Part shown: positions 1 to 64,000 of the stretch, in pieces
Numbering within the stretch: position 1 is the stretch's first letter
Layout: the number at the start of each line of letters is the position of its first letter
Origin: Oscillospiraceae bacterium
Lineage (GTDB): Bacteria > Bacillota > Clostridia > Oscillospirales > UBA644
Direction of reading: 5' to 3'
NCBI GenBank assembly: GCA_902783255.1
Contig: CACZQB010000061.1
Span: 17,859-81,858, forward strand
Length of the DNA: 64,000 bases
Notes under the pieces: generated by a model
Seen by the model: the letters and a program-made list of their open reading frames with translations, nothing else
Databases searched by the model: none
Told to the model about the DNA's origin: nothing
Position numbers and translations under genes: made by a program

Positions 1-487
1 TCCTGAATCCGAGTTTTTCAAGCAGCGGTCCGTAATAAGGGAAATTATACTGCTCTTCGAATGTTGAATTCTCTTCAAACCCTTCAACAAGCAATCCTTC
101 CCTGTCAAGATCGCTGTATCCAAGAGGACCGCATATCTCCGTCATTCCTCTTGCCTTTCCCCAAGATTGGACCGCGTCAAAAAGCGCCTTTGCAGCATCG
201 GCGTCGTCAATACAGTCAAATCTTGTGAATCGCATCTGGGAAGATCCGTGTTTTATATTGTGCTGTTTCTGAATTAGCCCCTGTATCCTTCCGACGGTTT
301 TTCCGTCTTTTTTTGCAAGCAAAAAAACTGCGCTTGCGTTTTCGTTTTCACCGCCGCTTTTCAGAAGTTTCTTTTCATCTCCGTAAAGAGGCGGAACAAA
401 ATAGGGACAGTTTTTGTAAAGACGGAGCGGAAATTCTATAAATTCCCTTATGTCCTTGCCCGTTTTTACCTCATATACTTCGATCAT
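1..487 (-). CDS. GNAT-like N-acetyltransferase (3' end cut by window edge)
   Basis: My own minus-strand translation from the ATG (complement of 485-487) gives MIEVYEVKTGKDIREFIEFPLRLYKNCPYFVPPLYGDEKKLL... It is missing from the ORF track because it runs off the window. The family call is from memory of similar clostridial GNAT N-termini. Confidence 0.45.
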   Translation of the reverse strand, partial: MIEVYEVKTGKDIREFIEFPLRLYKNCPYFVPPLYGDEKKLLKSGGENENASAVFLLAKKDGKTVGRIQGLIQKQHNIKHGSSQMRFTRFDCIDDADAAKALFDAVQSWGKARGMTEICGPLGYSDLDREGLLVEGFEENSTFEEQYNFPYYGPLLEKLGFR

Positions 488-489
488 TG

Positions 490-1392
490 TCAGCTCTCCA
501 GCGGTTCGTCCTCTCTTCGTAAATACGCAACGCCGTAGCCTGCCAGCCACGGACCGTTGTGGCATCCGCTTACGGGTGACATAATAACGTCCTCGTGGTT
601 TGTTTCAATTCCGTAATTGCCTTCTATTTCGCGAAGTGTTTTTATCATTGACGGACCGGTGTATACATGCCATAAAAGATAGTCTTTCGGGTCACGGTTC
701 CCGATTTTTTCTTTAAGCAGTTCGCATGTGCGCATCAGAGCTTTTTTTGGAGTGCGAACACTTTCAAGAGCAACTATTTCTCCCTCTTCAGAAAAATGAA
801 TGACCGGGCAGATATTAAGCATCTGTCCCATAAACGCTTTGCCGCCTTTCAGACGTCCGTTATAGATAAGATAGTCAAGCTTTCCGTCTATGCCTATAAA
901 TATCTGACGTTTCATCATCCATGCAGTCTCTTTAAGTATCTGTTCCGCAGGCATTCCTTCTGCGGCAAATTTTGCCGCCTTTATCGCAAGAAGTCCTTCT
1001 CCGAAACAAGTTATTTTAGTGTCTACCACATGTATTTTCAGCCTGTCTTCAAATTCTCTTGCAATTAAACAGATCTTGTTGTATGTTCCTCCAAGCGCGG
1101 AGGAAAGCGTGAAAACTATGGATTCGTCATACCCTTCGCTGATCGCTTTTTCGAAGGCCGCGCGGATATCTTCCGTATCGGGCAGCGCCGTTGAGGGCAG
1201 ATGATTCTTGGGGTCTTTTATCGTTTCAAGCTGATTGTAAAAATCAACAGGGTCAAGATCTGTTCCCTCCTTGTATTCTTTGCCGTTAAAAAGAATATGG
1301 ATTCTTATTATCTCTATGCCGAGGTTCCAGTAACGTTCGGGCGCGTATTCAATGCATCCCGTAGATGTGCACATGATCTTGATTTTTGCCAT
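490..1392 (-). CDS. DegV family fatty-acid-binding protein
   Basis: 300-aa ORF with DegV-like length and sequence pattern (KIKIMCTSTG..., GxLxGG-type segment NGRLKGGKAF). Confidence 0.8.
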   Translation of the reverse strand: MAKIKIMCTSTGCIEYAPERYWNLGIEIIRIHILFNGKEYKEGTDLDPVDFYNQLETIKDPKNHLPSTALPDTEDIRAAFEKAISEGYDESIVFTLSSALGGTYNKICLIAREFEDRLKIHVVDTKITCFGEGLLAIKAAKFAAEGMPAEQILKETAWMMKRQIFIGIDGKLDYLIYNGRLKGGKAFMGQMLNICPVIHFSEEGEIVALESVRTPKKALMRTCELLKEKIGNRDPKDYLLWHVYTGPSMIKTLREIEGNYGIETNHEDVIMSPVSGCHNGPWLAGYGVAYLRREDEPLES

Positions 1393-1428
1393 TGTAATGC
1401 TCCTGTTGTTTTTATATTGTTTTATAAT

Positions 1429-1752
1429 TTATTCTTCTGTTTTAAAAAACGAGACCTGAGAACCGTCTTCAATATTTATATATACGGTATCCTCTTCTTC
1501 GTTATACGAACAGAATGTTGCTTTTTTTCCTTTTGTGAGGGTGATAACGATCGTATCTCCATCCATCTTGTATGGATATTCCTTCACTCCGTCAGTTCCT
1601 TCAAAAACTGCTTTCCTTCCGTCAAATGTTATGGAGGCTCCCGTTTCGGGATCAACATATTTCCCCTTCGGACCTCCTGCCGCTCCGCATGCGCAGAGCG
1701 AAAAAACTGCGGCAAAAACGATTATTAAAGCAACGATTTTTTTCATTTTCAT
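1429..1752 (-). CDS. small lipoprotein, unknown function
   Basis: N-terminus MKMKKIVALIIVFAAVFSLCACG reads as a signal peptide with a lipobox cysteine. 107 aa. Confidence 0.6.
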   Translation of the reverse strand: MKMKKIVALIIVFAAVFSLCACGAAGGPKGKYVDPETGASITFDGRKAVFEGTDGVKEYPYKMDGDTIVITLTKGKKATFCSYNEEEDTVYINIEDGSQVSFFKTEE

Positions 1753-1785
1753 GATCTCCTTTTTTGAGGATGTTTTCAGTATGGT

Positions 1786-3408
1786 TTATTCCAGGGCTAT
1801 AAGATAATCATAAATATCCTGACCGCCTTCGATTACCGTCACCTCGCAGTCGGGATAAAGGTCGCTTATTTCGGATTTTAAGTTTTCTGTATCGGATATG
1901 TCTTTGCCTGCAAATACGGTTATCAGTTCCGTGAGCGGGGTGACGGATGATTCAAGCAGCTTTTTCAACGAGTTTTCCGCTGTTTTTTCAACTGCAGCGA
2001 TCACTCCTCCTGCTCTTGCGATATATTCGCCCTTCTTAATCGAAAATCCGTTGATCTCGGCATCTTTTACTGCCATTGCAACATCGCCGTCTACTACATT
2101 TTCCGCTGCGAGAGCAGCGCTTTTCTGGAGCGAGTTGATATCCGTCAGACCCGGAGTCAGAACAGATAAAGCGCTGTAGCCCTGCATAAAGCTTTTGGTT
2201 TCAATAACCCGGATATCCGTATCGTTTATCATAGACGCGGCTTGCCGCGCAACGAGAAAAGAGTTCTTATGGTTTGGCAGCACTATGATTTGTTTACTGC
2301 TGCATTTCTTGAATGCATCGATAAATTCTCCTGCCGAAGGGCTTTCATCTTTTATAACGACATCTGCGCCGAGATTTTCAAAAAGCTTTATCATTCCGTT
2401 TCCCGATGCGGTTGCAACAACCGAATACGGTTTTTCTGTTTTTTTTGAGGGAAAAGCCGTTTCGTCATGACTCAGCATCATGTTTTCAACTTTAACGGTC
2501 AAAAACTCTCCGTAGTCCTGCATTTTCGCGAGTATTCTGCCCGGGAAAAAAGTATGGACATGAACTTTTATAATGTCGTCCTGCTTGTATGCAACGATGC
2601 TTTCGCCGTTGAGATTTTCGAGGTCATTGATAATACAGTTTATATCAAAACTGTCAGGATCGACTTTTGATGTGGTCAGCCTGAGAAGAAATTCGGTGCA
2701 GTATCCGAATTCCAGAACGCTGTTTCTTGTGAATTTTTCTATGTCAACGGCTTCTTCATGCAATTCTCCGTCTGAAACAGCGTGCTCTCTGCCCTCAAGT
2801 ATATCCTGCATTCCTTTTGCAAAATACAGGTATCCTGCTGCTCCCGAATCGACGACATCGGAATCCTTCAGCACTTTAAGAAGATTAGGTGTTTCCGCAA
2901 GGGACTGTTCCGCTTTTTTTATGTGGAGAGAGTAGAAATCCTCTATCGAAGAATGACTGTCTATTTTATCGATCGCGTATTCAACGCTCTCTCTGAAAAC
3001 CGTGAGGATCGTTCCTTCAACAGGGTGAGTTACCGCTGCATAAGATGTTTCAATGCCTTTTGAATACGCTTTTGCCAGATCGGAAGCATTTGCTTTGTCT
3101 ATTCCGGCAAGCCCTTTGCTTATGCCTGCAAATATCTGTGAAAGTATTACGCCCGAATTCCCGCGCGCGCCTAAAAGGGCGCCTTTTGCAAAGAGAGACG
3201 ATACCGTGCATATTTTGCCGTAGGAAATATTACGTTCTATTTCTGCCGTTCCGCCACGAACCGTTTTGAGCATGTTCGATCCGGTATCTCCGTCCGAAAC
3301 AGGAAATACATTCAGCGAATTAAGCTCGCGTTCGTGCGCCGAAAGCAGTGAGACGCCCCCTGAAAGCATTTTCGCAAAAAGTGTTCCGTCTACAGTCTGT
3401 GTGTTCAT
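1786..3408 (-). CDS. DAK2 domain fusion protein (YloV-like)
   Basis: DhaL-type motif FPVSDGDTGSNM lies near the N-terminus, followed by a long C-terminal domain as in YloV. I chose the ATG at 3406-3408 because GGAAGGA sits 8 nt upstream. Confidence 0.8.
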   Translation of the reverse strand: MNTQTVDGTLFAKMLSGGVSLLSAHERELNSLNVFPVSDGDTGSNMLKTVRGGTAEIERNISYGKICTVSSLFAKGALLGARGNSGVILSQIFAGISKGLAGIDKANASDLAKAYSKGIETSYAAVTHPVEGTILTVFRESVEYAIDKIDSHSSIEDFYSLHIKKAEQSLAETPNLLKVLKDSDVVDSGAAGYLYFAKGMQDILEGREHAVSDGELHEEAVDIEKFTRNSVLEFGYCTEFLLRLTTSKVDPDSFDINCIINDLENLNGESIVAYKQDDIIKVHVHTFFPGRILAKMQDYGEFLTVKVENMMLSHDETAFPSKKTEKPYSVVATASGNGMIKLFENLGADVVIKDESPSAGEFIDAFKKCSSKQIIVLPNHKNSFLVARQAASMINDTDIRVIETKSFMQGYSALSVLTPGLTDINSLQKSAALAAENVVDGDVAMAVKDAEINGFSIKKGEYIARAGGVIAAVEKTAENSLKKLLESSVTPLTELITVFAGKDISDTENLKSEISDLYPDCEVTVIEGGQDIYDYLIALE

Positions 3409-3575
3409 AAACATTGTCCTTCCGGACAAAGCTTACGTAATTTACAGCTGATTTCCGCTTTGTCCTCAGTAAAATTCAATCATATTATTATATAACATGA
3501 TTATAAACTGAGAATAAACTTAAAAACAGCGAATTATCTGTGAATTCGTTTTCCTGTCTCGACAGTAACGGACTT

Positions 3576-3914
3576 TCAGCTGTCTTTGTCTGAACCGCAC
3601 TCGTTTTTGCGGTTTTCGGTGTAGTCGGCGCTGTTATCTTCTTCATCTTCGATAGCTTCCAGAATTATGCCGGGATTTCTGTCGCACGCATCCTTGATGA
3701 CAAGAAGCAGTTTTTTTCCATATTCGCCGAGATTGTCAACAATACTCTGAGGTCCTTTTACCGTTACTTTTACCTCGGGCATCGAAGTGAGAACATCAAA
3801 AAGCGCATCAAGATTTTTTCCGTATTTAGCGGGAAAACCCTCCTGCGCGGAAAAAAATTCATGCGCCTGCTGTTTTGTGTGCAGGTCTTTTCCGTCAATA
3901 ATAATTTCTATCAT
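3576..3914 (-). CDS. barstar family ribonuclease inhibitor with acidic C-terminal tail
   Basis: YGKNLDALFDVLTS matches the barstar core YGENLDALWDCLTG. The gene sits immediately downstream of the barnase-like gene. Confidence 0.85.
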   Translation of the reverse strand: MIEIIIDGKDLHTKQQAHEFFSAQEGFPAKYGKNLDALFDVLTSMPEVKVTVKGPQSIVDNLGEYGKKLLLVIKDACDRNPGIILEAIEDEEDNSADYTENRKNECGSDKDS

Positions 3915-3934
3915 AAAAAAAGCCTTTCTCTTGT

Positions 3935-4630
3935 TTATTCTTCACCGTAAAGAAGTGTGAACGATTCGTAATGATCATCCGTGTAGTAAATAAGACCGTC
4001 GTTTGAAAAAACAATACGCTTTTCTCCGCGTGATTTTCCGAGAGTGTCAATGTCGCACTCCGTATATTTTCTGCCTTTTTTCTCTGGCAGCATACCTTCG
4101 TAATTTCCGAAGTAGTCTCCTCCGATGCTTTTGCCTGGGGCATACGGCTCAAGCTTTCCTCCGTCCCAGCCTAGAGCTCTTGCCTCGTTTTTTGTTATAA
4201 AGTTTGAGGGAAGTCTTCCGTATATATGGATGTAGAGCGCGACGTCATCTTTAGATGTGTAAACCCCGTTTTCATCAAGCGTGGGCTCGCTTTGTGATTC
4301 CGCATTCTCCTCGGCGGCGGGCTTATTCTCATCTGCCGTTTCCGTATCGCTCGGTGTATCCGCAGTTCCTGCGGCGTCGGAATTATTCCCGTTTTCCGTT
4401 TCTGTATCGCTCTGTGTATCAGCATTCTCCGCCGAGTCAGGCTTTTGTTCGTTCTCAGCTTCTGTTTCGGGTTCGGATTCATTCGGAAATTCCGCCTGTG
4501 AGGTCTCTTCCTGCAGGATCGTTTCCACGTCATGAAGAATTTCCTCTACATCAATATCCGCGCACGACGTTAAACATGCCGCCGCGATTGCAAAAGACAA
4601 GAGAAGCGCAAATATCCTTTTGAAATTCAT
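3935..4630 (-). CDS. secreted or lipid-anchored barnase-family ribonuclease
   Basis: The C-terminal domain aligns by eye to barnase: LPSNFITKNEARALGW, APGKSIGGDYFGNYEGMLP, YTECDI (catalytic Glu), RGEKRIVF, DDHYESF (catalytic His). The N-terminus has a signal peptide plus lipobox LTSCAD, followed by a ~110-aa acidic low-complexity linker. Confidence 0.9.
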   Translation of the reverse strand: MNFKRIFALLLSFAIAAACLTSCADIDVEEILHDVETILQEETSQAEFPNESEPETEAENEQKPDSAENADTQSDTETENGNNSDAAGTADTPSDTETADENKPAAEENAESQSEPTLDENGVYTSKDDVALYIHIYGRLPSNFITKNEARALGWDGGKLEPYAPGKSIGGDYFGNYEGMLPEKKGRKYTECDIDTLGKSRGEKRIVFSNDGLIYYTDDHYESFTLLYGEE

Positions 4631-4860
4631 TTGATTCCTCCGTTTTTTTTTTACATTATAACATAAATTAACGGGAATTTCAATAGACTGTTATTAAAAT
4701 CGATACTGCTGTATCCCGAGAAAATCCGAAAATATCATTATTTTCCAGGATTTTATAAAAATTATTCATTTTAATAGTGACAAAACAAAAAAAATGTGTT
4801 ATAATATATGTGTAGCAGTATGCAGTCTGCTTATTATGATAATTTATCTGAAAGGAATAT

Positions 4861-5226
4861 ATGATTATGGATGAACAGAACAACGGAAGCATAAAAATCT
4901 CCGAAGACGTGATCGCGACAATTGCTGCAAATGCCGCTCTTGAGATAGACGGCGTTGCAAGCGTGCCGCAAAAACTGCTTCCATCTGCAAAAAACGTTGT
5001 AGGCAATATCAAAAACGTCCGCAGGGGCATCGGTATTATCAGAAGTGAGGAAGGTCTCGAACTTACGGTTCAGATCGTTGTAAAAAACGGTTACAAGATC
5101 CCCGATGTTTCAATTGCGGTTCAAACAAACGTTAAAGATACCGTTGCTAATATGACCGGTATAAACGTGCTTAAAACTAACATCATCGTTGCGGGTGTTA
5201 TTGAAGAGAAAGCGAAAACTGAATAA
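4861..5226 (+). CDS. Asp23/Gls24 family alkaline shock protein
   Basis: IKISEDVIATIAANAALEIDGVASV is typical of the Asp23 family. RBS is GAAAGGA. Confidence 0.8.
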   Translation: MIMDEQNNGSIKISEDVIATIAANAALEIDGVASVPQKLLPSAKNVVGNIKNVRRGIGIIRSEEGLELTVQIVVKNGYKIPDVSIAVQTNVKDTVANMTGINVLKTNIIVAGVIEEKAKTE

Positions 5227-5631
5227 ATGAAACGCACCGAATCTCGTGAAAGCCTGTTTCTTCTCCTTTTTGAAGCCTCATTCAGCGAAAATCCCGATCC
5301 CAAAAAAATCATCGCTCTTTCGGCTGAAAATATGGGACACGAAACGGATGAATATTGTGAAAAGGCATTTTCGGATATTATTGAACATATAGAAGAGATC
5401 GACAACGAAATCAAACCGTTTCTTGTTGCGAGAACTATTGACAGACTTTCAAAAACCGCTCTTGCGGCATTGAGGATCGCGGTTTATGAGATCAATTATT
5501 CGGAAGATGTCCCTTCCTCGGTCGCCATAAACGAAGCGGTTAAACTTGTGAAAAAATATGATGTGGATAATGCTGCGGCTCAGTATATAAACGGAGTTTT
5601 AGGCTCATATGTCAAATGCCGTGAGCAGTGA
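5227..5631 (+). CDS. nusB: transcription antitermination factor NusB
   Basis: 134 aa with a NusB-like sequence (RESLFLLLFE..., ALAALRIAVYEI). Its position before xseA matches the Bacillus nusB-xseAB-ispA context. Confidence 0.85.
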   Translation: MKRTESRESLFLLLFEASFSENPDPKKIIALSAENMGHETDEYCEKAFSDIIEHIEEIDNEIKPFLVARTIDRLSKTALAALRIAVYEINYSEDVPSSVAINEAVKLVKKYDVDNAAAQYINGVLGSYVKCREQ

Positions 5632-6565
5632 ATTCTGCGCGCTCGGTATAGATACGAGCAATTATACCACATCTGCCGCAGCTGTGATGACAGACGGCAC
5701 TTGCAAAAGCGAAAAACAGCTTTTACCTGTTGCACCGGGAACACTCGGACTGAGACAGAGCGATGCTGTTTTTTCTCACGTCAAACAGTTCGCGGAGGTC
5801 TTTTCTCGTCTTGAAATCGCTGAAGCGGATATCCGTGCGATAGGCGTATCGTCACGCCCGAGAAATATTGACGGCAGTTATATGCCGTGTTTTATATACG
5901 GCGTTTCCGTTGCCGAAACTCTCGCGTCGGCGCTCGGCGTTCCTGTATACCGTTTTTCTCATCAGCAGGGGCATATCGCCGCGGCTGTTTTCTCGTCACG
6001 CTGCGAACACCTTCTTTCCGGACCTTTTATGTGCTTTCACGCATCCGGAGGAACAACCGAATTGCTGCGCGTAAACGGAATGGACGATATTACCATAGCC
6101 GCTTCTGCGGGCGATATCAGCGTCGGACAGCTTATAGACAGGACAGGCGTCATGCTCGGTCTTCCGTTTCCGGCGGGACCTGCGCTTGAGAGTCTTTCGG
6201 CAGGCGGGACCCTTCCCGAAAAACCTGTCGTTAAAATCAAAGATGGCAGATGCGCTCTTTCGGGCTTTGAAAACAAGGCAAAAACAATGCTGGAAAAGGG
6301 CGTTGCTCCCGAGAATATCGCTTTTTATATCATCGAAACCGTCGCGCTTACCGTGAAACAACTGTGCGACAATTATAATCCCGATAACCTCCCGGTTCTT
6401 TTTGTAGGCGGAGTTATGTCGAACGAAAGGATAAAAAACATTCTTTCCGGCAACAACAGATTTTTTGCCGAACCGCGCTTTTCATCTGATAATGCTGCGG
6501 GGATAGCATACCTTGCTCTCAACAAATATCTCTCCGCTGCGGATCAATATAACAGAAAGGTATAG
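5609..6565 (+). CDS. Kae1/TsaD-family (glycoprotease, peptidase M22-like) protein
   Basis: ASKHA-type N-terminus LGIDTSNYTTS and an HQQGHIAAA metal motif resembling TsaD HxxGH. The start is ambiguous: ATG 5609 or GTG 5621. Confidence 0.6.
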   Translation: MSNAVSSEFCALGIDTSNYTTSAAAVMTDGTCKSEKQLLPVAPGTLGLRQSDAVFSHVKQFAEVFSRLEIAEADIRAIGVSSRPRNIDGSYMPCFIYGVSVAETLASALGVPVYRFSHQQGHIAAAVFSSRCEHLLSGPFMCFHASGGTTELLRVNGMDDITIAASAGDISVGQLIDRTGVMLGLPFPAGPALESLSAGGTLPEKPVVKIKDGRCALSGFENKAKTMLEKGVAPENIAFYIIETVALTVKQLCDNYNPDNLPVLFVGGVMSNERIKNILSGNNRFFAEPRFSSDNAAGIAYLALNKYLSAADQYNRKV

Positions 6566-6566
6566 T

Positions 6567-7748
6567 ATGCTTAAATCCGCAATTACCGTCTCTCAACTGA
6601 ATTTTTATGTCAGATCCCTGATTGATTCCGATGAGATCCTTCGCTCCGTGCTTGTTCGAGGAGAAATATCCGATTTTTCTCTTTACAGGAAAAGCGGACA
6701 TATGTATTTTACTCTGAAAGACGGACAGTCGTCTGTAAAAGCCGTAATGTTTCGTTCGGACGCAATGAAACTCGCATTTATGCCCGAAGACGGTATGAAT
6801 GTTATTCTTGCTGCGCGCGTTTCAGTTTTTGAGCGAGACGGCGTTTATCAGCTTTATGTTACCGATATAATTCCGGACGGAATCGGGGCTCAGACAGCGG
6901 CATTTTTACAGCTGAAGGAAAAGCTTGAAAAAGAGGGACTTTTCGACGATGCAAAAAAACTCCCTCTCAGCAGATTTCCGATGAAGATCGCGGTTGCAAC
7001 ATCGCCTTCCGGCGCGGCGCTCCAGGATATTTTATCCGTAACCGCAAGAAGGTGGCCGATCGCCGAAATCGAAATATTTCCCTGCGTTGTTCAGGGTGCC
7101 GAATCTGCCGAGAGCGTGATAAGAGCAGTCGAGTATTTCGGTAAGAAAAACGACGCTGATGTAATAATCATCGCAAGGGGAGGCGGGTCGTACGAAGACC
7201 TTTCTTCCTTCAACAATGAGCTTCTTGCGCGCGTTGTTGCGGCATGTCCCATTCCCGTTATAAGCGCAGTCGGGCATGAAACTGATTTTACTATTCTCGA
7301 TTTTGTTTCAGATATGCGTGCTCCGACGCCTTCCGCCGCAGCCGAACTTGCCGTCCCGGATATGAGAGAAATATCGGCATACATTTCGGATTTTCGATAT
7401 ACTTTGAAAAAAGAACTTATTGCCGTTGAAGGAATCAAAAGCTCGGAACTTGAAGCATTAAAGAACAGGCTTAACATAAAGCATTATATCGAAAGCAGGG
7501 AGCTTTTGCTGGACAAGACAGAAACTGCAATGTTTTCTTCTTTTGATGCTTTTTTCGAGAAAAAGAAAAATGCGCTTGCTCTGTCTGTTTCTTCACTCTC
7601 GGCTCTTGACCCTCTTTCGGTCATAAAACGCGGCTATGCCGTTGTTTATAAAAACGGAAAACCGCTTGCTTCGGCAAAAGAAGCGAAGAAAAACGACAGG
7701 CTTTTTATCAAAATGAAGGACGGTGAGATCAACTGTGTCGCAGAATGA
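6567..7748 (+). CDS. xseA: exodeoxyribonuclease VII large subunit
   Basis: Has the OB-fold N-terminus SVSQLNFYVRSLI and the ARGGGS motif. Start ATG 6567 falls just after the upstream stop at 6565. Confidence 0.9.
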   Translation: MLKSAITVSQLNFYVRSLIDSDEILRSVLVRGEISDFSLYRKSGHMYFTLKDGQSSVKAVMFRSDAMKLAFMPEDGMNVILAARVSVFERDGVYQLYVTDIIPDGIGAQTAAFLQLKEKLEKEGLFDDAKKLPLSRFPMKIAVATSPSGAALQDILSVTARRWPIAEIEIFPCVVQGAESAESVIRAVEYFGKKNDADVIIIARGGGSYEDLSSFNNELLARVVAACPIPVISAVGHETDFTILDFVSDMRAPTPSAAAELAVPDMREISAYISDFRYTLKKELIAVEGIKSSELEALKNRLNIKHYIESRELLLDKTETAMFSSFDAFFEKKKNALALSVSSLSALDPLSVIKRGYAVVYKNGKPLASAKEAKKNDRLFIKMKDGEINCVAE

Positions 7749-7941
7749 AATAAAAATGACGTTCGAACAGGCTATGAACAGAATGGAAGAGATAACTGCC
7801 CGTCTTGCCGACGGCAATCTCGGTATAGACGAATCTTTGGCTCTTTACGAGGAAGGTGTGCGTCTTGCTGCTTTTTGCGATGAAAAGCTGAAAGACGTTC
7901 AGAGAAAAATAACAGTTCTTCAGGAAAAAGAAAATGGATAA
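7735..7941 (+). CDS. xseB: exodeoxyribonuclease VII small subunit
   Basis: FEQAMNRMEEITARLADGNLGIDESLALYEEG is typical XseB. The GTG start at 7735 has GGTGAG 7 nt upstream. The ORF track starts at 7723 and ATG 7756 is also possible. Confidence 0.8.
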   Translation: MSQNEIKMTFEQAMNRMEEITARLADGNLGIDESLALYEEGVRLAAFCDEKLKDVQRKITVLQEKENG

Positions 7942-8803
7942 CTTTAAAGATCAACTTGAAATTTACCGTAATGCCGTAAACGATGCTCTTGATAAAGCGA
8001 TCATTGACAACGGAGAAGAGGCTGTGTCTGCCATGAGATACAGTATCTTTGCAGGCGGAAAACGGATACGAGGCGCCCTTGTTCTCGCCTTCTGCGCCTT
8101 GTTCGGAGGAAAAACGGAAGCAGCACTGCCTTTTGCGTGCGCTATTGAAATGATACATACATATTCGCTTATTTATGATGATCTGCCGTGTATGGATAAC
8201 GATACACTGAGAAGAGGAAAACCCACCAATCACGTCGTTTTCGGCGAAAGCACCGCTTTGATGGCGGGAGCGGGACTTTACGCAAGAGCTTTTGAGGTGA
8301 TAACAGAAAACTCCGTTCTTATGGATCATCAAAAACTTGAAGGCATATCAGTTCTTCTTTCGGCATCAGGTCTTAAAGGCATAATCACGGGTCAGATGCT
8401 CGATCTCAAAAACAGACCGGGACTTTCCGAAAATGAGGTCATGCGAATACACGCACTCAAAACCGGGGCTATGATAGAAGCGTCAGCGATACTGGGCTGT
8501 ATTGCCGCAAATGCCGGAAAAGCAGAAAAAGAGAAAGCAAGAAAATATGCCGAAAATATAGGACTTGCATTTCAGATAAAAGACGACATCCTCGATGTCG
8601 AGGGCAGCGTTGAAGAACTCGGAAAAACGATCGGAAAAGATAAAGCCGAAATGAAAACAACGTTTGTTGATATTCTCGGTATTGAAAAATCACAAAATCA
8701 GGTCGATGCTCTTTCTGCCGCAGCAAAAAAGGAAGTTGCCGATATCGAAGGAAGCGGATTTCTTTGCGCGCTTTCCGATTATCTTGCGGGCAGAAGATCG
8801 TAA
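7934..8803 (+). CDS. ispA: polyprenyl (farnesyl/geranylgeranyl) diphosphate synthase
   Basis: First DDxxD-type motif is YDDLPCMDNDTLRRGKPT and the second is KDDILD. Confidence 0.9.
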   Translation: MDNFKDQLEIYRNAVNDALDKAIIDNGEEAVSAMRYSIFAGGKRIRGALVLAFCALFGGKTEAALPFACAIEMIHTYSLIYDDLPCMDNDTLRRGKPTNHVVFGESTALMAGAGLYARAFEVITENSVLMDHQKLEGISVLLSASGLKGIITGQMLDLKNRPGLSENEVMRIHALKTGAMIEASAILGCIAANAGKAEKEKARKYAENIGLAFQIKDDILDVEGSVEELGKTIGKDKAEMKTTFVDILGIEKSQNQVDALSAAAKKEVADIEGSGFLCALSDYLAGRRS

Positions 8804-8820
8804 AATAAAGGACTGACATT

Positions 8821-9276
8821 ATGCCGGAATTTATTAAAATAATATTTTCAAATCATATTCTCAATACAGGTGTTCTTGCCTGGTTTTTTGCTCAGACCAT
8901 AAAGGGTATTATCGCATCTGTTCAAGCCAAAAAGATTCTTATTGACAGGTTTTTCGGCTCCGGCGGAATGCCGTCAAGCCACAGTTCACTTGTTACGTCC
9001 GTTCTTACGATGGTGTTCCTTATCTGTGGGGTCACCTCCGCTGAATTTGCCATTGCTGCGGTTTTCTGGTTCGTTACTACATACGATGCGGCAAACGTTC
9101 GTTATGCAGTCGGCGAACAGGCTAAAATAATCAATCAGATCATCCTTATCGACGAGCGTGTGGAGAGAGAAAAACTGTTTAAGGAACTTATGGGGCATAC
9201 AAAAACGGAAATATTTTTCGGATGTCTTCTCGGACTTGCAATTGCCTTGATTTACTGGACATTATTTATACATTAA
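8821..9276 (+). CDS. divergent PAP2/DUF212 family membrane protein (acid phosphatase/haloperoxidase-related)
   Basis: 151 aa with several TM segments and a GGMPSSHSS motif. Confidence 0.65.
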   Translation: MPEFIKIIFSNHILNTGVLAWFFAQTIKGIIASVQAKKILIDRFFGSGGMPSSHSSLVTSVLTMVFLICGVTSAEFAIAAVFWFVTTYDAANVRYAVGEQAKIINQIILIDERVEREKLFKELMGHTKTEIFFGCLLGLAIALIYWTLFIH

Positions 9277-9321
9277 AGTATTAAATAAAAGTGAAATGTA
9301 TAAGTTTTTATGCAAAACTAC

Positions 9322-9350
9322 TTGAAAAAAGTGAATAAGTATGATATAAT
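9322..9350 (+). promoter_or_regulatory. sigma-A type promoter in front of the large ncRNA
   Basis: TTGAAA (9322-9327), a 17-nt spacer, then TATAAT (9345-9350). Confidence 0.6.
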
Positions 9351-9356
9351 AAAAAA

Positions 9357-9975
9357 TAGATGATACAGTATCCTAGTCCGATCATCAGGCTACCAGGGTG
9401 GGCCTAAAAATCCACCGAAGGGCACATCTGTGAAACTTCTTGTGCTTGCTTCTTACGCCCAGTCTGGGGTGAGTGCTGGAAGGAAGTTCTTTTACCCTCA
9501 AGTATCTGGACTTGGGACTGCCGGGCGCCCGCAACGGCATGCGCAAGCGATCCCGTCGTCTTTGGAGACCTGCTCTCGTGGCTTGCAATATATAAAAAGT
9601 TACGGTTCAGGATTAAACCTGCAAGGCGGTTCGTTTCAGGAAAAAACCGAAAACGTGCTGTATGCAGTCGTAGCCTGTCTTGAGTGGACCCGGCGGATTG
9701 CGGCCGGACTGTGGACCATGGCCGTGGACCATAGTCTTTTGCGTTTGAAACCGGAGCTGCAAAAGAGACTAAGAGCTTTGTTGATCAGGTTAAGGAAAAC
9801 TTCTAGGCTGAGAAATATATTTCTGCATTCAAAGGATTGCAGTACGTGCTGAGTGGCAATCAAGTCGTATATGCGGCAACGCTGTACCTCGAGCTTTAAA
9901 GGGAAACCTCCTTTGCGGCGACGGAAGGAAGCTCCCGGGGAAACCTACTTGACCTAAGACGTAAGATTTACTTTG
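9357..9975 (+). ncRNA. OLE-type (ornate, large, extremophilic) structured RNA candidate
   Basis: An ~800-bp gap contains only implausible overlapping ORFs. It is GC-richer than neighbouring spacers and has many local helices: GGTGG 9397-9401/CCACC 9412-9416; GACTGTGG 9707-9714/CCATAGTC 9729-9736; GAGCTT 9891-9896/AAGCTC 9929-9934; two GG-GAAA-CC mini-hairpins at 9901-9909 and 9938-9946. It has its own promoter and no terminator before the next CDS. The synteny ispA ... RNA-4TM protein-tlyA-nadK-argR-recN matches the published OLE context. The ends given are approximate. Confidence 0.7.
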
Positions 9976-10075
9976 AATGTTATCATCACTTTTTTTGAAA
10001 CTATCTGCCGCGGTTCCGTATTTCGGATTTGCGACAGATTAATTGTATTTACTATATGCAAGAGAAAGGAAATAT

Positions 10076-10750
10076 ATGGAATCGGACGATAAACCCCGAT
10101 TATCGCAGCAGGCAGAAAATAAAAATGCCGATGTGATCGGCGGAAAAGACCCTGCTGCGGAAAAAGAAAAACAGAAGTCAAAAGAAAAAGACAGAAAAAA
10201 GCATATTGTCAACTGGAACTGGACACTGAAGATACTTGCCGTAACATTTATTCTTTCTTTCGGCATGTCGTATCTTTCTGAAAGCGTTCTTGCAGATGTC
10301 AATATAGTTATTGCATTTTTCGTTCTCATTTTCTTTATAGCCGTAGGCGTAATGTTTGATACTGTGGGGACCGCGATCATGGCGGTCGACGCAAAATCAT
10401 TCAATTCTATGGCGGCAAAAAAAGTAAAAGGCGCAAAAACCGCGCTTTCCCTTATCGCAAAAGCGCCCGCGGTATCTAATTTCTGTAATGACGTTATCGG
10501 CGATATCTGCGGAGTTATAAGCGGAACGACATGCTCTGTTCTTGCACTTAAGTTTGCGGAAATTTTTTCTTCCGACAGATTCCTGACTGTTTTTTTGTTT
10601 ACCGCCGTTACCGCATCGCTCACAGTCGGTCTGAAAGCGATCGGCAAAAATATAGCTATCGTATTCGGAGACAAAATAATATATGCGATTTCACGCGTAA
10701 TTTGTATTTTTATTCCGGAACGTGTTGCAGATCAGAAAAAGAAAAAATAA
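10076..10750 (+). CDS. oapA: 4-TM membrane protein, OLE-associated protein A candidate
   Basis: Lies directly downstream of the RNA with RBS AAAGGA 7 nt before ATG 10076. A charged N-terminus is followed by 4 predicted TM helices with paired motifs MFDTVGTAIMA and NDVIGDICGVISG. The stop overlaps the tlyA start (TAATG). Confidence 0.6.
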   Translation: MESDDKPRLSQQAENKNADVIGGKDPAAEKEKQKSKEKDRKKHIVNWNWTLKILAVTFILSFGMSYLSESVLADVNIVIAFFVLIFFIAVGVMFDTVGTAIMAVDAKSFNSMAAKKVKGAKTALSLIAKAPAVSNFCNDVIGDICGVISGTTCSVLALKFAEIFSSDRFLTVFLFTAVTASLTVGLKAIGKNIAIVFGDKIIYAISRVICIFIPERVADQKKKK

Positions 10751-11472
10751 TGCGTCTTGATATATTTGTATTCAACAATTTTTCGCTCAAAAGCAGAGAA
10801 TATGCAAGAACGCTCATAAAAAACGGAGACGTTCTTGTAAACGGCATTCCAGAAACAAAAGCGGGTCGCGAAGTATGCGGCAATGAAGACATAACGGTCA
10901 ATGATTCTCTTCGTTACGTCGGCAGGGGAGGACTTAAGCTTGAACATGCCCTTAAGGTATTCGGGATTTCCGCAGAGGGACGCACGGCACTTGATATCGG
11001 AGCGTCAACGGGAGGATTTACCGATTGTCTGCTGCAAAACGGTGCCGTTAAAGTATACGCATGCGACGTAGGTCACGCACAGCTTGCAGAAAAACTGAAA
11101 AACGATAAAAGAGTCGTCGATCTTGAAGGAACGCATATCAATGCTCTTTCCGCGGAAAGAGTAGGCAAAGTCGGAATAATAACCTGTGACGTCTCCTTTA
11201 TTTCGCTCAGGCATGTTTTGCCCTATTTGAAAATATTTGCAGATACGCCGTGCGATATCATCTGTCTGTTCAAACCGCAGTTTGAATACGGAAAAAAAGT
11301 TAAAAACGGTGTCATTAAAGACGAGATCATACATAAAAGTCTTCTTGAAAATTTCATAACATTTGCCGAAAAAGAAGGTTTTATTGTTATAAATACAGAT
11401 GTTTCACCTATACTCGGCGGTGACGGGAATAAAGAATTCCTTTTGCATTTACAGCTGCAGAATGCAGATTGA
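10750..11472 (+). CDS. tlyA: TlyA family rRNA (cytidine-2'-O)-methyltransferase
   Basis: S4-like N-terminus MRLDIFVFNN...RTLIKNGDVLVNG followed by a FtsJ-type SAM motif LDIGASTGGFTD. Confidence 0.85.
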   Translation: MRLDIFVFNNFSLKSREYARTLIKNGDVLVNGIPETKAGREVCGNEDITVNDSLRYVGRGGLKLEHALKVFGISAEGRTALDIGASTGGFTDCLLQNGAVKVYACDVGHAQLAEKLKNDKRVVDLEGTHINALSAERVGKVGIITCDVSFISLRHVLPYLKIFADTPCDIICLFKPQFEYGKKVKNGVIKDEIIHKSLLENFITFAEKEGFIVINTDVSPILGGDGNKEFLLHLQLQNAD

Positions 11473-11486
11473 TTCGGGGTATTCAT

Positions 11487-12296
11487 ATGAAATTCGCAGT
11501 AATTACAAATAAAGAGCGCGACAGTGATCTTTCTGTCACAAAAGAGATCGTTTCCTGCCTTTCTGCTCACGGAGCGGAGAGCAATGTAGTATCTTCTCCG
11601 GCTGACCTTTCGGCAATAATCGGCGACTGTCAGGCTGCCGTTACGGTCGGAGGCGACGGCACGATCCTTGCAATAGCAGATATCGCAGCCAAAGAAGGAT
11701 GTCCCGTGATAGGCGTAAACAAAGGCAATCTCGGATATCTTGCAGGTCTTGAACCTGACGGTATTTCCGCTCTTTCCCGACTTGTGACGGGAGATTATTC
11801 CGTAGAAAACAGAATGATGCTTAAAGCTACTGTTTCTTTCCCCGATAAAAAGTGCGATTTTTATGCGCTCAACGATATCGTCATAACTCACGATTCCGTG
11901 CTTAAACTGATCGATTTCAACCTGTCGTGCGACTGCTTCGAGATTGCTCATTATCGTGCCGACGGTATTATTTTTGCGACTCCAACGGGTTCTACCGCTT
12001 ATTCTCTTTCCGCAGGAGGCCCTGTGACAGATCCTGCTCTGAATGCGATCATCGTGACCCCCATTTGCGCTCACACCCTCAATGCACGTCCCGTTATTTT
12101 CAACGACGGTGCAATGCTTTCGGTTCTCGGTTCTCCGAGAGATAACGATCGTGTTCGTATTTATTCGGACGGAGGCGAAGGAGTTTCTATTCCCTCCAAA
12201 ACACCTGTTACCATTTCAAAATCACCTTTTTCTCTTAAACTGATACGGTTCGATCCGAACTCGTTTTATAATATTCTTTCAAAAAAAATACATTAG
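11487..12296 (+). CDS. nadK: NAD kinase
   Basis: Contains GGDGT (VGGDGTILA) and NxGxLGFL-like (NKGNLGYLA) motifs. ATG 11487 was verified in the sequence. Confidence 0.9.
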   Translation: MKFAVITNKERDSDLSVTKEIVSCLSAHGAESNVVSSPADLSAIIGDCQAAVTVGGDGTILAIADIAAKEGCPVIGVNKGNLGYLAGLEPDGISALSRLVTGDYSVENRMMLKATVSFPDKKCDFYALNDIVITHDSVLKLIDFNLSCDCFEIAHYRADGIIFATPTGSTAYSLSAGGPVTDPALNAIIVTPICAHTLNARPVIFNDGAMLSVLGSPRDNDRVRIYSDGGEGVSIPSKTPVTISKSPFSLKLIRFDPNSFYNILSKKIH

Positions 12297-12308
12297 GGGA
12301 CAGATCAA

Positions 12309-12776
12309 ATGAAACAAAAAAGCAGAAGGCACTCAAAAATAATAGAAATCGTCCGCAATGAACAGATCGAGACCCAGGACGATCTTACCGCCAGACTTAA
12401 CAGAGAAGGCTTTACCGCAACCCAGGCAACCGTATCAAGAGATATAAAAGAGTTGCAGCTTGTTAAAATTCTGACAAACGAAAACAAATACAGATACGCT
12501 CTTCCGTCCAAAACAGCACAGTCTCAGCCGCTGTTGCCGTCCAAATTCCTCGGCATTATCCGTGAAGGCATAGTATCTGTTGAGCAAGCGCAGAATCTTG
12601 TAGTCGTTAAATGCTATTCAGGTATGGCGCAGGGCGTCTGCGCCGCGATAGACTCACTTGAGCGCGACGGCGTTATCGGATCTATAGCGGGTGACGATAC
12701 GATATTTCTCGCAACAAGAGACAATACTGTTGCCGAAAATATCGTGGATAACATTAAATCAACGCTCAGCATCTGA
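12309..12776 (+). CDS. argR: arginine repressor
   Basis: Winged-helix N-terminus (TQDDLTARLNREGFTATQATVSRDIKEL) and a C-terminal GTIAGDDT-like motif (GSIAGDDTIFL). Confidence 0.9.
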   Translation: MKQKSRRHSKIIEIVRNEQIETQDDLTARLNREGFTATQATVSRDIKELQLVKILTNENKYRYALPSKTAQSQPLLPSKFLGIIREGIVSVEQAQNLVVVKCYSGMAQGVCAAIDSLERDGVIGSIAGDDTIFLATRDNTVAENIVDNIKSTLSI

Positions 12777-12799
12777 TCCGCAAGACTGAAAGGAAAAAT

Positions 12800-14458
12800 A
12801 TGTTCACCTCTCTGCATATCGAAAACATAGCCGTTATAGAAACGGCAGATATTTCTTTTTCCGCCGGACTGAATGTTCTGACGGGCGAGACAGGTGCCGG
12901 CAAAAGTATGATAATCGACGCGATAAACATGATCACCGGAGGCAGAACAAGCAAAGATATAATAAGAACAGGATGCAAAAAAGCCTATGCTTCGGCAACT
13001 TTTAACATTTCAGACAGAACGGTATCCGACCTCTTGAATGAATTCGGGATCGATGCCGAAGACGGAGAGCTTATTGTTTCGAGAGAAATAAATTCTGACG
13101 GACGCAGTGTTGCGCGCGCAAACGGAAGGCAGATTACTGTTGCAATGCTTCGCGAACTCGGTAAAAATCTTATAAATATTCACGGACAGCACGACAACAT
13201 TGCGCTTTCAGATCCGTCCACCCATCTTTCTTATCTTGATTCGTTTGCCGAAAATGAAACAGAAAGAAACGGATATTCGGAAAAATATACAAAAGTTAAA
13301 AACATACAAAAACAGATCGATCTTCTATCCGTTGACGAACGGGAAAAGGCAATGCGAACAGATATCCTCAGATATCAGATTAACGAGCTTGAGGCTGCCG
13401 CACTTACGCCGGGGGAAGACGAATTACTTGAAAAACGCAGACTTTCTCTTGTAAACAGAGAAAAAGTCATAAACGGTTTTTATGCGGCAAAAGAAGCTCT
13501 TTGCGGAGGAGATACAAACGCAAGAGATCTTGCTTCATCTGCCGTAATCGAGCTTGATTATATAGCACGCTTTGATGAAGACGCCGCTTCGCTTTCGGAA
13601 CGTCTTCACGATGTTTTTGCGGAGCTTGACGATATTTCAGATGATATTTCGCATTATGCGGATAACCTTGACGATGACATCTCAGAACTTGACGGTATAG
13701 AGTCCCGCCTTGACATGATAAGAGGGTTCCGCAGAAAATACGGCAACACCGTTACCGAAATGCTCGGATTTCTTGAAAATGCGAAAAAAGAGCTTGAAAA
13801 AATCGAGTTTTCTGATGAAAAAATAGCAGTTCTTCAAAAAGAACTGGTATTGGCTCAATCCGAACTTGATAAAGCCTCAAAAAAACTGACTGAAAGCAGA
13901 AAAAACGCTGCCGAAAAACTTGAAAAAGCGATCACGGGCGAACTTGTATTCCTTGATATGCCAAAAGTTCGTTTTTCCGTCGAAATCACACATAAACAGC
14001 AGGAAAAAGACGGGGCTGACAGCGTGGAATTTCTGATCTCCGCTAATATCGGCGAAGACCTCAAACCTCTTGCGTCTATCGCATCCGGGGGCGAGCTTTC
14101 AAGAATTATGCTTGCCGTTAAAAATATCCTTTCAAAAAACGGCGCAGAGACGCTTGTTTTTGACGAAATAGATACGGGTGTCAGCGGTCGTGCCGCTCAG
14201 AAAATAGCAATTAAACTCAAGCAGATGGCAGAAAAGGATCAGGTAGCCGTTGTTACGCATCTTGCCCAGATAGCCGCAAAAGCAGATACGCATTTCGTTA
14301 TTTCAAAAGAAGCAAAAGACGGCAGAACATATACTAAAGTTACTCCGGTTTCTGGCGAGGCCAGAATAAATGAAATAGCCCGGATCATGGGCGGAGACAG
14401 CATAACCCCCGCACTTTTACAGACCGCGCGGGAAATGATCGACGATCAGACACTATAA
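12800..14458 (+). CDS. recN: DNA repair protein RecN
   Basis: Walker A GETGAGKS, a long coiled-coil middle region, and the C-terminal ABC signature SGGELSRIMLA plus Walker B LVFDEIDTG. Confidence 0.9.
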   Translation: MFTSLHIENIAVIETADISFSAGLNVLTGETGAGKSMIIDAINMITGGRTSKDIIRTGCKKAYASATFNISDRTVSDLLNEFGIDAEDGELIVSREINSDGRSVARANGRQITVAMLRELGKNLINIHGQHDNIALSDPSTHLSYLDSFAENETERNGYSEKYTKVKNIQKQIDLLSVDEREKAMRTDILRYQINELEAAALTPGEDELLEKRRLSLVNREKVINGFYAAKEALCGGDTNARDLASSAVIELDYIARFDEDAASLSERLHDVFAELDDISDDISHYADNLDDDISELDGIESRLDMIRGFRRKYGNTVTEMLGFLENAKKELEKIEFSDEKIAVLQKELVLAQSELDKASKKLTESRKNAAEKLEKAITGELVFLDMPKVRFSVEITHKQQEKDGADSVEFLISANIGEDLKPLASIASGGELSRIMLAVKNILSKNGAETLVFDEIDTGVSGRAAQKIAIKLKQMAEKDQVAVVTHLAQIAAKADTHFVISKEAKDGRTYTKVTPVSGEARINEIARIMGGDSITPALLQTAREMIDDQTL

Positions 14459-14489
14459 AATTGATACATATTTTCTAAGGAGAAAAGCA

Positions 14490-15710
14490 ATGCAAATTTA
14501 TGAAGAGCTGCAAAGAAGAGGACTTATAGCTCAGGTTACCAATGAAGAAGAAATCAAAAATCTTGTAAATAACGGAAAAGCCAAATTTTATATCGGATTT
14601 GACTGCACTGCCGACAGCCTCACGGCAGGTCATTTTATGGCGCTCACGCTTATGAAACGTCTTCAGATGGCAGGCAATACTCCCATTGCTCTTATCGGCG
14701 GAGGAACGACCATGATAGGAGATCCTTCGGGAAGAACTGATATGAGAAAAATGCTTACCAGGGAAGATATCGCATACAACGCCGAATGCTTCAGAAAACA
14801 GATGGAAAAATTTATAGAATTCGGCGAAGGCAAGGCAATGATGATAAACAATGCAGACTGGCTTCTCGAACTCAACTATATCGACCTCCTTCGTGAAGTC
14901 GGAGCATGCTTTTCAGTCAATAATATGCTTCGCGCTGAATGTTACAAACAGCGTATGGAAAAAGGACTTTCTTTCCTCGAATTCAACTATATGATAATGC
15001 AGTCTTACGATTTCTATTACCTGTTCAAAAATTTCGGCTGCAATCTTCAATTCGGAGGCGACGATCAGTGGTCTAATATGCTGGGAGGCACAGAGCTCAT
15101 ACGCCGTAAACTCGGTCAGGACGCAAACGCAATGACGATCACTCTGCTTACCGACTCTCAGGGCAAAAAAATGGGAAAAACAGCAGGCAATGCCGTATGG
15201 CTCGATCCGAAAAAAACATCTCCTTACGATTTTTATCAGTACTGGAGGAATGTGGATGATGCCGATGTTATGAAATGCCTTCGCATGCTTACGTTCCTTC
15301 CCATAGAGCAGATAGACGATATGGCAACATGGCCGGATGAAAAGATAAATGTGAAAAAAGAAATACTTGCATTTGAGCTCACAAGCCTTGTTCACGGAGA
15401 AAAGGAAGCGCTCAATGCACAGCAGACCGCAAAAGCCCTCTTTTCGGGCAATGCGGGCGCATCCGCGCCTTCGGTCGAGCTTACATCAGCCGATTTCAAC
15501 GATGAAGGGCGTATTACCATAGCGGATCTCCTTGTAAAAACAAAGCAGGCTCCGTCGAAAGGCGAGGCAAGGCGCCTTGTTGATCAGAAAGGCATATTCG
15601 TTGCCGATAAACTTGTCGAAAGCGCCACTATGTCATTTGCAAAAGACGAGATAAACGGCGAAATAGTCAGAAAAGGAAAAAAATCTTTTATCAAGATCAA
15701 AGTTATATAA
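14490..15710 (+). CDS. tyrS: tyrosine--tRNA ligase
   Basis: HIGH-type motif SLTAGH, KMSKS-type motif KMGKT, and a C-terminal S4 domain. Confidence 0.9.
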   Translation: MQIYEELQRRGLIAQVTNEEEIKNLVNNGKAKFYIGFDCTADSLTAGHFMALTLMKRLQMAGNTPIALIGGGTTMIGDPSGRTDMRKMLTREDIAYNAECFRKQMEKFIEFGEGKAMMINNADWLLELNYIDLLREVGACFSVNNMLRAECYKQRMEKGLSFLEFNYMIMQSYDFYYLFKNFGCNLQFGGDDQWSNMLGGTELIRRKLGQDANAMTITLLTDSQGKKMGKTAGNAVWLDPKKTSPYDFYQYWRNVDDADVMKCLRMLTFLPIEQIDDMATWPDEKINVKKEILAFELTSLVHGEKEALNAQQTAKALFSGNAGASAPSVELTSADFNDEGRITIADLLVKTKQAPSKGEARRLVDQKGIFVADKLVESATMSFAKDEINGEIVRKGKKSFIKIKVI

Positions 15711-15734
15711 AATACTGAGCAAAAGGTAGCATCT

Positions 15735-18362
15735 ATGAAAAAAGAACTGAAAAAAAATTACAATCCGCGCGATGTTGAAGACCGTATATATGATTTCTGG
15801 GTCAGCAACGGGTATTTCAGAGCCAATGTAAACAAAAATAAAAAACCGTTCACTATCGTTATTCCGCCGCCAAATGTTACGGGGCAGCTGCACATGGGGC
15901 ATGCATTTGATGAAACGTTGCAGGATATCCTCACACGTTATAAACGCATGTGCGGCTATGAAGCGCTCTGGCTTCCCGGAACAGATCATGCAGGAATAGC
16001 AACGCAGATCAAAGTTGAAGAGTTCCTTCGCAAAAACGAGGGACTTACGCGTTATGATCTCGGCAGGGAAAAATTCCTTGAAAGAGTTTGGGCTTGGAAG
16101 GATCAGTACGGCAGCAGGATCATTAATCAGCTGAAAAAACTCGGTTCTTCATGCGACTGGTCAAGAGAAAGATTCACAATGGATGACGGCTGCTCAAAGG
16201 CAGTCAAAGAAGTTTTTGTTAATCTGTACAACAAAGGTCTTATTTACAGAGGGCACAGAATTATAAACTGGTGTCCTCACTGCAAAACAGCTCTTTCCGA
16301 CGCTGAGGTCGAATACGAGGAACAGGGCGGACATTTCTGGCATATCCGTTACCCCGTCAAAGGTTCTGAGAATGAATATGTCGTTATTGCCACCACAAGA
16401 CCCGAAACACTGCTCGGCGATACTGCCGTAGCGGTCAATCCCGATGACAAAAGATACACCCATCTTGTCGGCAAAACGCTTATTCTTCCTCTTGTCGGAA
16501 GAGAAATTCCCGTTATTGCCGATGAATATGTCGATAAAGAATTCGGAACCGGATGCGTAAAGATCACGCCTGCTCACGACCCGAACGACTTCCTTGTCGG
16601 TCAGCGCCACGGTCTCGAGCAGATCCGTGTTATGAACGATGACGCCACGATCAACGCAAACGGCGGTGTTTATGAAGGACTCGACCGTTACGATGCAAGA
16701 AAACGCATCGTTGAAGATCTTGAAAAGGCAGGGCTTCTCGTAAAGGTAGAAGAGCATTCTCATAATGTAGGTCAGTGTTACCGCTGCGGAACTACCGTTG
16801 AACCGCTCACATCAGATCAGTGGTTTGTTAAGATGGAGCCGCTTGCAAAACCCGCAAAAGAGGTCGTAGCAAACAAAACAATAAAATTCCATCCCGAACG
16901 TCTTGAAAAAATATATATGAACTGGATGGATAACGTCCACGATTGGTGCATATCCCGTCAACTCTGGTGGGGACACAGAATTCCTGCATACTACTGCGAC
17001 AAATGCGGTGAAATGGTAGTTTCAAAAACAGATGTCGATGTATGCCCGAAGTGCGGAGCAAAGATGAGACAGGATGAAGACGTTCTGGATACATGGTTCT
17101 CTTCGGCGCTCTGGCCCTTCTCAACGCTCGGCTGGCCTGAAAAAACGGAAGATCTCGAATACTTCTATCCCACATCCGTTCTTGTTACAGGATACGATAT
17201 AATCTTTTTCTGGGTTTCACGAATGATTTTTTCCGGGCTTGAACATACCGGAAAACCCCCGTTTGAACATGTCCTTTTCCACGGACTTATCAGAGACTCT
17301 CAGGGAAGAAAAATGTCCAAATCTCTCGGCAACGGTATCGACCCGATCGAGGTAATAAACGAATACGGCGCAGATGCGCTCAGATATACTCTCGTCACCG
17401 GAAACTCACCCGGAAACGATATGCGCTTTTATTATGAAGTTGTAAAATCGTCAAGAAATTTCGCAAACAAAATATGGAACGCAGCTCGTTTCGCTCTTAC
17501 TTACCTTGATATCGATCATGCGGAAATTCCGGATAAACTTGAGATCGAAGATAAGTGGATCCTTACCGAATTCAACACATGTGTAAGAGAAGTTCGTGAT
17601 AATCTCGATAAATACGAACTCGGCGTTGCCGCTCAGAAGCTTTACGACTTTGTTTGGGACGATCTTTGCGACTGGTATATCGAACTTGTAAAACCGCGTC
17701 TTTTTGAAACAAATACAAACGAGGAAACAAAAAAATCCGCCCAGAACATACTCTGCTATGTCATTAACGGCACTCTTGCGCTCCTTCATCCGTTTATGCC
17801 GTTCATAACCGAAGAGATATGGCAGACGATGCCTCACGAAGGCGAAGCTCTTGTGATAGCGCCATACCCCGAATATAACGAAAGCCTTGTTTTTGAGTCA
17901 GATGCCGCCGCTATGGAAAATGTTAAGTCTCTTATAAAGAATATCAGACAGCTGCGCCTTGATATGAATGTTCCGGCTTCCAAAAAAACAAGCCTTTACA
18001 TCGAAACTTCAAATCCGGAAGAATATACACGCTGCGTTGAATTTCTCAAACGCCTGGCAGGAGCGTCTGAAATAATTGTCAACTCTGGTACTCCTGCAGA
18101 AAAAACAGCTACTGCTTTGAGCCCTGATGCAAAAGCATATATTCCGATGGGCGAGCTTGTAGATATCGAAAAGGAAAAAGCACGTCTCGAAAAAGAAAAG
18201 GCGCGTCTTGAAGCCGAGATCGACAGAATAGACAAAAAGCTTGCAAACCCCGGTTTTGTATCAAAGGCTCCTGCTAAAGTAGTCGACGAAGAAAAAGCAA
18301 AACGTCAGTCTTACAGTTCGCTTCTTGAAAATACGCTCAAAGTCCTTTCCGAACTTCACTGA
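15735..18362 (+). CDS. valS: valine--tRNA ligase
   Basis: [13 protein letters not shown] (HIGH), KMSKSLGN, and a C-terminal coiled coil. 875 aa. Confidence 0.95.
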
Positions 18363-18392
18363 ACCAATATAAAAATTATGAAAGGTGAAACT

Positions 18393-19520
18393 ATGCAATA
18401 CAGAAAATTCGGTTCAACTGGGGTCGATATTTCCACGCTCGGCTTTGGCTGCATGCGCTTTCCCACGATAGAAGGAACACAGGAGATCGACGAAGAAAAA
18501 ACGATCCCAATGCTTCGTCGTGCGTATGAACTTGGCATAAACTATTACGATACCGCATTTTATTATTGCAACGGCAACAGCGAGGTCGTTCTCGGCAAAG
18601 CCGTGAAACCTTTCAGAAATAAAATAAACATCTCCACTAAAATACCTGTAGACAGGATCTCTTCCGCGTCAGATTACCGCTCATTCCTTGAAAGATCTCT
18701 TAAAAAGCTCGATACAGACTATGTCGATTTTTATCATTTCTGGTCGATCAGCAAAGAAATGTTCGATAATATCATGCTTAAATACGATCTTTTGTCCGAA
18801 GCGATGAAGGCGAAAGATGAAGGTCTTATCAAGCATATTTCATTCTCTTTTCACGGAAATCCAGACGATCTTGAATACATCATTTCAAAGGCGCCGATGC
18901 TTGAAACGATGCTGATACAATATAATACTCTAGACCGTTCAAATGAAAAGGGGCTCGAATACGTTGCTTCGACCGGCAGGGGAGTAGTTGCGATGGGACC
19001 GGTCGGCGGTGGAAGGCTTGCGGCACCCACAGCTCTTGCCGATAAAATAGGTTCTGTTTCCGCAAAGGCAACTTATGAGCTTGCTCTTCGCTTCGTTCTC
19101 GGTAATCCGTCGGTTTCATGCGCACTTTCGGGAATGAGAAGTATTGAAGAGGTCGAAAAAAACGTTGCGGTCATGTCGTCAGATATCCCGTTTACGGAAA
19201 AGGAAAATTCAGACATAAAAGAAAGTCTTGAAGAACTTAAAAAGTTTTCCGATTTATACTGCACCGGCTGTCGGTATTGCATGCCGTGCGTGAAAAATAT
19301 CGATATTCCGCATATTTTTTATCTTTATACTCTCTATAACGTATACGGATTAAAAGATCATGCCGTTGCGGAATACAAAAAATACTGTGACAAACTTAAC
19401 GAAAGCGGAAAAGAGGGGCTTGTTTCTTCCTGCATCGAATGCGGTTCATGCGAGAAAAAATGCCCGCAAAAGCTGAAGATCCGTGAAAAACTTAAGTTTG
19501 TCCATTCCGTTCTTGGCTGA
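18393..19520 (+). CDS. aldo/keto reductase with C-terminal 4Fe-4S cluster domain
   Basis: AKR N-terminus (YRKFGSTGVDISTLGFGCMRF) plus C-terminal Cys motifs CTGCRYCMPC and CIECGSCEKKCP. ATG 18393 has AAAGGTGA 4 nt upstream. Confidence 0.75.
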   Translation: MQYRKFGSTGVDISTLGFGCMRFPTIEGTQEIDEEKTIPMLRRAYELGINYYDTAFYYCNGNSEVVLGKAVKPFRNKINISTKIPVDRISSASDYRSFLERSLKKLDTDYVDFYHFWSISKEMFDNIMLKYDLLSEAMKAKDEGLIKHISFSFHGNPDDLEYIISKAPMLETMLIQYNTLDRSNEKGLEYVASTGRGVVAMGPVGGGRLAAPTALADKIGSVSAKATYELALRFVLGNPSVSCALSGMRSIEEVEKNVAVMSSDIPFTEKENSDIKESLEELKKFSDLYCTGCRYCMPCVKNIDIPHIFYLYTLYNVYGLKDHAVAEYKKYCDKLNESGKEGLVSSCIECGSCEKKCPQKLKIREKLKFVHSVLG

Positions 19521-19556
19521 AAACGCAAGAAACACTTTGCGAACTGGAGAAAAACT

Positions 19557-20891
19557 ATGGCAAATTCATACGTTGCTGTCGTTGGCAGACCCAATGTCGG
19601 CAAAAGCACTCTTTTCAATAAAATCGTAGGCGGCAGACCGTCTATTGTCGAAGATACGCCCGGAGTCACAAGAGACAGACTGTATCATGATACCGAATGG
19701 GCAGGGGTTCCGTTTACGCTTATCGATACGGGCGGAATAGAACCTCATTCAGATGATGTTATCCTTTCGCAAATGCGGACCCAGGCTCTGATAGCAATAG
19801 AAACAGCAGATGTGGTTATCCTTGTAACGGATATCACCACCGGCGTTACTGCAGCTGACAGCGAAGTTGCCGATATGCTTCTGAAAGCTAAAAAGGATGT
19901 TGTTTTGTGTGTAAACAAAGTTGACCGTCCCGGAACTCCGCCTCCCGAGCTTTATGAGTTTTATAATCTCGGTCTTGGAGACCCGTTTCCAGTTTCAGCT
20001 GTTCACGGTCTTGGCACAGGAGATCTTCTTGATGAGGTAATTACCCGGTTGAAGGATCATCCGTCCGAACCGAAAGACGAAAGCGCAACATATGTCGCTG
20101 TTATAGGCAAACCGAATGTCGGCAAAAGCTCCTTTGTTAATCGCGTTTTCGGATCGGAGCGAACTATCGTTTCCGATATTCCTGGCACTACGAGAGATGC
20201 GGTTGATGCGGACGTTGAAAACGAGTTCGGAAAGTTTGTTTTTATTGACACGGCAGGTCTTCGCAAAAAAAGCAAGGTCGAAGACGAAATCGAAAAATAC
20301 AGCGTTTTGCGCTCATATATGGCGGTAGACCGCGCGGATGTCGTATTGATAATGATCGATGCAAATGACGGCGTTACGGAACAGGACACCAAAATAGCAG
20401 GCATTGCGCATGAAAAAGGCAAAGCGTCTGTAGTCGTTGTCAACAAATGGGATTCTGTCGAAAAAGACGACAAAACGATGGATAAGCTGAAAAAAGAGAT
20501 CGCTGAAGATCTTAAATTCATGTCTTATGCTCCGATCGTATTCATTTCGGCAAAAACAGGCTTCCGTGTGGAAAATGTTTTTAAAATGATAACATTTGTT
20601 AAGGAGCAGCATTCAAGACGCATTACAACAGGTGTTCTGAACGACGTTCTTGTTGAAGCCACAACAAAAGTTCAGCCGCCTACCGATAAGGGTAAACGAC
20701 TGAAACTGCTTTATATGACTCAGGTTTCAATAAAACCTCCCACATTTGTTATTTTTGTCAACGATCCCGAGCTTTTTCATTTCTCATACCAGCGCTATAT
20801 CGAAAATCAGATGAGAGAAACATTCGGGCTTACAGGAACACCGATAAATATAATAGTCCGAGAAAAAACAAGAGAAAAAAACGTCAAATAA
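19557..20891 (+). CDS. der: ribosome biogenesis GTPase Der (EngA)
   Basis: Two tandem GTPase domains (GRPNVGKST and GKPNVGKSS) plus a KH-like C-terminus. Confidence 0.95.
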   Translation: MANSYVAVVGRPNVGKSTLFNKIVGGRPSIVEDTPGVTRDRLYHDTEWAGVPFTLIDTGGIEPHSDDVILSQMRTQALIAIETADVVILVTDITTGVTAADSEVADMLLKAKKDVVLCVNKVDRPGTPPPELYEFYNLGLGDPFPVSAVHGLGTGDLLDEVITRLKDHPSEPKDESATYVAVIGKPNVGKSSFVNRVFGSERTIVSDIPGTTRDAVDADVENEFGKFVFIDTAGLRKKSKVEDEIEKYSVLRSYMAVDRADVVLIMIDANDGVTEQDTKIAGIAHEKGKASVVVVNKWDSVEKDDKTMDKLKKEIAEDLKFMSYAPIVFISAKTGFRVENVFKMITFVKEQHSRRITTGVLNDVLVEATTKVQPPTDKGKRLKLLYMTQVSIKPPTFVIFVNDPELFHFSYQRYIENQMRETFGLTGTPINIIVREKTREKNVK

Positions 20892-20898
20892 ACAATGG

Positions 20899-20937
20899 CC
20901 CCCGATATTCAAAACGAATTTCGGGGACTGTTTTTTT
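20899..20937 (+). terminator. intrinsic terminator after der
   Basis: CCCCGA 20900-20905 pairs with TCGGGG 20921-20926, followed by T7 at 20931-20937. Confidence 0.6.
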
Positions 20938-21721
20938 AGTTGATGATTTTAGGGGTATCAGCATTTTCTGCGTTTCGCATGTATATCGTTACAGCTGTGA
21001 ACGCAGCGGCAAATACAGTAGCGGCAAGCACGGTGAGCCATACAGATGCTCCGGATTGCGAGATAAGTGAAACCGTAAGATCATAAACCGTATGCGCTGC
21101 AAGACATATCGCAAATCCGGCAGCGGACATATTTTTTTTGATAAAATACGCTATAATGACCGAAAGCCCGATATGTATCAGAATAGCAAGAATTCTCTCC
21201 GTTCCCGCAGCAAAAAAGGAAGAGATCGGTTGCGATGAAAGAGTTTCGGCTATCGTTTTATATTGCTCGGTATTGGGAAGCGAATTTGTGTTTATCATTA
21301 TGCTTACAATAAGATTTACTATGACCGAAATGCCCGTATAGGCGATCGTCTCACTTAAGCCGTGACCGAAACCGGTTCCGAGAGCGGAATTGAATCGTAT
21401 ATTCTCTTTAACTGCAAATTTCAGTACCAAAAATCTTGCGGATGTATCAAATAATCCTCTTGTAAACGAAAGAAAAAGAGCAAATAGTATGGGATTATTG
21501 TTCGCAAAATCTGCAAAACTGTCCTGGGTGCTTAAAATCAGCAGTACAGGGTCTCGTATAATTATCTGCGCAACAAAACAACTGAAAAGACCAAGCAGAA
21601 TAAATCTGTTCATCGATCCTGTTTTGTCTTTTTTTATAAGGTATATCCACACTGCTATTGGGATCACGAGAGAACATATTGCCGAAAAAATAATGCCGGC
21701 AAAAAGTATTGGAGAAATCAT
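20936..21721 (-). CDS. YhfC-family intramembrane metalloprotease-like membrane protein
   Basis: 261 aa, polytopic, with a GFGHGLSETI motif similar to the YhfC-family GFGHGGxE. Confidence 0.55.
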   Translation of the reverse strand: MISPILFAGIIFSAICSLVIPIAVWIYLIKKDKTGSMNRFILLGLFSCFVAQIIIRDPVLLILSTQDSFADFANNNPILFALFLSFTRGLFDTSARFLVLKFAVKENIRFNSALGTGFGHGLSETIAYTGISVIVNLIVSIMINTNSLPNTEQYKTIAETLSSQPISSFFAAGTERILAILIHIGLSVIIAYFIKKNMSAAGFAICLAAHTVYDLTVSLISQSGASVWLTVLAATVFAAAFTAVTIYMRNAENADTPKIIN

Positions 21722-21804
21722 CTGCGGCTCCGATCGTAATTTATTATTTATATTGTATCACAAATAAAGATTTATTGCAATAGCATTATTAAATTTTGTC
21801 AGTT

Positions 21805-21841
21805 AAAACAAGGGATGCCCGACTTTTGCCGGACATCCCTT
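21805..21841 (-). terminator. intrinsic terminator after the SLH-like protein gene
   Basis: On the minus strand, AGGGATGTCCG ... CGGGCATCCCT forms an 11-bp stem with one G-U pair, followed by TGTTTT. Confidence 0.55.
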
Positions 21842-21865
21842 TATGGAGGTACTGAATGAAAAGTT

Positions 21866-24301
21866 TTATCTGTCCATAAATGCGTATATAGCTATTGCAA
21901 GGTCTTCTCTTGTCATTGCTGCCAGAGGATGTATATTATTTTGGCTGTCAGCATCGAAAAGTCCTGCTTCATCCGCTATCATCAGATAGGGGGCGTATCC
22001 TTCGGTAATGGAATCCGCATCCTTGTAATCTGCTTTGAAAAGACCGCTCAGAGCTGCTGTCGCTCCGTATTCGGATGCTCTTATGATCGTTTTTGCAACA
22101 TCCTGTTTTCTCATGATAAGATCGGGCGATTTTTCGCCTGCGTCAACAAAACCATAGTATACGGCTTCTCTGTAGATCGAATCGGTATAATCATCGTTTA
22201 TATTTTCAACAGAGTATCTGCAACCCATTGAATTGAGCAGGAAAACTATCATATCGAGCTGCGTAAGAGTCTTTTTCGGCTCAAACGCGGTTCCGCCGAA
22301 CGAAATGCCGTATGTCGCAAGTTTGTTTATTTTTTCGGGGTATCTGCATTCGTTGATATCCGAATAAACAGCGATTTCCGAGTTAGTGCTGTAATCGTAT
22401 TTCAGCAATTCACCGTCTTTCGCTTTGACTGCATAAGTTTTTCCGTCATTTGTAAGAACATATGCTGTTTTGAACGAGTAAACATAACTTCCGCCCCAGC
22501 CTGCGTTTATATAGGGCCTGAACTCAGGCGCTTTGTCGTCAATTGCAACCGGGATCGTTATATATTGGAGCTTCGGTGTAAAGTCGGATGTGAATATTTC
22601 AAGCGCTTTTTCTGAAGAAATAATGCCGTCCGCGCTTTCAAATTCAACACCGTCCGTCCACCATTTTTCAAATGAATTGATCGTGCCGTCGATCGAGTTT
22701 ACAATAACTGAAAGAGAGTTGCTTTCAAGAGGATAACCGTTTACGGTATTTGTAAAGGTGTAATTTGCGGTTGTGTTGTTGCCGTTTATATATGTGTTTG
22801 TCAATGCTGACGCACCGAATTCATTGGGAAAATTCTTTTTAAGAAATTCTTCGCCTACGCTGAGAGTATCAACTTTTCTCTTGCCGCTGTCATAATCTTT
22901 TTCGTTTACGTAAGGCATAGAGGTATAGTAGTTTTTCAGCTCGCCTGTTTTGCCGTCTGCTGTAACATACTTTCTGATATAATAGATCTGTTTGCCGTTT
23001 GATGTGTTTTCTTTGAATGCGCTGGCAGACATTCCTATCTCCGAACCTCTTGTTACACGTTTTGTAAAATAGAGAGATGCGGTTACCTCATCGGTATCGG
23101 TATTTCTGGTGTAGCTTGAATTAGCGATTTCAAAAAACTGAAGTCCGAATTCAGGATATTTCTCCGTTATTTTGAGCGCTATTTTTTCGGGAGACAGAAC
23201 ATCCTTCATTTTTTCGATATTGTCGAGTTCTACCTGCGTCAGAGTATATGACTTCATATCGGGCTCTGCAGCAGGTGCCTCTTCCATCACTTCCATGTCA
23301 TATGATGAATTTGTTGTATATGCAGTGCCTCTGCCGTAAACTTCTTCGTAAAGCTTGTTTCTGTCTACGGTGTCACCTGTCAGAGCGTCAAAATACCAGT
23401 CTCCTGTCGGGCTGAATCGGTATTGAAGCTGTGCTTTCGGATGAAGATGCTCCGTGTCGTTTTCATCATAAACGATATAATATTTGAGCGTGCTTTCAAA
23501 TTTCCCAGAAAGTGCTTTGAAAGCGTTGCTTTCTGCATATATAGTGCTTGCGGAAGGATAACCGCCGAAATATGAATCATTGAAGTCGTTTCTTGAAAAG
23601 CTGGTAACTTCAAGAGTATTCGAATCTACCGTAATACTGAGATTTATCGGAGTTTCAAGACCGTTTACTGTAAGCGTTGCATAAAAATAATAAGAAGATC
23701 TTCCGAGAGGAGAGAGAATATCTTCATTGAATTGTTCGCCGATAACAAAACTTTCCGTTTCGTTTAATACTCTGCGCAAAAAACGCTTGACAGATCCAAC
23801 GGCGTCTTCTCTTGATGCTTTCTGGAATTTCGGATTGTAAAATCTGTTGTATGCACTGTAAGAATTTGATGAGTTGTTGTGATAATACTTGTTGTATCGA
23901 ATTACGGTTCCGTCTTCTGCTGCGGTAACATTTATATCGTTGTCGTCATTTGACCAGTAAAGATACCACATACGGTTTGTAACGCTGTCTGAAAAATTGC
24001 CGTTAAATGATGTATATTCGTCACCGATACCGATCGTGTTTCTTACGGAAAGCGTTATTTCCGCAAGTTTTTGGTCGATTTCCGCGCTGTCTTTAACTTC
24101 GGTCGACGGTGTAGAAACAACATGACCGGGATATACGATAGTCGTATACTCTTTGTCGGGCTCGTCGATCTCAATGATATCGTATTCAGCTTCCACGGGT
24201 TCTTCCACCGGTTTTTCTGGTTCCGCCGAAGTTGCTGCGCAAAGAGCAGAAGACATTGCAACAGCAAGCGCCGCGGCAACGATTTTTTTGTGCACTTTCA
24301 T
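21866..24301 (-). CDS. large secreted protein with three C-terminal SLH-like repeats
   Basis: ATG 24299-24301 has AAGGAGGA upstream. The signal peptide is MKVHKKIVAAALAVAMSSALCAATSA. The C-terminal ~170 aa shows SLH-like repeats (YSDI..YPEKINKLATYGISFGG..FEPKKTLTQLDMIVFLL; YKDADSI...MTREDLAIAIYAFM). The middle region is of unknown function. Confidence 0.55.
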   Translation of the reverse strand: MKVHKKIVAAALAVAMSSALCAATSAEPEKPVEEPVEAEYDIIEIDEPDKEYTTIVYPGHVVSTPSTEVKDSAEIDQKLAEITLSVRNTIGIGDEYTSFNGNFSDSVTNRMWYLYWSNDDNDINVTAAEDGTVIRYNKYYHNNSSNSYSAYNRFYNPKFQKASREDAVGSVKRFLRRVLNETESFVIGEQFNEDILSPLGRSSYYFYATLTVNGLETPINLSITVDSNTLEVTSFSRNDFNDSYFGGYPSASTIYAESNAFKALSGKFESTLKYYIVYDENDTEHLHPKAQLQYRFSPTGDWYFDALTGDTVDRNKLYEEVYGRGTAYTTNSSYDMEVMEEAPAAEPDMKSYTLTQVELDNIEKMKDVLSPEKIALKITEKYPEFGLQFFEIANSSYTRNTDTDEVTASLYFTKRVTRGSEIGMSASAFKENTSNGKQIYYIRKYVTADGKTGELKNYYTSMPYVNEKDYDSGKRKVDTLSVGEEFLKKNFPNEFGASALTNTYINGNNTTANYTFTNTVNGYPLESNSLSVIVNSIDGTINSFEKWWTDGVEFESADGIISSEKALEIFTSDFTPKLQYITIPVAIDDKAPEFRPYINAGWGGSYVYSFKTAYVLTNDGKTYAVKAKDGELLKYDYSTNSEIAVYSDINECRYPEKINKLATYGISFGGTAFEPKKTLTQLDMIVFLLNSMGCRYSVENINDDYTDSIYREAVYYGFVDAGEKSPDLIMRKQDVAKTIIRASEYGATAALSGLFKADYKDADSITEGYAPYLMIADEAGLFDADSQNNIHPLAAMTREDLAIAIYAFMDR

Positions 24302-24438
24302 AAATATCCTCCTTAAATCGGTAAAAAGAATGGTATTGAAAAAACATTTTTTGCTGTTTGATTCGTTAGACGGAAACAATTGAAAAATGTTCCGTAAAAT
24401 AAAAAAATTTTATTGACCGCACAGATCTTTGAAAACGG

Positions 24439-24467
24439 TTGACAAATTATCATCGGTGTGGTATACT
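24439..24467 (+). promoter_or_regulatory. sigma-A promoter of pyrE
   Basis: TTGACA 24439-24444, 17-nt spacer, TATACT 24462-24467. The ORF-track start at 24439 is actually this -35 box. Confidence 0.6.
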
Positions 24468-24501
24468 CATTATTATAATACAGATGAAAGATGATTGCAA
24501 T

Positions 24502-25161
24502 ATGACAAACAAGGAAAAATTTGTTAAATTTATGACAGAATGCGGAGTTCTGACTTTCGGAGATTTCACTCTTAAAAGTGGAAGAAAAGCTCCTTACTTT
24601 ATCAATACCGGCAACTATCGCACAGGAGCTCAGCTTGCAAAACTCGGCGAATTTTACGCAGACACGATAAAAGAAAACGATCTTTGCGCAGATACTCTTT
24701 TCGGCCCCGCATATAAAGGTATACCGCTTGCGGTATGCGCGTCCCAGGCGCTTTTTTTGAAATACGGTATCGAAACTGGATACTGTTTTGACCGCAAGGA
24801 AGCAAAGGATCACGGCGAGGGCGGCGATTTTGTAGGTGCAAAGCTGAAAAACGGAGATCGGGTTATAATTATAGAGGATGTTATGACATCCGGCAAAGCT
24901 CTCAGGGAGGTCCTTCCGAAGCTTACCACGGCTGCTGATATCAAAATAACAGGCATGGTCATAACTGTAGACCGTATGGAAAAAGCTCTTGACAGTAATC
25001 TCAGCGCAGTTCAGTCTGCAAAACAGGATTTCGGCGTTGATGTTTACTCCATAGTAACGATCAATGATATCATCTCTTCGATCGAAAGCGGCGCCGTTCC
25101 GGGTATGGAATACCTTGATGCCATGAAAAAATATCGCGATACTTACGGGGTTGAATACTGA
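24502..25161 (+). CDS. pyrE: orotate phosphoribosyltransferase
   Basis: N-terminus MTNKEKFVKFMTECGVLTFGDFTLKSGR and PRPP-binding loop VIIIEDVMTSG. Confidence 0.9.
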   Translation: MTNKEKFVKFMTECGVLTFGDFTLKSGRKAPYFINTGNYRTGAQLAKLGEFYADTIKENDLCADTLFGPAYKGIPLAVCASQALFLKYGIETGYCFDRKEAKDHGEGGDFVGAKLKNGDRVIIIEDVMTSGKALREVLPKLTTAADIKITGMVITVDRMEKALDSNLSAVQSAKQDFGVDVYSIVTINDIISSIESGAVPGMEYLDAMKKYRDTYGVEY

Positions 25162-25220
25162 TTATCTCGTATTATTATGTATATTCTTTTTGTGTTCACG
25201 AAAATTTTACAAAATACACC

Positions 25221-25249
25221 TTGACATTTCACGCTCTTTGTAATATAAT
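25221..25249 (+). promoter_or_regulatory. sigma-A promoter of tRNA-Gly
   Basis: TTGACA, 17-nt spacer, TATAAT. This is a perfect consensus 12 nt upstream of the tRNA. Confidence 0.7.
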
Positions 25250-25261
25250 ATTTAAGCGATT

Positions 25262-25335
25262 GCGGGTGTAGTTCAGTGGTAGAACCCTAGCCTTCCAAGC
25301 TAGTTGTGCGGGTTCGATTCCCGTCACCCGCTCCA
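25262..25335 (+). tRNA. tRNA-Gly (anticodon UCC)
   Basis: Folded by hand into a cloverleaf: acceptor GCGGGTG/CACCCGC, anticodon stem CTAGC/GCTAG with loop CT-TCC-AA, T-loop TTCGATT, and an encoded CCA. Confidence 0.9.
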
Positions 25336-25338
25336 TGG

Positions 25339-25369
25339 TCCTGTGTGAAAGCACAGGATCTTTTCTTTT
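25339..25369 (+). terminator. intrinsic terminator after tRNA-Gly
   Basis: TCCTGTG/CACAGGA stem with a 6-nt loop, followed by TCTTTTCTTTT. Confidence 0.7.
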
Positions 25370-25470
25370 ATACTTTTTTATATAAAAATAGAATGATGAT
25401 ACCTGTTTTGTATTGCAATTTTGCATGATTTTTGTTATAATATAGAAAAATGGGATGAGGAGACGGAAAA

Positions 25471-26247
25471 ATGTATTCTGTTATTCACGATATACTCTGC
25501 GACCGCAAAGGCGGAGATATTTTTACTTGTTTCGGACCGTTTCACATCTGCTTTATACTTTTTATTTTCGCTCTTATTTGCGTTGTCAGTATCCTTATTA
25601 AAAATAAAAGCGGCGCCATCAGGGAAAAAACATGCAATTTTTTTATTTCCGCAGCGTTTGCTCTTTATATTGCTGACTTTTTTCTCATGCCATTTGCGTA
25701 TGAAGAAATCGATATCGAAAAACTTCCGTTTCACGTTTGCACCGCAATGTGCGTGATGTGTTTTTTGAGCAGACACGTTAAATTCCTTTCTGAATATAAA
25801 ATGAATTTTGCCTTGCTCGGCTTTATATCAAATTTAGTCTACCTTATTTATCCTGCGGGCGTAATGTGGCATGCCGTCCATCCGTTTACATACCGTGTTG
25901 TTCAAACTCTTTTGTTCCACGGCGTAATGACTGCATACGGTTTTTTAACGATCGTTTTTGAAAATGGATTTTCCGTCAAAAACTTCCGTAAAGACATTGC
26001 GGTCCTTGTTGGTATGACATTGTGGGCACTTTTGGGCAATTTCCTTTACAATGGCTCCGCAGGCAGTTATTCTGCGAATTACAACTGGTTTTTTGTCACA
26101 GCAGACCCGTTCGGAATTCTCGATAAAAGCGTTTCAGTCTTTATTATGCCGTTTTTAAACATCATAATATTCTTTGCGGCTGAAATGCTGGTTTATTTTA
26201 TTTATCATTCGGCAAAGCGCGTGCTGTCAAAAAAAAATCATAATTAA
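25471..26247 (+). CDS. polytopic membrane protein (YwaF/TIGR02206-like)
   Basis: 258 aa with about 7 hydrophobic segments and RBS GAGGAG. The family call is tentative and from memory. Confidence 0.4.
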   Translation: MYSVIHDILCDRKGGDIFTCFGPFHICFILFIFALICVVSILIKNKSGAIREKTCNFFISAAFALYIADFFLMPFAYEEIDIEKLPFHVCTAMCVMCFLSRHVKFLSEYKMNFALLGFISNLVYLIYPAGVMWHAVHPFTYRVVQTLLFHGVMTAYGFLTIVFENGFSVKNFRKDIAVLVGMTLWALLGNFLYNGSAGSYSANYNWFFVTADPFGILDKSVSVFIMPFLNIIIFFAAEMLVYFIYHSAKRVLSKKNHN

Positions 26248-26258
26248 AGGAGAGCATT

Positions 26259-27263
26259 ATGAAAGGTGCATGTAATTTCAGCAGGGAGCTTTTGAAAAAA
26301 ACAGTTCCGTCAATGTCGTTCAATGGCGGTGATATCACCGCATGGCAGAAAAGATCAAGGGAAAAGCTGATCGAACTTCTCGGAATAAATAAAATAGAAA
26401 AATGCAATCCGGCTTTGCAGATCGAATACACGCAAAAAATCGACAGTGAGACCGAAATACGCTTTAGTTTTCAGAGCGAAGAGGGGTACCGCGTTCCCTG
26501 TCATCTGCTTTTGCCCGACGGAGTAAAAAATCCCCCTGTTATGATCTGCCTTCAGGGACACAGCAAGGGTATGCATGTTTCGCTGGACAGAACCGTCTAT
26601 CCGGGCGAAGAAAAGGCTTCTCTTGTTGGCGGTGACCGCGATTTTGCGATGAGGGCTTTGCGTGAAGGTTTCGCGGCAATAGCATGCGAACAAAGAAATT
26701 TCGGCGAATGCGGAGGCACGGCGAACGGTCCCGCATGTTACGAGGAAAGCATGAATGCGCTTCTCATGGGAAGAACTACTATCGGTGAACGCGTGTGGGA
26801 TATCATGCGACTGATAGACGTTCTTGAGTCCGATTTTTCGGACAAAACAGATATAAACTGCATATGTATTATGGGTAATTCCGGCGGTGGTACGGCAACA
26901 GCATATACAGCAGCGCTTGACAGTCGCCTCGTTCTTGCAATGCCTTCCTGCGCAGTCTGCTCATACAAAGCCTCTATCGGGGCTATGAATCACTGTTCAT
27001 GCAATTATGTTCCGCATATAATGGAATATTTTGATATGGGCGATCTTATTTGTATGGCTGCTCCCACCGCCTATATACAGGTGAACGGGGATGCGGATCC
27101 CATATTTCCGATTGACGGCGCAAAAGAAGTGTTCATTCAGGGCAAAAAAGCATACGATGCGCTTGGTATTTCAGATAAAATCGTTCATGTGATCGGAAAA
27201 GGAGATCATCGCTTTTTTGCAGATGATTCATGGCCTTTTGTTCATAAATTTACAGGCAGGTAA
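26259..27263 (+). CDS. alpha/beta hydrolase (acetyl-xylan-esterase/dienelactone-hydrolase-like)
   Basis: Nucleophile elbow GNSGG (IMGNSGGG), with late Asp and His residues (GDADP..., GDHRF). Confidence 0.6.
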   Translation: MKGACNFSRELLKKTVPSMSFNGGDITAWQKRSREKLIELLGINKIEKCNPALQIEYTQKIDSETEIRFSFQSEEGYRVPCHLLLPDGVKNPPVMICLQGHSKGMHVSLDRTVYPGEEKASLVGGDRDFAMRALREGFAAIACEQRNFGECGGTANGPACYEESMNALLMGRTTIGERVWDIMRLIDVLESDFSDKTDINCICIMGNSGGGTATAYTAALDSRLVLAMPSCAVCSYKASIGAMNHCSCNYVPHIMEYFDMGDLICMAAPTAYIQVNGDADPIFPIDGAKEVFIQGKKAYDALGISDKIVHVIGKGDHRFFADDSWPFVHKFTGR

Positions 27264-27267
27264 AAAA

Positions 27268-27948
27268 ATGAAGATACTATTCCTCGGAACCGGTGCCGCA
27301 GACTGGCCCGCAGAAAGACCTGCTGACGCAAAAGAACACAGAAGATTATCGTCTGCTCTCATAGACGATATACTGCTGATAGATCCTAACCAATGTGTTT
27401 TCGACGCATTGAAAGAATACTGCAAAGATCCTGCAAAAATAAAATATATTATCAATACTCACCCTCACAGCGACCACTATTGCGAAGAAACGGTAAAAGA
27501 GCTCGAAAAAAGCGGCGCGGTTTTTATTCCTTTTTACGCAGGTGATCAAAAAACCGTCGGTAAATACACCGTAAGGGCGTATGCGGCTAATCATTCCACT
27601 GCTGATTTGCCGGTCCATTTTATTGTTTCGGACGGCGCAAAGACCCTGTTTTACGGACTTGACGGCGCATGGCTTTTATACGGCGAAGTTCAGGCGATAA
27701 AAAAGTATCGTCCGGATCTTGCCGTATTAGATGCTACAGTAGGGTTTATAGACGGCGACTACCGTATTTTTGAGCATAATGATCTGTATATGGTTCTTGA
27801 AATGAAAAAATCACTTGAAAAATACATAGGCGCATTCTGTATAAGCCATATGGCAAGAACACTTCATCAGGATCATAAGGCTCTCAGCGAAAAAATGAAC
27901 GGATACGGCGTAATAACGGCTTATGACGGAATGGAATACGAACTGTGA
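27268..27948 (+). CDS. MBL-fold metallo-hydrolase
   Basis: MKILFLGTGAA followed by an HxHxDH-type motif THPHSDH. ATG 27268 was verified. Confidence 0.7.
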   Translation: MKILFLGTGAADWPAERPADAKEHRRLSSALIDDILLIDPNQCVFDALKEYCKDPAKIKYIINTHPHSDHYCEETVKELEKSGAVFIPFYAGDQKTVGKYTVRAYAANHSTADLPVHFIVSDGAKTLFYGLDGAWLLYGEVQAIKKYRPDLAVLDATVGFIDGDYRIFEHNDLYMVLEMKKSLEKYIGAFCISHMARTLHQDHKALSEKMNGYGVITAYDGMEYEL

Positions 27949-27956
27949 TCATATAA

Positions 27957-27990
27957 GAAGTCCCGAATTTATTTCGGGACTTCTCCCTCT
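27957..27990 (+). terminator. stem-loop terminator after the MBL hydrolase gene
   Basis: GAAGTCCCGAA 27957-27967 pairs with TTCGGGACTTC 27973-27983. The T-tract is weak. Confidence 0.45.
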
Positions 27991-28053
27991 TGCAAATATT
28001 TTTACGATATGTTATAATAAACAAAATATGAGAAATAACGAGAGGAAGACAAT

Positions 28054-29439
28054 ATGAAGCTTAACTACAAACGCATTATTCTTGTGGGTATGGCATTTTT
28101 CCTTATTTCCGCATTCTGGCAGGCATATGACGCGATAATACCGCTTATTTTAACGAATCATTTCGGACTTCCTCAAACGGTATCCGGCGTGATCATGTCT
28201 CTTGACAATATTCTTGCAGTTTTTATGCTGCCTATTTTCGGCGCTATTTCCGATAAGGTCAATTCGCGTTTCGGAAGAAGAACACCTTTTATTTTTATCG
28301 GCACGATCGTTGCCGTTGCCGCTTTTTTTGCTCTTTCGTTTATCGATAATTATCAGCTTTCGCAGCTTTTGGCTGCAAATATACCCAATCTTTCCGCGGA
28401 AGCGGCCGATGATTTTATAAAACAGACAACTCTGGAATTAACGCTTTCAAATCCGATTCCGATAATAGGATTTCTTGCCACACTTCTTGTTGTTCTGATC
28501 GCAATGGCGACATTTCGTTCACCGGCTGTTGCGCTGATGCCGGATGTAACTCCGAAACCTCTTCGTTCAAAGGCAAATGCCGTTATCAATCTTATGGGTT
28601 CCGCAGGCGGTATAATCGTACTTGTTCTCGGTATGATCTTTGCCACATCAAAAAAAACATATATGCCTTATATAGGTTATGTTGCCGCCGTGTGCGCAGT
28701 TATGCTTCTCGGTTTTACAATCTTTATGCTTTTTGTGAAGGAAAAGAAATGGGCGGATGAAATGGAAAAACAGTCTGCAGAATACGGTATTGAGGAAGAA
28801 ACGGAAGTATCCGAAAAACACAAGCTTACTTCTGAAGAACGACATTCGCTTATTCTAATCCTCGCTTCTGTTGCGCTCTGGTTTATAGGATATAACTCAA
28901 TAACAAGCAAATATTCTGTTTACGCGTCAAATATTCTCGGCTTTGACTTCAATTTAACGCTTATAGTTGCTCAGGCAGCGGCTATAATATCATATGTGCC
29001 TGTAGGCATAATTTCTTCCAGGTTCGGAAGAAAAAAGACTGTTCTTGCAGGCGTTCTTCTTCTTGCCGCAGCGTTCTTTATAGGAATATTCATTACTCCT
29101 GATATTCCGGAAATAATAATGTATCCTGTGTTTGCGCTTGCGGGTATAGGCTGGGCTACGATAAACGTAAATTCTTTTCCGATGGTCGTTGAACTTGCGA
29201 AACGCGGCGATACGGGCAAATACACGGGTTACTATTATACCGCTTCAATGTCTGCACAGATCGTTGCGCCTATTCTTTCGGGTTTTCTTTATGATCTGAT
29301 TGGCATGCGGTTCGTATTTTTCCCGTTCGGCGTTCTTTTTGTTATTTTATCATTTGCAACAATGCTTTTCGTGAAACACGGTGATACTACAAATATAGTA
29401 AAAAAGAGTGCTCTTGAACACTTGGATGTGGGTGACTGA
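28054..29439 (+). CDS. MFS transporter
   Basis: 461 aa with about 12 TM segments and the MFS loop motif DKVNSRFGRRTPF (D-R/K-x-G-R-R/K). Confidence 0.8.
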   Translation: MKLNYKRIILVGMAFFLISAFWQAYDAIIPLILTNHFGLPQTVSGVIMSLDNILAVFMLPIFGAISDKVNSRFGRRTPFIFIGTIVAVAAFFALSFIDNYQLSQLLAANIPNLSAEAADDFIKQTTLELTLSNPIPIIGFLATLLVVLIAMATFRSPAVALMPDVTPKPLRSKANAVINLMGSAGGIIVLVLGMIFATSKKTYMPYIGYVAAVCAVMLLGFTIFMLFVKEKKWADEMEKQSAEYGIEEETEVSEKHKLTSEERHSLILILASVALWFIGYNSITSKYSVYASNILGFDFNLTLIVAQAAAIISYVPVGIISSRFGRKKTVLAGVLLLAAAFFIGIFITPDIPEIIMYPVFALAGIGWATINVNSFPMVVELAKRGDTGKYTGYYYTASMSAQIVAPILSGFLYDLIGMRFVFFPFGVLFVILSFATMLFVKHGDTTNIVKKSALEHLDVGD

Positions 29440-29441
29440 CA

Positions 29442-30764
29442 GTGATCTTTGCTATTATTTCCGCAATACTGCTTTTTCTGTTTCTTGTTTATATTTTCTT
29501 TCTTGCGCGACCGCTTTCAAAAAATCCGCAAAACCCTGATGTTTTATGCGAATACGCTCACAGAGGGCTTTACGGCGGAAGTATTCCCGAAAACTCTCTT
29601 GCCGCGTTTGAACGGGCGATCAACCGTAGCGTTGGCATCGAGCTTGACGTTCAGTTGTCTTCAGACGGAGAAGTATTTGTTTTTCATGACAGCGATCTGA
29701 AAAGAATGACGGGTGTAAACGGGCAGCTTTGTAAAATGATGTCTCATCAGATCGAAGAACTTCGTTTATCCGAAACAGACATGCATATACCTAAGCTTAG
29801 TGAAGTTCTGTCTCTTGTTAACGGAAGAGTTCCGATACTCGTTGAATTGAAAGGTGAAAACCTTGACACCTCTCTCTGCGATAAAATCGCGCCGATTTTA
29901 AAAGAATATTCAGGGGATTATATAGTAGAGTCTTTTAATCCGTTTCTTATTCGAAAAATAAAAAAGCTTATTCCGGATGTTTTTGCAGGACAGCTGTATA
30001 CAAATGTATGCAAAGAACAGAAAAAATACAATCCCATTACGTTTATGCTCACCATTATGGCTTTTAATTTCGTCTCGCGTCCCGCTTTTATAGCGTATAA
30101 CAAAGAATACGGAAGATCTTTCCCTGTCCGGCTTACCACAGAGTTTTTTCATGCACATAAATTTGTGTGGACCGTAAAAGGGGAAGAGGAACTTCAATGC
30201 GCCCGTTCTCTTAAAGAACACGCCATTTTTGAGGAGGTTTTTGATACGAAAAAAACGGAACTCTCTTCTTCGGCATATTTTGCCGGCGGATGTTTTTGGT
30301 GCATTACCCCCGATTTTAAAGAAAAAAACGGAGTTGTGGCAGTTACTGCGGGCTTTTCCGGAGGAGAAGAGAAAGACCCGAGCTATCTTGATGTAAAACA
30401 TCAAAAAACAGGACACCGTGAAACCGTAAAAGTCGATTATGATCCCGATACCGTTTCTTTTGATGAGCTTTTTGATATTTTTTTATTAAATGTCGATCCT
30501 TTTGATAAAGACGGTCAGTTTATCGACAGAGGCCATTCTTACACTCTTGCGGTTTATTATACAAGCGAAAGCGAAAAGCATATCGCAGAAAAAAAGATAA
30601 CAGAACTTGAAACGGACTCGGGAAAAAGCGTTTATATAAGCGTGGAGCCGTTTAAAACCTTTTATGAAGCAGGGCAGGAGCATCAGGATTATTATCTTAA
30701 ACATCCTGAAGAATTTGCCTGCGAAATAAAAAATTCGGGCAGAAAAAAGAAAAATCTGAAATAA
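29442..30764 (+). CDS. membrane-anchored glycerophosphodiester phosphodiesterase fused to peptide-methionine (S)-S-oxide reductase MsrA
   Basis: One N-terminal TM segment. The GDPD motifs are AHRG...PENSLAAFERA and GIELDVQLSSDGEVFVFHD. After about residue 270 come MsrA motifs: GGCFWC, GHRETVKVDYDP, DPFDKDGQFIDRGHSY and HQDYYLKHP. It is one uninterrupted ORF with a GTG start. Confidence 0.8.
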   Translation: MIFAIISAILLFLFLVYIFFLARPLSKNPQNPDVLCEYAHRGLYGGSIPENSLAAFERAINRSVGIELDVQLSSDGEVFVFHDSDLKRMTGVNGQLCKMMSHQIEELRLSETDMHIPKLSEVLSLVNGRVPILVELKGENLDTSLCDKIAPILKEYSGDYIVESFNPFLIRKIKKLIPDVFAGQLYTNVCKEQKKYNPITFMLTIMAFNFVSRPAFIAYNKEYGRSFPVRLTTEFFHAHKFVWTVKGEEELQCARSLKEHAIFEEVFDTKKTELSSSAYFAGGCFWCITPDFKEKNGVVAVTAGFSGGEEKDPSYLDVKHQKTGHRETVKVDYDPDTVSFDELFDIFLLNVDPFDKDGQFIDRGHSYTLAVYYTSESEKHIAEKKITELETDSGKSVYISVEPFKTFYEAGQEHQDYYLKHPEEFACEIKNSGRKKKNLK

Positions 30765-30919
30765 AACATTATAAAGTGAGTTTCTGCGTCAAAATGTTTC
30801 GCTCTCGTGTAACAAAGTGACAAATCTTCAACAACTGATTTTACTGATATAATAATGTTGCAATATTCCATATTTTATGCTATAATACACCGGCTGTTGA
30901 TGAAACGAGGACAAATAGA

Positions 30920-32296
30920 ATGAACAATAATAATTCAATACTCCGGGGACCGCTTTTCTGGAATATTGTCAAATATACGATTCCGATAATTTTAACAAGC
31001 GTTCTGCAGCTGCTTTTCAACGCGGCAGATCTTGTTGTGGTAGGCAGATTCTGCGGCAGTATTTCCGTCGCGGCAGTCGGTGTTACCGGTTCTGTAACAA
31101 ACCTTATCATCAACCTCTTTGTCGGCCTTTCCGTAGGCGCAGGCGTTTCTGTAGCTCACGGATACGGCGGCAATGACGATCAGGCCGTCCACAGAACCGT
31201 CCATACGTCTTTGCCTACCGCGATTGTCAGCGGTATTATTCTTACCGCGATCGGTGTGATTTTTTCGAAGATATTTCTTGAACTTATGGGCACGCCTGAA
31301 AATGTTATCGGGCTTTCAACCGTATATATGCGGATCTATTTCTGCGGTATGACATTTTCAATGGTATACAACTTCTGCGCTTCAATTTTACGCGCAGTAG
31401 GGGATACGAGAAGTCCTCTTATATATCTTTCGGTTGCAGGCGTTGTAAATGTAATATTAAACATAGTTTTCGTTACGCTTTTTGATCTGAATGTAGCGGG
31501 CGTTGCGATTGCAACAATAATATCTCAGGGTATCTCCGCCGTTCTGGTTGTAAGAGCGCTTATGGTAAGAACAGATTCGTGCCGCCTGATCCTTTCTAAA
31601 ATGCGCTTTTATAAAATGCAGTTTTTTAAAATAGTCCGTATAGGACTTCCTGCCGGCATACAGGGCTCGCTTTTTTCTATTTCAAATGTAATAATACAGT
31701 CTTCCATAAACTCTTTCGGAGATATTTTCATGTCAGGTAATGCTGCGGCGGGCAATATCGAGGGCTTTGTGTATGTTACGATCAATGCGTTCCATCAGAC
31801 CGCAGTTAATTTCACCGGACAGTGCACGGGCGCAAAAAAATATAAACGCGCATTAAAATCGCTCTGGATCTGCCTTGCATGCGTTACAGTCGTCGGTCTT
31901 ATAAACGGCTCGCTTGTAAATATTTTCGGCAAACAGCTTTTATCTATTTACATAACCGATTCCGCCGAAGCGATTTCTGTCGGAATTATCAGATTAGCCT
32001 ATATTTCGCTCCCGTATTTCCTCTGCGGACTTATGGATGTAACGACAGGGGCTTTGCGCGGTATGGGTTCTTCCGTTTCTCCAATGATCATATCTGTTCT
32101 TGGCATATGCGGTCTGAGGATCGTATGGATATTTACTGTTTTTCAGCTTGAACAGTTTCACACGCCCGAGGTCCTCTATCTTTCGTATGTCGTTTCATGG
32201 ACCGTCACATTTATCGTTCAGCTTATAGCATTTTTTATCCACTACAAAAAACATGTCAAAGCTGATAAACTTTACGATCCGGCGCTGGATGAGTGA
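30920..32296 (+). CDS. MATE family efflux transporter
   Basis: 458 aa with 12 TM segments and a typical MATE N-terminus (PIILTSVLQLLFNAADLVVVGRF). Confidence 0.85.
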   Translation: MNNNNSILRGPLFWNIVKYTIPIILTSVLQLLFNAADLVVVGRFCGSISVAAVGVTGSVTNLIINLFVGLSVGAGVSVAHGYGGNDDQAVHRTVHTSLPTAIVSGIILTAIGVIFSKIFLELMGTPENVIGLSTVYMRIYFCGMTFSMVYNFCASILRAVGDTRSPLIYLSVAGVVNVILNIVFVTLFDLNVAGVAIATIISQGISAVLVVRALMVRTDSCRLILSKMRFYKMQFFKIVRIGLPAGIQGSLFSISNVIIQSSINSFGDIFMSGNAAAGNIEGFVYVTINAFHQTAVNFTGQCTGAKKYKRALKSLWICLACVTVVGLINGSLVNIFGKQLLSIYITDSAEAISVGIIRLAYISLPYFLCGLMDVTTGALRGMGSSVSPMIISVLGICGLRIVWIFTVFQLEQFHTPEVLYLSYVVSWTVTFIVQLIAFFIHYKKHVKADKLYDPALDE

Positions 32297-32439
32297 TATT
32301 TCTTTCTTTGCCGTAAAATACTATTTGTTTTTTTGTATGCAGTTTGATAAGATAAATAATATGTAATAAACCATATAAGCGACCGTTTTATGTTATGTAA
32401 TTAAATACCTGCTAAAGTTACTGAAAGGAAGATAGAATT

Positions 32440-34206
32440 ATGGGCAACATTCTTATCAATGCGACAGAAGTAAAAAACCGCGGCGGATGGGTTCTTGACA
32501 CACAGTTCGTTCTTACAATGGGAACTCCGTATCTCCTTGCGCACGGACTCGGCACCCCTGTTGACGACGCAAAAACAACGTTTTGCGTATCTGCTCCGGG
32601 CATCTATACCGCATACGCTTATACTTTCAACTGGGTGGCGCCGTGGAAACCTCAATACGCCCCCGGCATTTTCGAACTGCATATCGACGGTGAAAAAATC
32701 GGTGATGTTTATGGAAACAGCGGTGCCCGCTGGTCATGGCAAAAGGGCGGCAGAGTTTTTCTTGAAGAAGGATCTCATGAGCTTTTGCTGCACGATCTTA
32801 CGGGCTTTGAAGGTCGTGTAGGTATGATATTCCTTACAGATGAAGAAAATCCCGTTCTTCCCGAAAAACCAGAGGAAGTCAGACAATTTATATACTCCTG
32901 CATGGGATCAAAAGAACCTTCAGACGAGGGAGAATATGATCTTGTAGTCTGCGGAGGCGGCATTACGGGCATATGCGCGTCACTGTCCGCAGCAAGAAAC
33001 GGCGTGAAAGTTGCGCTTGTGCAGGACAGACCTGTAGTCGGCGGCAACAACAGTTCGGAAGTTCGTGTATGGCTTGGAGGGGAAACACATTTTGAACCGT
33101 TCCCCGGAATAGGTAATATTACAAATGAAATAGAACAGGCCATAGCAACACAGCACAGTTCCGATAACAAGCCCGAAAATTATGAGGACGAAAAAAAGCT
33201 CGGTTTGCTTTGCGCCGAAAAAAACATAACTCTTTATCTTGAAAACTCCGTCACAGATGTCGTTACGGAAAACGGTGTGATCAAGGGCGTTATATCGTGG
33301 GATTTCAAGAACGGCAAACGCCGCATTATACGCGGCAGACTTTTTGCGGACTGCACAGGTGACGCAACGATCGGCGCGCTGGCAGGAGCAGATTTTGAGG
33401 TGACCACAAACGGACACATGGGTATGACGTGTATGTGGTATCTTGAAGATACGGGTAAAGAAGAAACGTTCCCAGAATGCCCATGGGCAATCGATCTTTC
33501 GAATGCCGATTTTCCCGGCCGTCTGAACGCTGAACGGAATAACGAAAAAAATGAAGAGGGAAAGCTTGGCTGCTGGTATTGGGAGTGCGGTATGGAACAC
33601 GACCCGATAGCCAAAATGGAATATGCCCGTGATTTATGTTTTCGCGCAATGTTCGGCGCCGTAGACGCAATGAAAAACAAAGACGGTACATATAAAAACT
33701 ACAAACCCGGTTTTTGCGCGTATATAGCAGGCAAACGCGAATCTAGAAGACTCTTCGGCGATATAATTATGACTAAAAGCGATGTTCTTAAAGGCGTCGA
33801 ATATCCCGATTCATGTGTTCCGTCCACATGGAATTTTGATGTTCATTACCCTGACAGAAAGTATTATGCGGCATTTCACGAAGGCGATGCGTTTATTGCT
33901 AAAGACTATCACGAACCGTTTAAAAAGCCGTATTTTATTCCATACAGATCACTTTATTCAAGAAATATCTCAAATCTTTTTATGGCAGGCAGAAATATAA
34001 GCGTATCTCACGATGCCCTGGGAACAGCGCGTGTTATGCGAACATGCGGTATGATGGGTGAGGTAGTCGGATATGCCGCAAAATACTGCATACGCTATTC
34101 ATGCGATCCGCGTGAAGTTTATAGCGGACATATCGAAGAATTTATAAACGAATTGAAATCGATTCCGGCTAAAAAAGAAAACAGACTTGTTGCCAATATG
34201 CCGTAA
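32440..34206 (+). CDS. FAD-dependent oxidoreductase with N-terminal ~150-aa beta-rich domain
   Basis: Rossmann dinucleotide motif DLVVCGGGITGICASLSAARNGVKVALVQDRPVVGGN. 588 aa. Confidence 0.7.
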   Translation: MGNILINATEVKNRGGWVLDTQFVLTMGTPYLLAHGLGTPVDDAKTTFCVSAPGIYTAYAYTFNWVAPWKPQYAPGIFELHIDGEKIGDVYGNSGARWSWQKGGRVFLEEGSHELLLHDLTGFEGRVGMIFLTDEENPVLPEKPEEVRQFIYSCMGSKEPSDEGEYDLVVCGGGITGICASLSAARNGVKVALVQDRPVVGGNNSSEVRVWLGGETHFEPFPGIGNITNEIEQAIATQHSSDNKPENYEDEKKLGLLCAEKNITLYLENSVTDVVTENGVIKGVISWDFKNGKRRIIRGRLFADCTGDATIGALAGADFEVTTNGHMGMTCMWYLEDTGKEETFPECPWAIDLSNADFPGRLNAERNNEKNEEGKLGCWYWECGMEHDPIAKMEYARDLCFRAMFGAVDAMKNKDGTYKNYKPGFCAYIAGKRESRRLFGDIIMTKSDVLKGVEYPDSCVPSTWNFDVHYPDRKYYAAFHEGDAFIAKDYHEPFKKPYFIPYRSLYSRNISNLFMAGRNISVSHDALGTARVMRTCGMMGEVVGYAAKYCIRYSCDPREVYSGHIEEFINELKSIPAKKENRLVANMP

Positions 34207-34242
34207 AATCTGAACGACCGGATAATAATAACAGTGAAATAC

Positions 34243-34290
34243 AAAACGACCATGCGGAGAAGTAACTTTTCCGCATGGTCGTTTCTGTTC
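34243..34290. terminator. bidirectional intrinsic terminator (FAD oxidoreductase gene / aro operon end)
   Basis: A perfect 13-bp stem, ACGACCATGCGGA 34246-34258 with TCCGCATGGTCGT 34270-34282, has T-rich tracts on both strands. Confidence 0.75.
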
Positions 34291-34330
34291 TTTATTCTTT
34301 ATGAAAAAGTATTATATACTGTATGCTTAT

Positions 34331-34756
34331 TTACTTTTCTGCCAGAATACGAAGAGCTTCGATATATCCGGCAAATCCCTTTCCCTTTACTGTTGCGGCG
34401 CAAACAGGTCTGACATACGATATTTTTCTGAATTCCTCTCTCGTGTCGGGGTCTGATATGTGGACCTCCACTGTTTTAATGCCTACTGCTTTGATCGCAT
34501 CGGCGATCGCAATGCTCGTATGCGTATATGCCGCCGGATTAATTATTATTCCGTCAAATACGCCGTATGCCTTCTGTATTTCGTCTACTATTTCACCTTC
34601 ATGATTAGATTGAAAAAAACTGACTGAAACGCTGATATTATCAGCTTCTTTTTTTATCTTATCAATAAGCTCGGCATAAGTTTCTTTGCCGTAAATATCA
34701 GGCTCGCGTATTCCGAGCATATTGATGTTCGGACCGTTAATAACAAGAATTTTCAA
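34331..34756 (-). CDS. aroQ: type II 3-dehydroquinate dehydratase
   Basis: (L/M)KILVINGPNINMLGIREPDIYG is the canonical AroQ N-terminus. A TTG start (complement of 34754-34756) has GGAGGG upstream. The ORF track extends further 5'. Confidence 0.9.
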   Translation of the reverse strand: MKILVINGPNINMLGIREPDIYGKETYAELIDKIKKEADNISVSVSFFQSNHEGEIVDEIQKAYGVFDGIIINPAAYTHTSIAIADAIKAVGIKTVEVHISDPDTREEFRKISYVRPVCAATVKGKGFAGYIEALRILAEK

Positions 34757-35978
34757 AAAAATCCCTCCGTATCTTTTCTGCGGTATCTTCAGGCGTTGCA
34801 TTGTTCTCTACACAGACATCTCTGAACTTTTCATACATCGGCATTCTTTTTTTATACATTTCAACAAGATTGGCGCCTTGCGAAAGCGGACGTCCGTTTG
34901 TGGAAAGCAGAGAAATATCTCTTTTTATTTCGTATATCCGTCCGTTTTGTTTCAGAGAGTCATAGTTTGCATCTACCGTAACTGCTCCGCCTCCGGTTAC
35001 GATTATTTTGCCTGATTTTTTCCCCTCGTTTTCAATTATCCTTTGCTCTGTTTCGCGAAAACCCTTTTCTTTGCATTCTTCAAATATCTGAGGAATGCTT
35101 TTACCTGTTTCCTGCTCTATGATCTTGTCGATATCAATCACTTCTCTTCCGGTAAGCAGGGAAAGAGCAGCTCCCACCGTGCTTTTTCCGCTGCCCGGCA
35201 TGCCGATAAGAACGATGTTTTCTTTCTCTTTTGCAAGCAGATCTGCCTTTTTTTTGGCGGTCTTTTCATCTGTTTCCGTGTCAAAAAAATACCCGTTGGC
35301 TTTTATTGCCTGTGCTGTAAGCATTATCAGACCGCCTGCAAACGGTATGCCGAGTTTTTTTGCGTCAAGGAGCAGTTTTGTGCGAAGCGGATTGTATATC
35401 ATATCCGCAACCCCGCAGCATGAGGAAAAATTTTCAAGCTCAACAGGCGATTTTCCGTTATCGGGGAACATTCCTACAGGCGTAGCGTTTATTATTATGT
35501 CCGCATCGTAATGTATGTCTATATTCCCATAATTATCTTTACCGCTTCGCGAAATCGTTACCACTTCTTTGGCTCCAAGATGCTTTACGCAGTAATCTGC
35601 CGTCTTCCCCGCGCCTCCGCTGCCAAGAACGATCACTTTTTTCCCTTCAACATTTATCCCGCCGTTTTTAAGCATTGCTTCAAAACCGTATTTATCCGTA
35701 TTGTAACCGAATAGTTTACCGTTTCTGTTCACTATGGTGTTTACTGCACCTATTTCTTTTGCTTCGGGCGAAATAAAATCGCAGTAATCCATTACAGCAA
35801 CTTTATACGGAATAGTAACGTTCAGGGCGCCGATATTCTTTTGACGTATAAACGATCCAAGGTCGTCGGGCTCAAGTTCATAAAGTCTGTAAGCGTTGTT
35901 GCCGAGCATTCGGTGAACTGAAACGGAATAGCTGTGACCGAGTTTTCTGCCCAGAAGCCCGTAGATTTTATCTTCCAT
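34737..35978 (-). CDS. aroE: fused shikimate dehydrogenase / shikimate kinase
   Basis: The N-terminal ~270 aa are AroE-like (YGLLGRKLGHSYSVSVH, NVTIPYK, GSGGAGK). The C-terminal ~150 aa are AroK-like (NIVLIGMPGSGKSTVG Walker A). It is a single ORF. Confidence 0.85.
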   Translation of the reverse strand: MEDKIYGLLGRKLGHSYSVSVHRMLGNNAYRLYELEPDDLGSFIRQKNIGALNVTIPYKVAVMDYCDFISPEAKEIGAVNTIVNRNGKLFGYNTDKYGFEAMLKNGGINVEGKKVIVLGSGGAGKTADYCVKHLGAKEVVTISRSGKDNYGNIDIHYDADIIINATPVGMFPDNGKSPVELENFSSCCGVADMIYNPLRTKLLLDAKKLGIPFAGGLIMLTAQAIKANGYFFDTETDEKTAKKKADLLAKEKENIVLIGMPGSGKSTVGAALSLLTGREVIDIDKIIEQETGKSIPQIFEECKEKGFRETEQRIIENEGKKSGKIIVTGGGAVTVDANYDSLKQNGRIYEIKRDISLLSTNGRPLSQGANLVEMYKKRMPMYEKFRDVCVENNATPEDTAEKIRRDFFENSCY

Positions 35979-37118
35979 TCATTCCTCCGAATAATTTCCG
36001 AGAAAAATCAGCTTTTTGCACTCATTTTCAATGCTTTCGAGCATTGAAACTGTTTTTTTGTCATTTACGCTCGATGCTATTTCAAAAAAGAACATGAAGT
36101 CAAAATTTCTGCCCACGATCGGACAGCTTTCAACCTTCAGTATATCTATCTCAAGTGCGGCGATTTTAGCTATTATAGAGTAAAGCATTCCCGGCTTGTT
36201 TTCGCACTCAACAACAAAGCTTATTCTGTTTGCACCCGGATATATTTCAGCGTTTTTAGAAATACAGATAAAACGAGTATAATTATTGTCGCTGTTTTGT
36301 ATATCTTCCGCAATACATTCAAGTCCGTAAAGTGCGCATCCTGAATGAGAAGCGATCGCCGCAACAGTGCGGTCCTTCCCGTCTGCAACGGATTTTGCCG
36401 CCATGGCTGTGTTCGGGAACGACTTGATAACTGCTTTTGAACCAATCTTTTTCAAAAATTCACTGCATTGACCGAGCGCCTGTTCGTGCGATCGTATTTC
36501 TTTTATATCTTCTAATCGTGTTCCGGGTAATGCGAGAAGTTCATGTCGGATAAAAAGACGGCCGCTTTTAACGATCTTTACGTTTTTTTTATGAAGCAGT
36601 TCGTATGTCGCCTTCACAGGACCATTGGAGCTGTTTTCGATCGGAACTACACCGTAACGGCAAAATCCGTTTTCCACTGCATCAAAAACAGCTTCAAAAG
36701 TTTTGAAAAACATCAGATTTCCGCGAGGAAAGAGTTTTGTTGCCGCCTCTTCGGAATATGCTCCTTCAACGCCCTGACATGCAACCGTAGCTCTCTGCGG
36801 AAGTGCCTGTTCGGAAACAGTCAAAGCTTTTTCTGTTTCCTCTTTGATTTTTGATTTTCCGTCAAACAGCGTCGCCTGATATGCTCTGCTCAGCTCAAAG
36901 ATCATCATATATAGTCTGTGCGAGTATTGCTCCAGATCACCGCTTTCGCTCATCACACGCTCAAGTATTTCATTTTCTCTCGTTTTGCTCAGAATCGGCA
37001 GCGAATGCTCTTTTTTATACTTCACTGCTTCTGCCGAAAGCTTCATTCTTTCAAGAAAAAGCGGAAGAAGTTGAGAGTCTATTGCATCGATTTCTTTTCT
37101 GATATCAGATAATTCCAT
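35979..37118 (-). CDS. pheA: bifunctional chorismate mutase / prephenate dehydratase (P-protein)
   Basis: CM domain LSDIRKEIDAIDSQLLPLFLERMKL, then a PDT domain (VACQGVEGAYSE ... IENSSNGPV), then a C-terminal ACT domain. ATG 37116-37118 has GGAGGAAAAG upstream. Confidence 0.9.
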   Translation of the reverse strand: MELSDIRKEIDAIDSQLLPLFLERMKLSAEAVKYKKEHSLPILSKTRENEILERVMSESGDLEQYSHRLYMMIFELSRAYQATLFDGKSKIKEETEKALTVSEQALPQRATVACQGVEGAYSEEAATKLFPRGNLMFFKTFEAVFDAVENGFCRYGVVPIENSSNGPVKATYELLHKKNVKIVKSGRLFIRHELLALPGTRLEDIKEIRSHEQALGQCSEFLKKIGSKAVIKSFPNTAMAAKSVADGKDRTVAAIASHSGCALYGLECIAEDIQNSDNNYTRFICISKNAEIYPGANRISFVVECENKPGMLYSIIAKIAALEIDILKVESCPIVGRNFDFMFFFEIASSVNDKKTVSMLESIENECKKLIFLGNYSEE

Positions 37119-38196
37119 TCTTTTCCTCCAGAAGCATATCAAGCAACACCGTTGAGGCAACTGCTTCGATTACAGGAACAGCTCTCACAGCCACACACGG
37201 ATCATGTCTGCCCCTTACGGTTATAAATGCATTTTCAAGTGTTTCAAGATTTACTGTTTTCTGCTCTTTTCCTATAGACGGTGTCGGTTTGAATGCTGCC
37301 CTGAATATTATAGGCATTCCGGTAGAAATACCTCCCAGTATCCCTCCGCAATTGTTGGTGGATGTCCTTATTGCACCGTTTTTTACTTCAAACGCATCAT
37401 TGTTTTCAGACCCCAGCATCTGTGACGATGAAAAACCTGAGCCGAATTCTATACCTTTTACAGAAGGAATGCCGAAAACAGCAAGCGCAATACGGCTTTC
37501 TATTCCATCAAACATCGGCGATCCTAATCCGGACGGAATACCAATAACGGCGCACTCGATAACTGCTCCGACTGAATCATTTTCAGCCGCCGCTGACTTT
37601 ATCACGTCAATCATCTTATTACCGCAAGTATCGTTTATTACGGGGAATGCTTTCAACGAGATATCTTTAAACATTTCTTTTGTTGGTTCAAGCGGAAAAC
37701 ACTCGTCTTTTTCTTTACCGACCGATGCGATATGCGCCCCGATATTTATTCCCCGCCTTTCGAGTATCTGCTTTGCTATTCCTCCCGCAATACATAAAGG
37801 TGCGGTCATTCTTCCGGAAAAATGACCTCCTCCGCGCAGATCCGCGTTTTTACCGTATTTAACAACAGCCGTATAATCGGCATGTCCCGGTCTGGGTGTT
37901 ACGTTGAATCCGTTGTAATCCGATGAATGCGCATCATTGTTTTCGATTATCGCACAAATCGGTGCGCCGCATGTTTTACCGTCCTTTATTCCCGAAAGAA
38001 AAATCGGGATATCCGACTCTTTTCTGCCTGTTGTATAATCATTCCTCCCGGGGGCGCGTCTTGACATAAAAACACGAAGTTCATCTTCGTCTATTTCTTC
38101 TCCTGCAGGCAGACCGTCTATATTAACGCCTATCGCTTTTCCGTGTGACTGACCGAAAACAGATATTTTAAGTGCTTTTCCGTATTCAGATGACAT
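37105..38196 (-). CDS. aroC: chorismate synthase
   Basis: FGQSHGKAIG, RPGHADY and GRHDPC motifs. Confidence 0.95.
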   Translation of the reverse strand: MSSEYGKALKISVFGQSHGKAIGVNIDGLPAGEEIDEDELRVFMSRRAPGRNDYTTGRKESDIPIFLSGIKDGKTCGAPICAIIENNDAHSSDYNGFNVTPRPGHADYTAVVKYGKNADLRGGGHFSGRMTAPLCIAGGIAKQILERRGINIGAHIASVGKEKDECFPLEPTKEMFKDISLKAFPVINDTCGNKMIDVIKSAAAENDSVGAVIECAVIGIPSGLGSPMFDGIESRIALAVFGIPSVKGIEFGSGFSSSQMLGSENNDAFEVKNGAIRTSTNNCGGILGGISTGMPIIFRAAFKPTPSIGKEQKTVNLETLENAFITVRGRHDPCVAVRAVPVIEAVASTVLLDMLLEEKNGII

Positions 38197-39442
38197 TCGT
38201 TATCCCTCCGAGTTTATTAAAGTCTGAAAAAAAAGTAGGATATGATTTATTTATTGCCTGTGCGCCTTTGATAATAACATTTTTTTTGCATGCTGTGGCG
38301 GCAGCAGCAGCTGCCATAACTATTCTGTGGTCATTTGCCCCGTTCGCAGTTCCGCCTGCAAGCTCGCCGTTTCCGAAAACCTTAATTCCGTCTTCTGTTT
38401 CTGCTGCTTTTCCGCCGAGAGCCGTCAGTAATTCAACTGTTGAAGCAATTCTGTCGCTTTCTTTTGTACGCAGTCTTCTGCCGCCGCTGAATTCGGATGT
38501 GCCCTTCGCGAAAGCGGCTAAAACAGCAAGTGCAGGCAACATATCTGGAATCTGGGAGATATCCGTGTCGAAAGTGCGAAGGTCTCCTTTTGAAATAATT
38601 ATACTGTTTTCTTTTACTTCAATATTCGCACCGGATCGTCTTAATATTTCCGTCGCTGCCTTATCTCCCTGCGCGCTTGACAGCGACAGCCCGTTGATCT
38701 CAACTTTGCCTTTGATCGCTGCGGCAACCATAAAAAACAACGCATTAGACCAGTCACCGTCAGCGGTTACCGTTTCAGGTGACGTGAAACCTCCGTTGCC
38801 GTATATCGTGTACTTTCCGCTTTCCGCTGTTATTTCCGCTCCGAAAAGTTTCAGCGTTGATAATGTCATATCAACATATGACGACGACTCAAGAGGTGAT
38901 GTCAAAATTATTTCGCTTTTGCCTTCAACTAAGCAAAGCGCAGTAAGAAGCCCCGAGACATACTGTGAACTGACATTGCCGGGCAATAAAAATCTGCCGT
39001 GATTCAATTTGCCTTCAGATTCAAACGGTAGTTTCTTGCCTGAAAAAGAAACTCCGCCTGACTCGATCGCTGACATAAGCTCCTCAATCGGTCTTGCGGG
39101 CAAACGGCCTCGTCCCGAAAAAGAGGCTTTTTCGCAAACTGCGCATGCGACCGGAAGAAGAAAGCGTAACGTCGTTCCGCTCTCCATACAGTCAAAAACA
39201 GGGTATTCCGCCACTTTTTTTATCGGAGTGACCACGCATTTCCCGTCCGATATTTCTGCTTTCGCGCCGAGCGCTTTCAGACAGTTTAAAGTAGCATTTA
39301 TATCGTCCGAACAAAAGAAACTTCGTATTTCCGTCTTTTTATCTGCAAAAGCAGAACATATAAGCAGCCTGTGTATATCGGATTTTGAGCCTATGGCATT
39401 GATTTTTCCGAACAGAGGGGAGGGGGTTATGTTGATATCCAT
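38186..39442 (-). CDS. aroA: 3-phosphoshikimate 1-carboxyvinyltransferase (EPSP synthase)
   Basis: GSKSDIHRLLI, ESGTTLRFL and DHRIVMA motifs. 418 aa. Confidence 0.95.
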   Translation of the reverse strand: MDINITPSPLFGKINAIGSKSDIHRLLICSAFADKKTEIRSFFCSDDINATLNCLKALGAKAEISDGKCVVTPIKKVAEYPVFDCMESGTTLRFLLPVACAVCEKASFSGRGRLPARPIEELMSAIESGGVSFSGKKLPFESEGKLNHGRFLLPGNVSSQYVSGLLTALCLVEGKSEIILTSPLESSSYVDMTLSTLKLFGAEITAESGKYTIYGNGGFTSPETVTADGDWSNALFFMVAAAIKGKVEINGLSLSSAQGDKAATEILRRSGANIEVKENSIIISKGDLRTFDTDISQIPDMLPALAVLAAFAKGTSEFSGGRRLRTKESDRIASTVELLTALGGKAAETEDGIKVFGNGELAGGTANGANDHRIVMAAAAAATACKKNVIIKGAQAINKSYPTFFSDFNKLGGITNVI

Positions 39443-40506
39443 TGATCATTTTTACCTTTGTTTATAAAATCCTCGATGTCATCTACAGCAATTTCTTTAA
39501 GAATACATTTCCCGATTTTTTCGGGAATCACTAGCGTTATTTTGTTTCCGGATCGCTTTTTATCCGATAAAGCGGCAGCAGTCATAGAAGAGCAGTCAAA
39601 AGTCGTGCTTATTGGCAGTGAAAGGCGTTTCATTAAATTTTCGATCCTATTTGCCGTTCCGATATTTGTTATGCCGCATTTTTCTCCGGCACGTGCGGTC
39701 ATAGCCATTCCGGCAGCCACGGCAAAACCGTGCGGAATCGTGTAATTACTGCATTTTTCAATTGCATGACCTATTGTGTGACCTAAATTCAGCAGCTTTC
39801 TCTCTCCGGTATCAAATTCGTCTTTTTCAACCGTCTTTCCTTTAAAAACAACACATTTTTCTATTATTGCGTCGAGATTATCTTCGATTTGGTCGTTCTC
39901 AAAATATTCAAATAATTGTTCGCTGAAAATGACACCGTATTTTATAGCCTCGGCAAGACCGTTCGAGAATTCTTTCTCTGAAAGTGTAGAGAGTGTCATC
40001 GGATCGCATATTACCGCATCCGGCTGTTTGAAGGTCCCTGCAAGATTTTTTCCGGCATTCAGATCAACGGCGTTTTTTCCACCAACGGATGAATCAACGG
40101 CGGCAAGGAGCGTTGTAGGTATTTGAATAAACTTTACGCCTCTCAGATATACAGACGCCGCAAATCCCGCAATATCTCCCGTTACACCTCCGCCGAGGGC
40201 AATCACGGCGTCGGATCGAGTCAGCTTATTATCGGCGAGAAATTCAAGAATATCAGCCAGTGTTGATATGTTTTTTGATTTTTCACCCGCATTAAAAATA
40301 TAGTGTTCCGTTGGAAGTTTTTCTTCGGCAAGAGATGAAAGCACTGTTTTAAGATACAGATCGGCAACATTCGAATCGGTTATTACTGCAATACGGCAGT
40401 CTCCCAGCTTTTCTTTAACGATTTTTCCGCAATAAGGCAGAATCCCGCTTTCGATGATCACATCGTATTCTTTGTTGACATTTATTTTTACCGTGCGTCT
40501 GTTCAT
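39427..40506 (-). CDS. aroB: 3-dehydroquinate synthase
   Basis: GGGVTGDIAGFAAS, VDSSVGGKNAV and GHTIGHAIE motifs. Confidence 0.95.
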   Translation of the reverse strand: MNRRTVKINVNKEYDVIIESGILPYCGKIVKEKLGDCRIAVITDSNVADLYLKTVLSSLAEEKLPTEHYIFNAGEKSKNISTLADILEFLADNKLTRSDAVIALGGGVTGDIAGFAASVYLRGVKFIQIPTTLLAAVDSSVGGKNAVDLNAGKNLAGTFKQPDAVICDPMTLSTLSEKEFSNGLAEAIKYGVIFSEQLFEYFENDQIEDNLDAIIEKCVVFKGKTVEKDEFDTGERKLLNLGHTIGHAIEKCSNYTIPHGFAVAAGMAMTARAGEKCGITNIGTANRIENLMKRLSLPISTTFDCSSMTAAALSDKKRSGNKITLVIPEKIGKCILKEIAVDDIEDFINKGKNDQWIST

Positions 40507-40521
40507 AGCCGTATCTCCGAT

Positions 40522-41526
40522 TTAATCTTTTACAGCGGCAGAAACCTTGGCAAGTTTTTTTACAAGAGCATCAAATGCCTCCGGTCGTATAGACTGAGGT
40601 CCGTCGCAAAGTGCATGTTCGGGATCGTTATGAACTTCTATGATCAGTCCGTCTGCCCCTGCGGCAACTGCCGCGCATGCAAGGGGCGAAACGAGTGCGG
40701 ATTTGCCGGATGCATGGCTCGGATCTATTATAACAGGCAGATGTGTCAGCTGCTTGAGGACGGGAACAGCTGAAATATCAAGAGTATTTCTTGTATATGT
40801 TTCAAATGTTCGAATTCCGCGTTCGCAAAGAATAATGTTGTTGTTTCCTCCGGCCATAATGTATTCGGCGCTCATAAGAAGTTCTTCGTAAGTAGATGAA
40901 AGGCCTCTTTTAAGCAAAATCGGCTTGCGTGTTGTTCCGAGTGCTTTCAGAAGTTCAAAATTCTGCATATTTCTTGCTCCGACCTGTATAACATCCACAT
41001 CATCAAATGAGTCAAGATGTTCGATATCCATTATTTCCGTTACTATCGGAAGCCCTGTCATTTTTTTTGCGATCGAAAGCAGCTTCAGTCCTTCGTCTCT
41101 CAGTCCCTGAAAAGAGTAGGGGGATGTTCTCGGCTTGAACGCTCCTCCTCGAAGAAGCGTAGCCCCGCTTTCTTTTACCTGCTTAGCAATGGAACATATC
41201 TGTTCTTCGGATTCTACAGAACAGGGTCCCGCTATAAGTGTGAGACTGCCTCCGCCTATAGATGTATTGCCTACTTTTACAACAGTATCGTCGGGATGAA
41301 ATTTTCTGTTGGCGTTTTTATATGGTTCCTGAACGCGGCGAACGCCTGCAACTATGTCAAGAGCCGAGATAAGATCTATATCGAGATGCGAAGTGTCGCC
41401 TACCAGTCCGAGTATAGTCTGCGTAGTACCGACAGTAGGATGAATTTCAACGCCCTTTGATTCAAGCCATTTAATAAGACTGTCAAGCTGCGCTTTGTCA
41501 GGATTGGGTTTGAGAAGTACTATCAT
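40522..41526 (-). CDS. aroF: 3-deoxy-7-phosphoheptulonate (DAHP) synthase, type I-beta, with N-terminal ferredoxin-like regulatory domain
   Basis: The core resembles KDO8PS/DAHPS I-beta (GPCSVES, LLRGGAFKPRTSPYSFQG, IDPSHA). The ~70-aa N-terminal extension resembles the Thermotoga-type FL domain. Confidence 0.9.
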   Translation of the reverse strand: MIVLLKPNPDKAQLDSLIKWLESKGVEIHPTVGTTQTILGLVGDTSHLDIDLISALDIVAGVRRVQEPYKNANRKFHPDDTVVKVGNTSIGGGSLTLIAGPCSVESEEQICSIAKQVKESGATLLRGGAFKPRTSPYSFQGLRDEGLKLLSIAKKMTGLPIVTEIMDIEHLDSFDDVDVIQVGARNMQNFELLKALGTTRKPILLKRGLSSTYEELLMSAEYIMAGGNNNIILCERGIRTFETYTRNTLDISAVPVLKQLTHLPVIIDPSHASGKSALVSPLACAAVAAGADGLIIEVHNDPEHALCDGPQSIRPEAFDALVKKLAKVSAAVKD

Positions 41527-41538
41527 AGAAAATCCTCC

Positions 41539-41571
41539 AAAAAAAACTCACAGCCGGTGTTCAGCTGTGAG
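41539..41571 (-). terminator. intrinsic terminator (attenuator segment 3:4) directly upstream of the DAHP synthase RBS
   Basis: On the minus strand, CTCACAGC (41571-41564), loop TGAACACCG, GCTGTGAG (41554-41547), then T8 (41546-41539) running straight into GGAGG-N7-ATG. Confidence 0.85.
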
Positions 41572-41622
41572 AATATTGTGTATTATTGTTCGGAGTTTTC
41601 ACTCAAAATTCTTTACACTTTT

Positions 41623-41712
41623 TCAGCTAAACACAACCGGGCTTTGCTTGTTAAAGTAAAATGCAAAACCGAAAAAGAAATATTCAGCTGTAAAAAAGCG
41701 AGATCTTTTCAT
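41623..41712 (-). CDS. aro leader peptide, 29 aa, MKRSRFFTAEYFFFGFAFYFNKQSPVVFS
   Basis: Translated by hand base by base. GGAG lies 6 nt upstream of the ATG. The peptide has 9 Phe and 2 Tyr codons in 29. The stop codon TGA lies inside attenuator segment 2. It is below the ORF-track length cutoff. Confidence 0.7.
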   Translation of the reverse strand: MKRSRFFTAEYFFFGFAFYFNKQSPVVFS

Positions 41713-41743
41713 TACAAACTCCGTTTTGACTCAGTATGCGTGT

Positions 41744-41771
41744 ATTATAGCACAACCGTTTTTTTTGTCAA
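41744..41771 (-). promoter_or_regulatory. sigma-A promoter of the aro operon leader
   Basis: On the minus strand: TTGACA (41771-41766), 16-nt spacer, TATAAT (41749-41744). Confidence 0.7.
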
Positions 41772-41817
41772 GAGTAAAACTTTCGATTTTACAAATTTTT
41801 CAGAATTAAGTCTGCTT

Positions 41818-42168
41818 TTACGTGTTTTTATCCGTTGAGTGAAAAGTTTTAAGATTGCCTGTTTTTAACGATCTTTTTTCAAGTTCGGCATTGATGTCGT
41901 CAGGTGATATGCCGAGGGATGCCATCATAACCGTAAGATGATAATACAGATCGCATATTTCTCCTATAAGCTCGGACCTTTTTTCCGTATCACCGTCTGC
42001 GCGTTCGGCGTTTTTTGCGGCAATAACCGTTTCGGCGCATTCTTCTCCAACTTTTTTCAGTATCTTGTCAAGTCCTTTTTCAAAAAGATAACAGGTATAA
42101 GATCCTTCCGTTTTTTCGGTTTTTCTTGACAGCACAACGTCGTAAAGTTCGCTTAATGTATCTTTCAT
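41818..42168 (-). CDS. hisE: phosphoribosyl-ATP diphosphatase
   Basis: MazG-like HisE pattern [31 protein letters not shown]. Confidence 0.9.
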
Positions 42169-42491
42169 TTTTCCTCCGTAATTATATTGAAAAAGCAGCT
42201 GCGTTTACCCGTATGACAAGCCGGTCCGATCTGTTTTACGGCAATCAGCAACGTATCTGTATCGCAGTCAGTTTTTATTGATTTAACATACTGCCAGTGT
42301 CCGCTTGTTTCTCCTTTGTTCCACAAAGCGTTTCTTGAGCGTGAAAAAAACCATGTTTTGCCTGTTTCAAGTGTTTTTCTGAAAGACTCTCTGTTCATAT
42401 ATGCCAGCATAAGTACATCGCCGTTTTCGCAGTCGGTAATTATTGCCGGCACAAGCTGCCTTTCCGAAAAAATCATATCTTCCCAGTTCAT
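42165..42491 (-). CDS. hisI: phosphoribosyl-AMP cyclohydrolase
   Basis: [21 protein letters not shown]..., [17 protein letters not shown], and CDTDTLL..., GPACHTG. Confidence 0.9.
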
Positions 42492-43291
42492 CTTACAGGT
42501 ATCTCCTTGCTTTTCAGAAATTGCTTTACCTGAGGCACCGAAATGATTCCAAAATGAAAAAGTGACGCCGCAAGTGCGGCAGAAGCGTCGGTTTTATTGA
42601 AGACATCGGCAAAATCTTCAAGGCATCCGCATCCGCCCGAGGCAATTACCGGAATAGAAACGACATCGGCGATTATTTTAGTTATTTCAAGGTCAAATCC
42701 TTTTTTTACGCCGTCGGTGTCCATTGATGTCAACAGAATCTCTCCTGCTCCGAGCTTTTCAACTTTTTTTGCCCATTCAACGGCATTTATTCCCGTATCT
42801 TGCCGACCTCCGTGAATAACAACATGAAAATCATTTATGTCCGTGCCGAAATCGGGAGGGAAAACTCCGTTATAGTCAGGTCTTGAAGGCACGCGTTTTA
42901 CGTCTATAGCAACAACGATACATTGTGAGCCGAACATATCTGCCGCTCGCGCAACAAGCGTTTCGTCTTTAACTGCTGCGGAATTGATCGAAACTTTGTC
43001 TGCCCCTACACGCAGTATTTCTTTTATGTCTTCCGTTGTTCTTATTCCTCCGCCGACAGTTACCGGCAAAAAAACTTCGCTTGCCGTCCGTTCTATAACA
43101 TCAAGCAGCGTTCCTCTTCCGTCACTTGATGCCGTTATATCAAGAAACACTATTTCGTCTGCACCCTGCTCGTTGTATTCTTTTGCTATTGCGGTAGGAT
43201 CTCCTACGTCCTGAAGGTGTATAAAGTTGGTGCCCTTTACAACTCTGCCGTTGTCTATATCGAGGCACGGTATTATTCTCTTTGCGAGCAT
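42488..43291 (-). CDS. hisF: imidazole glycerol phosphate synthase, cyclase subunit
   Basis: [18 protein letters not shown] followed by the typical (beta/alpha)8 HisF sequence. Confidence 0.95.
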
Positions 43292-43989
43292 TCTATCGCC
43301 TCCCGCAGATCAAGAGTTCCGGAGTAAAGGGATTTCCCGCAGATCGCGCCGTATAATCCCAGTGATTTACATGCTTTTATATCGTTTATATCTCTTATTC
43401 CGCCCGATGCGGTTATGTTTATATCAACCGTTTCCTTCAGCTTTGCAAGCTGTTCTGTGTTCGGTCCTTCAAGAGTACCGTCCCTCGAGATGTCTGTAAA
43501 GATAATATTCTTTACACCGATCGATTCCATCTCTTTTGCAAGTTCAGCGTATTCAACATTACCCCTGCAAAGCCAGCCTTCGGTTGAAACGAAGCCGTTT
43601 TCCGCATCTATTCCAACAGCGGTTAAAGAGGGGTATTTTTCGGCACACCATTTTACGAGCGATTTGTTTGTCAGCGCGACTGAACCGAGTATTATTCTCT
43701 TTGCACCCGCTTCAACATATGATTCAAAATCTTTTTCGGAACGTATACCGCCTCCGATCTCAACAGGCACTCCGAGCGCAATGATTTTCTTTACCGTTTC
43801 CGTGTTGGCAGGCTTTTTTATCAGAGCTCCGTCAAGATCTACAACATGCAAAAATTCTGCGCCGCATTCGATAAAATTGCGAGCGGATTTTTCGGGACTT
43901 TCGGCAACTTTATGCACCGTTCCGAATTCTCCCCGAAGTAAGCGGACGCACTGTCCGTCTTTTATGTCAATTGCAGGTAAAATTATCAT
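43273..43989 (-). CDS. hisA: ProFAR isomerase
   Basis: [17 protein letters not shown]...VDLDGA and GGGIRS motifs. Confidence 0.95.
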
Positions 43990-44602
43990 GTTTCACCATA
44001 TCACAAAAATTTTTCAGTATTCTTAATCCCTTTACGCCGCTTTTTTCCGGATGGAACTGTGTGCCTAGCACATTATTTCTTTCAACTGAAGCGACGGTAT
44101 TGATTCCGTAGTCCGTATATGCCGTAACGTTTTCATCATCAGTTTTTGCCGAAAATGAGTGGACAAAATAAACGTAAGTTCCGTTTTCTATTCCGTCATA
44201 AAGAGCGGATTTTTTATTGAAACATAAATTGTTCCAGCCGATGTGCGGAATTTTGATAGGCTGTCCGCCTGTGTTTATATTATCGACCTTGCCTTTGATC
44301 AGTCCGAGCCCGTCTGTTCGTCCGAATTCGGAGCTTTCATCAAAAAGAAGCTGCATTCCCAGGCAGATACCGAAAAGCGCTTTACCTTTTTCTGCTTCGA
44401 TTTTCAGCGTTTCCCATAGCTTTGCTTCTTTCAGCTTAAATGCGGCTTCGCGAAAAGCACCAACTCCCGGCAAAACGATCCCCGAACATGATTTTAATTC
44501 ATCAACCGATGATGTAATGATGCATTTTTGATCGATAAAATCAAATGCTTTAGCTACGGACCGGAGATTCCCTGCGCCATAGTCTACTATTGCCAGGGTC
44601 AT
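43967..44602 (-). CDS. hisH: imidazole glycerol phosphate synthase, glutaminase subunit
   Basis: IVDYGAGNLRSV, LPGVGAF, GICLGMQLL (catalytic Cys), and FHPEKS. Confidence 0.95.
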   Translation of the reverse strand: MTLAIVDYGAGNLRSVAKAFDFIDQKCIITSSVDELKSCSGIVLPGVGAFREAAFKLKEAKLWETLKIEAEKGKALFGICLGMQLLFDESSEFGRTDGLGLIKGKVDNINTGGQPIKIPHIGWNNLCFNKKSALYDGIENGTYVYFVHSFSAKTDDENVTAYTDYGINTVASVERNNVLGTQFHPEKSGVKGLRILKNFCDMVKHDNFTCN

Positions 44603-45180
44603 TCTATAACTTCCTTTGTGCTTAAAAAATCGTCACTTTCGATTTTCGCTGCTGCTTTCAGCGCACGCGCAGTGGCTTTGAAGAGAGCTTCAATGCAGTG
44701 ATGCGAATTTTTGCCGTATAAAAGAGCCATATGAAGCGTAATTCCCGAATTAAATGCAAATGCTCTGAAAAACTCTTCAGTCATACATGTGTCAAACTCG
44801 CCGACTTTGCTTTCTGCAAATTTTGCGTCAAAAACAAGATATGGTCTTCCCGAAATATCAACGACAGCTCTTGCAAGCGCTTCGTCCATCGGTACGGCGC
44901 AGCTGGCAAACCGCGCAATACCCCGTTTATCTTTCAATGCTCCGCAAAAGGCTCTGCCAAGCACTATTCCGATATCCTCAACAGTGTGGTGACAATCAAC
45001 ATTCAGGTCTCCCTTTGCGCTCAGAACGATATCGAATCCGCCGTGGACCGCAAACGAATTAAGCATATGATCAAAAAATCCTATGCCCGATGAACCGTCA
45101 AAAGAACCTGTTCCGTCAATGGACAGATTAACGGAAATACGTGTTTCGGCTGTTTGTCTGTTAATGAATTCCTGTCTCAT
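44599..45180 (-). CDS. hisB: imidazoleglycerol-phosphate dehydratase
   Basis: RQTAETRISVNLSIDG, DCHHTVEDIGI and HHCIEALFKA motifs. Confidence 0.95.
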   Translation of the reverse strand: MRQEFINRQTAETRISVNLSIDGTGSFDGSSGIGFFDHMLNSFAVHGGFDIVLSAKGDLNVDCHHTVEDIGIVLGRAFCGALKDKRGIARFASCAVPMDEALARAVVDISGRPYLVFDAKFAESKVGEFDTCMTEEFFRAFAFNSGITLHMALLYGKNSHHCIEALFKATARALKAAAKIESDDFLSTKEVIE

Positions 45181-46225
45181 TTATCGCTGCCTCCAGTTTT
45201 GTTTTTAATATATCGTTCTCGCCTCTCGTGCCTGCTGTTATACGCAGAAAATCAGGTGAAATATAGCGGACGGAGATCTTGTTTTTAAGCAAATAGTCGT
45301 GGATCGACAATGCATTGGGCGTTCTGACCGTAATAAAATTTGTCTTTGTATCGAAAACTCTGAAATCAGACATTTCAAGAGGTTTGATTGACTGATAAAG
45401 CATGTTTTTTCTCGCAATGATCTGAGCTGTCATGTTTTTCAGGTATTCCTTGTTCTTCAGCGCCGCAAGACCTGCTGCCTGAGATAAAACGCTCACATTA
45501 TACGGCATTTTTGCTTTTCTGAAGAGTGAGATGATTTCAGTTCCCGCAACAGCAAATCCTATCCGGAATCCTGCCATGCCAAACGCTTTTGATAATGTCT
45601 TAAGCACGATAAGGTTGTCATATTTGTTTACATAAGGCATAACGGTTTCATTGTCAGCCCAGAATTCCATATATGCCTCGTCGATACATACTGCACAGTT
45701 TACCGATGATATGATCTTTTCGACATTTGTTGCGGTTATGCCCTGACCTGTCGGATTGCATGGATTTGAAAATATGATCAGATCAACTGCTCGGGATTTC
45801 GCAACTGAGATCAGCTCGTCCGGATTGAAATTCAGATTTTCGTCTTTTTCAACGGAAATAACAGTGTTCTCATAGAGACACGCGTATATTTTATATACCG
45901 AAAAATCGGGAGAAACTACAAGAACTCTTGAATGCGACGGTAAAAGCGCCGAGCACATTATCGATATCAGTTCGTCGCTTCCGTTACCGGCTATAACATT
46001 TGCGGCATACAGTCCGTAATAATCGGCAAATGCTTTGCATAATGCGTTTGCCGCGGGGTCAGGGTATCTGTTGAACGCCTGGGCATTGATCTCGGCAAGA
46101 ACTTTGCTTTTCATTTCGTCAGGCATATCCGCATAACTCTCGTTTGCGTCAAGACGGATCATTTCGGGCGTATAAGTTTGCGGAACATATTCTTCCATAC
46201 CCTTCAGGTTTTTTCCGAATGTCAT
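45161..46225 (-). CDS. hisC: histidinol-phosphate aminotransferase
   Basis: RLDANES, NPCNPTG and LSKAFGMAG (PLP lysine) motifs. Confidence 0.9.
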   Translation of the reverse strand: MTFGKNLKGMEEYVPQTYTPEMIRLDANESYADMPDEMKSKVLAEINAQAFNRYPDPAANALCKAFADYYGLYAANVIAGNGSDELISIMCSALLPSHSRVLVVSPDFSVYKIYACLYENTVISVEKDENLNFNPDELISVAKSRAVDLIIFSNPCNPTGQGITATNVEKIISSVNCAVCIDEAYMEFWADNETVMPYVNKYDNLIVLKTLSKAFGMAGFRIGFAVAGTEIISLFRKAKMPYNVSVLSQAAGLAALKNKEYLKNMTAQIIARKNMLYQSIKPLEMSDFRVFDTKTNFITVRTPNALSIHDYLLKNKISVRYISPDFLRITAGTRGENDILKTKLEAAINETGIH

Positions 46226-46226
46226 T

Positions 46227-47504
46227 TTATTTACCGTTCCTTATTTCGATCGCATTCGCATGAGCTGTCAGCCTTTCGGCGCGGGCTATTGCGGTTATAT
46301 CCGATGAAGCGGCAGATAGCGCCGCGGAGGTGTAATATATAAAAGAACTTGTTTTGGTAAAACTCTCTACTGAAAGAGGAGAGAAAAATCTTGCTGTGCC
46401 GGACGTCGGCAGAACATGATTAGGTCCCGCATAATAATCTCCGAGCGGCTCCGGAGAATAATATCCGAGAAATACAGAACCTGCGTTTCTGACAAAATCG
46501 AGATATTCAAACGGTTCTTTTACGCATAATTCCAGATGTTCGGGAGCAATGGTATTTGCCGCTGCAAGAGCGCTTTGCATATCGCCGCATATAAGCGCAG
46601 CTCCGTTTGTGTTCAGTGATTTCATTATAATATCGCAGCGTGAAAGACGTTTTATCTGTTTTTCGATCTCCTTTTCCACTTCGTCCGCTTTTTCTTCGGA
46701 AAAACAAATCAGAACCGAAGATGCTAGCTCATCATGCTCTGCCTGAGAAAGAAGATCCGCGGCAACATATTCGTTTGGCGCATTCTCATCTGCAATAACG
46801 CATATTTCGGAAGGACCTGCTATCATGTCTATATCTACCGTTCCGAAAAGGAGCTTTTTTGCTGTAGCTACAAAAATATTGCCCGGACCGACAATCTTAT
46901 CGGTTTTCGGCATGCTTTCGGTCCCGTATGCAAGCGCGGCAAGCGCCTGCGCTCCTCCGCAGTAAAAAATTCTGTCTACACCCGCAACGGCAGCTGCGGC
47001 AAGAATATCTGTGTTTTCATCTTCATTTTTCGGAGGCGGTGTGACCATAATTATTTCTTCAACGCCGGCAACTTTGGCAGGAATAGCGTTCATAAGCACT
47101 GAAGAGGGATAAGCGGCTTTTCCTCCGGGAACATACAGCCCCACACGTTTGAGAGGCAAAACACGTCTGCCCACAACGCAGCCGTTGTCTTTTTCCGTTC
47201 TGAAACCTTGAGCAACCTGCTTTTCGTGATATTCTCTTATGTTTTTTGCGGCGGCGGAAAGCGCGTCTTTTATTTTTGACGTTTCAAATGCTTCCTTCGC
47301 TTTTATAACCGGAATTTCAAAATCGTTTAATATTACGCCGTCAAATTTTTCCGTATATTTTTTCAGCGCCTTATCGCCGTTATTTCTGACGTCATTTATT
47401 ATTTCGGTAACAATTTTCGTTACATCTGATTCAGTAGAGTTCCTTTTTTCTTCAAGTTCCCTGAAAAAAACGGAAAAATCTGCTTCACGGTATCTTTTCA
47501 GCAT
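46227..47504 (-). CDS. hisD: histidinol dehydrogenase
   Basis: Typical HisD motifs (YVPGGKAAYPSSVLM, AGPSE, QAEHD). ATG 47502-47504 has AGGTGA upstream. The ORF track extends to 47546. Confidence 0.9.
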   Translation of the reverse strand: MLKRYREADFSVFFRELEEKRNSTESDVTKIVTEIINDVRNNGDKALKKYTEKFDGVILNDFEIPVIKAKEAFETSKIKDALSAAAKNIREYHEKQVAQGFRTEKDNGCVVGRRVLPLKRVGLYVPGGKAAYPSSVLMNAIPAKVAGVEEIIMVTPPPKNEDENTDILAAAAVAGVDRIFYCGGAQALAALAYGTESMPKTDKIVGPGNIFVATAKKLLFGTVDIDMIAGPSEICVIADENAPNEYVAADLLSQAEHDELASSVLICFSEEKADEVEKEIEKQIKRLSRCDIIMKSLNTNGAALICGDMQSALAAANTIAPEHLELCVKEPFEYLDFVRNAGSVFLGYYSPEPLGDYYAGPNHVLPTSGTARFFSPLSVESFTKTSSFIYYTSAALSAASSDITAIARAERLTAHANAIEIRNGK

Positions 47505-47526
47505 ATTTTCACCTCTGATGAATGCG

Positions 47527-49179
47527 TTAAACTTTGAATACTTCAAACAAAATTTCGTCTATCGCCTTTTTTCTGAGTTTTGTTGCGGCGATATTTGCAA
47601 CTATTCTTGCGGAGATCGGAAATATCTCTTCTATTATCTCAAGCCCGTTTTCTCTCAGAGTATCTCCTGTTTCAACTATATCCACAATACCGTCCGCAAG
47701 CCCGAGAATTGGTGCAAGTTCCACGGATCCTTCTATGGATACGGTTTCAACGTCGGCCTTTTTTGCTGCTGCATATCGTTTTGCAATATTGACAAATTTA
47801 GTTGCAATGATTTTTTTTGAGTATCCTCCGAAAAAACTGTCGGGGTCGTTTTTATATTTTGCCGGACCTGCAAGCGCCATTCGGCACGCGCCGAAGCCGA
47901 GATCGGCAAGCTCATATACTGATGTTCCGTATTCCGCTATAGTGTCGCTTCCTACTATTCCCAGATCACATACGCCGCGCTCAACATATGTTATAACGTC
48001 ACGGCTTTTTACAAGCATAACTTCAAATTTACCGTTCTGCAAAGGAAAAACAAGTTTTCTTCCTTTATTGATAAGCGATGAACAGTCAATACCGTTTTTT
48101 TCAAACAATTCTATCGTTTTCTTTTCAAGTCTGCCTTTTGTAAGAGCGATGCGAATGGGACGGGCCGGCGCGGCGATTGTTGCTTCGTTCTTTTTATCTT
48201 TAAGAAGATCAAAAATATCGTCTACCGTAACGCTGAATCCCGTAGCGGCAAGCGCTCTTCCGAAATTTGCGGTAAGATTGTCGTATCTGCCTCCGAGTAA
48301 TACTGCATGCCCAAGCCCCTTTACAAATCCGCCGAAAATTATGCCTGTATAATAATCCAGACGGCCTACAAGTCCGAGGTCGAAGGATAAACAGTCGCCG
48401 TATCCTTTTTCTTTGAGGCTTGTTATTATCGATTTGATATAATCGATTATCTGTTTTATTTTTTCGGAACCGGTTTCGCTAACAATAGCATCAAGCCCCG
48501 CAAGATCTTCCTCACTGGCGCTGCCGAACATCTTTGGCAGCATTTTGAATGCCTTTGGGATATTCATCGTTTCTATTGAGGCAAAGTTTTTTGTTTCAAT
48601 AAGTTTTCGGACGGTTTCCGCCGTTTCATCACCAATTCCGTATAACTCCGCAAGCGTCGTGAAAAGCTTTCCATGACCAATCTCTATGTTGAAATTCAGA
48701 CCGAAAAGCTTTTCCATGCTTTTTGAGGCAAGCTCAAGAATTTCGACATCGGCGTCCAGCGGGTTTTGTGCGTTCGTTCCTATCAGCTCGGCGCCGCACT
48801 GTGTTTCTTCAGTCAGTCTGTTGCCCATCGTTGGGGCGGAAAAAACATTCTGACAGTAAAAAAGTCTGTAGGGCAGGGGCGTATCAGCCAGTTTCGTTGC
48901 AGCGATACGCGCGATCGGAACAGTACAGTCGCACCTGAGCGCCATAAGCCTGTTTTGTTCATCGGTAAACTTATATACGCTGTTCCCCATCGGTCTTGTC
49001 GGATCAGCAGAAAAAACATCGTAATACTCGGCAGTCGGGGTAACGGTTTCTTTATATCCCGATTCTTTCATCAGTGATATCAGTTTTTCGCATATGCCGC
49101 GCCTGAGCTCAGCATCTCCGAAAATATAATCTCTTCTTCCGTCTGTTCTTCCGTAGTCAATTGATTTCATATAAAACAT
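47527..49179 (-). CDS. hisZG: fused ATP phosphoribosyltransferase regulatory (HisZ) and catalytic (short HisG) subunits
   Basis: The N-terminal ~330 aa are HisRS-like HisZ (TPTAEYYDVF, RLFYCQNVF, LGLVGRLDYYTGIIF). The C-terminal ~210 aa are HisG-short (IRIALTKGRLEKKTIELF, DLGIVGSDT). It is one uninterrupted 550-aa ORF. The start is ATG 49179 or ATG 49170. Confidence 0.85.
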   Translation of the reverse strand: MFYMKSIDYGRTDGRRDYIFGDAELRRGICEKLISLMKESGYKETVTPTAEYYDVFSADPTRPMGNSVYKFTDEQNRLMALRCDCTVPIARIAATKLADTPLPYRLFYCQNVFSAPTMGNRLTEETQCGAELIGTNAQNPLDADVEILELASKSMEKLFGLNFNIEIGHGKLFTTLAELYGIGDETAETVRKLIETKNFASIETMNIPKAFKMLPKMFGSASEEDLAGLDAIVSETGSEKIKQIIDYIKSIITSLKEKGYGDCLSFDLGLVGRLDYYTGIIFGGFVKGLGHAVLLGGRYDNLTANFGRALAATGFSVTVDDIFDLLKDKKNEATIAAPARPIRIALTKGRLEKKTIELFEKNGIDCSSLINKGRKLVFPLQNGKFEVMLVKSRDVITYVERGVCDLGIVGSDTIAEYGTSVYELADLGFGACRMALAGPAKYKNDPDSFFGGYSKKIIATKFVNIAKRYAAAKKADVETVSIEGSVELAPILGLADGIVDIVETGDTLRENGLEIIEEIFPISARIVANIAATKLRKKAIDEILFEVFKV

Positions 49180-49224
49180 CCAACACTTTATCGATTTACC
49201 ACTTTACCGAAATAAAGTATAGCT

Positions 49225-49253
49225 ATTTTAGCATATTTTTTCACGATTGTCAA
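49225..49253 (-). promoter_or_regulatory. sigma-A promoter of the his operon
   Basis: On the minus strand: TTGACA (49253-49248), 17-nt spacer, TAAAAT (49230-49225). Confidence 0.65.
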
Positions 49254-49307
49254 TCATAAAATAATGCTTTTAGAAAAAAGTTTACAAAATGACCGTCAGT
49301 TTCCGGC

Positions 49308-50048
49308 TCAAAATTCAAATACGGGACCGTCTTTACATACGCATTGCATTTTTCCGCCTATTTTCGTTGAACAGCAAAGACAAGTTCCTATACCGCATCC
49401 CATTCTTTCTTCAAAAGACGCATAGCATGGAATTTTGTTTTTTTCGGCAATGGAAATGATTTTTTCCATCATTACCATAGGACCGCATGTAATGATCTTA
49501 TCCGGCTTGTCGCCTTCTTCTATCATCTTTTCGAGACCCTGCGGAGTAAATCCTTTTTCTCCCGCCGTCCCGTCGTCTGTCATCAAAGCCACGTCACAGA
49601 CTTTCCTGAAATCGTCGATAAATCTGTCGTATGCGGCGTCACTGTTTCGAAATCCGAGTATCGCTTTTACGCTGCCGCAGTTTTTCGCTGCATACAGCAA
49701 AGGAAAACTGCCTATTCCTCCGCCTATAGCCACTACGTTTTCGTCTTTTTTCGATAATTCAAAGCCGTGTCCGAGAGGAGCGAGCATATCAACTATGTCG
49801 CCTTCGTCCTTTTCTGCGAGCGCCCTTGTTCCTTCGCCTCTGATCTCAAAAATAAATCTGAGTGAGTTTTCCGAAACATCGCATATGCTTATCGGCCTTC
49901 TCAAAAATGAATTTCCGCCGCAAAGTATATGCAAAAACTGACCCGGTTTGCAAATTTTTTTCGCATCAGGAAATGCAACAGTAAAATCTGTAAGGTTGTT
50001 ATACGTGTGTTTTTCTGTTATTTCGCAAAAATAATGATTTTTATTCAT
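49308..50048 (-). CDS. PyrK-like FAD/NAD-binding, 2Fe-2S electron-transfer subunit
   Basis: RPISICD (FAD-binding RxxS), GGGIGSFPL, and a C-terminal cluster CGIGTCLCC...C. No pyrD or other obvious catalytic partner is adjacent. Confidence 0.7.
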   Translation of the reverse strand: MNKNHYFCEITEKHTYNNLTDFTVAFPDAKKICKPGQFLHILCGGNSFLRRPISICDVSENSLRFIFEIRGEGTRALAEKDEGDIVDMLAPLGHGFELSKKDENVVAIGGGIGSFPLLYAAKNCGSVKAILGFRNSDAAYDRFIDDFRKVCDVALMTDDGTAGEKGFTPQGLEKMIEEGDKPDKIITCGPMVMMEKIISIAEKNKIPCYASFEERMGCGIGTCLCCSTKIGGKMQCVCKDGPVFEF

Positions 50049-50778
50049 TTTCTATCTCATATTTCTTTCCGCAGAATTTGCATACGATTTCGGCAGTTTT
50101 TCCCAGTGATTCCCGTTCGGAGACAGGAAGAGTTTCAAGTATCTTCTGTGCGCTTCTTCTTGAACAGTGGCATCCGAACTTAAGTTCACGTTCTCCGAGT
50201 TTTTCACAGCCTGCTTTGATCAGTTCTCCATCGTCAAGGGTCTTGAAAAAAGGCTTGATATCTTCCCATGTTTGTCTGAGGTCGGTAGCGCCGGGCAGCT
50301 CCTGAACAAAAACTCCGATCGTCGTTTTGCCGTCCCTAATTGCTTTCCATTTTGCGTTTCGCTGCATACTTTCAGAGATATATGCGTTTATCGTTCCCTG
50401 AACGTTTTTTCCGACGACCACGCTTACATATTCGCCGCCCACATCCGAATGTCTTGTAACTTCAAGAATCGTGTTGTCCGCCTCTTTTACCGGCTCGGAG
50501 GTTTCTATGTATGCGCACATGCGGCCGTCTCCGAATGCGGTTACCGCAATAGACTTTCCTGTCCTTGCCCATTTGAAACAGGCGGTCAGATATGTTTCGT
50601 TTTCTTTTTGTTCTGCTGCGAGTGCTGCCGTGAATGCCGCTGCGGTACCGAGCGATAAATAATCGCCGTTCGCTGAAATGCCTTGATTATTCGCTATTTC
50701 TTCACAGATCCCGTGAAGAGACGACACGATTATCGATGTATCGCCGTGTATATATCTTTGAATCGTTTCACTTTTCAT
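50041..50778 (-). CDS. hslO: Hsp33 family redox-regulated chaperone (short form)
   Basis: C-terminal zinc centre CHCS...CKFCGKKY. 245 aa, shorter than the usual ~290 aa. Confidence 0.7.
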   Translation of the reverse strand: MKSETIQRYIHGDTSIIVSSLHGICEEIANNQGISANGDYLSLGTAAAFTAALAAEQKENETYLTACFKWARTGKSIAVTAFGDGRMCAYIETSEPVKEADNTILEVTRHSDVGGEYVSVVVGKNVQGTINAYISESMQRNAKWKAIRDGKTTIGVFVQELPGATDLRQTWEDIKPFFKTLDDGELIKAGCEKLGERELKFGCHCSRRSAQKILETLPVSERESLGKTAEIVCKFCGKKYEIENE

Positions 50779-51508
50779 CCGTATTCTCCGTGTTATGCAT
50801 GAGTTGATTTTTTTCTTTCCGTGAAATATAAATATCTCTGCCCCTGAAAGGAAAAACGGTTATTGGAGTAAATCCCGATTGCATAAGTATCTTTTTCAAT
50901 TCGTTTCTCTTGTAAAGATTTTCTTTTATTACACAGTCATATCTGTCGTATTGTCCGTCTCTTTCCGAAAAAACGGTTATATAATTTGTCAGTCTGTCTT
51001 TTGTAAATGTACCGTCAAGAATAAGCGTTGACTTCTCTTTGTCCGTAACTCTTAAGCGAGCGGATCTTTTCATCATCGTTTCGGTCTTGACATCAAATAT
51101 AAAATAACCGCCCGGCTCGGTAAAGTTGATAAGTCTTCCGACAAACTTTGTCAGCTGATCTTTGGAAAGATGGTTTATCGTGTCAAGAGAGCAAAAGCAG
51201 AGATCGTATGCCCCGTAAAGATCTATTTTTTCAAGCGGCTGACATACAAGATGCGGCTCAAAACCGCTGTCCGATATTTTATCAGCGGCAATTTCAAGCA
51301 TTTCGGGTGAGATATCAACTCCGGTACACGAATATCCAATTTTTTCAAGCTTTGTAATCAGCGTTCCTGTTCCGCAGCCGCAATCGAGCACAAGACCTCT
51401 TTCGGGAAGAAACGGAGCTTTTTCAAATATACGCTCAATATATGCGGAATAATCAAAACCGTCCGTATACTCGTCGTAAATATCCGCTATCAGATCGTAT
51501 TGTGTCAT
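50768..51508 (-). CDS. class I SAM-dependent methyltransferase
   Basis: SAM motif [12 protein letters not shown]. 246 aa. Confidence 0.7.
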
Positions 51509-53313
51509 TCGTCAAATTTCAGAACAGACATAAACGCCTCCTGGCTCAGTTCAACCGTGCCGAATGAGCGCATTCTCTTCTTTCCTTCCTTCTGCTTTTC
51601 AAGCAGCTTCTTTTTCCTCGTTATATCTCCGCCGTAACACTTTGCCAAAACGTCTTTTCTAAGCGCTTTTACGGTTTCTCTTGCAATTATCTTTCCACCT
51701 ACGGCAGCCTGTATGGGTATTTCAAAAAGTTGCCTCGGAATGTTTTCTTTCAGCCTTTCAGCGATCTTTCTGCCTCTTGAATATGCCCTGTCTGAATGAA
51801 CGATAAACGACAGCGCATCTACTATATCGCCGTTGAGCAGAATATCAAGTTTTACAAGTTTGCTTTCTTTATATTCCTCAAATTCATAGTCAAGAGAGGC
51901 ATAGCCTCTTGTACGTGACTTCAAAGCGTCAAAAAAATCATAAATGATCTCATTGAGCGGCAGACTGTAATGCAGATTGACCCTTGATTCGTCAATATAC
52001 GTCATGTTTTTGAATACTCCGCGTCTTTCAGTGCAAAGATCCATAACAGTGCCTATAAATTCGGTAGGAGAGAAAATATCGGCTTTTACGAACGGCTCAT
52101 ACGCTGTCATGATTTCGGAAGGGGAGGGGTAAGCTGAAGGATTTGAAATATATTCCTCCTCACCCGACGTTCGTTTTATTTTGTATATAACGCTCGGCGC
52201 TGTGGTTATAAGATCAAGATTGTATTCTCTTTCAAGGCGTTCCTGTATTATCTCCATGTGCAGAAGACCGAGAAAACCGCAGCGAAAACCGAATCCAAGA
52301 GCAACAGACGACTCTTTTTCAAATGAAAGCGAGGCGTCATTGAGCTGAAGCTTTTCAAGAGCTTCTCTGAGATCTTCATATTTGGCTCCGTCCGCAGGAT
52401 ATACACCCGAAAATACCATCGGCTGAACCTGCTTGTATCCTGGCATCGGCTCCGAACATGGATTATCGGCATTCGTAACCGTATCGCCTACACGGGTATC
52501 ACGCACGGTTTTTATCGACGCCATTATGTAGCCTACTTCGCCTGCTTCAATAATGTCTTCTTTTTCAAAACCGAACGGTCTGAGACATCCTGTTTCAACT
52601 ACTTCAAATTCCGCACCGGTAGACATCATTCTTATCTTGTCTCCCGCTTTCAGCGTGCCGTCAAATACACGGACATATACAATAACCCCGCGGTAAGAAT
52701 CATAAATACTGTCAAAAATCAGGGCGCGAAGAGGAGCATTCCTGTCGCCTTTGGGCGCGGGTATATCCGTTACGATTCTTTCGAGTATCTCTTCGCAGTT
52801 CTCTCCCGTTTTAGCTGATACTTTAGGCGCTGTCTGGGCAGGAATGCCGATCGTATCTTCAATTTCCTTTATTACTCTGTCCGGATCTGCCGACGGAAGA
52901 TCTATTTTGTTTATGACAGGCATTATCTCAAGATCGTTGTCTACTGCGAGATATGTGTTTGCGAGCGTCTGAGCTTCTATGCCCTGAGATGCGTCAACAA
53001 CAAGAACCGCCCCCTCGCACGCAACGAGAGAGCGTGATACTTCGTAATTGAAATCCACATGACCCGGGGTATCTATAAGATTGAATGTATATGTCTTCCC
53101 GTCTTTTGCGTTGTACAGCATTTTTACCGCACGGGCTTTTATTGTTATTCCGCGCTCTCTTTCAAGGTCCATATTGTCAAGAAGCTGTTCTTCCATGTCC
53201 CTGTCTGCAACGGTCTTTGTCAGTTGCAAAAGACGGTCCGCAAGCGTGGATTTTCCGTGATCTATATGTGCAATTATAGAAAAATTGCGTATGAGACTAA
53301 TATCGTTTGTCAT
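51505..53313 (-). CDS. lepA: translation elongation factor 4
   Basis: [30 protein letters not shown], and the LepA-specific C-terminal domain. 602 aa. Confidence 0.95.
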
Positions 53314-53368
53314 ATTTCACCTGTGCGGACGCCTGCCCGCATTATATGATTTCAAATAATTATATAAA

Positions 53369-53589
53369 GAATTTCCCGCACGGCCGTGGGGAGAACACAT
53401 AAAAACGTGTAATTCCGAGGCAAATTTAAGCCCTGCTTAAAAAGTGGGTTGATTCCTCTCCGCTGTTTTGTGCTCCCAACGTTCGGATCATCTCCGAGAG
53501 GTCTGCTCCCCCGCAGCGGAAGGCGGAATCCCAACAAACAGGTGTAGGTTTTAATTATACCTGCGGAACACGAACCGCGCAGGAAATTC
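53369..53589 (-). ncRNA. structured small RNA candidate, 6S-like architecture
   Basis: The minus-strand 5' end GAAUUUCCUGCGCGGUUCGUG pairs with the 3' end CACGGCCGUGCGGGAAAUUC, giving 20 bp including 4 G-U pairs and 1 bulge. On the plus strand those positions would be C-A mismatches. There is also an internal long imperfect helix (CCGCUG 53519-53514 / CAGCGG 53465-53460, extended by CCUU/AGAGG, AUU/AAU, GGG/CCC) and a perfect hairpin UUAAGC-AGG-GCUUAA (53440-53426). The only ORF is a 61-aa, G/R/P/L-rich one in the same region (53352-53537, minus). Confidence 0.45.
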
Positions 53590-53591
53590 GT

Positions 53592-53882
53592 TTAATCTAT
53601 ATCTTCAATTTCAAATTCGTCGTCAAGATGCTGTTCAAGCATTTCAAGAACCTTGTTGAATTCATCCTCGTCTTCTATAGAGGCAAGGATCGCATCGTCG
53701 CCTTCGGTTTCGTCTACTCTGAGAATGGTAAACTCACATTCATCGTCGTCGTAATGCTCCTGCTCAACAAGCGCAAGATAATCTTTTCCGTTGTATTCAA
53801 CACCGTCTACAACAACAAAATCAATTTCATTGCCGTCTTCATCAGTCAGCGTTATTATTTCATCTCTTTCGATGTCGGACAT
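53592..53882 (-). CDS. DUF1292 domain protein
   Basis: ITLTDEDGNEIDFVVVDGVEYNGKDYLALVE is a typical DUF1292 sequence. 96 aa and very acidic. Confidence 0.8.
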   Translation of the reverse strand: MSDIERDEIITLTDEDGNEIDFVVVDGVEYNGKDYLALVEQEHYDDDECEFTILRVDETEGDDAILASIEDEDEFNKVLEMLEQHLDDEFEIEDID

Positions 53883-54064
53883 ATCGTTCTCCTGTTTTTT
53901 ATTAATCTTTTGTCTATATATTCCCTTATATTATAATAATACACTAAAATGTTCATCTTGTCAATCACTTTTTAAAAAACATTTTTTATTTTTTAATATT
54001 ATTACATTGTTGATATTCGTTCATTGAGTTCACAAAAATATCACAAAAATCCGAAAAAAGAGTA

Positions 54065-54093
54065 TTGACAAATCCGTTCGTTTAGTGTATACT
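54065..54093 (+). promoter_or_regulatory. sigma-A promoter of the tRNA-Met/tRNA-Glu pair
   Basis: TTGACA 54065-54070, 17-nt spacer, TATACT 54088-54093. Confidence 0.65.
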
Positions 54094-54139
54094 ATATAAG
54101 CTGTCTGATATCTGTATCAGATTTCAGGAGAGCTGGTAT

Positions 54140-54216
54140 GGCGGAATAGCTCAGTTGGCTAGAGCATACGGTTCATACCCGTACGGTCGCCGGTTCAAAT
54201 CCAGCTTCCGCTACCA
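54140..54216 (+). tRNA. tRNA-Met (anticodon CAU, elongator-like loop TTCATAC)
   Basis: Hand-folded: acceptor GGCGGAA/TTCCGCT (G1-U72), D-arm GCTC..GAGC, anticodon stem TACGG/CCGTA, T-loop TTCAAAT (one mismatch in the T-stem), and an encoded CCA. A lysidine-modified tRNA-Ile2 cannot be excluded. Confidence 0.8.
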
Positions 54217-54219
54217 TTC

Positions 54220-54294
54220 GGCCCGTTAGTCAAGCGGTTAAGACACGGCCCTTTCACGGCTGGGGCAGCAGTTCGATTCTGCTACGGGTCACCA
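54220..54294 (+). tRNA. tRNA-Glu (anticodon UUC)
   Basis: Nearly identical in pattern to Bacillus tRNA-Glu (GGCCCGTT.GTCAAGCGGTTAAGACAC...CTTTCAC...TTCGA.TC...ACGGGTCACCA). Confidence 0.9.
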
Positions 54295-54301
54295 TAATTC
54301 A

Positions 54302-54336
54302 AAATCCGGATTGTTTGTAACAATCCGGATTTTTCT
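54302..54336. terminator. intrinsic terminator after the tRNA pair (also faces the MATE gene end)
   Basis: AAATCCGGATTGTT 54302-54315 pairs with AACAATCCGGATTT 54320-54333, followed by a T run. Confidence 0.8.
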
Positions 54337-54351
54337 GCGTATACTGTCGTT

Positions 54352-55728
54352 TCAATCTCTCGTCACATTCCGTATCCACTTGTTTCCGCGAAGTCTGATA
54401 AATGCGATTATCCACTTAAAGCACTGGTCTATTCGTGTGCAGAGATAAACAAGCGGCAGCGTAAACAGGGGGTGCCATTCGTTCAGGTACCCTGCTGCGG
54501 CAAGCGCGGAAAGAGGAACGACAACAAGCCATCCGCATATCATATCCACAAGAAAAACAAATCGGCTGTCTCCCGCTCCGCGATTGATACCCGTAAAACA
54601 CGCCATATGGTAACTTGTTCCTATCAGAGATACGGCGCCAATAGCAAGCAGCTGCATGGCAAGGTCCCTTGTTTGTTGTGAAATATTAGAGTAAAGCGAA
54701 ACGGGGAACGCACGCGATGTAAACACGAGCAGACCCATAATAATACCGACTGCGGCAAAAATGATTTCAATGCTGCGCGAATACTCTTTCGTTTTTTCAA
54801 AATTGTTAACGCCAACGGTTTTGCCTATTATTACGCAGGCGCCTGCGGCAAGCCCGTTTGCAAAAATAAGCCCCAGCTGCATAACAACATCGGTTATTGA
54901 AACTGCAGCCATCATTTCAACGGTCAGCCGACCTATGATCACCGCCTTTACAACTCCCACAAGCCCCCATTGCACGTCGCCGACTATAACCGGAATACCG
55001 TATCTGAAAAAGTCTTTCCACATCGCTCTTTCGGCATAAAAAAGATCTTTTGCATGAACGGAAAGCTTTTTCTGTCCCTTAAAGAAGAACAGCATTACGA
55101 TTATCAGCTCTGTTCCTCTCGCAATTACCGTTGCCAGAGCAGCTCCGCGAACACCCATAGCAGGCAGGCCGAGCTTTCCGAAAATAAGAATGTAGTTTCC
55201 ACCGAGATTTGTAAAGAATGAGATTATAGAAACTATAAATGTTATTTTTACTATCTCAACACATCTGAGCATTGCAATAAAAGTATCGGAAACGGCAAAA
55301 AGAATATATGAAAAACATGCGATCTTTATGTATGATGTTGCCTCAGAGAGGATTTCAGTATTATTTGAGAAAAATTTAACAACATGATTGGGAAAAATAA
55401 ATACTAAAAGTGTTACGGATCCTGCAAGTATCACTGTAGTGATAAAAGTCATCGCAAAAATCTGTTTTATCCTTCCGGTATCCTTTTTGCCCCAGTATTG
55501 CGATATGAGCAATGCTGCGCCGCCCGATATTCCCCGGACAAAAAAAGTAAAAAATACTGTGACCTGATTTGCCTGAGATACAGCGGAAAGAGAAATATCT
55601 CCAAGCGAACCTACCATAACATTGTCCAGCATTACAACTGCAAGCGAGATCAGCTGCTGAAGCGCTACGGGCAATGCGATCGTGAACATCGTTTTATAAA
55701 ACGATCTGTCTTTTGTTAAAATACTCAT
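54352..55728 (-). CDS. MATE family efflux transporter
   Basis: 458 aa with 12 TM segments and a MATE-like N-terminus (FTIALPVALQQLISLAVVMLDNVMVGSLG). Confidence 0.85.
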   Translation of the reverse strand: MSILTKDRSFYKTMFTIALPVALQQLISLAVVMLDNVMVGSLGDISLSAVSQANQVTVFFTFFVRGISGGAALLISQYWGKKDTGRIKQIFAMTFITTVILAGSVTLLVFIFPNHVVKFFSNNTEILSEATSYIKIACFSYILFAVSDTFIAMLRCVEIVKITFIVSIISFFTNLGGNYILIFGKLGLPAMGVRGAALATVIARGTELIIVMLFFFKGQKKLSVHAKDLFYAERAMWKDFFRYGIPVIVGDVQWGLVGVVKAVIIGRLTVEMMAAVSITDVVMQLGLIFANGLAAGACVIIGKTVGVNNFEKTKEYSRSIEIIFAAVGIIMGLLVFTSRAFPVSLYSNISQQTRDLAMQLLAIGAVSLIGTSYHMACFTGINRGAGDSRFVFLVDMICGWLVVVPLSALAAAGYLNEWHPLFTLPLVYLCTRIDQCFKWIIAFIRLRGNKWIRNVTRD

Positions 55729-55737
55729 TTATTACAG

Positions 55738-56886
55738 TCAATATCTTCCGTATGTCTGAATTGCAGCCATTACTACTCTCATGCTCGTCAGAAGACTTCC
55801 GTTGTTTATACTGCCCGCGGTAGACACCAGAAGACCTCTTATGTCCCCTTCTTTTGCAGCTTCGCAGTCACGTTTTACTTCAGCTATTATATCGTCTTCA
55901 TTGTTCCGCATAAACGTAAAAGGTGCGATCTGACCGTCTATTCGTGTTTTTTTCATATATTTGCGTATATCTCTGACCATTACGGTAGGGCCGAAATTGC
56001 AACCCGTAAGATTAAAATCCGCGAGCAGGGGAATAAGATGCCCCATAGCGGAATCCGAGTGCTGATACCTTTGATCTCCAGGGTTCGGCGCATACTTTTC
56101 AAACATCGCTTTGAGTGTGGGATAACCGAGCAGTTTGTACATTTCCGGCGTCAGCAGGTTGCTGTCGTCATCGTTGAACCAGTATCCGTGCGGAAAGTTA
56201 TCCGGCGTATATCCTGCCTCAACTATAAATAAGTCTGCAAACGCTTCGAGCACTCTTGTTATCGTATCTCCGAACCGTTTGAACAGTCCTTCGTCGTCAT
56301 AGTAAAGAAAAAGCAGGTTTTCGGTGCCGTAAACACTTGTTGCAAGAGTTACGGGTCCCCTTATCCCGTTTGCAAGACCGGGACGTCTGCCCGTTGTTTC
56401 AAAAACGATCCTGCATTTTTCGTCCCAGTCAGGAGGAAGGACAAAAGAACGGAAACGCTCTTTATCTGCAAGTAAAAAATCAATTTCATCAAGCTTCTTT
56501 TTCAGGTCTTCTGCGTCATTCAGAGTCCCTCTCAGCCACGTTGTGTTGCCGTCAAACACATACTTGCCTCCGAAAACTTCACCTATTTGCTTTCTTTCGG
56601 GCAGCTTCGGTAGTAAATCCTGTTTCGGATCTGGCTTTCTTTCTGAAAGCAGCGGCCTTCCTACGATCTTTATCGCCTTTTCATTATATCTGCAGTTAAG
56701 ATCGTATCTTCTTTGCGGGTCGGTATATCCCCATGGCTGTCCCTCTTCCCCCAGTTCGGCAAAAACACATTCGTCGCTCATGCGAATACCGAGCGCCGCC
56801 TGCTTTGCCTTTTTTGAAAAACAGTTTTCTTCCCTTGCAGTTTCTTCGTCTTTCCAGAATTGTTCAATGTCAAGATCAAGCTTCAT
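55738..56886 (-). CDS. uroporphyrinogen decarboxylase (URO-D/MtaA-like) family protein, function unknown
   Basis: IRGPVTLATSVYGTENLLFL and NDDDSNLLTPEMY...QHSDSAMGHLIPLLAD resemble URO-D superfamily blocks. The assignment is tentative. Confidence 0.45.
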   Translation of the reverse strand: MKLDLDIEQFWKDEETAREENCFSKKAKQAALGIRMSDECVFAELGEEGQPWGYTDPQRRYDLNCRYNEKAIKIVGRPLLSERKPDPKQDLLPKLPERKQIGEVFGGKYVFDGNTTWLRGTLNDAEDLKKKLDEIDFLLADKERFRSFVLPPDWDEKCRIVFETTGRRPGLANGIRGPVTLATSVYGTENLLFLYYDDEGLFKRFGDTITRVLEAFADLFIVEAGYTPDNFPHGYWFNDDDSNLLTPEMYKLLGYPTLKAMFEKYAPNPGDQRYQHSDSAMGHLIPLLADFNLTGCNFGPTVMVRDIRKYMKKTRIDGQIAPFTFMRNNEDDIIAEVKRDCEAAKEGDIRGLLVSTAGSINNGSLLTSMRVVMAAIQTYGRY

Positions 56887-56933
56887 TGTTCCCGAGCCCT
56901 TTCATTTTCTTATTCTTTATCTTCGTTTTGCCA

Positions 56934-57515
56934 TCATACCGAGCTGATAAGATGGTCAACTAAAATTTTGATGCCTATTATAATAAGAACAACTCCTCCT
57001 GCTATCTGCGACTTGTCCTTCAGCAGTTCGCCTGTTTTTGCTCCGATATAAACACCGCCAAATGTTATAATAAATGTTGTGACCCCTATAATGCTTACCG
57101 CTTCAGCAAGCGAAACATTCAGAAAAGCAAGCGTCACTCCTACCGCCAAAGCGTCTATACTTGTTGCTATCGCGAGTAAAAACAGCTCTTTTATATCAAT
57201 ATTGTTTTTATAACTTTCAGCTTCACCTTTTTGTCTTATAACATCATATATCATCTTTCCGCCCAGAAAAGCGAGAAGGACAAAGGCGATCCAGTGGTCA
57301 TATGTCTTGATCACACTTTCAAACTGCTTCCCGAGCAACCATCCTATAAACGGCATCAAAGCCTGAAATCCGCCGAAAAACAGTCCGATCAGCGCGGCGT
57401 TGCGGATTTTAGGTTTTTTTATGACCATACCTTTGCAAACGGATACAGCGAATGCGTCCATTGCAAGCGCAACTCCGAGTAACAACAACTCAAAAAAACT
57501 CAAATCATGCCTCAC
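56934..57515 (-). CDS. mntP: manganese efflux pump MntP
   Basis: LALAMDAFAVS and the duplicated motif IATSIDALAVG. 193 aa with 6 TM segments. Confidence 0.85.
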   Translation of the reverse strand: MRHDLSFFELLLLGVALAMDAFAVSVCKGMVIKKPKIRNAALIGLFFGGFQALMPFIGWLLGKQFESVIKTYDHWIAFVLLAFLGGKMIYDVIRQKGEAESYKNNIDIKELFLLAIATSIDALAVGVTLAFLNVSLAEAVSIIGVTTFIITFGGVYIGAKTGELLKDKSQIAGGVVLIIIGIKILVDHLISSV

Positions 57516-57631
57516 ACTGTAATATTTTTATGTCAACAACACGTACAATTGAAAAAAAAGTCTTGACATTTTACGATTTTTGTTATATACTGTAAAAAAC
57601 CAAAAAAAATATATATAAAGGAGAAAAAACT

Positions 57632-58081
57632 ATGAAATACTGTGCAAAATGCGGCACCCAGATGGAAGATAACCTTACATTCTGTCCCAACTGCGGAACT
57701 CCGACCGGAGCAGCAGCTGCGCCTGCAGCCGCAACCGTAATAAATGCAACCGATCACACCGCTGAATTTGATCCGAAGGATATATCCGATAACAAGGTAG
57801 TAGCTATGCTGCCTTATATCACATCTCTTTTAGGTGTTATTGTTGCTGCTCTTCTGTCAAAAGATTCTCCGTATGTTGCTTTCCACATCAGACAGGCTCT
57901 TAAGCTTATGGTATGCCAGATGATCTGCTGTGTTGCATTTATTATTCCTTTTCTCGGTTGGATTGCCGGAGGTATATGCCTTGCGATCATTTCAGTTCTT
58001 CAGATAATTGCTTTCTTCCAGGTTTGCGGAGGCAAAGCTAAAGAACCTGCAATTATAAGCAGTCTTGGTTTCCTCAAATAA
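57632..58081 (+). CDS. zinc-ribbon plus DUF4870-like membrane protein
   Basis: N-terminal zinc ribbon MKYCAKCGTQMEDNLTFCPNCG, then TM helices. RBS is AAAGGAG. Confidence 0.6.
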   Translation: MKYCAKCGTQMEDNLTFCPNCGTPTGAAAAPAAATVINATDHTAEFDPKDISDNKVVAMLPYITSLLGVIVAALLSKDSPYVAFHIRQALKLMVCQMICCVAFIIPFLGWIAGGICLAIISVLQIIAFFQVCGGKAKEPAIISSLGFLK

Positions 58082-58099
58082 TCAATGATTATATTTTCG

Positions 58100-58127
58100 C
58101 AGCGGTCGTAAGACCGCTGTTTTTTTA
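58100..58127 (+). terminator. intrinsic terminator
   Basis: CAGCGGTC 58100-58107 pairs with GACCGCTG 58112-58119, followed by T8. Confidence 0.75.
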
Positions 58128-58958
58128 TTTGAACATTTCGTAAATGTCTCTTTTATGCATGCCGTATTTTGCGGCAAGCTCTTTTGCAGCCTCAGTTTTC
58201 GATTTTCCGCTTTCGGTAAGTAAAAGGAACTCCTTTTCAAGCTCATTTTCTGAAATTGCAGGCTGTTCTTTCTTTTTTGCGCCTTCAACTATAATTACAA
58301 ATTCTCCGAGTATGTTTTTATCTTTATACTCTTCAACCGCCTGTGCAAGAGAAGTCTGTATCGCTTCTTCATATATTTTGGAAATCTCGCGCACAAGCGC
58401 GATTTTTCTGTCTCCGAGATATTCAAGCATATCTTCAAGAGTTCCGAGCAGTTTATGAGGCGCTTCGTAAAAAACAAGCGTATGCGTATCGTCTTTGAGC
58501 GAAAGAAGATGTTCTCTTCTGCTGTTTTTTGCGGTAGAAAGAAAACCCTCGAATGTAAACCGCTTCGTAGAAAGACCGCTCATTGCAAGAGCGCATACCA
58601 TTGCGCACGGTCCGGGTATAGCGCTGACCTTAAACCCTTCCTCCATGCACTGCCTTACGATCATTTCTCCCGGATCGGATATAGCAGGCATACCTGCATC
58701 CGAAACAAGCGCGCATACTTCACCCTGTCTGAGCCGTTCAAGTATCACTTCTCCGCGCTGCATCATATTGTGCTCATAATAACTTATAAGAGGTTTTTTT
58801 ATGCCGTATCTTGCGAGGAGCTTGCCGGTTACCCTTGTGTCTTCAGCGGCGATAAAGTCCGCTTTTTCGAGCGTTTCAAGTGCTCTCGGCGAAATATCGT
58901 TCATGTTTCCTATCGGTGTTGCAACAAGGTATAAAGAAACAGGTTTTTTGCCTTCCAT
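58125..58958 (-). CDS. rsmI: 16S rRNA (cytidine1402-2'-O)-methyltransferase
   Basis: LYLVATPIGNMNDISPRALETL and SDAGMPAISDPG motifs. ATG 58956-58958 was verified and has GGAAGA upstream. Confidence 0.9.
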   Translation of the reverse strand: MEGKKPVSLYLVATPIGNMNDISPRALETLEKADFIAAEDTRVTGKLLARYGIKKPLISYYEHNMMQRGEVILERLRQGEVCALVSDAGMPAISDPGEMIVRQCMEEGFKVSAIPGPCAMVCALAMSGLSTKRFTFEGFLSTAKNSRREHLLSLKDDTHTLVFYEAPHKLLGTLEDMLEYLGDRKIALVREISKIYEEAIQTSLAQAVEEYKDKNILGEFVIIVEGAKKKEQPAISENELEKEFLLLTESGKSKTEAAKELAAKYGMHKRDIYEMFK

Positions 58959-58959
58959 G

Positions 58960-59682
58960 TTATTTTCTTCCGTAAATCTCTTCAAGTTTTTCAGTATATT
59001 TTCCGTCGGGACCGTATATTTCCATCAAAGGCTCGCAAAAAAGCCCCGGTTTTCCGCCTTTTATTCCTTCTATCAGAAAAAGTTCCGGTTTTTTCCCTTG
59101 TTTTGCGGCAGTCAACAACAGTCTTTTCGGCTCGATTCTGCTGCTGCGCATAATACATATAGCATCTGTCAGTCTTTCCGGTTTATTGATCATGCAAAAT
59201 CTTCCGCCGTGTTTGAGCAGTAATTTTGCCGCTGAAACAACGTCCGCAAGGTCGCATGTAAGTTCTGTTCTCGCTGAACCTAAACTGTCGCTCACAAGCC
59301 CTGAATCTTTTGTCATATAAGGAGGATTTGCAGTTACAAGGTCGAAATATCCGTGCAGAAAACAACCGTCTGTATCTGTTTTTCTTATATCACGCTGAAA
59401 AAAAGACACCCTGTCTTCTATTTTATTGTATTTTGCAGACATTTTTGCAAGCTCGACCTGGTTGAAGTCGATTTCGTATCCTGTTGCTTCTTTGCAGCAT
59501 GAATGAGTTGACAGAATGATCGGTATAACGCCGTTACCCGAACAGAGATCCGCTGCTTTTGTGAATTTTTTTGTGCCTGCAAACCACGCAAGAAGCACGG
59601 CATCGGTCCCGAAACGGAAACCGGCGTCGTCCTGATATATTTTATACCCGTTAATGCAAAGATCGTCAAGCCGAATCGCCAT
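58960..59682 (-). CDS. N6-adenine-type SAM methyltransferase (YabB/TrmN6-like)
   Basis: Contains the NPPY motif (VTANPPYM). Its position beside rsmI matches Bacillus yabB-yabC. Confidence 0.65.
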   Translation of the reverse strand: MAIRLDDLCINGYKIYQDDAGFRFGTDAVLLAWFAGTKKFTKAADLCSGNGVIPIILSTHSCCKEATGYEIDFNQVELAKMSAKYNKIEDRVSFFQRDIRKTDTDGCFLHGYFDLVTANPPYMTKDSGLVSDSLGSARTELTCDLADVVSAAKLLLKHGGRFCMINKPERLTDAICIMRSSRIEPKRLLLTAAKQGKKPELFLIEGIKGGKPGLFCEPLMEIYGPDGKYTEKLEEIYGRK

Positions 59683-59812
59683 TGCCGCGCCTTCCTTGAT
59701 AATAGTTCTTATTTAAAAAGCGGTTACTCAGCCGCCTGAAATAAGAATACAAAAATTGTCTTCTTATTTCAAGCGGTTTTGGATAACCGCTTTTATTGGT
59801 TTTATCGCTCGA

Positions 59813-59986
59813 TCATTCAGCTTCTTTCGGAGCTCCGACCGGGCATACAGATTCACAGGCGCCGCAGTCAATGCAGAGCTCTGGATCGATAACAAATTTG
59901 CCGTCTCCTTCGGAGATAGCGTCAACGGGACATTCAGCCTGGCATGCGCCGCAGGACAGGCATTCATCGGTAATTACATGTGCCAT
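59813..59986 (-). CDS. 2x[4Fe-4S] ferredoxin, 57 aa
   Basis: Hand translation gives MAHVITDECLSCGACQAECPVDAISEGDGKFVIDPELCIDCGACESVCPVGAPKEAE, with two CxxCxxCxxxCP motifs. It is below the ORF-track cutoff, and the listed 105-aa plus-strand ORF 59756-60073 is its shadow. Confidence 0.85.
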   Translation of the reverse strand: MAHVITDECLSCGACQAECPVDAISEGDGKFVIDPELCIDCGACESVCPVGAPKEAE

Positions 59987-60081
59987 AAAAGAAATACCTC
60001 CTTGGTCATAATTTCAAAATATATAATAACACATTTTTGTTTTTTTTGCAATAGCTTTTACATAATTTTTTAAGTTTATGC

Positions 60082-60951
60082 TTATTCCGCGTCCGCAATT
60101 GCTGCAAGTTCGGAATTATTTTCTTCATCCGCAGTCCTGCTGATAGTTTTTACATCCGCCGAATTATATGAACGTATATCCGCCTCGCGTTCCGATCCTA
60201 TATTTACACGAACAGTGGAAGTGAGAACGTTCACTTCAACTACCGTGCCCTGACCATCGGGCGTTTTTACTGTGTAGCCCGCCCTGGGCATTGTTTGGTA
60301 TGCCTCTTCATACACAGCCTCTTCAAAATTCAGGCAGCATATAAGTTTGCCGCATGTGCCGGATATCTTCTGCGGATTAGTGGAAAGGGACTGGTCTTTC
60401 GCCATTTTTACGGAAACGGGGGTGAACTCGCTCAGAAAACTTGCGCAGCATACCTTTCTGCCGCAAATACCGAGCCCCCCGATCATTCTTGTTTCGTCTC
60501 TTACGCCTATCTGGCGCAGTTCTATTCTCGTTTTGAACACGGACGCAAGGTCTTTTACAAGTTCCCGGAAGTCAACTCTTCCGTCTGCCACAAAAAAGAA
60601 AATGATTTTGTTGTTGTCAAAAGAATACTCAACGTCAACAAGATTCATTTCAAGTCCGTGCTTTGCCGTTTTTTCCTCAAAAATCGCAAATGCTGCCTTC
60701 TCTTTTTCACGGTTCTGTTTGTCTGTTTCTATATCTTCCTGCGTTGCAAGACGAATAACGGGGGATAGTGGAGTGAATTTTTCCAGTTTTTCCGTCTGTC
60801 TGTTTTCTACTACAACTGTTCCTATTTCAAGACCGCGAACCGTTTCAACGATAACTCTGTCTCCGTTTTTGAACAGATTACCGCAAGGGTCAAAATAATA
60901 AATTTTTCCTACGCTTTTAAATCTTACTCCAACAATTTCCACTAATTCCAT
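60082..60951 (-). CDS. ricT: PSP1 domain protein (YaaT/RicT-like)
   Basis: YYFDPCGNLFKNGDRVIVETVRGLEIGTVV and Cys-rich GICGRKVCCASF...CGKLICCLNFE. Confidence 0.85.
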   Translation of the reverse strand: MELVEIVGVRFKSVGKIYYFDPCGNLFKNGDRVIVETVRGLEIGTVVVENRQTEKLEKFTPLSPVIRLATQEDIETDKQNREKEKAAFAIFEEKTAKHGLEMNLVDVEYSFDNNKIIFFFVADGRVDFRELVKDLASVFKTRIELRQIGVRDETRMIGGLGICGRKVCCASFLSEFTPVSVKMAKDQSLSTNPQKISGTCGKLICCLNFEEAVYEEAYQTMPRAGYTVKTPDGQGTVVEVNVLTSTVRVNIGSEREADIRSYNSADVKTISRTADEENNSELAAIADAE

Positions 60952-60996
60952 TTACGATCTTCTTTCTTTATAATGCTTTATTGTAATATTTGATAC

Positions 60997-61938
60997 TCAT
61001 GATATCTGATCATTTTGGCATATGCTTTGGCATTCCGCAATGAGTGCCGTTGAAAAAAGCGACACGTTTACGTTGAATTTCATTTTGTCTTTGAGCGACG
61101 CGAGTTTAATGCATAACAACGCAAGCCTGTCCGGCCCCAGAGATTGTATTTCACTGTTGAGTCCGTCAACATTTCCGCTTTTCAGCGAACGCAAGTGAAC
61201 GGTAAAATATGAGTAAAGCTCGTCGGTAAATAACACCAGTTCGTTTCTGTCTTTGAACGACGCAATCCGTAAGGCTTCATCCATACGATTGTTAATGATC
61301 GCCCTGGCAAATCTGTCGCATTTTACGAGAAGTTCCGATTTTTCGTTTGATAAAAATGAACATGCGGCGCCTATATATCCGCCAGAAAAAGCCACAGCAG
61401 CTTTTTTTTGTTCATCGGAGATCTTTGAGAATTCGGGCCTGAGAAGATATTTATATATTTCCCTGTCGTCCACGGGCTCCATAGCGATCATTTCGCAGCG
61501 CGAACGGAGGGTCGAAAGGATCGCACCTGTATTCTCGGTCAGAAAAATGAATACCGCATGAGAAGGCGGTTCTTCAACTATTTTAAGAAGAGCATTCTGA
61601 CAGGCAGGAGTAAGCTTTTCCGCTTCGTAAAAAACAAAAACCCTGTGCTCTGCTTCATTTGGCAGATATGAGGCGTCTTTCAGCTTTTCTCTGAGTATGC
61701 CTACCTTTATATCTGTTGGAATATACATAACATCAACATGGTTCCCCGACAGATATTTTTTGCATTGGCTGCATTTTCCGCATGGTTTTTCATCGCTTTC
61801 GCATACGAAAGACGCAGTAAGTATTTTTTCAAGCGTGTGCTTGCCCGACCCTTTTGGACCGTGTATTATATATGCGTGAAACGGCTTTTCAAGAGTTTTT
61901 TTTACGCCGTTGTTGCCAATAAGACCGTCAAATTTCAC
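60997..61938 (-). CDS. holB: DNA polymerase III delta' subunit
   Basis: HAYIIHGPKGSGKHTL, zinc module CGKCSQCKK, and LKIVEEPP. Confidence 0.85.
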   Translation of the reverse strand: MKFDGLIGNNGVKKTLEKPFHAYIIHGPKGSGKHTLEKILTASFVCESDEKPCGKCSQCKKYLSGNHVDVMYIPTDIKVGILREKLKDASYLPNEAEHRVFVFYEAEKLTPACQNALLKIVEEPPSHAVFIFLTENTGAILSTLRSRCEMIAMEPVDDREIYKYLLRPEFSKISDEQKKAAVAFSGGYIGAACSFLSNEKSELLVKCDRFARAIINNRMDEALRIASFKDRNELVLFTDELYSYFTVHLRSLKSGNVDGLNSEIQSLGPDRLALLCIKLASLKDKMKFNVNVSLFSTALIAECQSICQNDQIS

Positions 61939-63283
61939 AGACTGTCACCTTTTTTGTATTATTGATCATAAGAAAGTCAGCATTCTCCTTTGTGATCAGC
62001 TCCCCCGGTATAAGTATCGGCACTCCGGGAGGGTAGGGAATAACTGCTCTTGCCGCAATCATGCCGACAGCCTTTTTTACGTCTGTTTCCGTATTCTTTC
62101 CGAAAAAAGCCTTTTTTGAGGGAATTGCCATCGTTGTTTCGGGGAAAGGTTTGATGTTGTGCTCGGGACATTCAAAATGCTCTTCCAAAAGCGCATTTTC
62201 AATCGCCGAAAAGTCTTCGTCGCTGTTGAACGGAGAGAGCATAAACACTATGAGGTTACCCGTCTGCATTTCGGAAATGATACCTTTGTTCCTGAGATGC
62301 AAATCGATTTTCGCTGCATTTTTTGCAGCAATACATAACCTCATCGGATCGTACAGATCAGATTCGATCACATGTATGCCTTGGGACTTCAGCTTTTCTT
62401 TTAATTTGTCAACTTTATTGCTTGTTTCCTGAAATCTGACTTTGTTTTTTTCGCACCAACCGCAAGCATAGTCAAGAGAAGCCAGAATTAAAAATGATGG
62501 ACTGGTTGACGAAAAAGCAAGCATGTGCGAACAGATTTCTTCACGCGAGATTTCAAAATTGAAATGGATCATTGCCGCTCCCGTAAGAGACGGAAGCGTT
62601 TTATGTGCAGAATCGACCGTTATATCCGCCATATGAGAGCAATAATCCGGAGCGTCGGAACAATTTTCGAAAAAAACAAGGTGTGTTCCGTGAGAATTAT
62701 CCACAATAAGCTTTACGGCGTGTTTATCGCATATCTCCTTTATTGAGCGTATATCCGCGCAAAGTCCGTAATAATTCGGAGACGTTAAAAAAACAGCAGA
62801 AATATCCTTATCTTTGTCAAGCTTCTTTTGGATTTCATCGGGGCTTATCGGTAAAACAACGTCTGTATGGCTGTCAAAGCCGTTATACGCGAAAACAGGT
62901 TCAATATCAAGCAGCATCGCGGCATTCAAGGCAGATATATGTATGTTTCTTTCAAAAAGAATTTTTCTTCCCTGAAAAAACGATAACGCCGTCTGGTTTC
63001 CAAGCGTTGCGCCTCCTGCCAGAAAAACAGTTCTTTTTACGCCGAAAAGCCGTGCCGCTCTCTGTTCCGCTTCGATGAGCTCTTCTTTCGGAAAAAACAG
63101 ATTGTCGGTTTTTTCTGTTTCCGTAACGTCGTATGCGGCAATATCGGTTCCGAAAAACTTTTCGGCCCCTTTGTGCCCGGGCATATGAAAACGGTGGATA
63201 CCGTTGTTTTCACCGTATTGTCTGATTTTTTTGTAGAAATTTGCGTTAAAGTCCATTTCTGCTGTTATATCGATACTATTCAT
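61928..63283 (-). CDS. Orn/Lys/Arg decarboxylase-family PLP enzyme (YaaO-like)
   Basis: FHMPGHKG and SAHKTLPSLTGAAM (PLP lysine). 451 aa. It sits upstream of holB as in Bacillus. Confidence 0.75.
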   Translation of the reverse strand: MNSIDITAEMDFNANFYKKIRQYGENNGIHRFHMPGHKGAEKFFGTDIAAYDVTETEKTDNLFFPKEELIEAEQRAARLFGVKRTVFLAGGATLGNQTALSFFQGRKILFERNIHISALNAAMLLDIEPVFAYNGFDSHTDVVLPISPDEIQKKLDKDKDISAVFLTSPNYYGLCADIRSIKEICDKHAVKLIVDNSHGTHLVFFENCSDAPDYCSHMADITVDSAHKTLPSLTGAAMIHFNFEISREEICSHMLAFSSTSPSFLILASLDYACGWCEKNKVRFQETSNKVDKLKEKLKSQGIHVIESDLYDPMRLCIAAKNAAKIDLHLRNKGIISEMQTGNLIVFMLSPFNSDEDFSAIENALLEEHFECPEHNIKPFPETTMAIPSKKAFFGKNTETDVKKAVGMIAARAVIPYPPGVPILIPGELITKENADFLMINNTKKVTVCEI

Positions 63284-64000
63284 ATATCGAAAATCATATT
63301 CTCAACATATTCATCCTGAAATACGGGATTGGTTGACAGATCAAGAATGCAGACTTTTTTTGCGAGCATTTCGGCTTTTTTTCTGCTGTTTTCGGAAAGC
63401 AGAGCCATGGTTGTTCCCGCAAGCGCGGCGTTTCCGACAGCTTTTGCCTTTTCACAGTAGTTTCCGGGCAATAGTCCTATTCCCTTCGCGCTGTCAAGGT
63501 TTATCGCTGTTCCGAAACCGCCTGCAATACTTACCTGAGGTGTCTCTTTTGTCCGTATCATTCCGTCAAGCACTATCGTTCCTGCGCATATAGCTGATTT
63601 TGCAAGCTGTATTTCTCGCACGTCTTTTTGTGTCAGATAAATTCCGTCGGTTATTTTTATTGCGCAGTCGCCTTCAAATTCGGGACAGTCATCATCTATA
63701 TGTCCCGATTCGTCGATCAATTCCTTTTTGAGGCAAACATTGATTATATCTATAAGCCCTGAACCGCAGATGCCGACGGGCGCTTTATTCCCGATAGTTT
63801 TCAGCTCAAATCCGTCAGGATTACTGTCGCTTGCTTTTACTCCGTTTATCGCTCCTTCAACGCTTCCCGTTCCGAATCTTATGCATGCGCCTTCAAAAGC
63901 GGGACCGGCAGCCGTGGAGCATCCGTATATCTTATCTCCGTCTTCAAGCGAAAGCTCTCCGTTTGTTCCTATATCCGCAATAAATTTTGTCTTTCCGTCG
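63280..64000 (-). CDS. ASKHA/DUF4445 domain protein (RACo-like corrinoid activation family), N-terminus outside window
   Basis: My translation continues in frame to the window edge: ...FIADIGTNGELSLEDGDKIYGCSTAAGPAFEGACIRFG...GICGSGLIDIINVCLKKELIDESGHI... The ORF-track start at 63720 is an internal TTG. Confidence 0.65.
   Translation of the reverse strand, partial: DGKTKFIADIGTNGELSLEDGDKIYGCSTAAGPAFEGACIRFGTGSVEGAINGVKASDSNPDGFELKTIGNKAPVGICGSGLIDIINVCLKKELIDESGHIDDDCPEFEGDCAIKITDGIYLTQKDVREIQLAKSAICAGTIVLDGMIRTKETPQVSIAGGFGTAINLDSAKGIGLLPGNYCEKAKAVGNAALAGTTMALLSENSRKKAEMLAKKVCILDLSTNPVFQDEYVENMIFDI

Follow-up and report, generated by a model that had tools for sequence, protein, structure and literature searches.

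To our knowledge, no biochemical function is known for any OLE ribonucleoprotein (RNP), and OLE ranks among the largest bacterial non-coding RNAs lacking known biochemistry; for this reason, each well-delimited OLE locus is useful for comparison. The family has thousands of known representatives (PMC11332333), and the systems with which the present locus can be compared most directly are the OLE RNAs of Halalkalibacterium halodurans and Clostridium acetobutylicum/botulinum (Rfam family RF01071). The protein partner OapA is distinguished by a DxxxD motif and matches the Pfam family PF01595 below threshold (PMC11332333), and it carries a conserved cluster of basic residues on a cytoplasmic loop (PMC12265935). 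Across genomes, the occurrence of MpfA is anticorrelated with that of OLE (PMC11332333). [quoted passage not shown] Both variants lose structure: P7, P8 and P9 are shorter or absent, and the OapB site is lost.

The locus described here lies within a 64-kb stretch of DNA (the window) and is almost certainly a standard ole-oapA locus, carried by an uncultured gut bacterium of the Clostridia. Its ole and oapA belong to an already well-known Firmicute RNA-protein system. The initial annotation had proposed an OLE RNP locus with an oapA-like partner, and this was borne out by the match to RF01071 and by the sequence-level criteria for OapA. In common with the OLE RNAs of H. halodurans and C. acetobutylicum/botulinum, the RNA has the same length, the conserved loops and junctions, the helices P1-P15 as annotated by the model, and specifically P7, P8, a long P9 and the P13 GNRA loop with its bulge; oapA lies directly 3', and the surroundings are of the same ispA...tlyA/nadK/argR/recN type. 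The cluster differs from these known loci in having no dxs. Like variants 1 and 2, the RNA shows a lineage-specific departure in an uncultured gut member of the Bacillota, but it keeps the elements that those variants lose and gains a hairpin at J5/6. With the exception of this hairpin, the locus adds little beyond another full-length OLE from uncultured gut Clostridia.

Genomic context

The gap at positions 9277-10075 (799 nt) is the largest between plausible genes in the 64-kb window, as had been claimed for it; the next ones measure 415, 261 and 230 nt. Upstream on the + strand are ispA (7934-8803) and a DUF212/divergent-PAP2 gene (8821-9276), which lies immediately 5' of ole and forms with ispA a block at 7934-9276. 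Downstream, also on the + strand, oapA is followed by tlyA, encoding an rRNA 2'-O-methyltransferase (10750-11472), and by nadK, argR and recN (11469-14458), the usual neighbours 3' of ole-oapA.

The DUF212 gene and the genes appended after recN had initially been regarded as local peculiarities, and the survey of loci contradicts this view. Of the 17 sampled loci having ispA upstream, 13 have the DUF212 gene separating it from ole. This gene is a recurrent neighbour, not a local oddity; recN is followed by tyrS in nine of the sampled OLE loci and by valS in three. The order ispA-DUF212-ole-oapA-tlyA-nadK-argR-recN(-tyrS) recurs across many OLE loci, and the gene order matches that of Alkaliphilus, Anaerobacterium and many metagenome-assembled genomes (MAGs). 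The nearest loci come from MAGs titled Clostridia, Oscillospiraceae or Eubacteriales (the taxonomy being that of the record titles), which fits an anaerobic or extremophilic Bacillota host. An identical oapA is also present in the NCBI MAG assemblies GCA_017426505.1 and GCA_018396375.1, and a 100%-identical 224-aa protein was recorded in 22 contigs examined.

Identification and architecture of the OLE RNA

The covariance-model search that the initial annotation had recommended gave a full-length match: RF01071 (OLE) aligns to positions 9344-10002 (+) with 395.6 bits (E 1e-112), compared with a cut-off (curated gathering score) of 50 bits, and the alignment covers model positions 1-616 of 616 without truncation. 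At the same position in related loci, the model scores 406 (L001), 398 (L002), 436 (L003) and 264 bits (L023). Of 80 loci encoding a homologue of the downstream 224-aa protein, 77 have an OLE immediately 5' of that gene and in the same orientation, according to nhmmer. The three others (L006, L041 and L073) have oapA-like genes without OLE: a search for divergent OLE in them, extended to E 1, gave no match, and no gap of ~600 nt was found 5' of their oapA homologues. This indicates that ole and oapA are separable in evolution. The predicted OLE RNA is ~640 nt long (9357-9996, +), its presumed ends being taken from the promoter on one side and from P1 and the U-run that follows it on the other. 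Its GC content is 49.1%, whereas the window as a whole has 43.0% and the other spacers have 25-41%, which confirms that it is GC-richer than other spacers. Its sequence is nearly unchanged across species in which OapA is only 60-78% identical.

In the RF01071 alignment, P4 is a GGTGG/CCACC hairpin (9397-9416, +) with the conserved A-rich loop CCUAAAAA; in cryo-EM structures, the A-rich P4 loop is a dimerisation contact (PMC12265935). Positions 9436-9483 (+) form the P5/P5.1 hairpin, whose conserved loop is GCCCAG, and positions 9514-9562 (+) form the P6/P6.1 hairpin, with CAACGGCAUGC as its conserved loop. The model also aligns to two hairpins, at 9570-9613 and at 9616-9667, to the long arm of P9, and to P13 including its GCAA loop and bulged U. 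The terminal loop of P9, AUGGCCG (9718-9724, +), contains a palindromic GGCC (9720-9723), and the palindromic loop of P9 is known as a kissing-loop dimer contact (PMC12265935). P13 reads GUAUA-U(bulge, 9872)-GCG[GCAA]CGC-UGUAC (9867-9887, +). Since a GNRA tetraloop together with a single bulged U constitutes the OapB-binding signature (PMC7936274), the predicted OapB site in P13 is intact. The GCGA tetraloop of P14.1 (9918-9921, +) corresponds to the weak secondary OapB site (PMC7936274). All of the conserved motifs are present, with posterior '*': the A-rich L4, GCCCAG, GGCAUG, AUUAAACCUG, GUAGCCUG, GCAAAAGAG, GGAAAAC, UAAAGGGAAACC, GGGGAAACCU and GACCUAAG. By the published definitions, the RNA belongs to the full-length type, having P7, P8, a long P9 and the OapB site of P13, and not to variant 1 or 2.

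The helices listed in the initial annotation agreed with this alignment in part. GGTGG/CCACC (P4), GACTGTGG/CCATAGTC (P9) and GAGC/GCTC (P14) are pairings of the family. The proposed AGTCTTTTGC/GCAAAAGAGACT helix, on the other hand, differs from the family pairing, in which GCAAAAGAGAC pairs with the upstream GUCUUGAGUGG, and the two GGGAAACC motifs, taken at first for tetraloop hairpins, are conserved junction/internal-loop sequences in the Rfam consensus.

Promoter, 3' end and intergenic region

A sigma-70-type promoter precedes ole at 9322-9350 (+), as annotated from the outset, and consists of a -35 box TTGAAA (9322-9327), a 17-nt spacer and a TGn extended -10 box TATAAT (9345-9350). It is near-consensus, with a score of 11/12 and the TG of the extended -10 present; the boxes are kept at the equal position in L001, L002 and L003, and the predicted transcription start is at ~9357. 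The entire RNA is closed by P1 (9359-9365 with 9981-9987, +), read from the sequence as the 7-bp helix GAUGAUA/UAUCAUC. At these places, the Rfam consensus has GUGGU/ACCAC, i.e., the pairing is retained while the sequence is different.

Two bases past P1 is a run of seven U residues (U7; 9990-9996, +), and the Rfam consensus likewise has a U-run at this place. The terminator scan does not call a terminator here, nor does it find any terminator-like site on the + strand between the OLE RNA and the oapA coding sequence (CDS). To this extent, the statement that no terminator precedes the CDS was correct, but it did not take into account that a 7-bp P1 followed two bases on by U7 amounts to a weak terminator-like or end-defining signal; U7 could mark the 3' end or bring about partial termination. 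Between ole and oapA, a hairpin without a U-tail, AUCUGCCGCGG...UUUGCGACAGAU, is predicted at 10003-10039 (+). It is predicted in the window, L001, L002, L087 and L088, with the same outer arms and differing inner sequences, and is absent from L003, L089 and L090.

The downstream protein

Directly 3' of ole, oapA (10076-10750, +) is preceded by the ribosome-binding site AAAGGA at a distance of 8 nt and encodes a protein of 224 aa. In line with the initial annotation, its TAA (10748-10750) overlaps the ATG of tlyA (10750-10752) by one base, and the AF2 model of the product (mean pLDDT 74) has four long transmembrane (TM) helices (47-72, 77-103, 130-164 and 168-196); two short helices lie in the 2-3 loop. 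Residues 1-45 form a disordered, K/E-rich N-terminal tail (pLDDT below 50), longer than in other OapA proteins; the total length is 224 aa, compared with ~180-200 aa in most homologues. The DxxxD motif is D139-V-I-G-D143, with CNDVIGD invariant in 30 homologues, and the basic loop K115-K121 lies in a segment, S111-M-A-A-K-K-V-K-G-A-K121, that is nearly invariant among homologues.

With default thresholds, Pfam and NCBIfam assign no family to the protein; its membership was shown by other means, because these collections are without a curated OapA model. In total, 2401 homologues were found. In a BLASTP comparison with the OapA of Kretsch et al., as it stands in the machine-read PDF of their Supplementary Table 4, 175 aa aligned with 38% identity (E 1e-28). 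The PF01595 match of 17.9 bits is below the gathering score of 28.4, and 28 of 30 family members also match weakly, a behaviour reported for OapA (PMC11332333). A sequence search of the PDB with the protein returned only chance-level matches to LolE and no OapA structure on record, and the top five PDB fold matches were all CNNM membrane domains of CorB/CorC (7m1t, 7m1u, 7cff). Considering the four TM helices, DxxxD, the basic cytoplasmic loop, the identity to the published sequence, the CorB/CNNM-like fold and the location 3' of ole, with OLE upstream in nearly all homologue loci, the predicted 224-aa protein is OapA by every sequence-level criterion, which answers the question that the initial annotation had raised about its family. 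It shares with the MpfA/CorB/CorC Mg2+ transporters a distantly related membrane-domain fold and the weak PF01595 match, but unlike them it has no CBS/CorC domains and possesses an extra TM helix, DxxxD and an association with RNA. With PF01595 below its gathering score and no other domain found, OapA is related to the CNNM/MpfA family and is not a member of it.

Alternative explanations

Several other readings of the locus should be considered. The probability that the gap codes for protein and not for RNA, by the 140-aa ORF at 9430-9852 or the antisense ORFs, is practically nil. The three overlapping ORFs reported earlier do exist (9430-9852 +, 9385-9588 - and 9636-9863 -), but they have no ribosome-binding site; the 140-aa frame is interrupted in the ~90%-identical L001, where no frame has a stop-free run longer than 77 aa (60 aa in L003), and substitutions track base-pairing, not codons. 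The closed frame in L001 and the covariance-model match at E 1e-112 led us to reject this reading. We also consider it very unlikely that the segment is a decaying OLE remnant or a mere structured 5' leader of oapA without an RNA product of its own. The lack of a classical terminator from the RNA to oapA would suit such a leader, as would the oapA-like genes of L006, L041 and L073, which show that the pair can be separated; against this stand the full model coverage with every highly conserved motif intact, the conserved promoter, the P1 closure and U-run marking a discrete unit, the compensatory changes inside the clade and the near constancy of OLE between species whose OapA proteins have diverged to 60-78% identity.

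It is extremely unlikely that the downstream protein is a stand-alone Mg2+ transporter of the CNNM/MpfA type and not an OLE-binding OapA. This reading draws on the weak PF01595 match and on the leading position of CorB/CorC among the structural matches, but the PF01595 score is under the gathering score, CBS and CorC_HlyC domains are absent, the TM helices number four and not three, DxxxD is present, which is lacking in CNNM domains (PMC11332333), and OLE lies directly upstream in 77/80 homologue loci.

Proposed mechanism and partner genes

For a standard ole-oapA locus, the following scheme can be proposed. The strong sigma-A-type promoter, of which the sequence and conservation are observed and the activity is presumed, would produce the ~640-nt RNA. 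As no classical terminator follows ole, some transcripts probably extend into oapA-tlyA-nadK-argR-recN, and upstream transcription may also cover the block as part of the nusB...recN cluster; these expectations derive from the gene order, the overlapping stop and start codons and the H. halodurans data. As the covariance-model alignment shows, the RNA has the conserved family architecture, with P1 closure, the A-rich L4, the GCCCAG/GGCAUG loops, the palindromic L9 and the GNRA loops of P13/P14.1. By homology, it would dimerise, and a dimer of OapA, with its four helices and CNNM-like fold, would bind it at the membrane; OapB would be recruited at P13, giving a membrane-associated OLE RNP. The literature suggests that this RNP may help the cell to withstand cold, short-chain alcohols and excess Mg2+ and to live on poor carbon sources.

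The oapB (ybzG) and oapC (ybxF) genes are normally located away from ole. In the 64-kb window, ten small ORFs compared with Pfam gave no L7Ae or KOW match, the published sequences of OapC and RpsU gave no match in tblastn, and no MpfA was present among the part of the window ORFs that was scanned.

A clade-specific hairpin at J5/6

The one real departure of the locus from standard OLE is a 30-nt hairpin in J5/6 (9484-9513, +), which is extra relative to the RF01071 consensus and is treated by the Rfam model as an insertion. On an invariant base, AAG/CUU, it has a variable stem of 9 bp and the loop CCUCAA (9496-9501), so that UUAA of the consensus J5/6 becomes G-AAG...CUU. Among 10 distinct sequences from relatives, 87% of cells are paired, and compensatory changes occur at 9 of the 12 pairs; none of 500 shuffles reaches the score of the hairpin, slid controls give 27-42%, and the loop, (C/A)CUCAA, is invariant in the clade. 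Measured from strict anchors, because GGGCATATC mis-anchors, the P5 and P6 loops are 76-78 nt apart only in the clade of the window; in the 51 other loci, the spacing is 48-51 nt. Within the set of 67 OLE loci, the hairpin is restricted to this clade and is absent in 51/51 others.

Junction J4a/5 contains the bulged k-turn strand, CAC-AUC-UGU-GAAA (9423-9435, +) in the RF01071 alignment versus CAC-AUC-GAU-GAAG in the consensus; the bulge is UGU, not GAU, and the non-canonical stem GAAA, not GAAG. In the C. acetobutylicum OLE, k-turn residues 67-74 are CGAUGAAG (PMC9723947). Mapping of these published residues onto the C. acetobutylicum sequence, in a machine-read copy of 564 nt versus about 577 whose numbering beyond ~75 holds within a few nt, ruled out J4a/5 as the insertion site and placed it in J5/6. 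The bulged strand retains AUC-NNN-GA (9426-9433) and J6/7 UUGGAGA is conserved, while the J5/6 strand is remodelled by the inserted hairpin; traced by hand in the clade of the window, the GAAA/G-AAG pairing is ambiguous. This k-turn has been proposed to be the site of OapC, and one of its strands carries the hairpin; because the hairpin remodels this partner strand, OapC binding should not be assumed.

We put forward, as a tentative and rather doubtful proposal, that the hairpin may act as an added functional element at the P5/P6/k-turn hub, where it would replace or reposition OapC binding or make a new contact. If so, it would represent a natural "gain-of-structure" OLE variant, helpful for dissecting the RNP. 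Two recent papers differ in their interpretation of the k-turn/OapC junction, and a natural variant exactly there could help to decide on the k-turn strands and on whether all lineages need OapC. Candidate contacts could be the unusually long basic N-terminal tail of the OapA of this clade or the sequence UUGAG at 9671-9675, which is complementary to the hairpin loop and universally conserved.

OLE RNA

According to our analysis, this locus is an ordinary full-length OLE locus; the OLE interpretation of the initial annotation, made from the sequence alone, is correct and the finding is real. The covariance-model check proposed there returned a full-length match: in the Rfam 15 scan of the whole window, RF01071 (OLE) matched 9344-10002 (+) with 395.6 bits (E 1e-112) against a gathering score of 50, untruncated over model positions 1-616 of 616, and was the sole non-tRNA match. 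In the RF01071 alignment the highly conserved OLE motifs, all on the + strand, were aligned with top posterior probability, namely the A-rich P4 loop (9403-9410), the GCCCAG and GGCAUG loops, the motifs AUUAAACCUG, GUAGCCUG and GCAAAAGAG, the GGCC palindrome of the P9 loop (9720-9723), and the motifs UAAAGGGAAACC, GGGGAAACCU and GACCUAAG. The RNA has both variable hairpins (P7 and P8) as well as the long P9 arm; P14.1 ends in GCGA (9918-9921, +), and P13 (GUAUA-U-GCG[GCAA]CGC-UGUAC, 9867-9887, +) carries a GNRA tetraloop and a single bulged U, the two features needed by OapB (PMC7936274). Because the conserved motifs, P7, P8, the long P9 and the P13 features are all present, the RNA belongs to the "full-length" type rather than to either variant (1 or 2) described by Fernando and Breaker (PMC11332333). 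Three of the five local helices claimed earlier are the family helices P4, P9 and P14. The proposed AGTCTTTTGC/GCAAAAGAGACT pairing was rejected, as the model pairs GCAAAAGAGAC with the upstream GUCUUGAGUGG, and the two GGGAAACC motifs taken for tetraloop hairpins are unpaired conserved elements in the Rfam consensus.

The RNA occupies what had been described as the largest gene-free gap, and 9277-10075 (799 nt) indeed ranks first among stretches of the window without a plausible gene, the next measuring 415, 261 and 230 nt. It is also GC-richer than the spacers, with 49.1% G+C in the RNA region versus 43.0% in the window and 25–41% in six other spacers.

Transcript boundaries

The TTGAAA-17-TATAAT promoter suggested at 9322-9350 scores 11/12 against the consensus, and its -10 box is extended by TGn. 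Since both boxes (-35 and extended -10) keep their register in three other OapA-encoding loci (L001, L002 and L003), the sequence supports a dedicated ole promoter, with a predicted start near 9357. Two bases past this start, GAUGAUA (9359-9365) can pair as P1 with UAUCAUC (9981-9987), at places where the Rfam consensus has GUGGU/ACCAC; a U7 run (9990-9996) follows P1 by two bases, and the consensus has a U-run there too. As had been stated, the + strand shows nothing terminator-like ahead of the next coding sequence. We infer an OLE RNA of ~640 nt, whose 3' end would be defined either by P1 plus the U-run or through processing, with transcription continuing into oapA. Between ole and the oapA ribosome-binding site, a hairpin (AUCUGCCGCGG...UUUGCGACAGAU, 10003-10039) is predicted in the window and in L001, L002, L087 and L088, with the same outer arms and different inner sequences. 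This second clade-level feature lacks a U-tail and hence is no classical terminator; it may serve in processing or stabilisation.

OapA and its association with OLE

The oapA gene starts with ATG at 10076, with AAAGGA 8 nt upstream, encodes 224 aa and, as noted earlier, overlaps tlyA, one base being common to its stop and the tlyA start (TAA/ATG at 10750). Neither Pfam nor NCBIfam at default thresholds assigned the protein to a family, and no sequence relative was found in the PDB; the databases contain 2401 homologues. In an alignment of 30 of these, CNDVIGD (D139-D143) is invariant and S111-M-A-A-K-K-V-K-G-A-K121 nearly so, corresponding to the DxxxD motif (PMC11332333) and the basic cytoplasmic cluster (PMC12265935) described for OapA. 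The AlphaFold2 model (mean pLDDT 74, N-terminal tail disordered) has four long helices (47-72, 77-103, 130-164 and 168-196), in agreement with the four TM helices predicted earlier. When the model was compared with PDB folds, the top five hits were all CNNM membrane domains, including MtCorB (7m1t, 7m1u) and CorC (7cff), with a best E of 5e-3 and TM-scores of 0.44-0.51; 7M1U is likewise the top match reported for H. halodurans OapA (PMC11332333). PF01595 scored 17.9 bits on the window protein, under the cut-off of 28.4, and weakly matched 28/30 family members, as it does published OapA. A published OapA, printed by Kretsch et al. (Supplementary Table 4), is 38% identical to it over 175 residues (E 1e-28).

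The strongest test of OapA identity is co-occurrence with OLE. Among the best 80 homologue-encoding loci, drawn from GTDB contigs at one genome per species, 77 carry an OLE immediately 5' of the homologue gene in the same orientation (nhmmer), and all four of those also scanned with Rfam gave full-length OLE (264-436 bits). Motifs, fold, homology to published OapA and this co-occurrence together identify the downstream protein as an OapA. The other three loci encode an OapA homologue (L006, 5959-6561; L041, 5519-6079; L073, 5998-6552) but gave no OLE hit nearby (Rfam, E up to 1) and have no ~600-nt gap upstream of it; L073, from Anaerofustis stercorihominis, retains oapA-tlyA-nadK-argR-recN. 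These loci may have lost ole or moved it elsewhere, or OapA may be able to work without OLE.

The + strand order in the window is nusB, a TsaD-family gene, xseA, xseB, ispA, DUF212, ole, oapA, tlyA, nadK, argR, recN, tyrS, valS, an aldo-keto reductase gene and der. The features regarded as local peculiarities are not peculiar, because they recur across OLE loci: by tblastn of window proteins against the 80 loci, with counts limited by 6-kb flanks, among the 17 loci showing ispA upstream, DUF212 separates it from ole in 13 (Alkaliphilus transvaalensis and Anaerobacterium chartisolvens included), and tyrS and valS occur in 9 and 3 loci, tlyA following oapA in 42 and recN occurring in 38. An identical OapA is encoded on at least 22 public contigs, including MAG assemblies GCA_017426505.1 and GCA_018396375.1, in the same gene order throughout the 22; the closest relatives at species level carry the record titles uncultured Clostridia (78%) and Oscillospiraceae (60%). 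The window yielded no L7Ae-type (OapC), KOW-type (OapB) or bS21 gene, and the window ORFs scanned included no CNNM-CBS protein (MpfA).

Alternative explanations and possible function

The three ORFs listed for the gap all exist, but protein coding is refuted by the relatives: the 140-aa frame is broken in the closest one, and no frame stays open for more than 77 aa in L001 or 60 aa in L003. That ole is a decaying remnant, or a mere leader of oapA, is unlikely given its conservation over the full length, the compensatory changes and the conserved promoter. The CNNM-like fold could point to a stand-alone CNNM transporter, but the Pfam score below threshold, the lack of CBS or CorC domains, the DxxxD motif and the linkage to OLE do not support this.

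Both genes are members of their families, OLE, which has >2,800 representatives in GTDB genomes (PMC11332333), and OapA. At the sequence level, promoter signals and putative dimerisation loops are conserved, the predicted OapB site is intact and the packing is operon-like. By analogy with work on H. halodurans and with clostridial cryo-EM structures, the RNA would dimerise and be bound at the membrane by OapA, and also by OapB and probably OapC, and the RNP may act in tolerance to cold, alcohols, Mg2+ and poor carbon sources.

Lineage-specific hairpin in J5/6

After P5 the covariance model opened a ~28-nt insertion, which forms the hairpin AAG-UUCUUUUAC-CCUCAA-GUAUCUGGA-CUU (9484-9513, +). It is shared by ten distinct sequences of the window's clade (the window, L001, L094, L093, L002, L087, L091, L088, L089 and L092), whose OapA proteins are 55–79% identical to that of the window. 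The AAG/CUU base is invariant and the loop reads (C/A)CUCAA, while the 9-bp stem varies freely and stays complementary: 87% of cells are paired, 9/12 pairs show both-sided changes, and the covariation score of 0.57 (0.21 when shuffled) was reached by 0/500 shuffles. Sliding the partner strand by 1-3 columns left only 27–42% paired. The distance between the P5 and P6 loops is 76-78 nt only in this clade versus 48-51 nt in the 51 other loci measured, including the sister L003. We consider the hairpin a well-supported, modest lineage variant that deserves a line in a comparative study. Its loop CUCAA (9496-9501) is complementary to UUGAG (9671-9675) within the universally conserved CUUGAGUGG; both are invariant, so that no covariation signal is possible for a contact.

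The C. acetobutylicum k-turn, the proposed OapC site, comprises residues 67-74, 123-127 and 173-179 (cryo-EM paper), which on the printed sequence are CGAUGAAG (J4a/5), part of the UUAAA of J5/6, and GUGGAGG (J6/7), the J5/6 and J6/7 positions being approximate because the machine-read copy is short by about 13 nt. Any k-turn in the window RNA would have CAC-AUC-UGU-GAAA (9423-9435) as its bulged strand, an unaltered UUGGAGA at J6/7, and G-[AAG...CUU]-GGG in place of UUAA-GG at J5/6. In the hairpin-bearing clade, OapA residues 1-45 (10076-10210) form a long, disordered, K/E-rich tail with a conserved start, M-[ED]-[ST]-x-[DG]-K-P-R, most homologues being 20-30 residues shorter; a link between this tail and the extra hairpin is speculation.

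Other genes of the window

Putative ORFs at 25471-26247 and 27217-27948, and small ones at 1429-1752, 34323-34604, 41557-41838, 53628-53936 and 59756-60073, matched no Pfam family at the thresholds applied. Rfam located three tRNA genes (+) at 25262-25332, 54140-54213 and 54220-54291, the latter two in tandem inside the 415-nt gap (53937-54351). At 3576-4630 (-), the gene for a barnase-family ribonuclease of 231 aa, extended at its N terminus, directly precedes one for a barstar-family inhibitor (112 aa). Fused genes include a 440-aa ORF joining a glycerophosphodiester phosphodiesterase domain to MsrA, a peptide methionine sulfoxide reductase (29442-30764, +), and an aroE-aroK-like fusion of a shikimate dehydrogenase N-domain and shikimate kinase (34737-35978, -) in an aromatic amino-acid operon (pheA, aroC, aroA, aroB, 35.9-40.5 kb). 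A single 550-aa ORF (47527-49179, -) combines a HisRS-like (HisZ-type) domain with HisG (ATP phosphoribosyltransferase) and looks like a hisZ-hisG fusion heading a his operon (about 41.8-49.2 kb).

Follow-up and report, generated by a model that had tools for sequence, protein, structure and literature searches.

A probable ribosome-mediated attenuator of the shikimate/phenylalanine operon in an Oscillospiraceae bacterium, with counterparts in related Clostridia

The shikimate/phenylalanine operon in the 64,000-nucleotide stretch of Oscillospiraceae DNA that we analyzed (contig CACZQB010000061.1, hereafter the window) is very probably controlled by a ribosome-mediated (leader-peptide) transcription attenuator that senses the charging of Phe- and Tyr-tRNA. 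The parts of the attenuator are complete in the window and stand in the canonical order, and the arrangement recurs, with covarying antiterminator and terminator helices, upstream of related DAHP synthase genes. No new mechanism is revealed by this leader; the principle of attenuation is already known, and its Clostridial version seemingly has never been catalogued.

The leader, the operon and all features of the attenuator lie on the minus strand. Transcription is predicted to start near position 41737, approximately 25 nt 5' of the ATG of a short leader ORF, from a sigma-70-type promoter (41744-41771) that matches the consensus at 12 of 12 positions (TTGACA at 41771-41766, TATAAT at 41749-41744) and is the sole perfect match across the 9 kb scanned. 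Its 16-nt spacer ends in TGc, giving an extended -10 element, so that the near-consensus TTGACA-16-TATAAT promoter named in a preliminary description of this DNA is borne out with TG in addition. The same description had proposed a GGAG ribosome binding site 6 nt before a 29-codon ORF with nine Phe and two Tyr codons, and these coordinates check out: the Shine-Dalgarno sequence GGAG lies at 41719-41722, 6 nt 5' of the ATG at 41712, and the ORF (41623-41712, 29 codons followed by UGA) encodes the peptide MKRSRFFTAEYFFFGFAFYFNKQSPVVFS, which contains nine Phe, two Tyr and no Trp residues. Eight of the ten codons from 11 to 20 (Y F F F G F A F Y F, 41653-41682) are aromatic, and we propose this regulatory run as the zone in which a ribosome would stall.

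Three RNA segments provide the alternative pairings, and on re-reading of the sequence their positions and pair counts agreed with those reported earlier. Segment 1 (CAGCUGAAUAU, 41680-41690, codons 8-11) is the 5' strand of the putative anti-antiterminator; segment 2 (GUGUUUAGCUG, 41624-41634), within which the leader UGA stop falls (41625-41623), is the switch strand that pairs with either segment 1 or segment 3; and segment 3 (CAGCUGAACAC, 41557-41567) pairs with segment 2 to form the antiterminator, which excludes the terminator and is excluded by it. Segments 1 and 2 form 11 contiguous pairs, three of them G-U, and segments 2 and 3 form 11 pairs with a single G-U, two helices that are mutually exclusive. 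The 1:2 pairing was originally given as 11 bp; these pairs are present, but the helix in the window is much longer, extending 5' to 41703 (approximately 41703-41680 with 41634-41611) and enclosing an apical hairpin (41640-41670) formed by GGUUUUGC (41670-41663) and GCAAAGCC (41647-41640). Aromatic codons occupy the 5' arm and the loop of this hairpin, which, as a matter of speculation, could pause RNA polymerase or time its progress. The leader as a whole folds with an energy of -60.6 kcal/mol (z = -4.5), a value as good as which was obtained in 0 of 200 shuffles.

The intrinsic terminator (the 3:4 helix, 41539-41571) consists of a 10-bp stem (41571-41547) with one G-U pair and a 5-nt loop (AACAC), with a folding energy of -15.7 kcal/mol, followed by eight U residues (41546-41539). 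The U-tract and the position of the terminator were thus correct in the preliminary description, whereas the stem, drawn there with 8 bp, is better drawn with 10; likewise, segment 3 does overlap the terminator, but the overlap takes in the whole loop and 6 nt of the 5' arm instead of most of the loop and 4 nt. Directly 3' of the U-tract lie the ribosome binding site (GGAGG, 41538-41534) and the start codon (ATG, 41526-41524) of the DAHP synthase gene (together 41524-41538), and since the terminator does not sequester this binding site, control would be exerted at the transcriptional level.

The earlier reading of these elements as attenuation of the pheL/trpL type is backed by their recurrence, by covariation and by folding constrained with ribosome footprints. 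When the A site is placed on codons 12-16, segment 1 falls under the footprint and the 2:3 helix becomes the lowest-energy structure of the nascent RNA, whereas segment 2 is masked when the ribosome stands at the stop codon, and the masked RNA folds into the terminator; the alternatives predicted for the stalled and the terminating ribosome were both recovered. Constrained folding with no ribosome yields the 1:2 helix together with the terminator, and once the RNA is full-length, thermodynamics favors the terminator in every case, so that antitermination rests on assumed kinetics and on polymerase pausing. Bacillota are classed phylum-wide as a 'runaway' transcription group, in which polymerase outpaces ribosomes (PMC13323073), and synchrony between ribosome and polymerase is therefore not to be assumed; ribosome-dependent attenuation has nevertheless been reported in B. 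subtilis (PMC4191407; PMC6851288, the latter with NusG-dependent pausing).

According to the model that we favor, a ribosome supplied with charged Phe-tRNA, and probably also Tyr-tRNA, would pass the aromatic run, reach the UGA in segment 2 and cover this segment, whereupon segments 3 and 4 would fold as the terminator and polymerase would halt at the eight U residues before the DAHP synthase gene. If the leader were left untranslated, the long 1:2 hairpin would sequester segment 2 and termination would again ensue. When charged tRNA-Phe or tRNA-Tyr is scarce, the ribosome would stall on codons 11-16 with its footprint over segment 1 and leave segment 2 free to pair with segment 3 as the latter emerges, so that no terminator would form and the seven-gene operon would be transcribed.

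This operon (34331-41526) comprises, as annotated with Pfam, genes for DAHP synthase, aroB, aroA, aroC, pheA (CM-PDT-ACT), an aroE-aroK fusion and aroQ, and the DAHP synthase consists of an N-terminal ferredoxin-like domain and a catalytic domain, in keeping with the earlier annotation of both. The seven genes abut or overlap and presumably form a single transcription unit; a 19-bp hairpin (34244-34284) is located 3' of aroQ. Control of the whole operon by charged tRNA-Phe (and tRNA-Tyr), as first suggested in the preliminary description, is supported as the best reading, with the Tyr part and the behavior in vivo being predictions from the leader. Scanning of the entire window for other mini-ORFs with amino-acid runs returned out-of-frame noise within genes and no second attenuator. 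The leader of the his operon (49180-49307) has a promoter, and neither a His-codon ORF nor a T-box was found in it.

The preliminary description had suggested looking for the F-rich mini-ORF in relatives, and it does recur with its Shine-Dalgarno sequence, promoter and terminator in most related Clostridial loci. Among 77 related DAHP-synthase loci, mostly from Clostridia, a short upstream ORF with at least five aromatic codons in eight was present in 58; the reverse strand of the 77 loci yielded none, and shuffled sequences gave a rate of 2.7%. An SD-like 4-mer precedes 52 of 56 related mini-ORF starts but only 21 of 152 control ATGs (14%), and 39 of 56 related loci have a promoter with at least 10 of 12 consensus positions 20-45 nt 5' of the mini-ORF, versus 2 of 56 in the reverse-complement control. 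In nearly all loci with an aromatic ORF, a strong terminator separates the mini-ORF from the DAHP synthase gene, and the order promoter, mini-ORF, terminator, DAHP synthase ribosome binding site is kept in more than 50 species. Judged by these controls, the aromatic leader arrangement is more than chance, and by the same counts the element is the rule and not the exception among the relatives of this organism. One metagenome contig (L126) carries an identical leader peptide 5' of a DAHP synthase with 99.7% identity. Carriers of the element that have been cultured include Oscillibacter valericigenes Sjm18-20 and Hominicoprocola fusiformis CLA-AA-H269.

The register between codons and RNA segments is likewise kept. 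The aromatic run begins at the last codon of segment 1 in 24 of 25 aligned leaders and extends over 7-10 codons in all 25, and the position of the stop codon relative to the 3' end of segment 2 is within -10 to +30 nt for 21 of 25 relatives (full range -29 to +30). One competing proposal is that the mini-ORF encodes a small hydrophobic protein or is a spurious ORF and that the hairpin and U-tract are merely the terminator of the his operon or an inter-operon insulator, with no sensing at all, which we regard as extremely unlikely. The relatives' peptides are named 'hypothetical protein' by gene callers, but no family matched the seven peptides searched in Pfam or the ten searched in NCBIfam, and conservation of the peptide is confined to the aromatic codons and to stretches whose RNA is paired. 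Transcripts of the his operon need a terminator somewhere, and none was found on the minus strand between hisE (which ends at 41818) and the aro promoter; yet the terminator in question sits 3' of a perfect promoter and a mini-ORF and directly before the DAHP synthase ribosome binding site, an order kept in more than 50 species. A constitutive terminator at this place would silence the operon, and the covariation of the antiterminator together with the three-way covariation implies a switch.

Covariation was evaluated in two alignments of 25 and 32 sequences, in which the 1:2 and 2:3 helices were specified by hand and scored by pair counts. The 2:3 antiterminator is 93.3% paired in the 25 sequences and 90.5% paired in the 32, compared with 27-55% in slid controls, and compensatory changes occur at five to six of its nine pairs (six of nine in the larger alignment); its score was reached by 0 of 500 shuffles, and 29 of 58 loci possess an uninterrupted 2:3 helix with p<=0.05 versus shuffles. 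Pairing in the terminator amounts to 96.5%, and eight of its nine pairs show compensatory changes (32 sequences); a three-way covariation links segments 2, 3 and 4, with combinations such as GG/CC/GG, GU/UG/AC, AC/UG/AC and GA/CU/GG. The apical hairpin is 86% paired with four of eight pairs compensatory in the same 32 sequences. By contrast, the core of the 1:2 helix, with 83.9% pairing across the 32 sequences, shows compensatory change at only two of nine pairs and does not exceed its shuffle controls; a longer version is 70.7% paired versus 30-47% when slid, and one internal position (columns 16:87 of alignment A2) is unpaired in half of the relatives. The compensatory changes looked for in all three segments on the basis of the preliminary description are accordingly strong for the 2:3 helix and the terminator, whereas the pairing of segments 1 and 2 is conserved and barely covaries, and we consider the putative anti-antiterminator less secure than the other helices, its support coming from conservation and slide controls and not from covariation.

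RNAalifold applied to the 25-sequence alignment recovered the terminator and neither the 1:2 nor the 2:3 helix. Per-locus z-scores from RNAduplex were noisy, because the G+C-rich arms of the terminator find partners in shuffled sequences, and were dropped for column-wise covariation and the uninterrupted-helix test. An outer helix that sequesters the leader Shine-Dalgarno sequence in the minimum-energy fold of the window leader (41723-41716 with 41598-41591) was rejected as a conserved element, being 47.7-48.9% paired, near the slid background; its conservation does not reach beyond the closest relatives, and we treat it as probably lineage-specific or fortuitous.

A different explanation is that the nascent peptide itself is the sensor, with AAEY...F.F stalling the ribosome on free Phe/Tyr or another signal in the manner of TnaC or SecM. 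The motif (A)AEY[FY][FY]F recurs in many relatives, but AAEY is encoded by segment 1 (GCAGCUGAAUAC), and its conservation is attributable to the RNA pairing of that segment. The rest of the peptide is unlike arrest peptides: its length varies from 16 to 40 residues in relatives, and the number and order of F and Y vary freely. Beyond the run the peptide lacks conservation, and the frame in which segment 2 is read differs between the window and both L081 and the Oscillibacter group, following a 2-nt indel in the apical loop that leaves all segments intact, so that RNA and not peptide is conserved 3' of the aromatic run. Induction by an excess of the amino acid would, moreover, have the wrong sign for a biosynthetic operon. 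We therefore hold arrest by the nascent peptide to be most improbable and retain the sensing of tRNA charging through ribosome stalling.

Covariation of terminator and antiterminator does not by itself name the sensor, and the switch could be imagined to work without a ribosome, with a small ligand, a TRAP- or PyrR-like protein or, in the case of a degenerate T-box, an uncharged tRNA as the effector and the ORF as a by-product of U-rich triplet repeats. This we judge very unlikely. UUU/UAC triplet repeats could in principle form a protein-binding array, but the enrichment is specific to frame and strand (T[T/A][T/C] codons in frame, 0/77 on the reverse strand), and the start codon, the Shine-Dalgarno sequence (52/56) and an open frame through the run are all conserved. 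The run adjoins segment 1 at footprint distance and the stop codon tracks segment 2, neither of which a protein or tRNA sensor needs. Most described amino-acid attenuation in Firmicutes relies on T-boxes or RNA-binding proteins (PMC2965389, PMC9413887) and Rfam can miss diverged T-boxes (PMC5314783); yet no Rfam 15 family matched the leader at E<=1, and none reached its gathering score in 20 related loci. A cmscan search of 41300-42000 against Rfam 15 at E<=10 returned three noise matches with E values of 2-6 (AfaR and snoRNAs) and no known leader family, and at the gathering threshold nothing relevant to the leader was found in the whole window or the 20 loci. A T-box leader was rejected, as the same searches of the window and the 20 loci gave no T-box match, the antiterminator is a plain helix, and the leader has neither a UGGNACC core nor specifier architecture. 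Searches of NCBIfam with ten leader peptides and of Pfam with seven gave no family at E<=10, and those leader peptides that are present in public sets are named solely 'hypothetical protein' or 'Uncharacterized protein'.

T-box leaders specific for Tyr or Phe precede aromatic biosynthesis genes in Bacillus and Clostridium. They perform the same task, monitoring tRNA charging, and share the terminator/antiterminator output of the attenuator proposed here, but in them uncharged tRNA binds the RNA directly and no translation is involved. Amino-acid leader peptides have counterparts in Firmicutes as well, which demonstrate that attenuation mediated by ribosomes works in this phylum; among them is the leu/phe-leader of Lactococcus (Rfam RF01743). 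Others are the Leu leader of Streptococcus leuA, supported by Term-seq (PMC5314783), and His leaders in bacilli, Peptostreptococcaceae and Erysipelotrichales (PMC2965389, PMC9413887); all of these belong to the same mechanism class and phylum but concern other amino acids or operons, none being a Clostridial shikimate operon. The statement in the preliminary description that attenuation of this type would be unusual for Firmicutes was thus overstated, because such leaders are rare but documented in the phylum and are the rule among the relatives of this organism.

The pheL-pheA system known from gamma-proteobacteria such as E. coli (Rfam Phe_leader; PMC3082878) resembles the window in its short Phe-rich ORF, its 1:2/2:3/3:4 logic and its terminator, and in regulating genes that include chorismate mutase-prephenate dehydratase. 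It differs in that pheL has Phe codons only and controls pheA alone, whereas the leader in the window combines Phe and Tyr codons before the whole shikimate pathway in another phylum, and the Phe_leader covariance model gave no match to the window leader even at E<=10. The aroR leader of the actinobacterium Corynebacterium glutamicum (Phe-Tyr-Phe) controls aroF (Neshat et al., 2014, as reported in PMC11802643) and likewise places Phe and Tyr codons before an operon that starts with DAHP synthase. According to the same report, stalling under Phe limitation raises transcription of its operon and Tyr availability is without effect (PMC11802643), so that a response to Tyr as distinct from Phe, which the codons of the window leader suggest, is not guaranteed. 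aroR, likened here by its description, contains Phe-Tyr-Phe only and has experimental support, whereas the Clostridial leaders contain a run of 7-12 aromatic codons and are predicted from sequence.

A further candidate, uORFC-13-1 from the Breaker laboratory (PMC8632094), is a Phe-coding uORF 5' of aroF with 24 representatives in Acholeplasma and unassigned environmental sequences. Like the leader in the window, it comprises a promoter, a ribosome binding site and a Phe-coding U-run directly 5' of a terminator and aroF, is purely bioinformatic and comes from a Firmicutes-related lineage, but it is defined by 'at least one' Phe codon as against the long run here, a distinction drawn from the published description alone; no Rfam 15 family of that kind matches the window leader. 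Our literature search found no earlier description of a Clostridial Phe/Tyr leader.

The leader may belong to a large uncatalogued family of Phe/Tyr attenuators that spans several clostridial orders, with Oscillospiraceae, Acutalibacteraceae, Faecalibacterium, Lachnospiraceae and Anaerovoracaceae, among its hosts, acts there as the predominant cis-regulator of DAHP-synthase/shikimate operons and has its Phe:Tyr mix tuned to tyrA or pheA, a joint reading that we put forward tentatively and rate slightly short of evenly balanced. If it were true, many abundant gut anaerobes would use ribosome-polymerase synchrony inside a 'runaway' phylum in place of the expected T-box. The leaders constitute an RNA family, well supported by three-way covariation in more than 50 species, that is missing from Rfam, NCBIfam and Pfam. 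They lend themselves to asking if transcription and translation are coupled or pause-synchronized in Clostridia, and they provide a concrete, testable model of how aromatic amino-acid biosynthesis is regulated in cultured and uncultured gut Clostridia, whose gene regulation is little understood; anyone wishing to raise the production of aromatic compounds in these anaerobes would have an obvious handle in deleting the attenuator.

A metagenome scan with a pattern combining segment 1 and the codon run found genuine aromatic mini-ORFs solely 5' of DAHP synthase genes, at 22 loci. The pattern also gave chance matches, among them a repeated element encoding MTAEYFYF in one sample, which we rejected because it proved to be an intergenic repeat of the REP/MITE type with no relation to aromatic genes. 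The codon mix of the leaders varies with their genomic setting: Y/(F+Y) is 0.475 where tyrA lies beside the DAHP synthase gene (n=39) versus 0.30 where it does not (n=11), a difference with a Mann-Whitney p of 3e-4 that carries no correction for phylogeny. The leader in the window, whose operon includes pheA and no tyrA, has a ratio of 0.18, and this relationship between codon mix and tyrA/pheA content suggests that leader composition evolves with the output of the pathway.

Re-reading of the minus strand from 41400 to 41900 bore out the promoter, ribosome-binding site, ORF and segment pairings from which the preliminary description had proposed pheL/trpL-type attenuation of the shikimate-Phe operon, and the leader feature is real. 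Across the 9 kb scanned, only the promoter (TTGACA-16-TATAAT with an extended -10 TG, 41771-41744) matches at 12/12 positions. It precedes a GGAG Shine-Dalgarno sequence (SD) located 6 nt 5' of the ATG at 41712 and a mini-ORF (41712-41623) with the product MKRSRFFTAEYFFFGFAFYFNKQSPVVFS. Three RNA segments follow one another on this strand: seg1 (41690-41680), seg2 (41634-41624, with the UGA stop codon inside) and seg3 (41567-41557). Seg1 and seg2 form 11 bp, 3 of them G-U (1:2, the anti-antiterminator), and seg2 and seg3 form 11 bp, 1 of them G-U (2:3, the antiterminator). The terminator (3:4, in which seg3 pairs with seg4) is present and somewhat stronger than initially described, having a 10-bp stem and a 5-nt loop (41571-41547, minus strand, -15.7 kcal/mol) followed by U8. 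Folded as a whole, the leader gives a long 1:2 hairpin and the terminator (-60.6 kcal/mol, z = -4.5). It lacks Trp codons and therefore does not sense Trp starvation.

To determine whether the F-rich mini-ORF recurs in relatives, as the preliminary description had suggested checking, we searched a single genome from each species using the DAHP synthase protein as query and obtained 80 loci (top amino-acid identity 81%), mostly from Oscillospiraceae, other Oscillospirales, Lachnospiraceae and Anaerovoracaceae. A short upstream ORF in which some window of 8 codons holds 5 or more aromatic ones was found in 58 of the 77 loci with sufficient flank, compared to 0/77 for the reverse complement and 2.7% for shuffles. 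An SD accompanied 52/56 aromatic mini-ORFs (14% of control ATGs), a promoter matching at least 10/12 positions lay 20-45 nt 5' of the mini-ORF in 39/56 loci (2/56 controls), and a strong hairpin/U-tract was present between mini-ORF and DAHP synthase gene in related loci. Loci without the mini-ORF are mostly of another type, DAHP synthase then pheA, and their contigs carry the labels Bacteroidaceae, Treponema or Victivallales. In metagenomes, the seg1-plus-codon pattern returned 93 stretches; wherever a genuine aromatic mini-ORF had enough contig, the DAHP synthase gene came next (22 loci). These include L126, from the same species as the window (identical peptide, enzyme 99.7% identical), and a relative at 97.6% whose peptide differs by two conservative changes. 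The remaining matches are due to chance, one being an unrelated intergenic repeat: a multi-copy element with ATGACAGCTGAATATTTTTATTTT in sample Ga0207084 (copies L087, L091, L108, L111, L120, L122, L134, L136, L157 and L168), flanked by inverted repeats GTCATGCCAGC...GCTGGCATGAC and adjoined by unrelated genes, which is REP/MITE-like.

We then counted pairs of hand-specified helices in two leader alignments, A1 (25 sequences) and A2 (32 sequences, with metagenome relatives added). The antiterminator was paired in 93.3% (A1) and 90.5% (A2) of cells, with compensatory changes at 5/9 and 6/9 pairs, respectively; its score was reached by 0/500 shuffles, and slid registers gave 27-55%. The terminator was 96.5% paired, with compensatory changes at 8/9 pairs. 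At positions common to 2:3 and 3:4, seg2/seg3/seg4 covary three ways (GG/CC/GG, GU/UG/AC, AC/UG/AC; GA/CU/GG in the window), which is a signature of alternative structures. The apical hairpin within 1:2 is conserved (86% paired, compensatory at 4/8 pairs), but the compensatory changes anticipated for all segments are nearly missing from the 1:2 core, which is 83.9% paired, essentially invariant, compensatory at only 2 pairs and no better than shuffles, leaving conservation and slide controls as its support. Locus by locus, the uninterrupted seg2:seg3 helix exceeded its length in shuffles at p<=0.05 in 29/58 loci and at p<=0.01 in 20/58, an undercount since bulged cases are missed.

In the minimum-energy fold, CGGAGUUU, which includes the leader SD (41716-41723), pairs with AAACUCCG 3' of seg2 (41591-41598, minus strand), a pairing that would keep ribosomes from re-initiating on the leader in the folded RNA. 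The closest relatives, L126 and L110, retain it with G-U changes; family-wide, the window's outer SD-sequestering helices are not conserved (47.7% paired).

Folding with a 27-nt ribosome footprint masked fitted the proposed switch. When the A site was placed on Phe codons 12-16, the lowest-energy structure of the RNA up to the terminator loop included the 11-bp 2:3 helix; a ribosome at the stop codon masked seg2 and allowed the terminator to form; and without a ribosome, 1:2 and the terminator formed. The terminator was favoured in every case in the complete RNA; antitermination therefore has to be kinetic, as it is for classical attenuators. These models support ribosome-mediated attenuation responding to Phe-tRNA charging, and charging of Tyr-tRNA is probably sensed as well. 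On sequence evidence, ribosome-mediated attenuation is the best-supported explanation of the leader, and a very likely one.

The aromatic run starts at the last codon of seg1 in 24/25 aligned leaders and lasts 7-10 codons in 25/25, and in 21/25 the stop codon falls no more than 10 nt 5' or 30 nt 3' of the end of seg2 (its 3' end; full range -29 to +30). The recurrent peptide motifs AAEY and GKA map to seg1 and to the apical hairpin's 3' arm, and the peptide after the aromatic run is not conserved among relatives. Relative to L081, a locus with an 88% identical DAHP synthase, an apical-loop indel of 2 nt shifts the window's frame and places the stop inside seg2, with all RNA segments kept. Together, these features argue that selection acts on in-frame aromatic codons and RNA pairings and not on a functional peptide.

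The codon mix also varies with gene content. In most relatives, tyrA (PDH_N/PDH_C) comes after the DAHP synthase gene and before aroB; the window operon contains pheA but lacks tyrA, of which no homologue was found across the whole 64 kb. Tyr makes up 0.475 of aromatic leader codons when the DAHP synthase gene is followed by tyrA (n=39), 0.30 when it is not (n=11; Mann-Whitney p = 3e-4, loci counted without phylogenetic correction) and 0.18 in the window, suggesting that leader composition matches operon output.

No relevant Rfam 15 family was found for the leader even at E<=10, nor in 20 related loci, and no NCBIfam (ten leader peptides) or Pfam (seven) model matched. Gene-called leader peptides are named solely 'hypothetical protein' or 'Uncharacterized protein', and one 90%-identity peptide cluster has 33 members on well over a thousand contigs. 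With no prior description of such an element in Clostridia found in the literature, the leader is apparently an uncatalogued element of a known regulator kind, probably belonging to a large family. The mechanism itself is not new: pheL-pheA of E. coli is an established example of leader-peptide attenuation. The same principle applies to Corynebacterium glutamicum aroR (Phe-Tyr-Phe), 5' of aroF, which is reported to respond to Phe and not Tyr (Neshat et al. 2014, via PMC11802643), the candidate uORFC-13-1, which precedes aroF in Acholeplasma (PMC8632094), a Leu leader of Streptococcus backed by Term-seq (PMC5314783) and His leaders from several Firmicutes (PMC2965389; PMC9413887). The designation 'unusual for Firmicutes' thus holds against the T-box norm but is only partly right, given these precedents and the commonness of the element among relatives. 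Bacillota are classed phylum-wide as having runaway transcription (PMC13323073), and a widespread ribosome-dependent attenuator in Clostridia, if true, would require pausing or coupling; B. subtilis ribosome-dependent attenuators are reported, one with NusG-dependent pausing (PMC4191407, PMC6851288).

Between the apical hairpin and seg2, A2 columns 75-83 (window ~41639-41631) are U-rich in most relatives, e.g. GGCUUAUUUCGG. TTNTTT-like motifs there resemble B. subtilis NusG-dependent pause signals, but they could equally represent additional Phe/Tyr codons and nothing more.

Pfam backed the gene content initially assigned to the operon: DAHP synthase with an N-terminal ferredoxin-like domain, aroB, aroA, aroC, pheA (CM+PDT+ACT), an aroE-aroK fusion (shikimate dehydrogenase and shikimate kinase in a single 413-aa ORF, 34737-35978, minus strand) and aroQ. 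The operon is probably closed by a bidirectional terminator, a perfect 19-bp hairpin (34244-34284) located between the end of aroQ (34331) and that of a convergent FAD-oxidoreductase gene on the plus strand (34206). Upstream of the leader, Pfam identified the tail of a his operon, whose final gene, PRA-PH/hisE, ends at 41818, only 46 nt from the aro promoter -35. No minus-strand terminator was found in this interval (41772-41818); his-operon transcripts probably continue into the aro leader, and the attenuator terminator may also serve the his operon. A 550-aa minus-strand ORF (47527-49179) combining a HisZ-like domain (tRNA-synt_His) and HisG (ATP phosphoribosyltransferase) is an apparent hisZ-hisG fusion heading the his operon. 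Its leader (49180-49307, minus strand) has a promoter (TTGACA-17-TAAAAT) and no His-codon mini-ORF, T-box or terminator; histidine control here is presumably via another mechanism, e.g. a HisR-type repressor. Elsewhere, the window carries three tRNAs (25262-25332, 54140-54213 and 54220-54291) and a full-length OLE (ornate large extremophilic) RNA on the plus strand (9344-10002; 395.6 bits, E = 1e-112).
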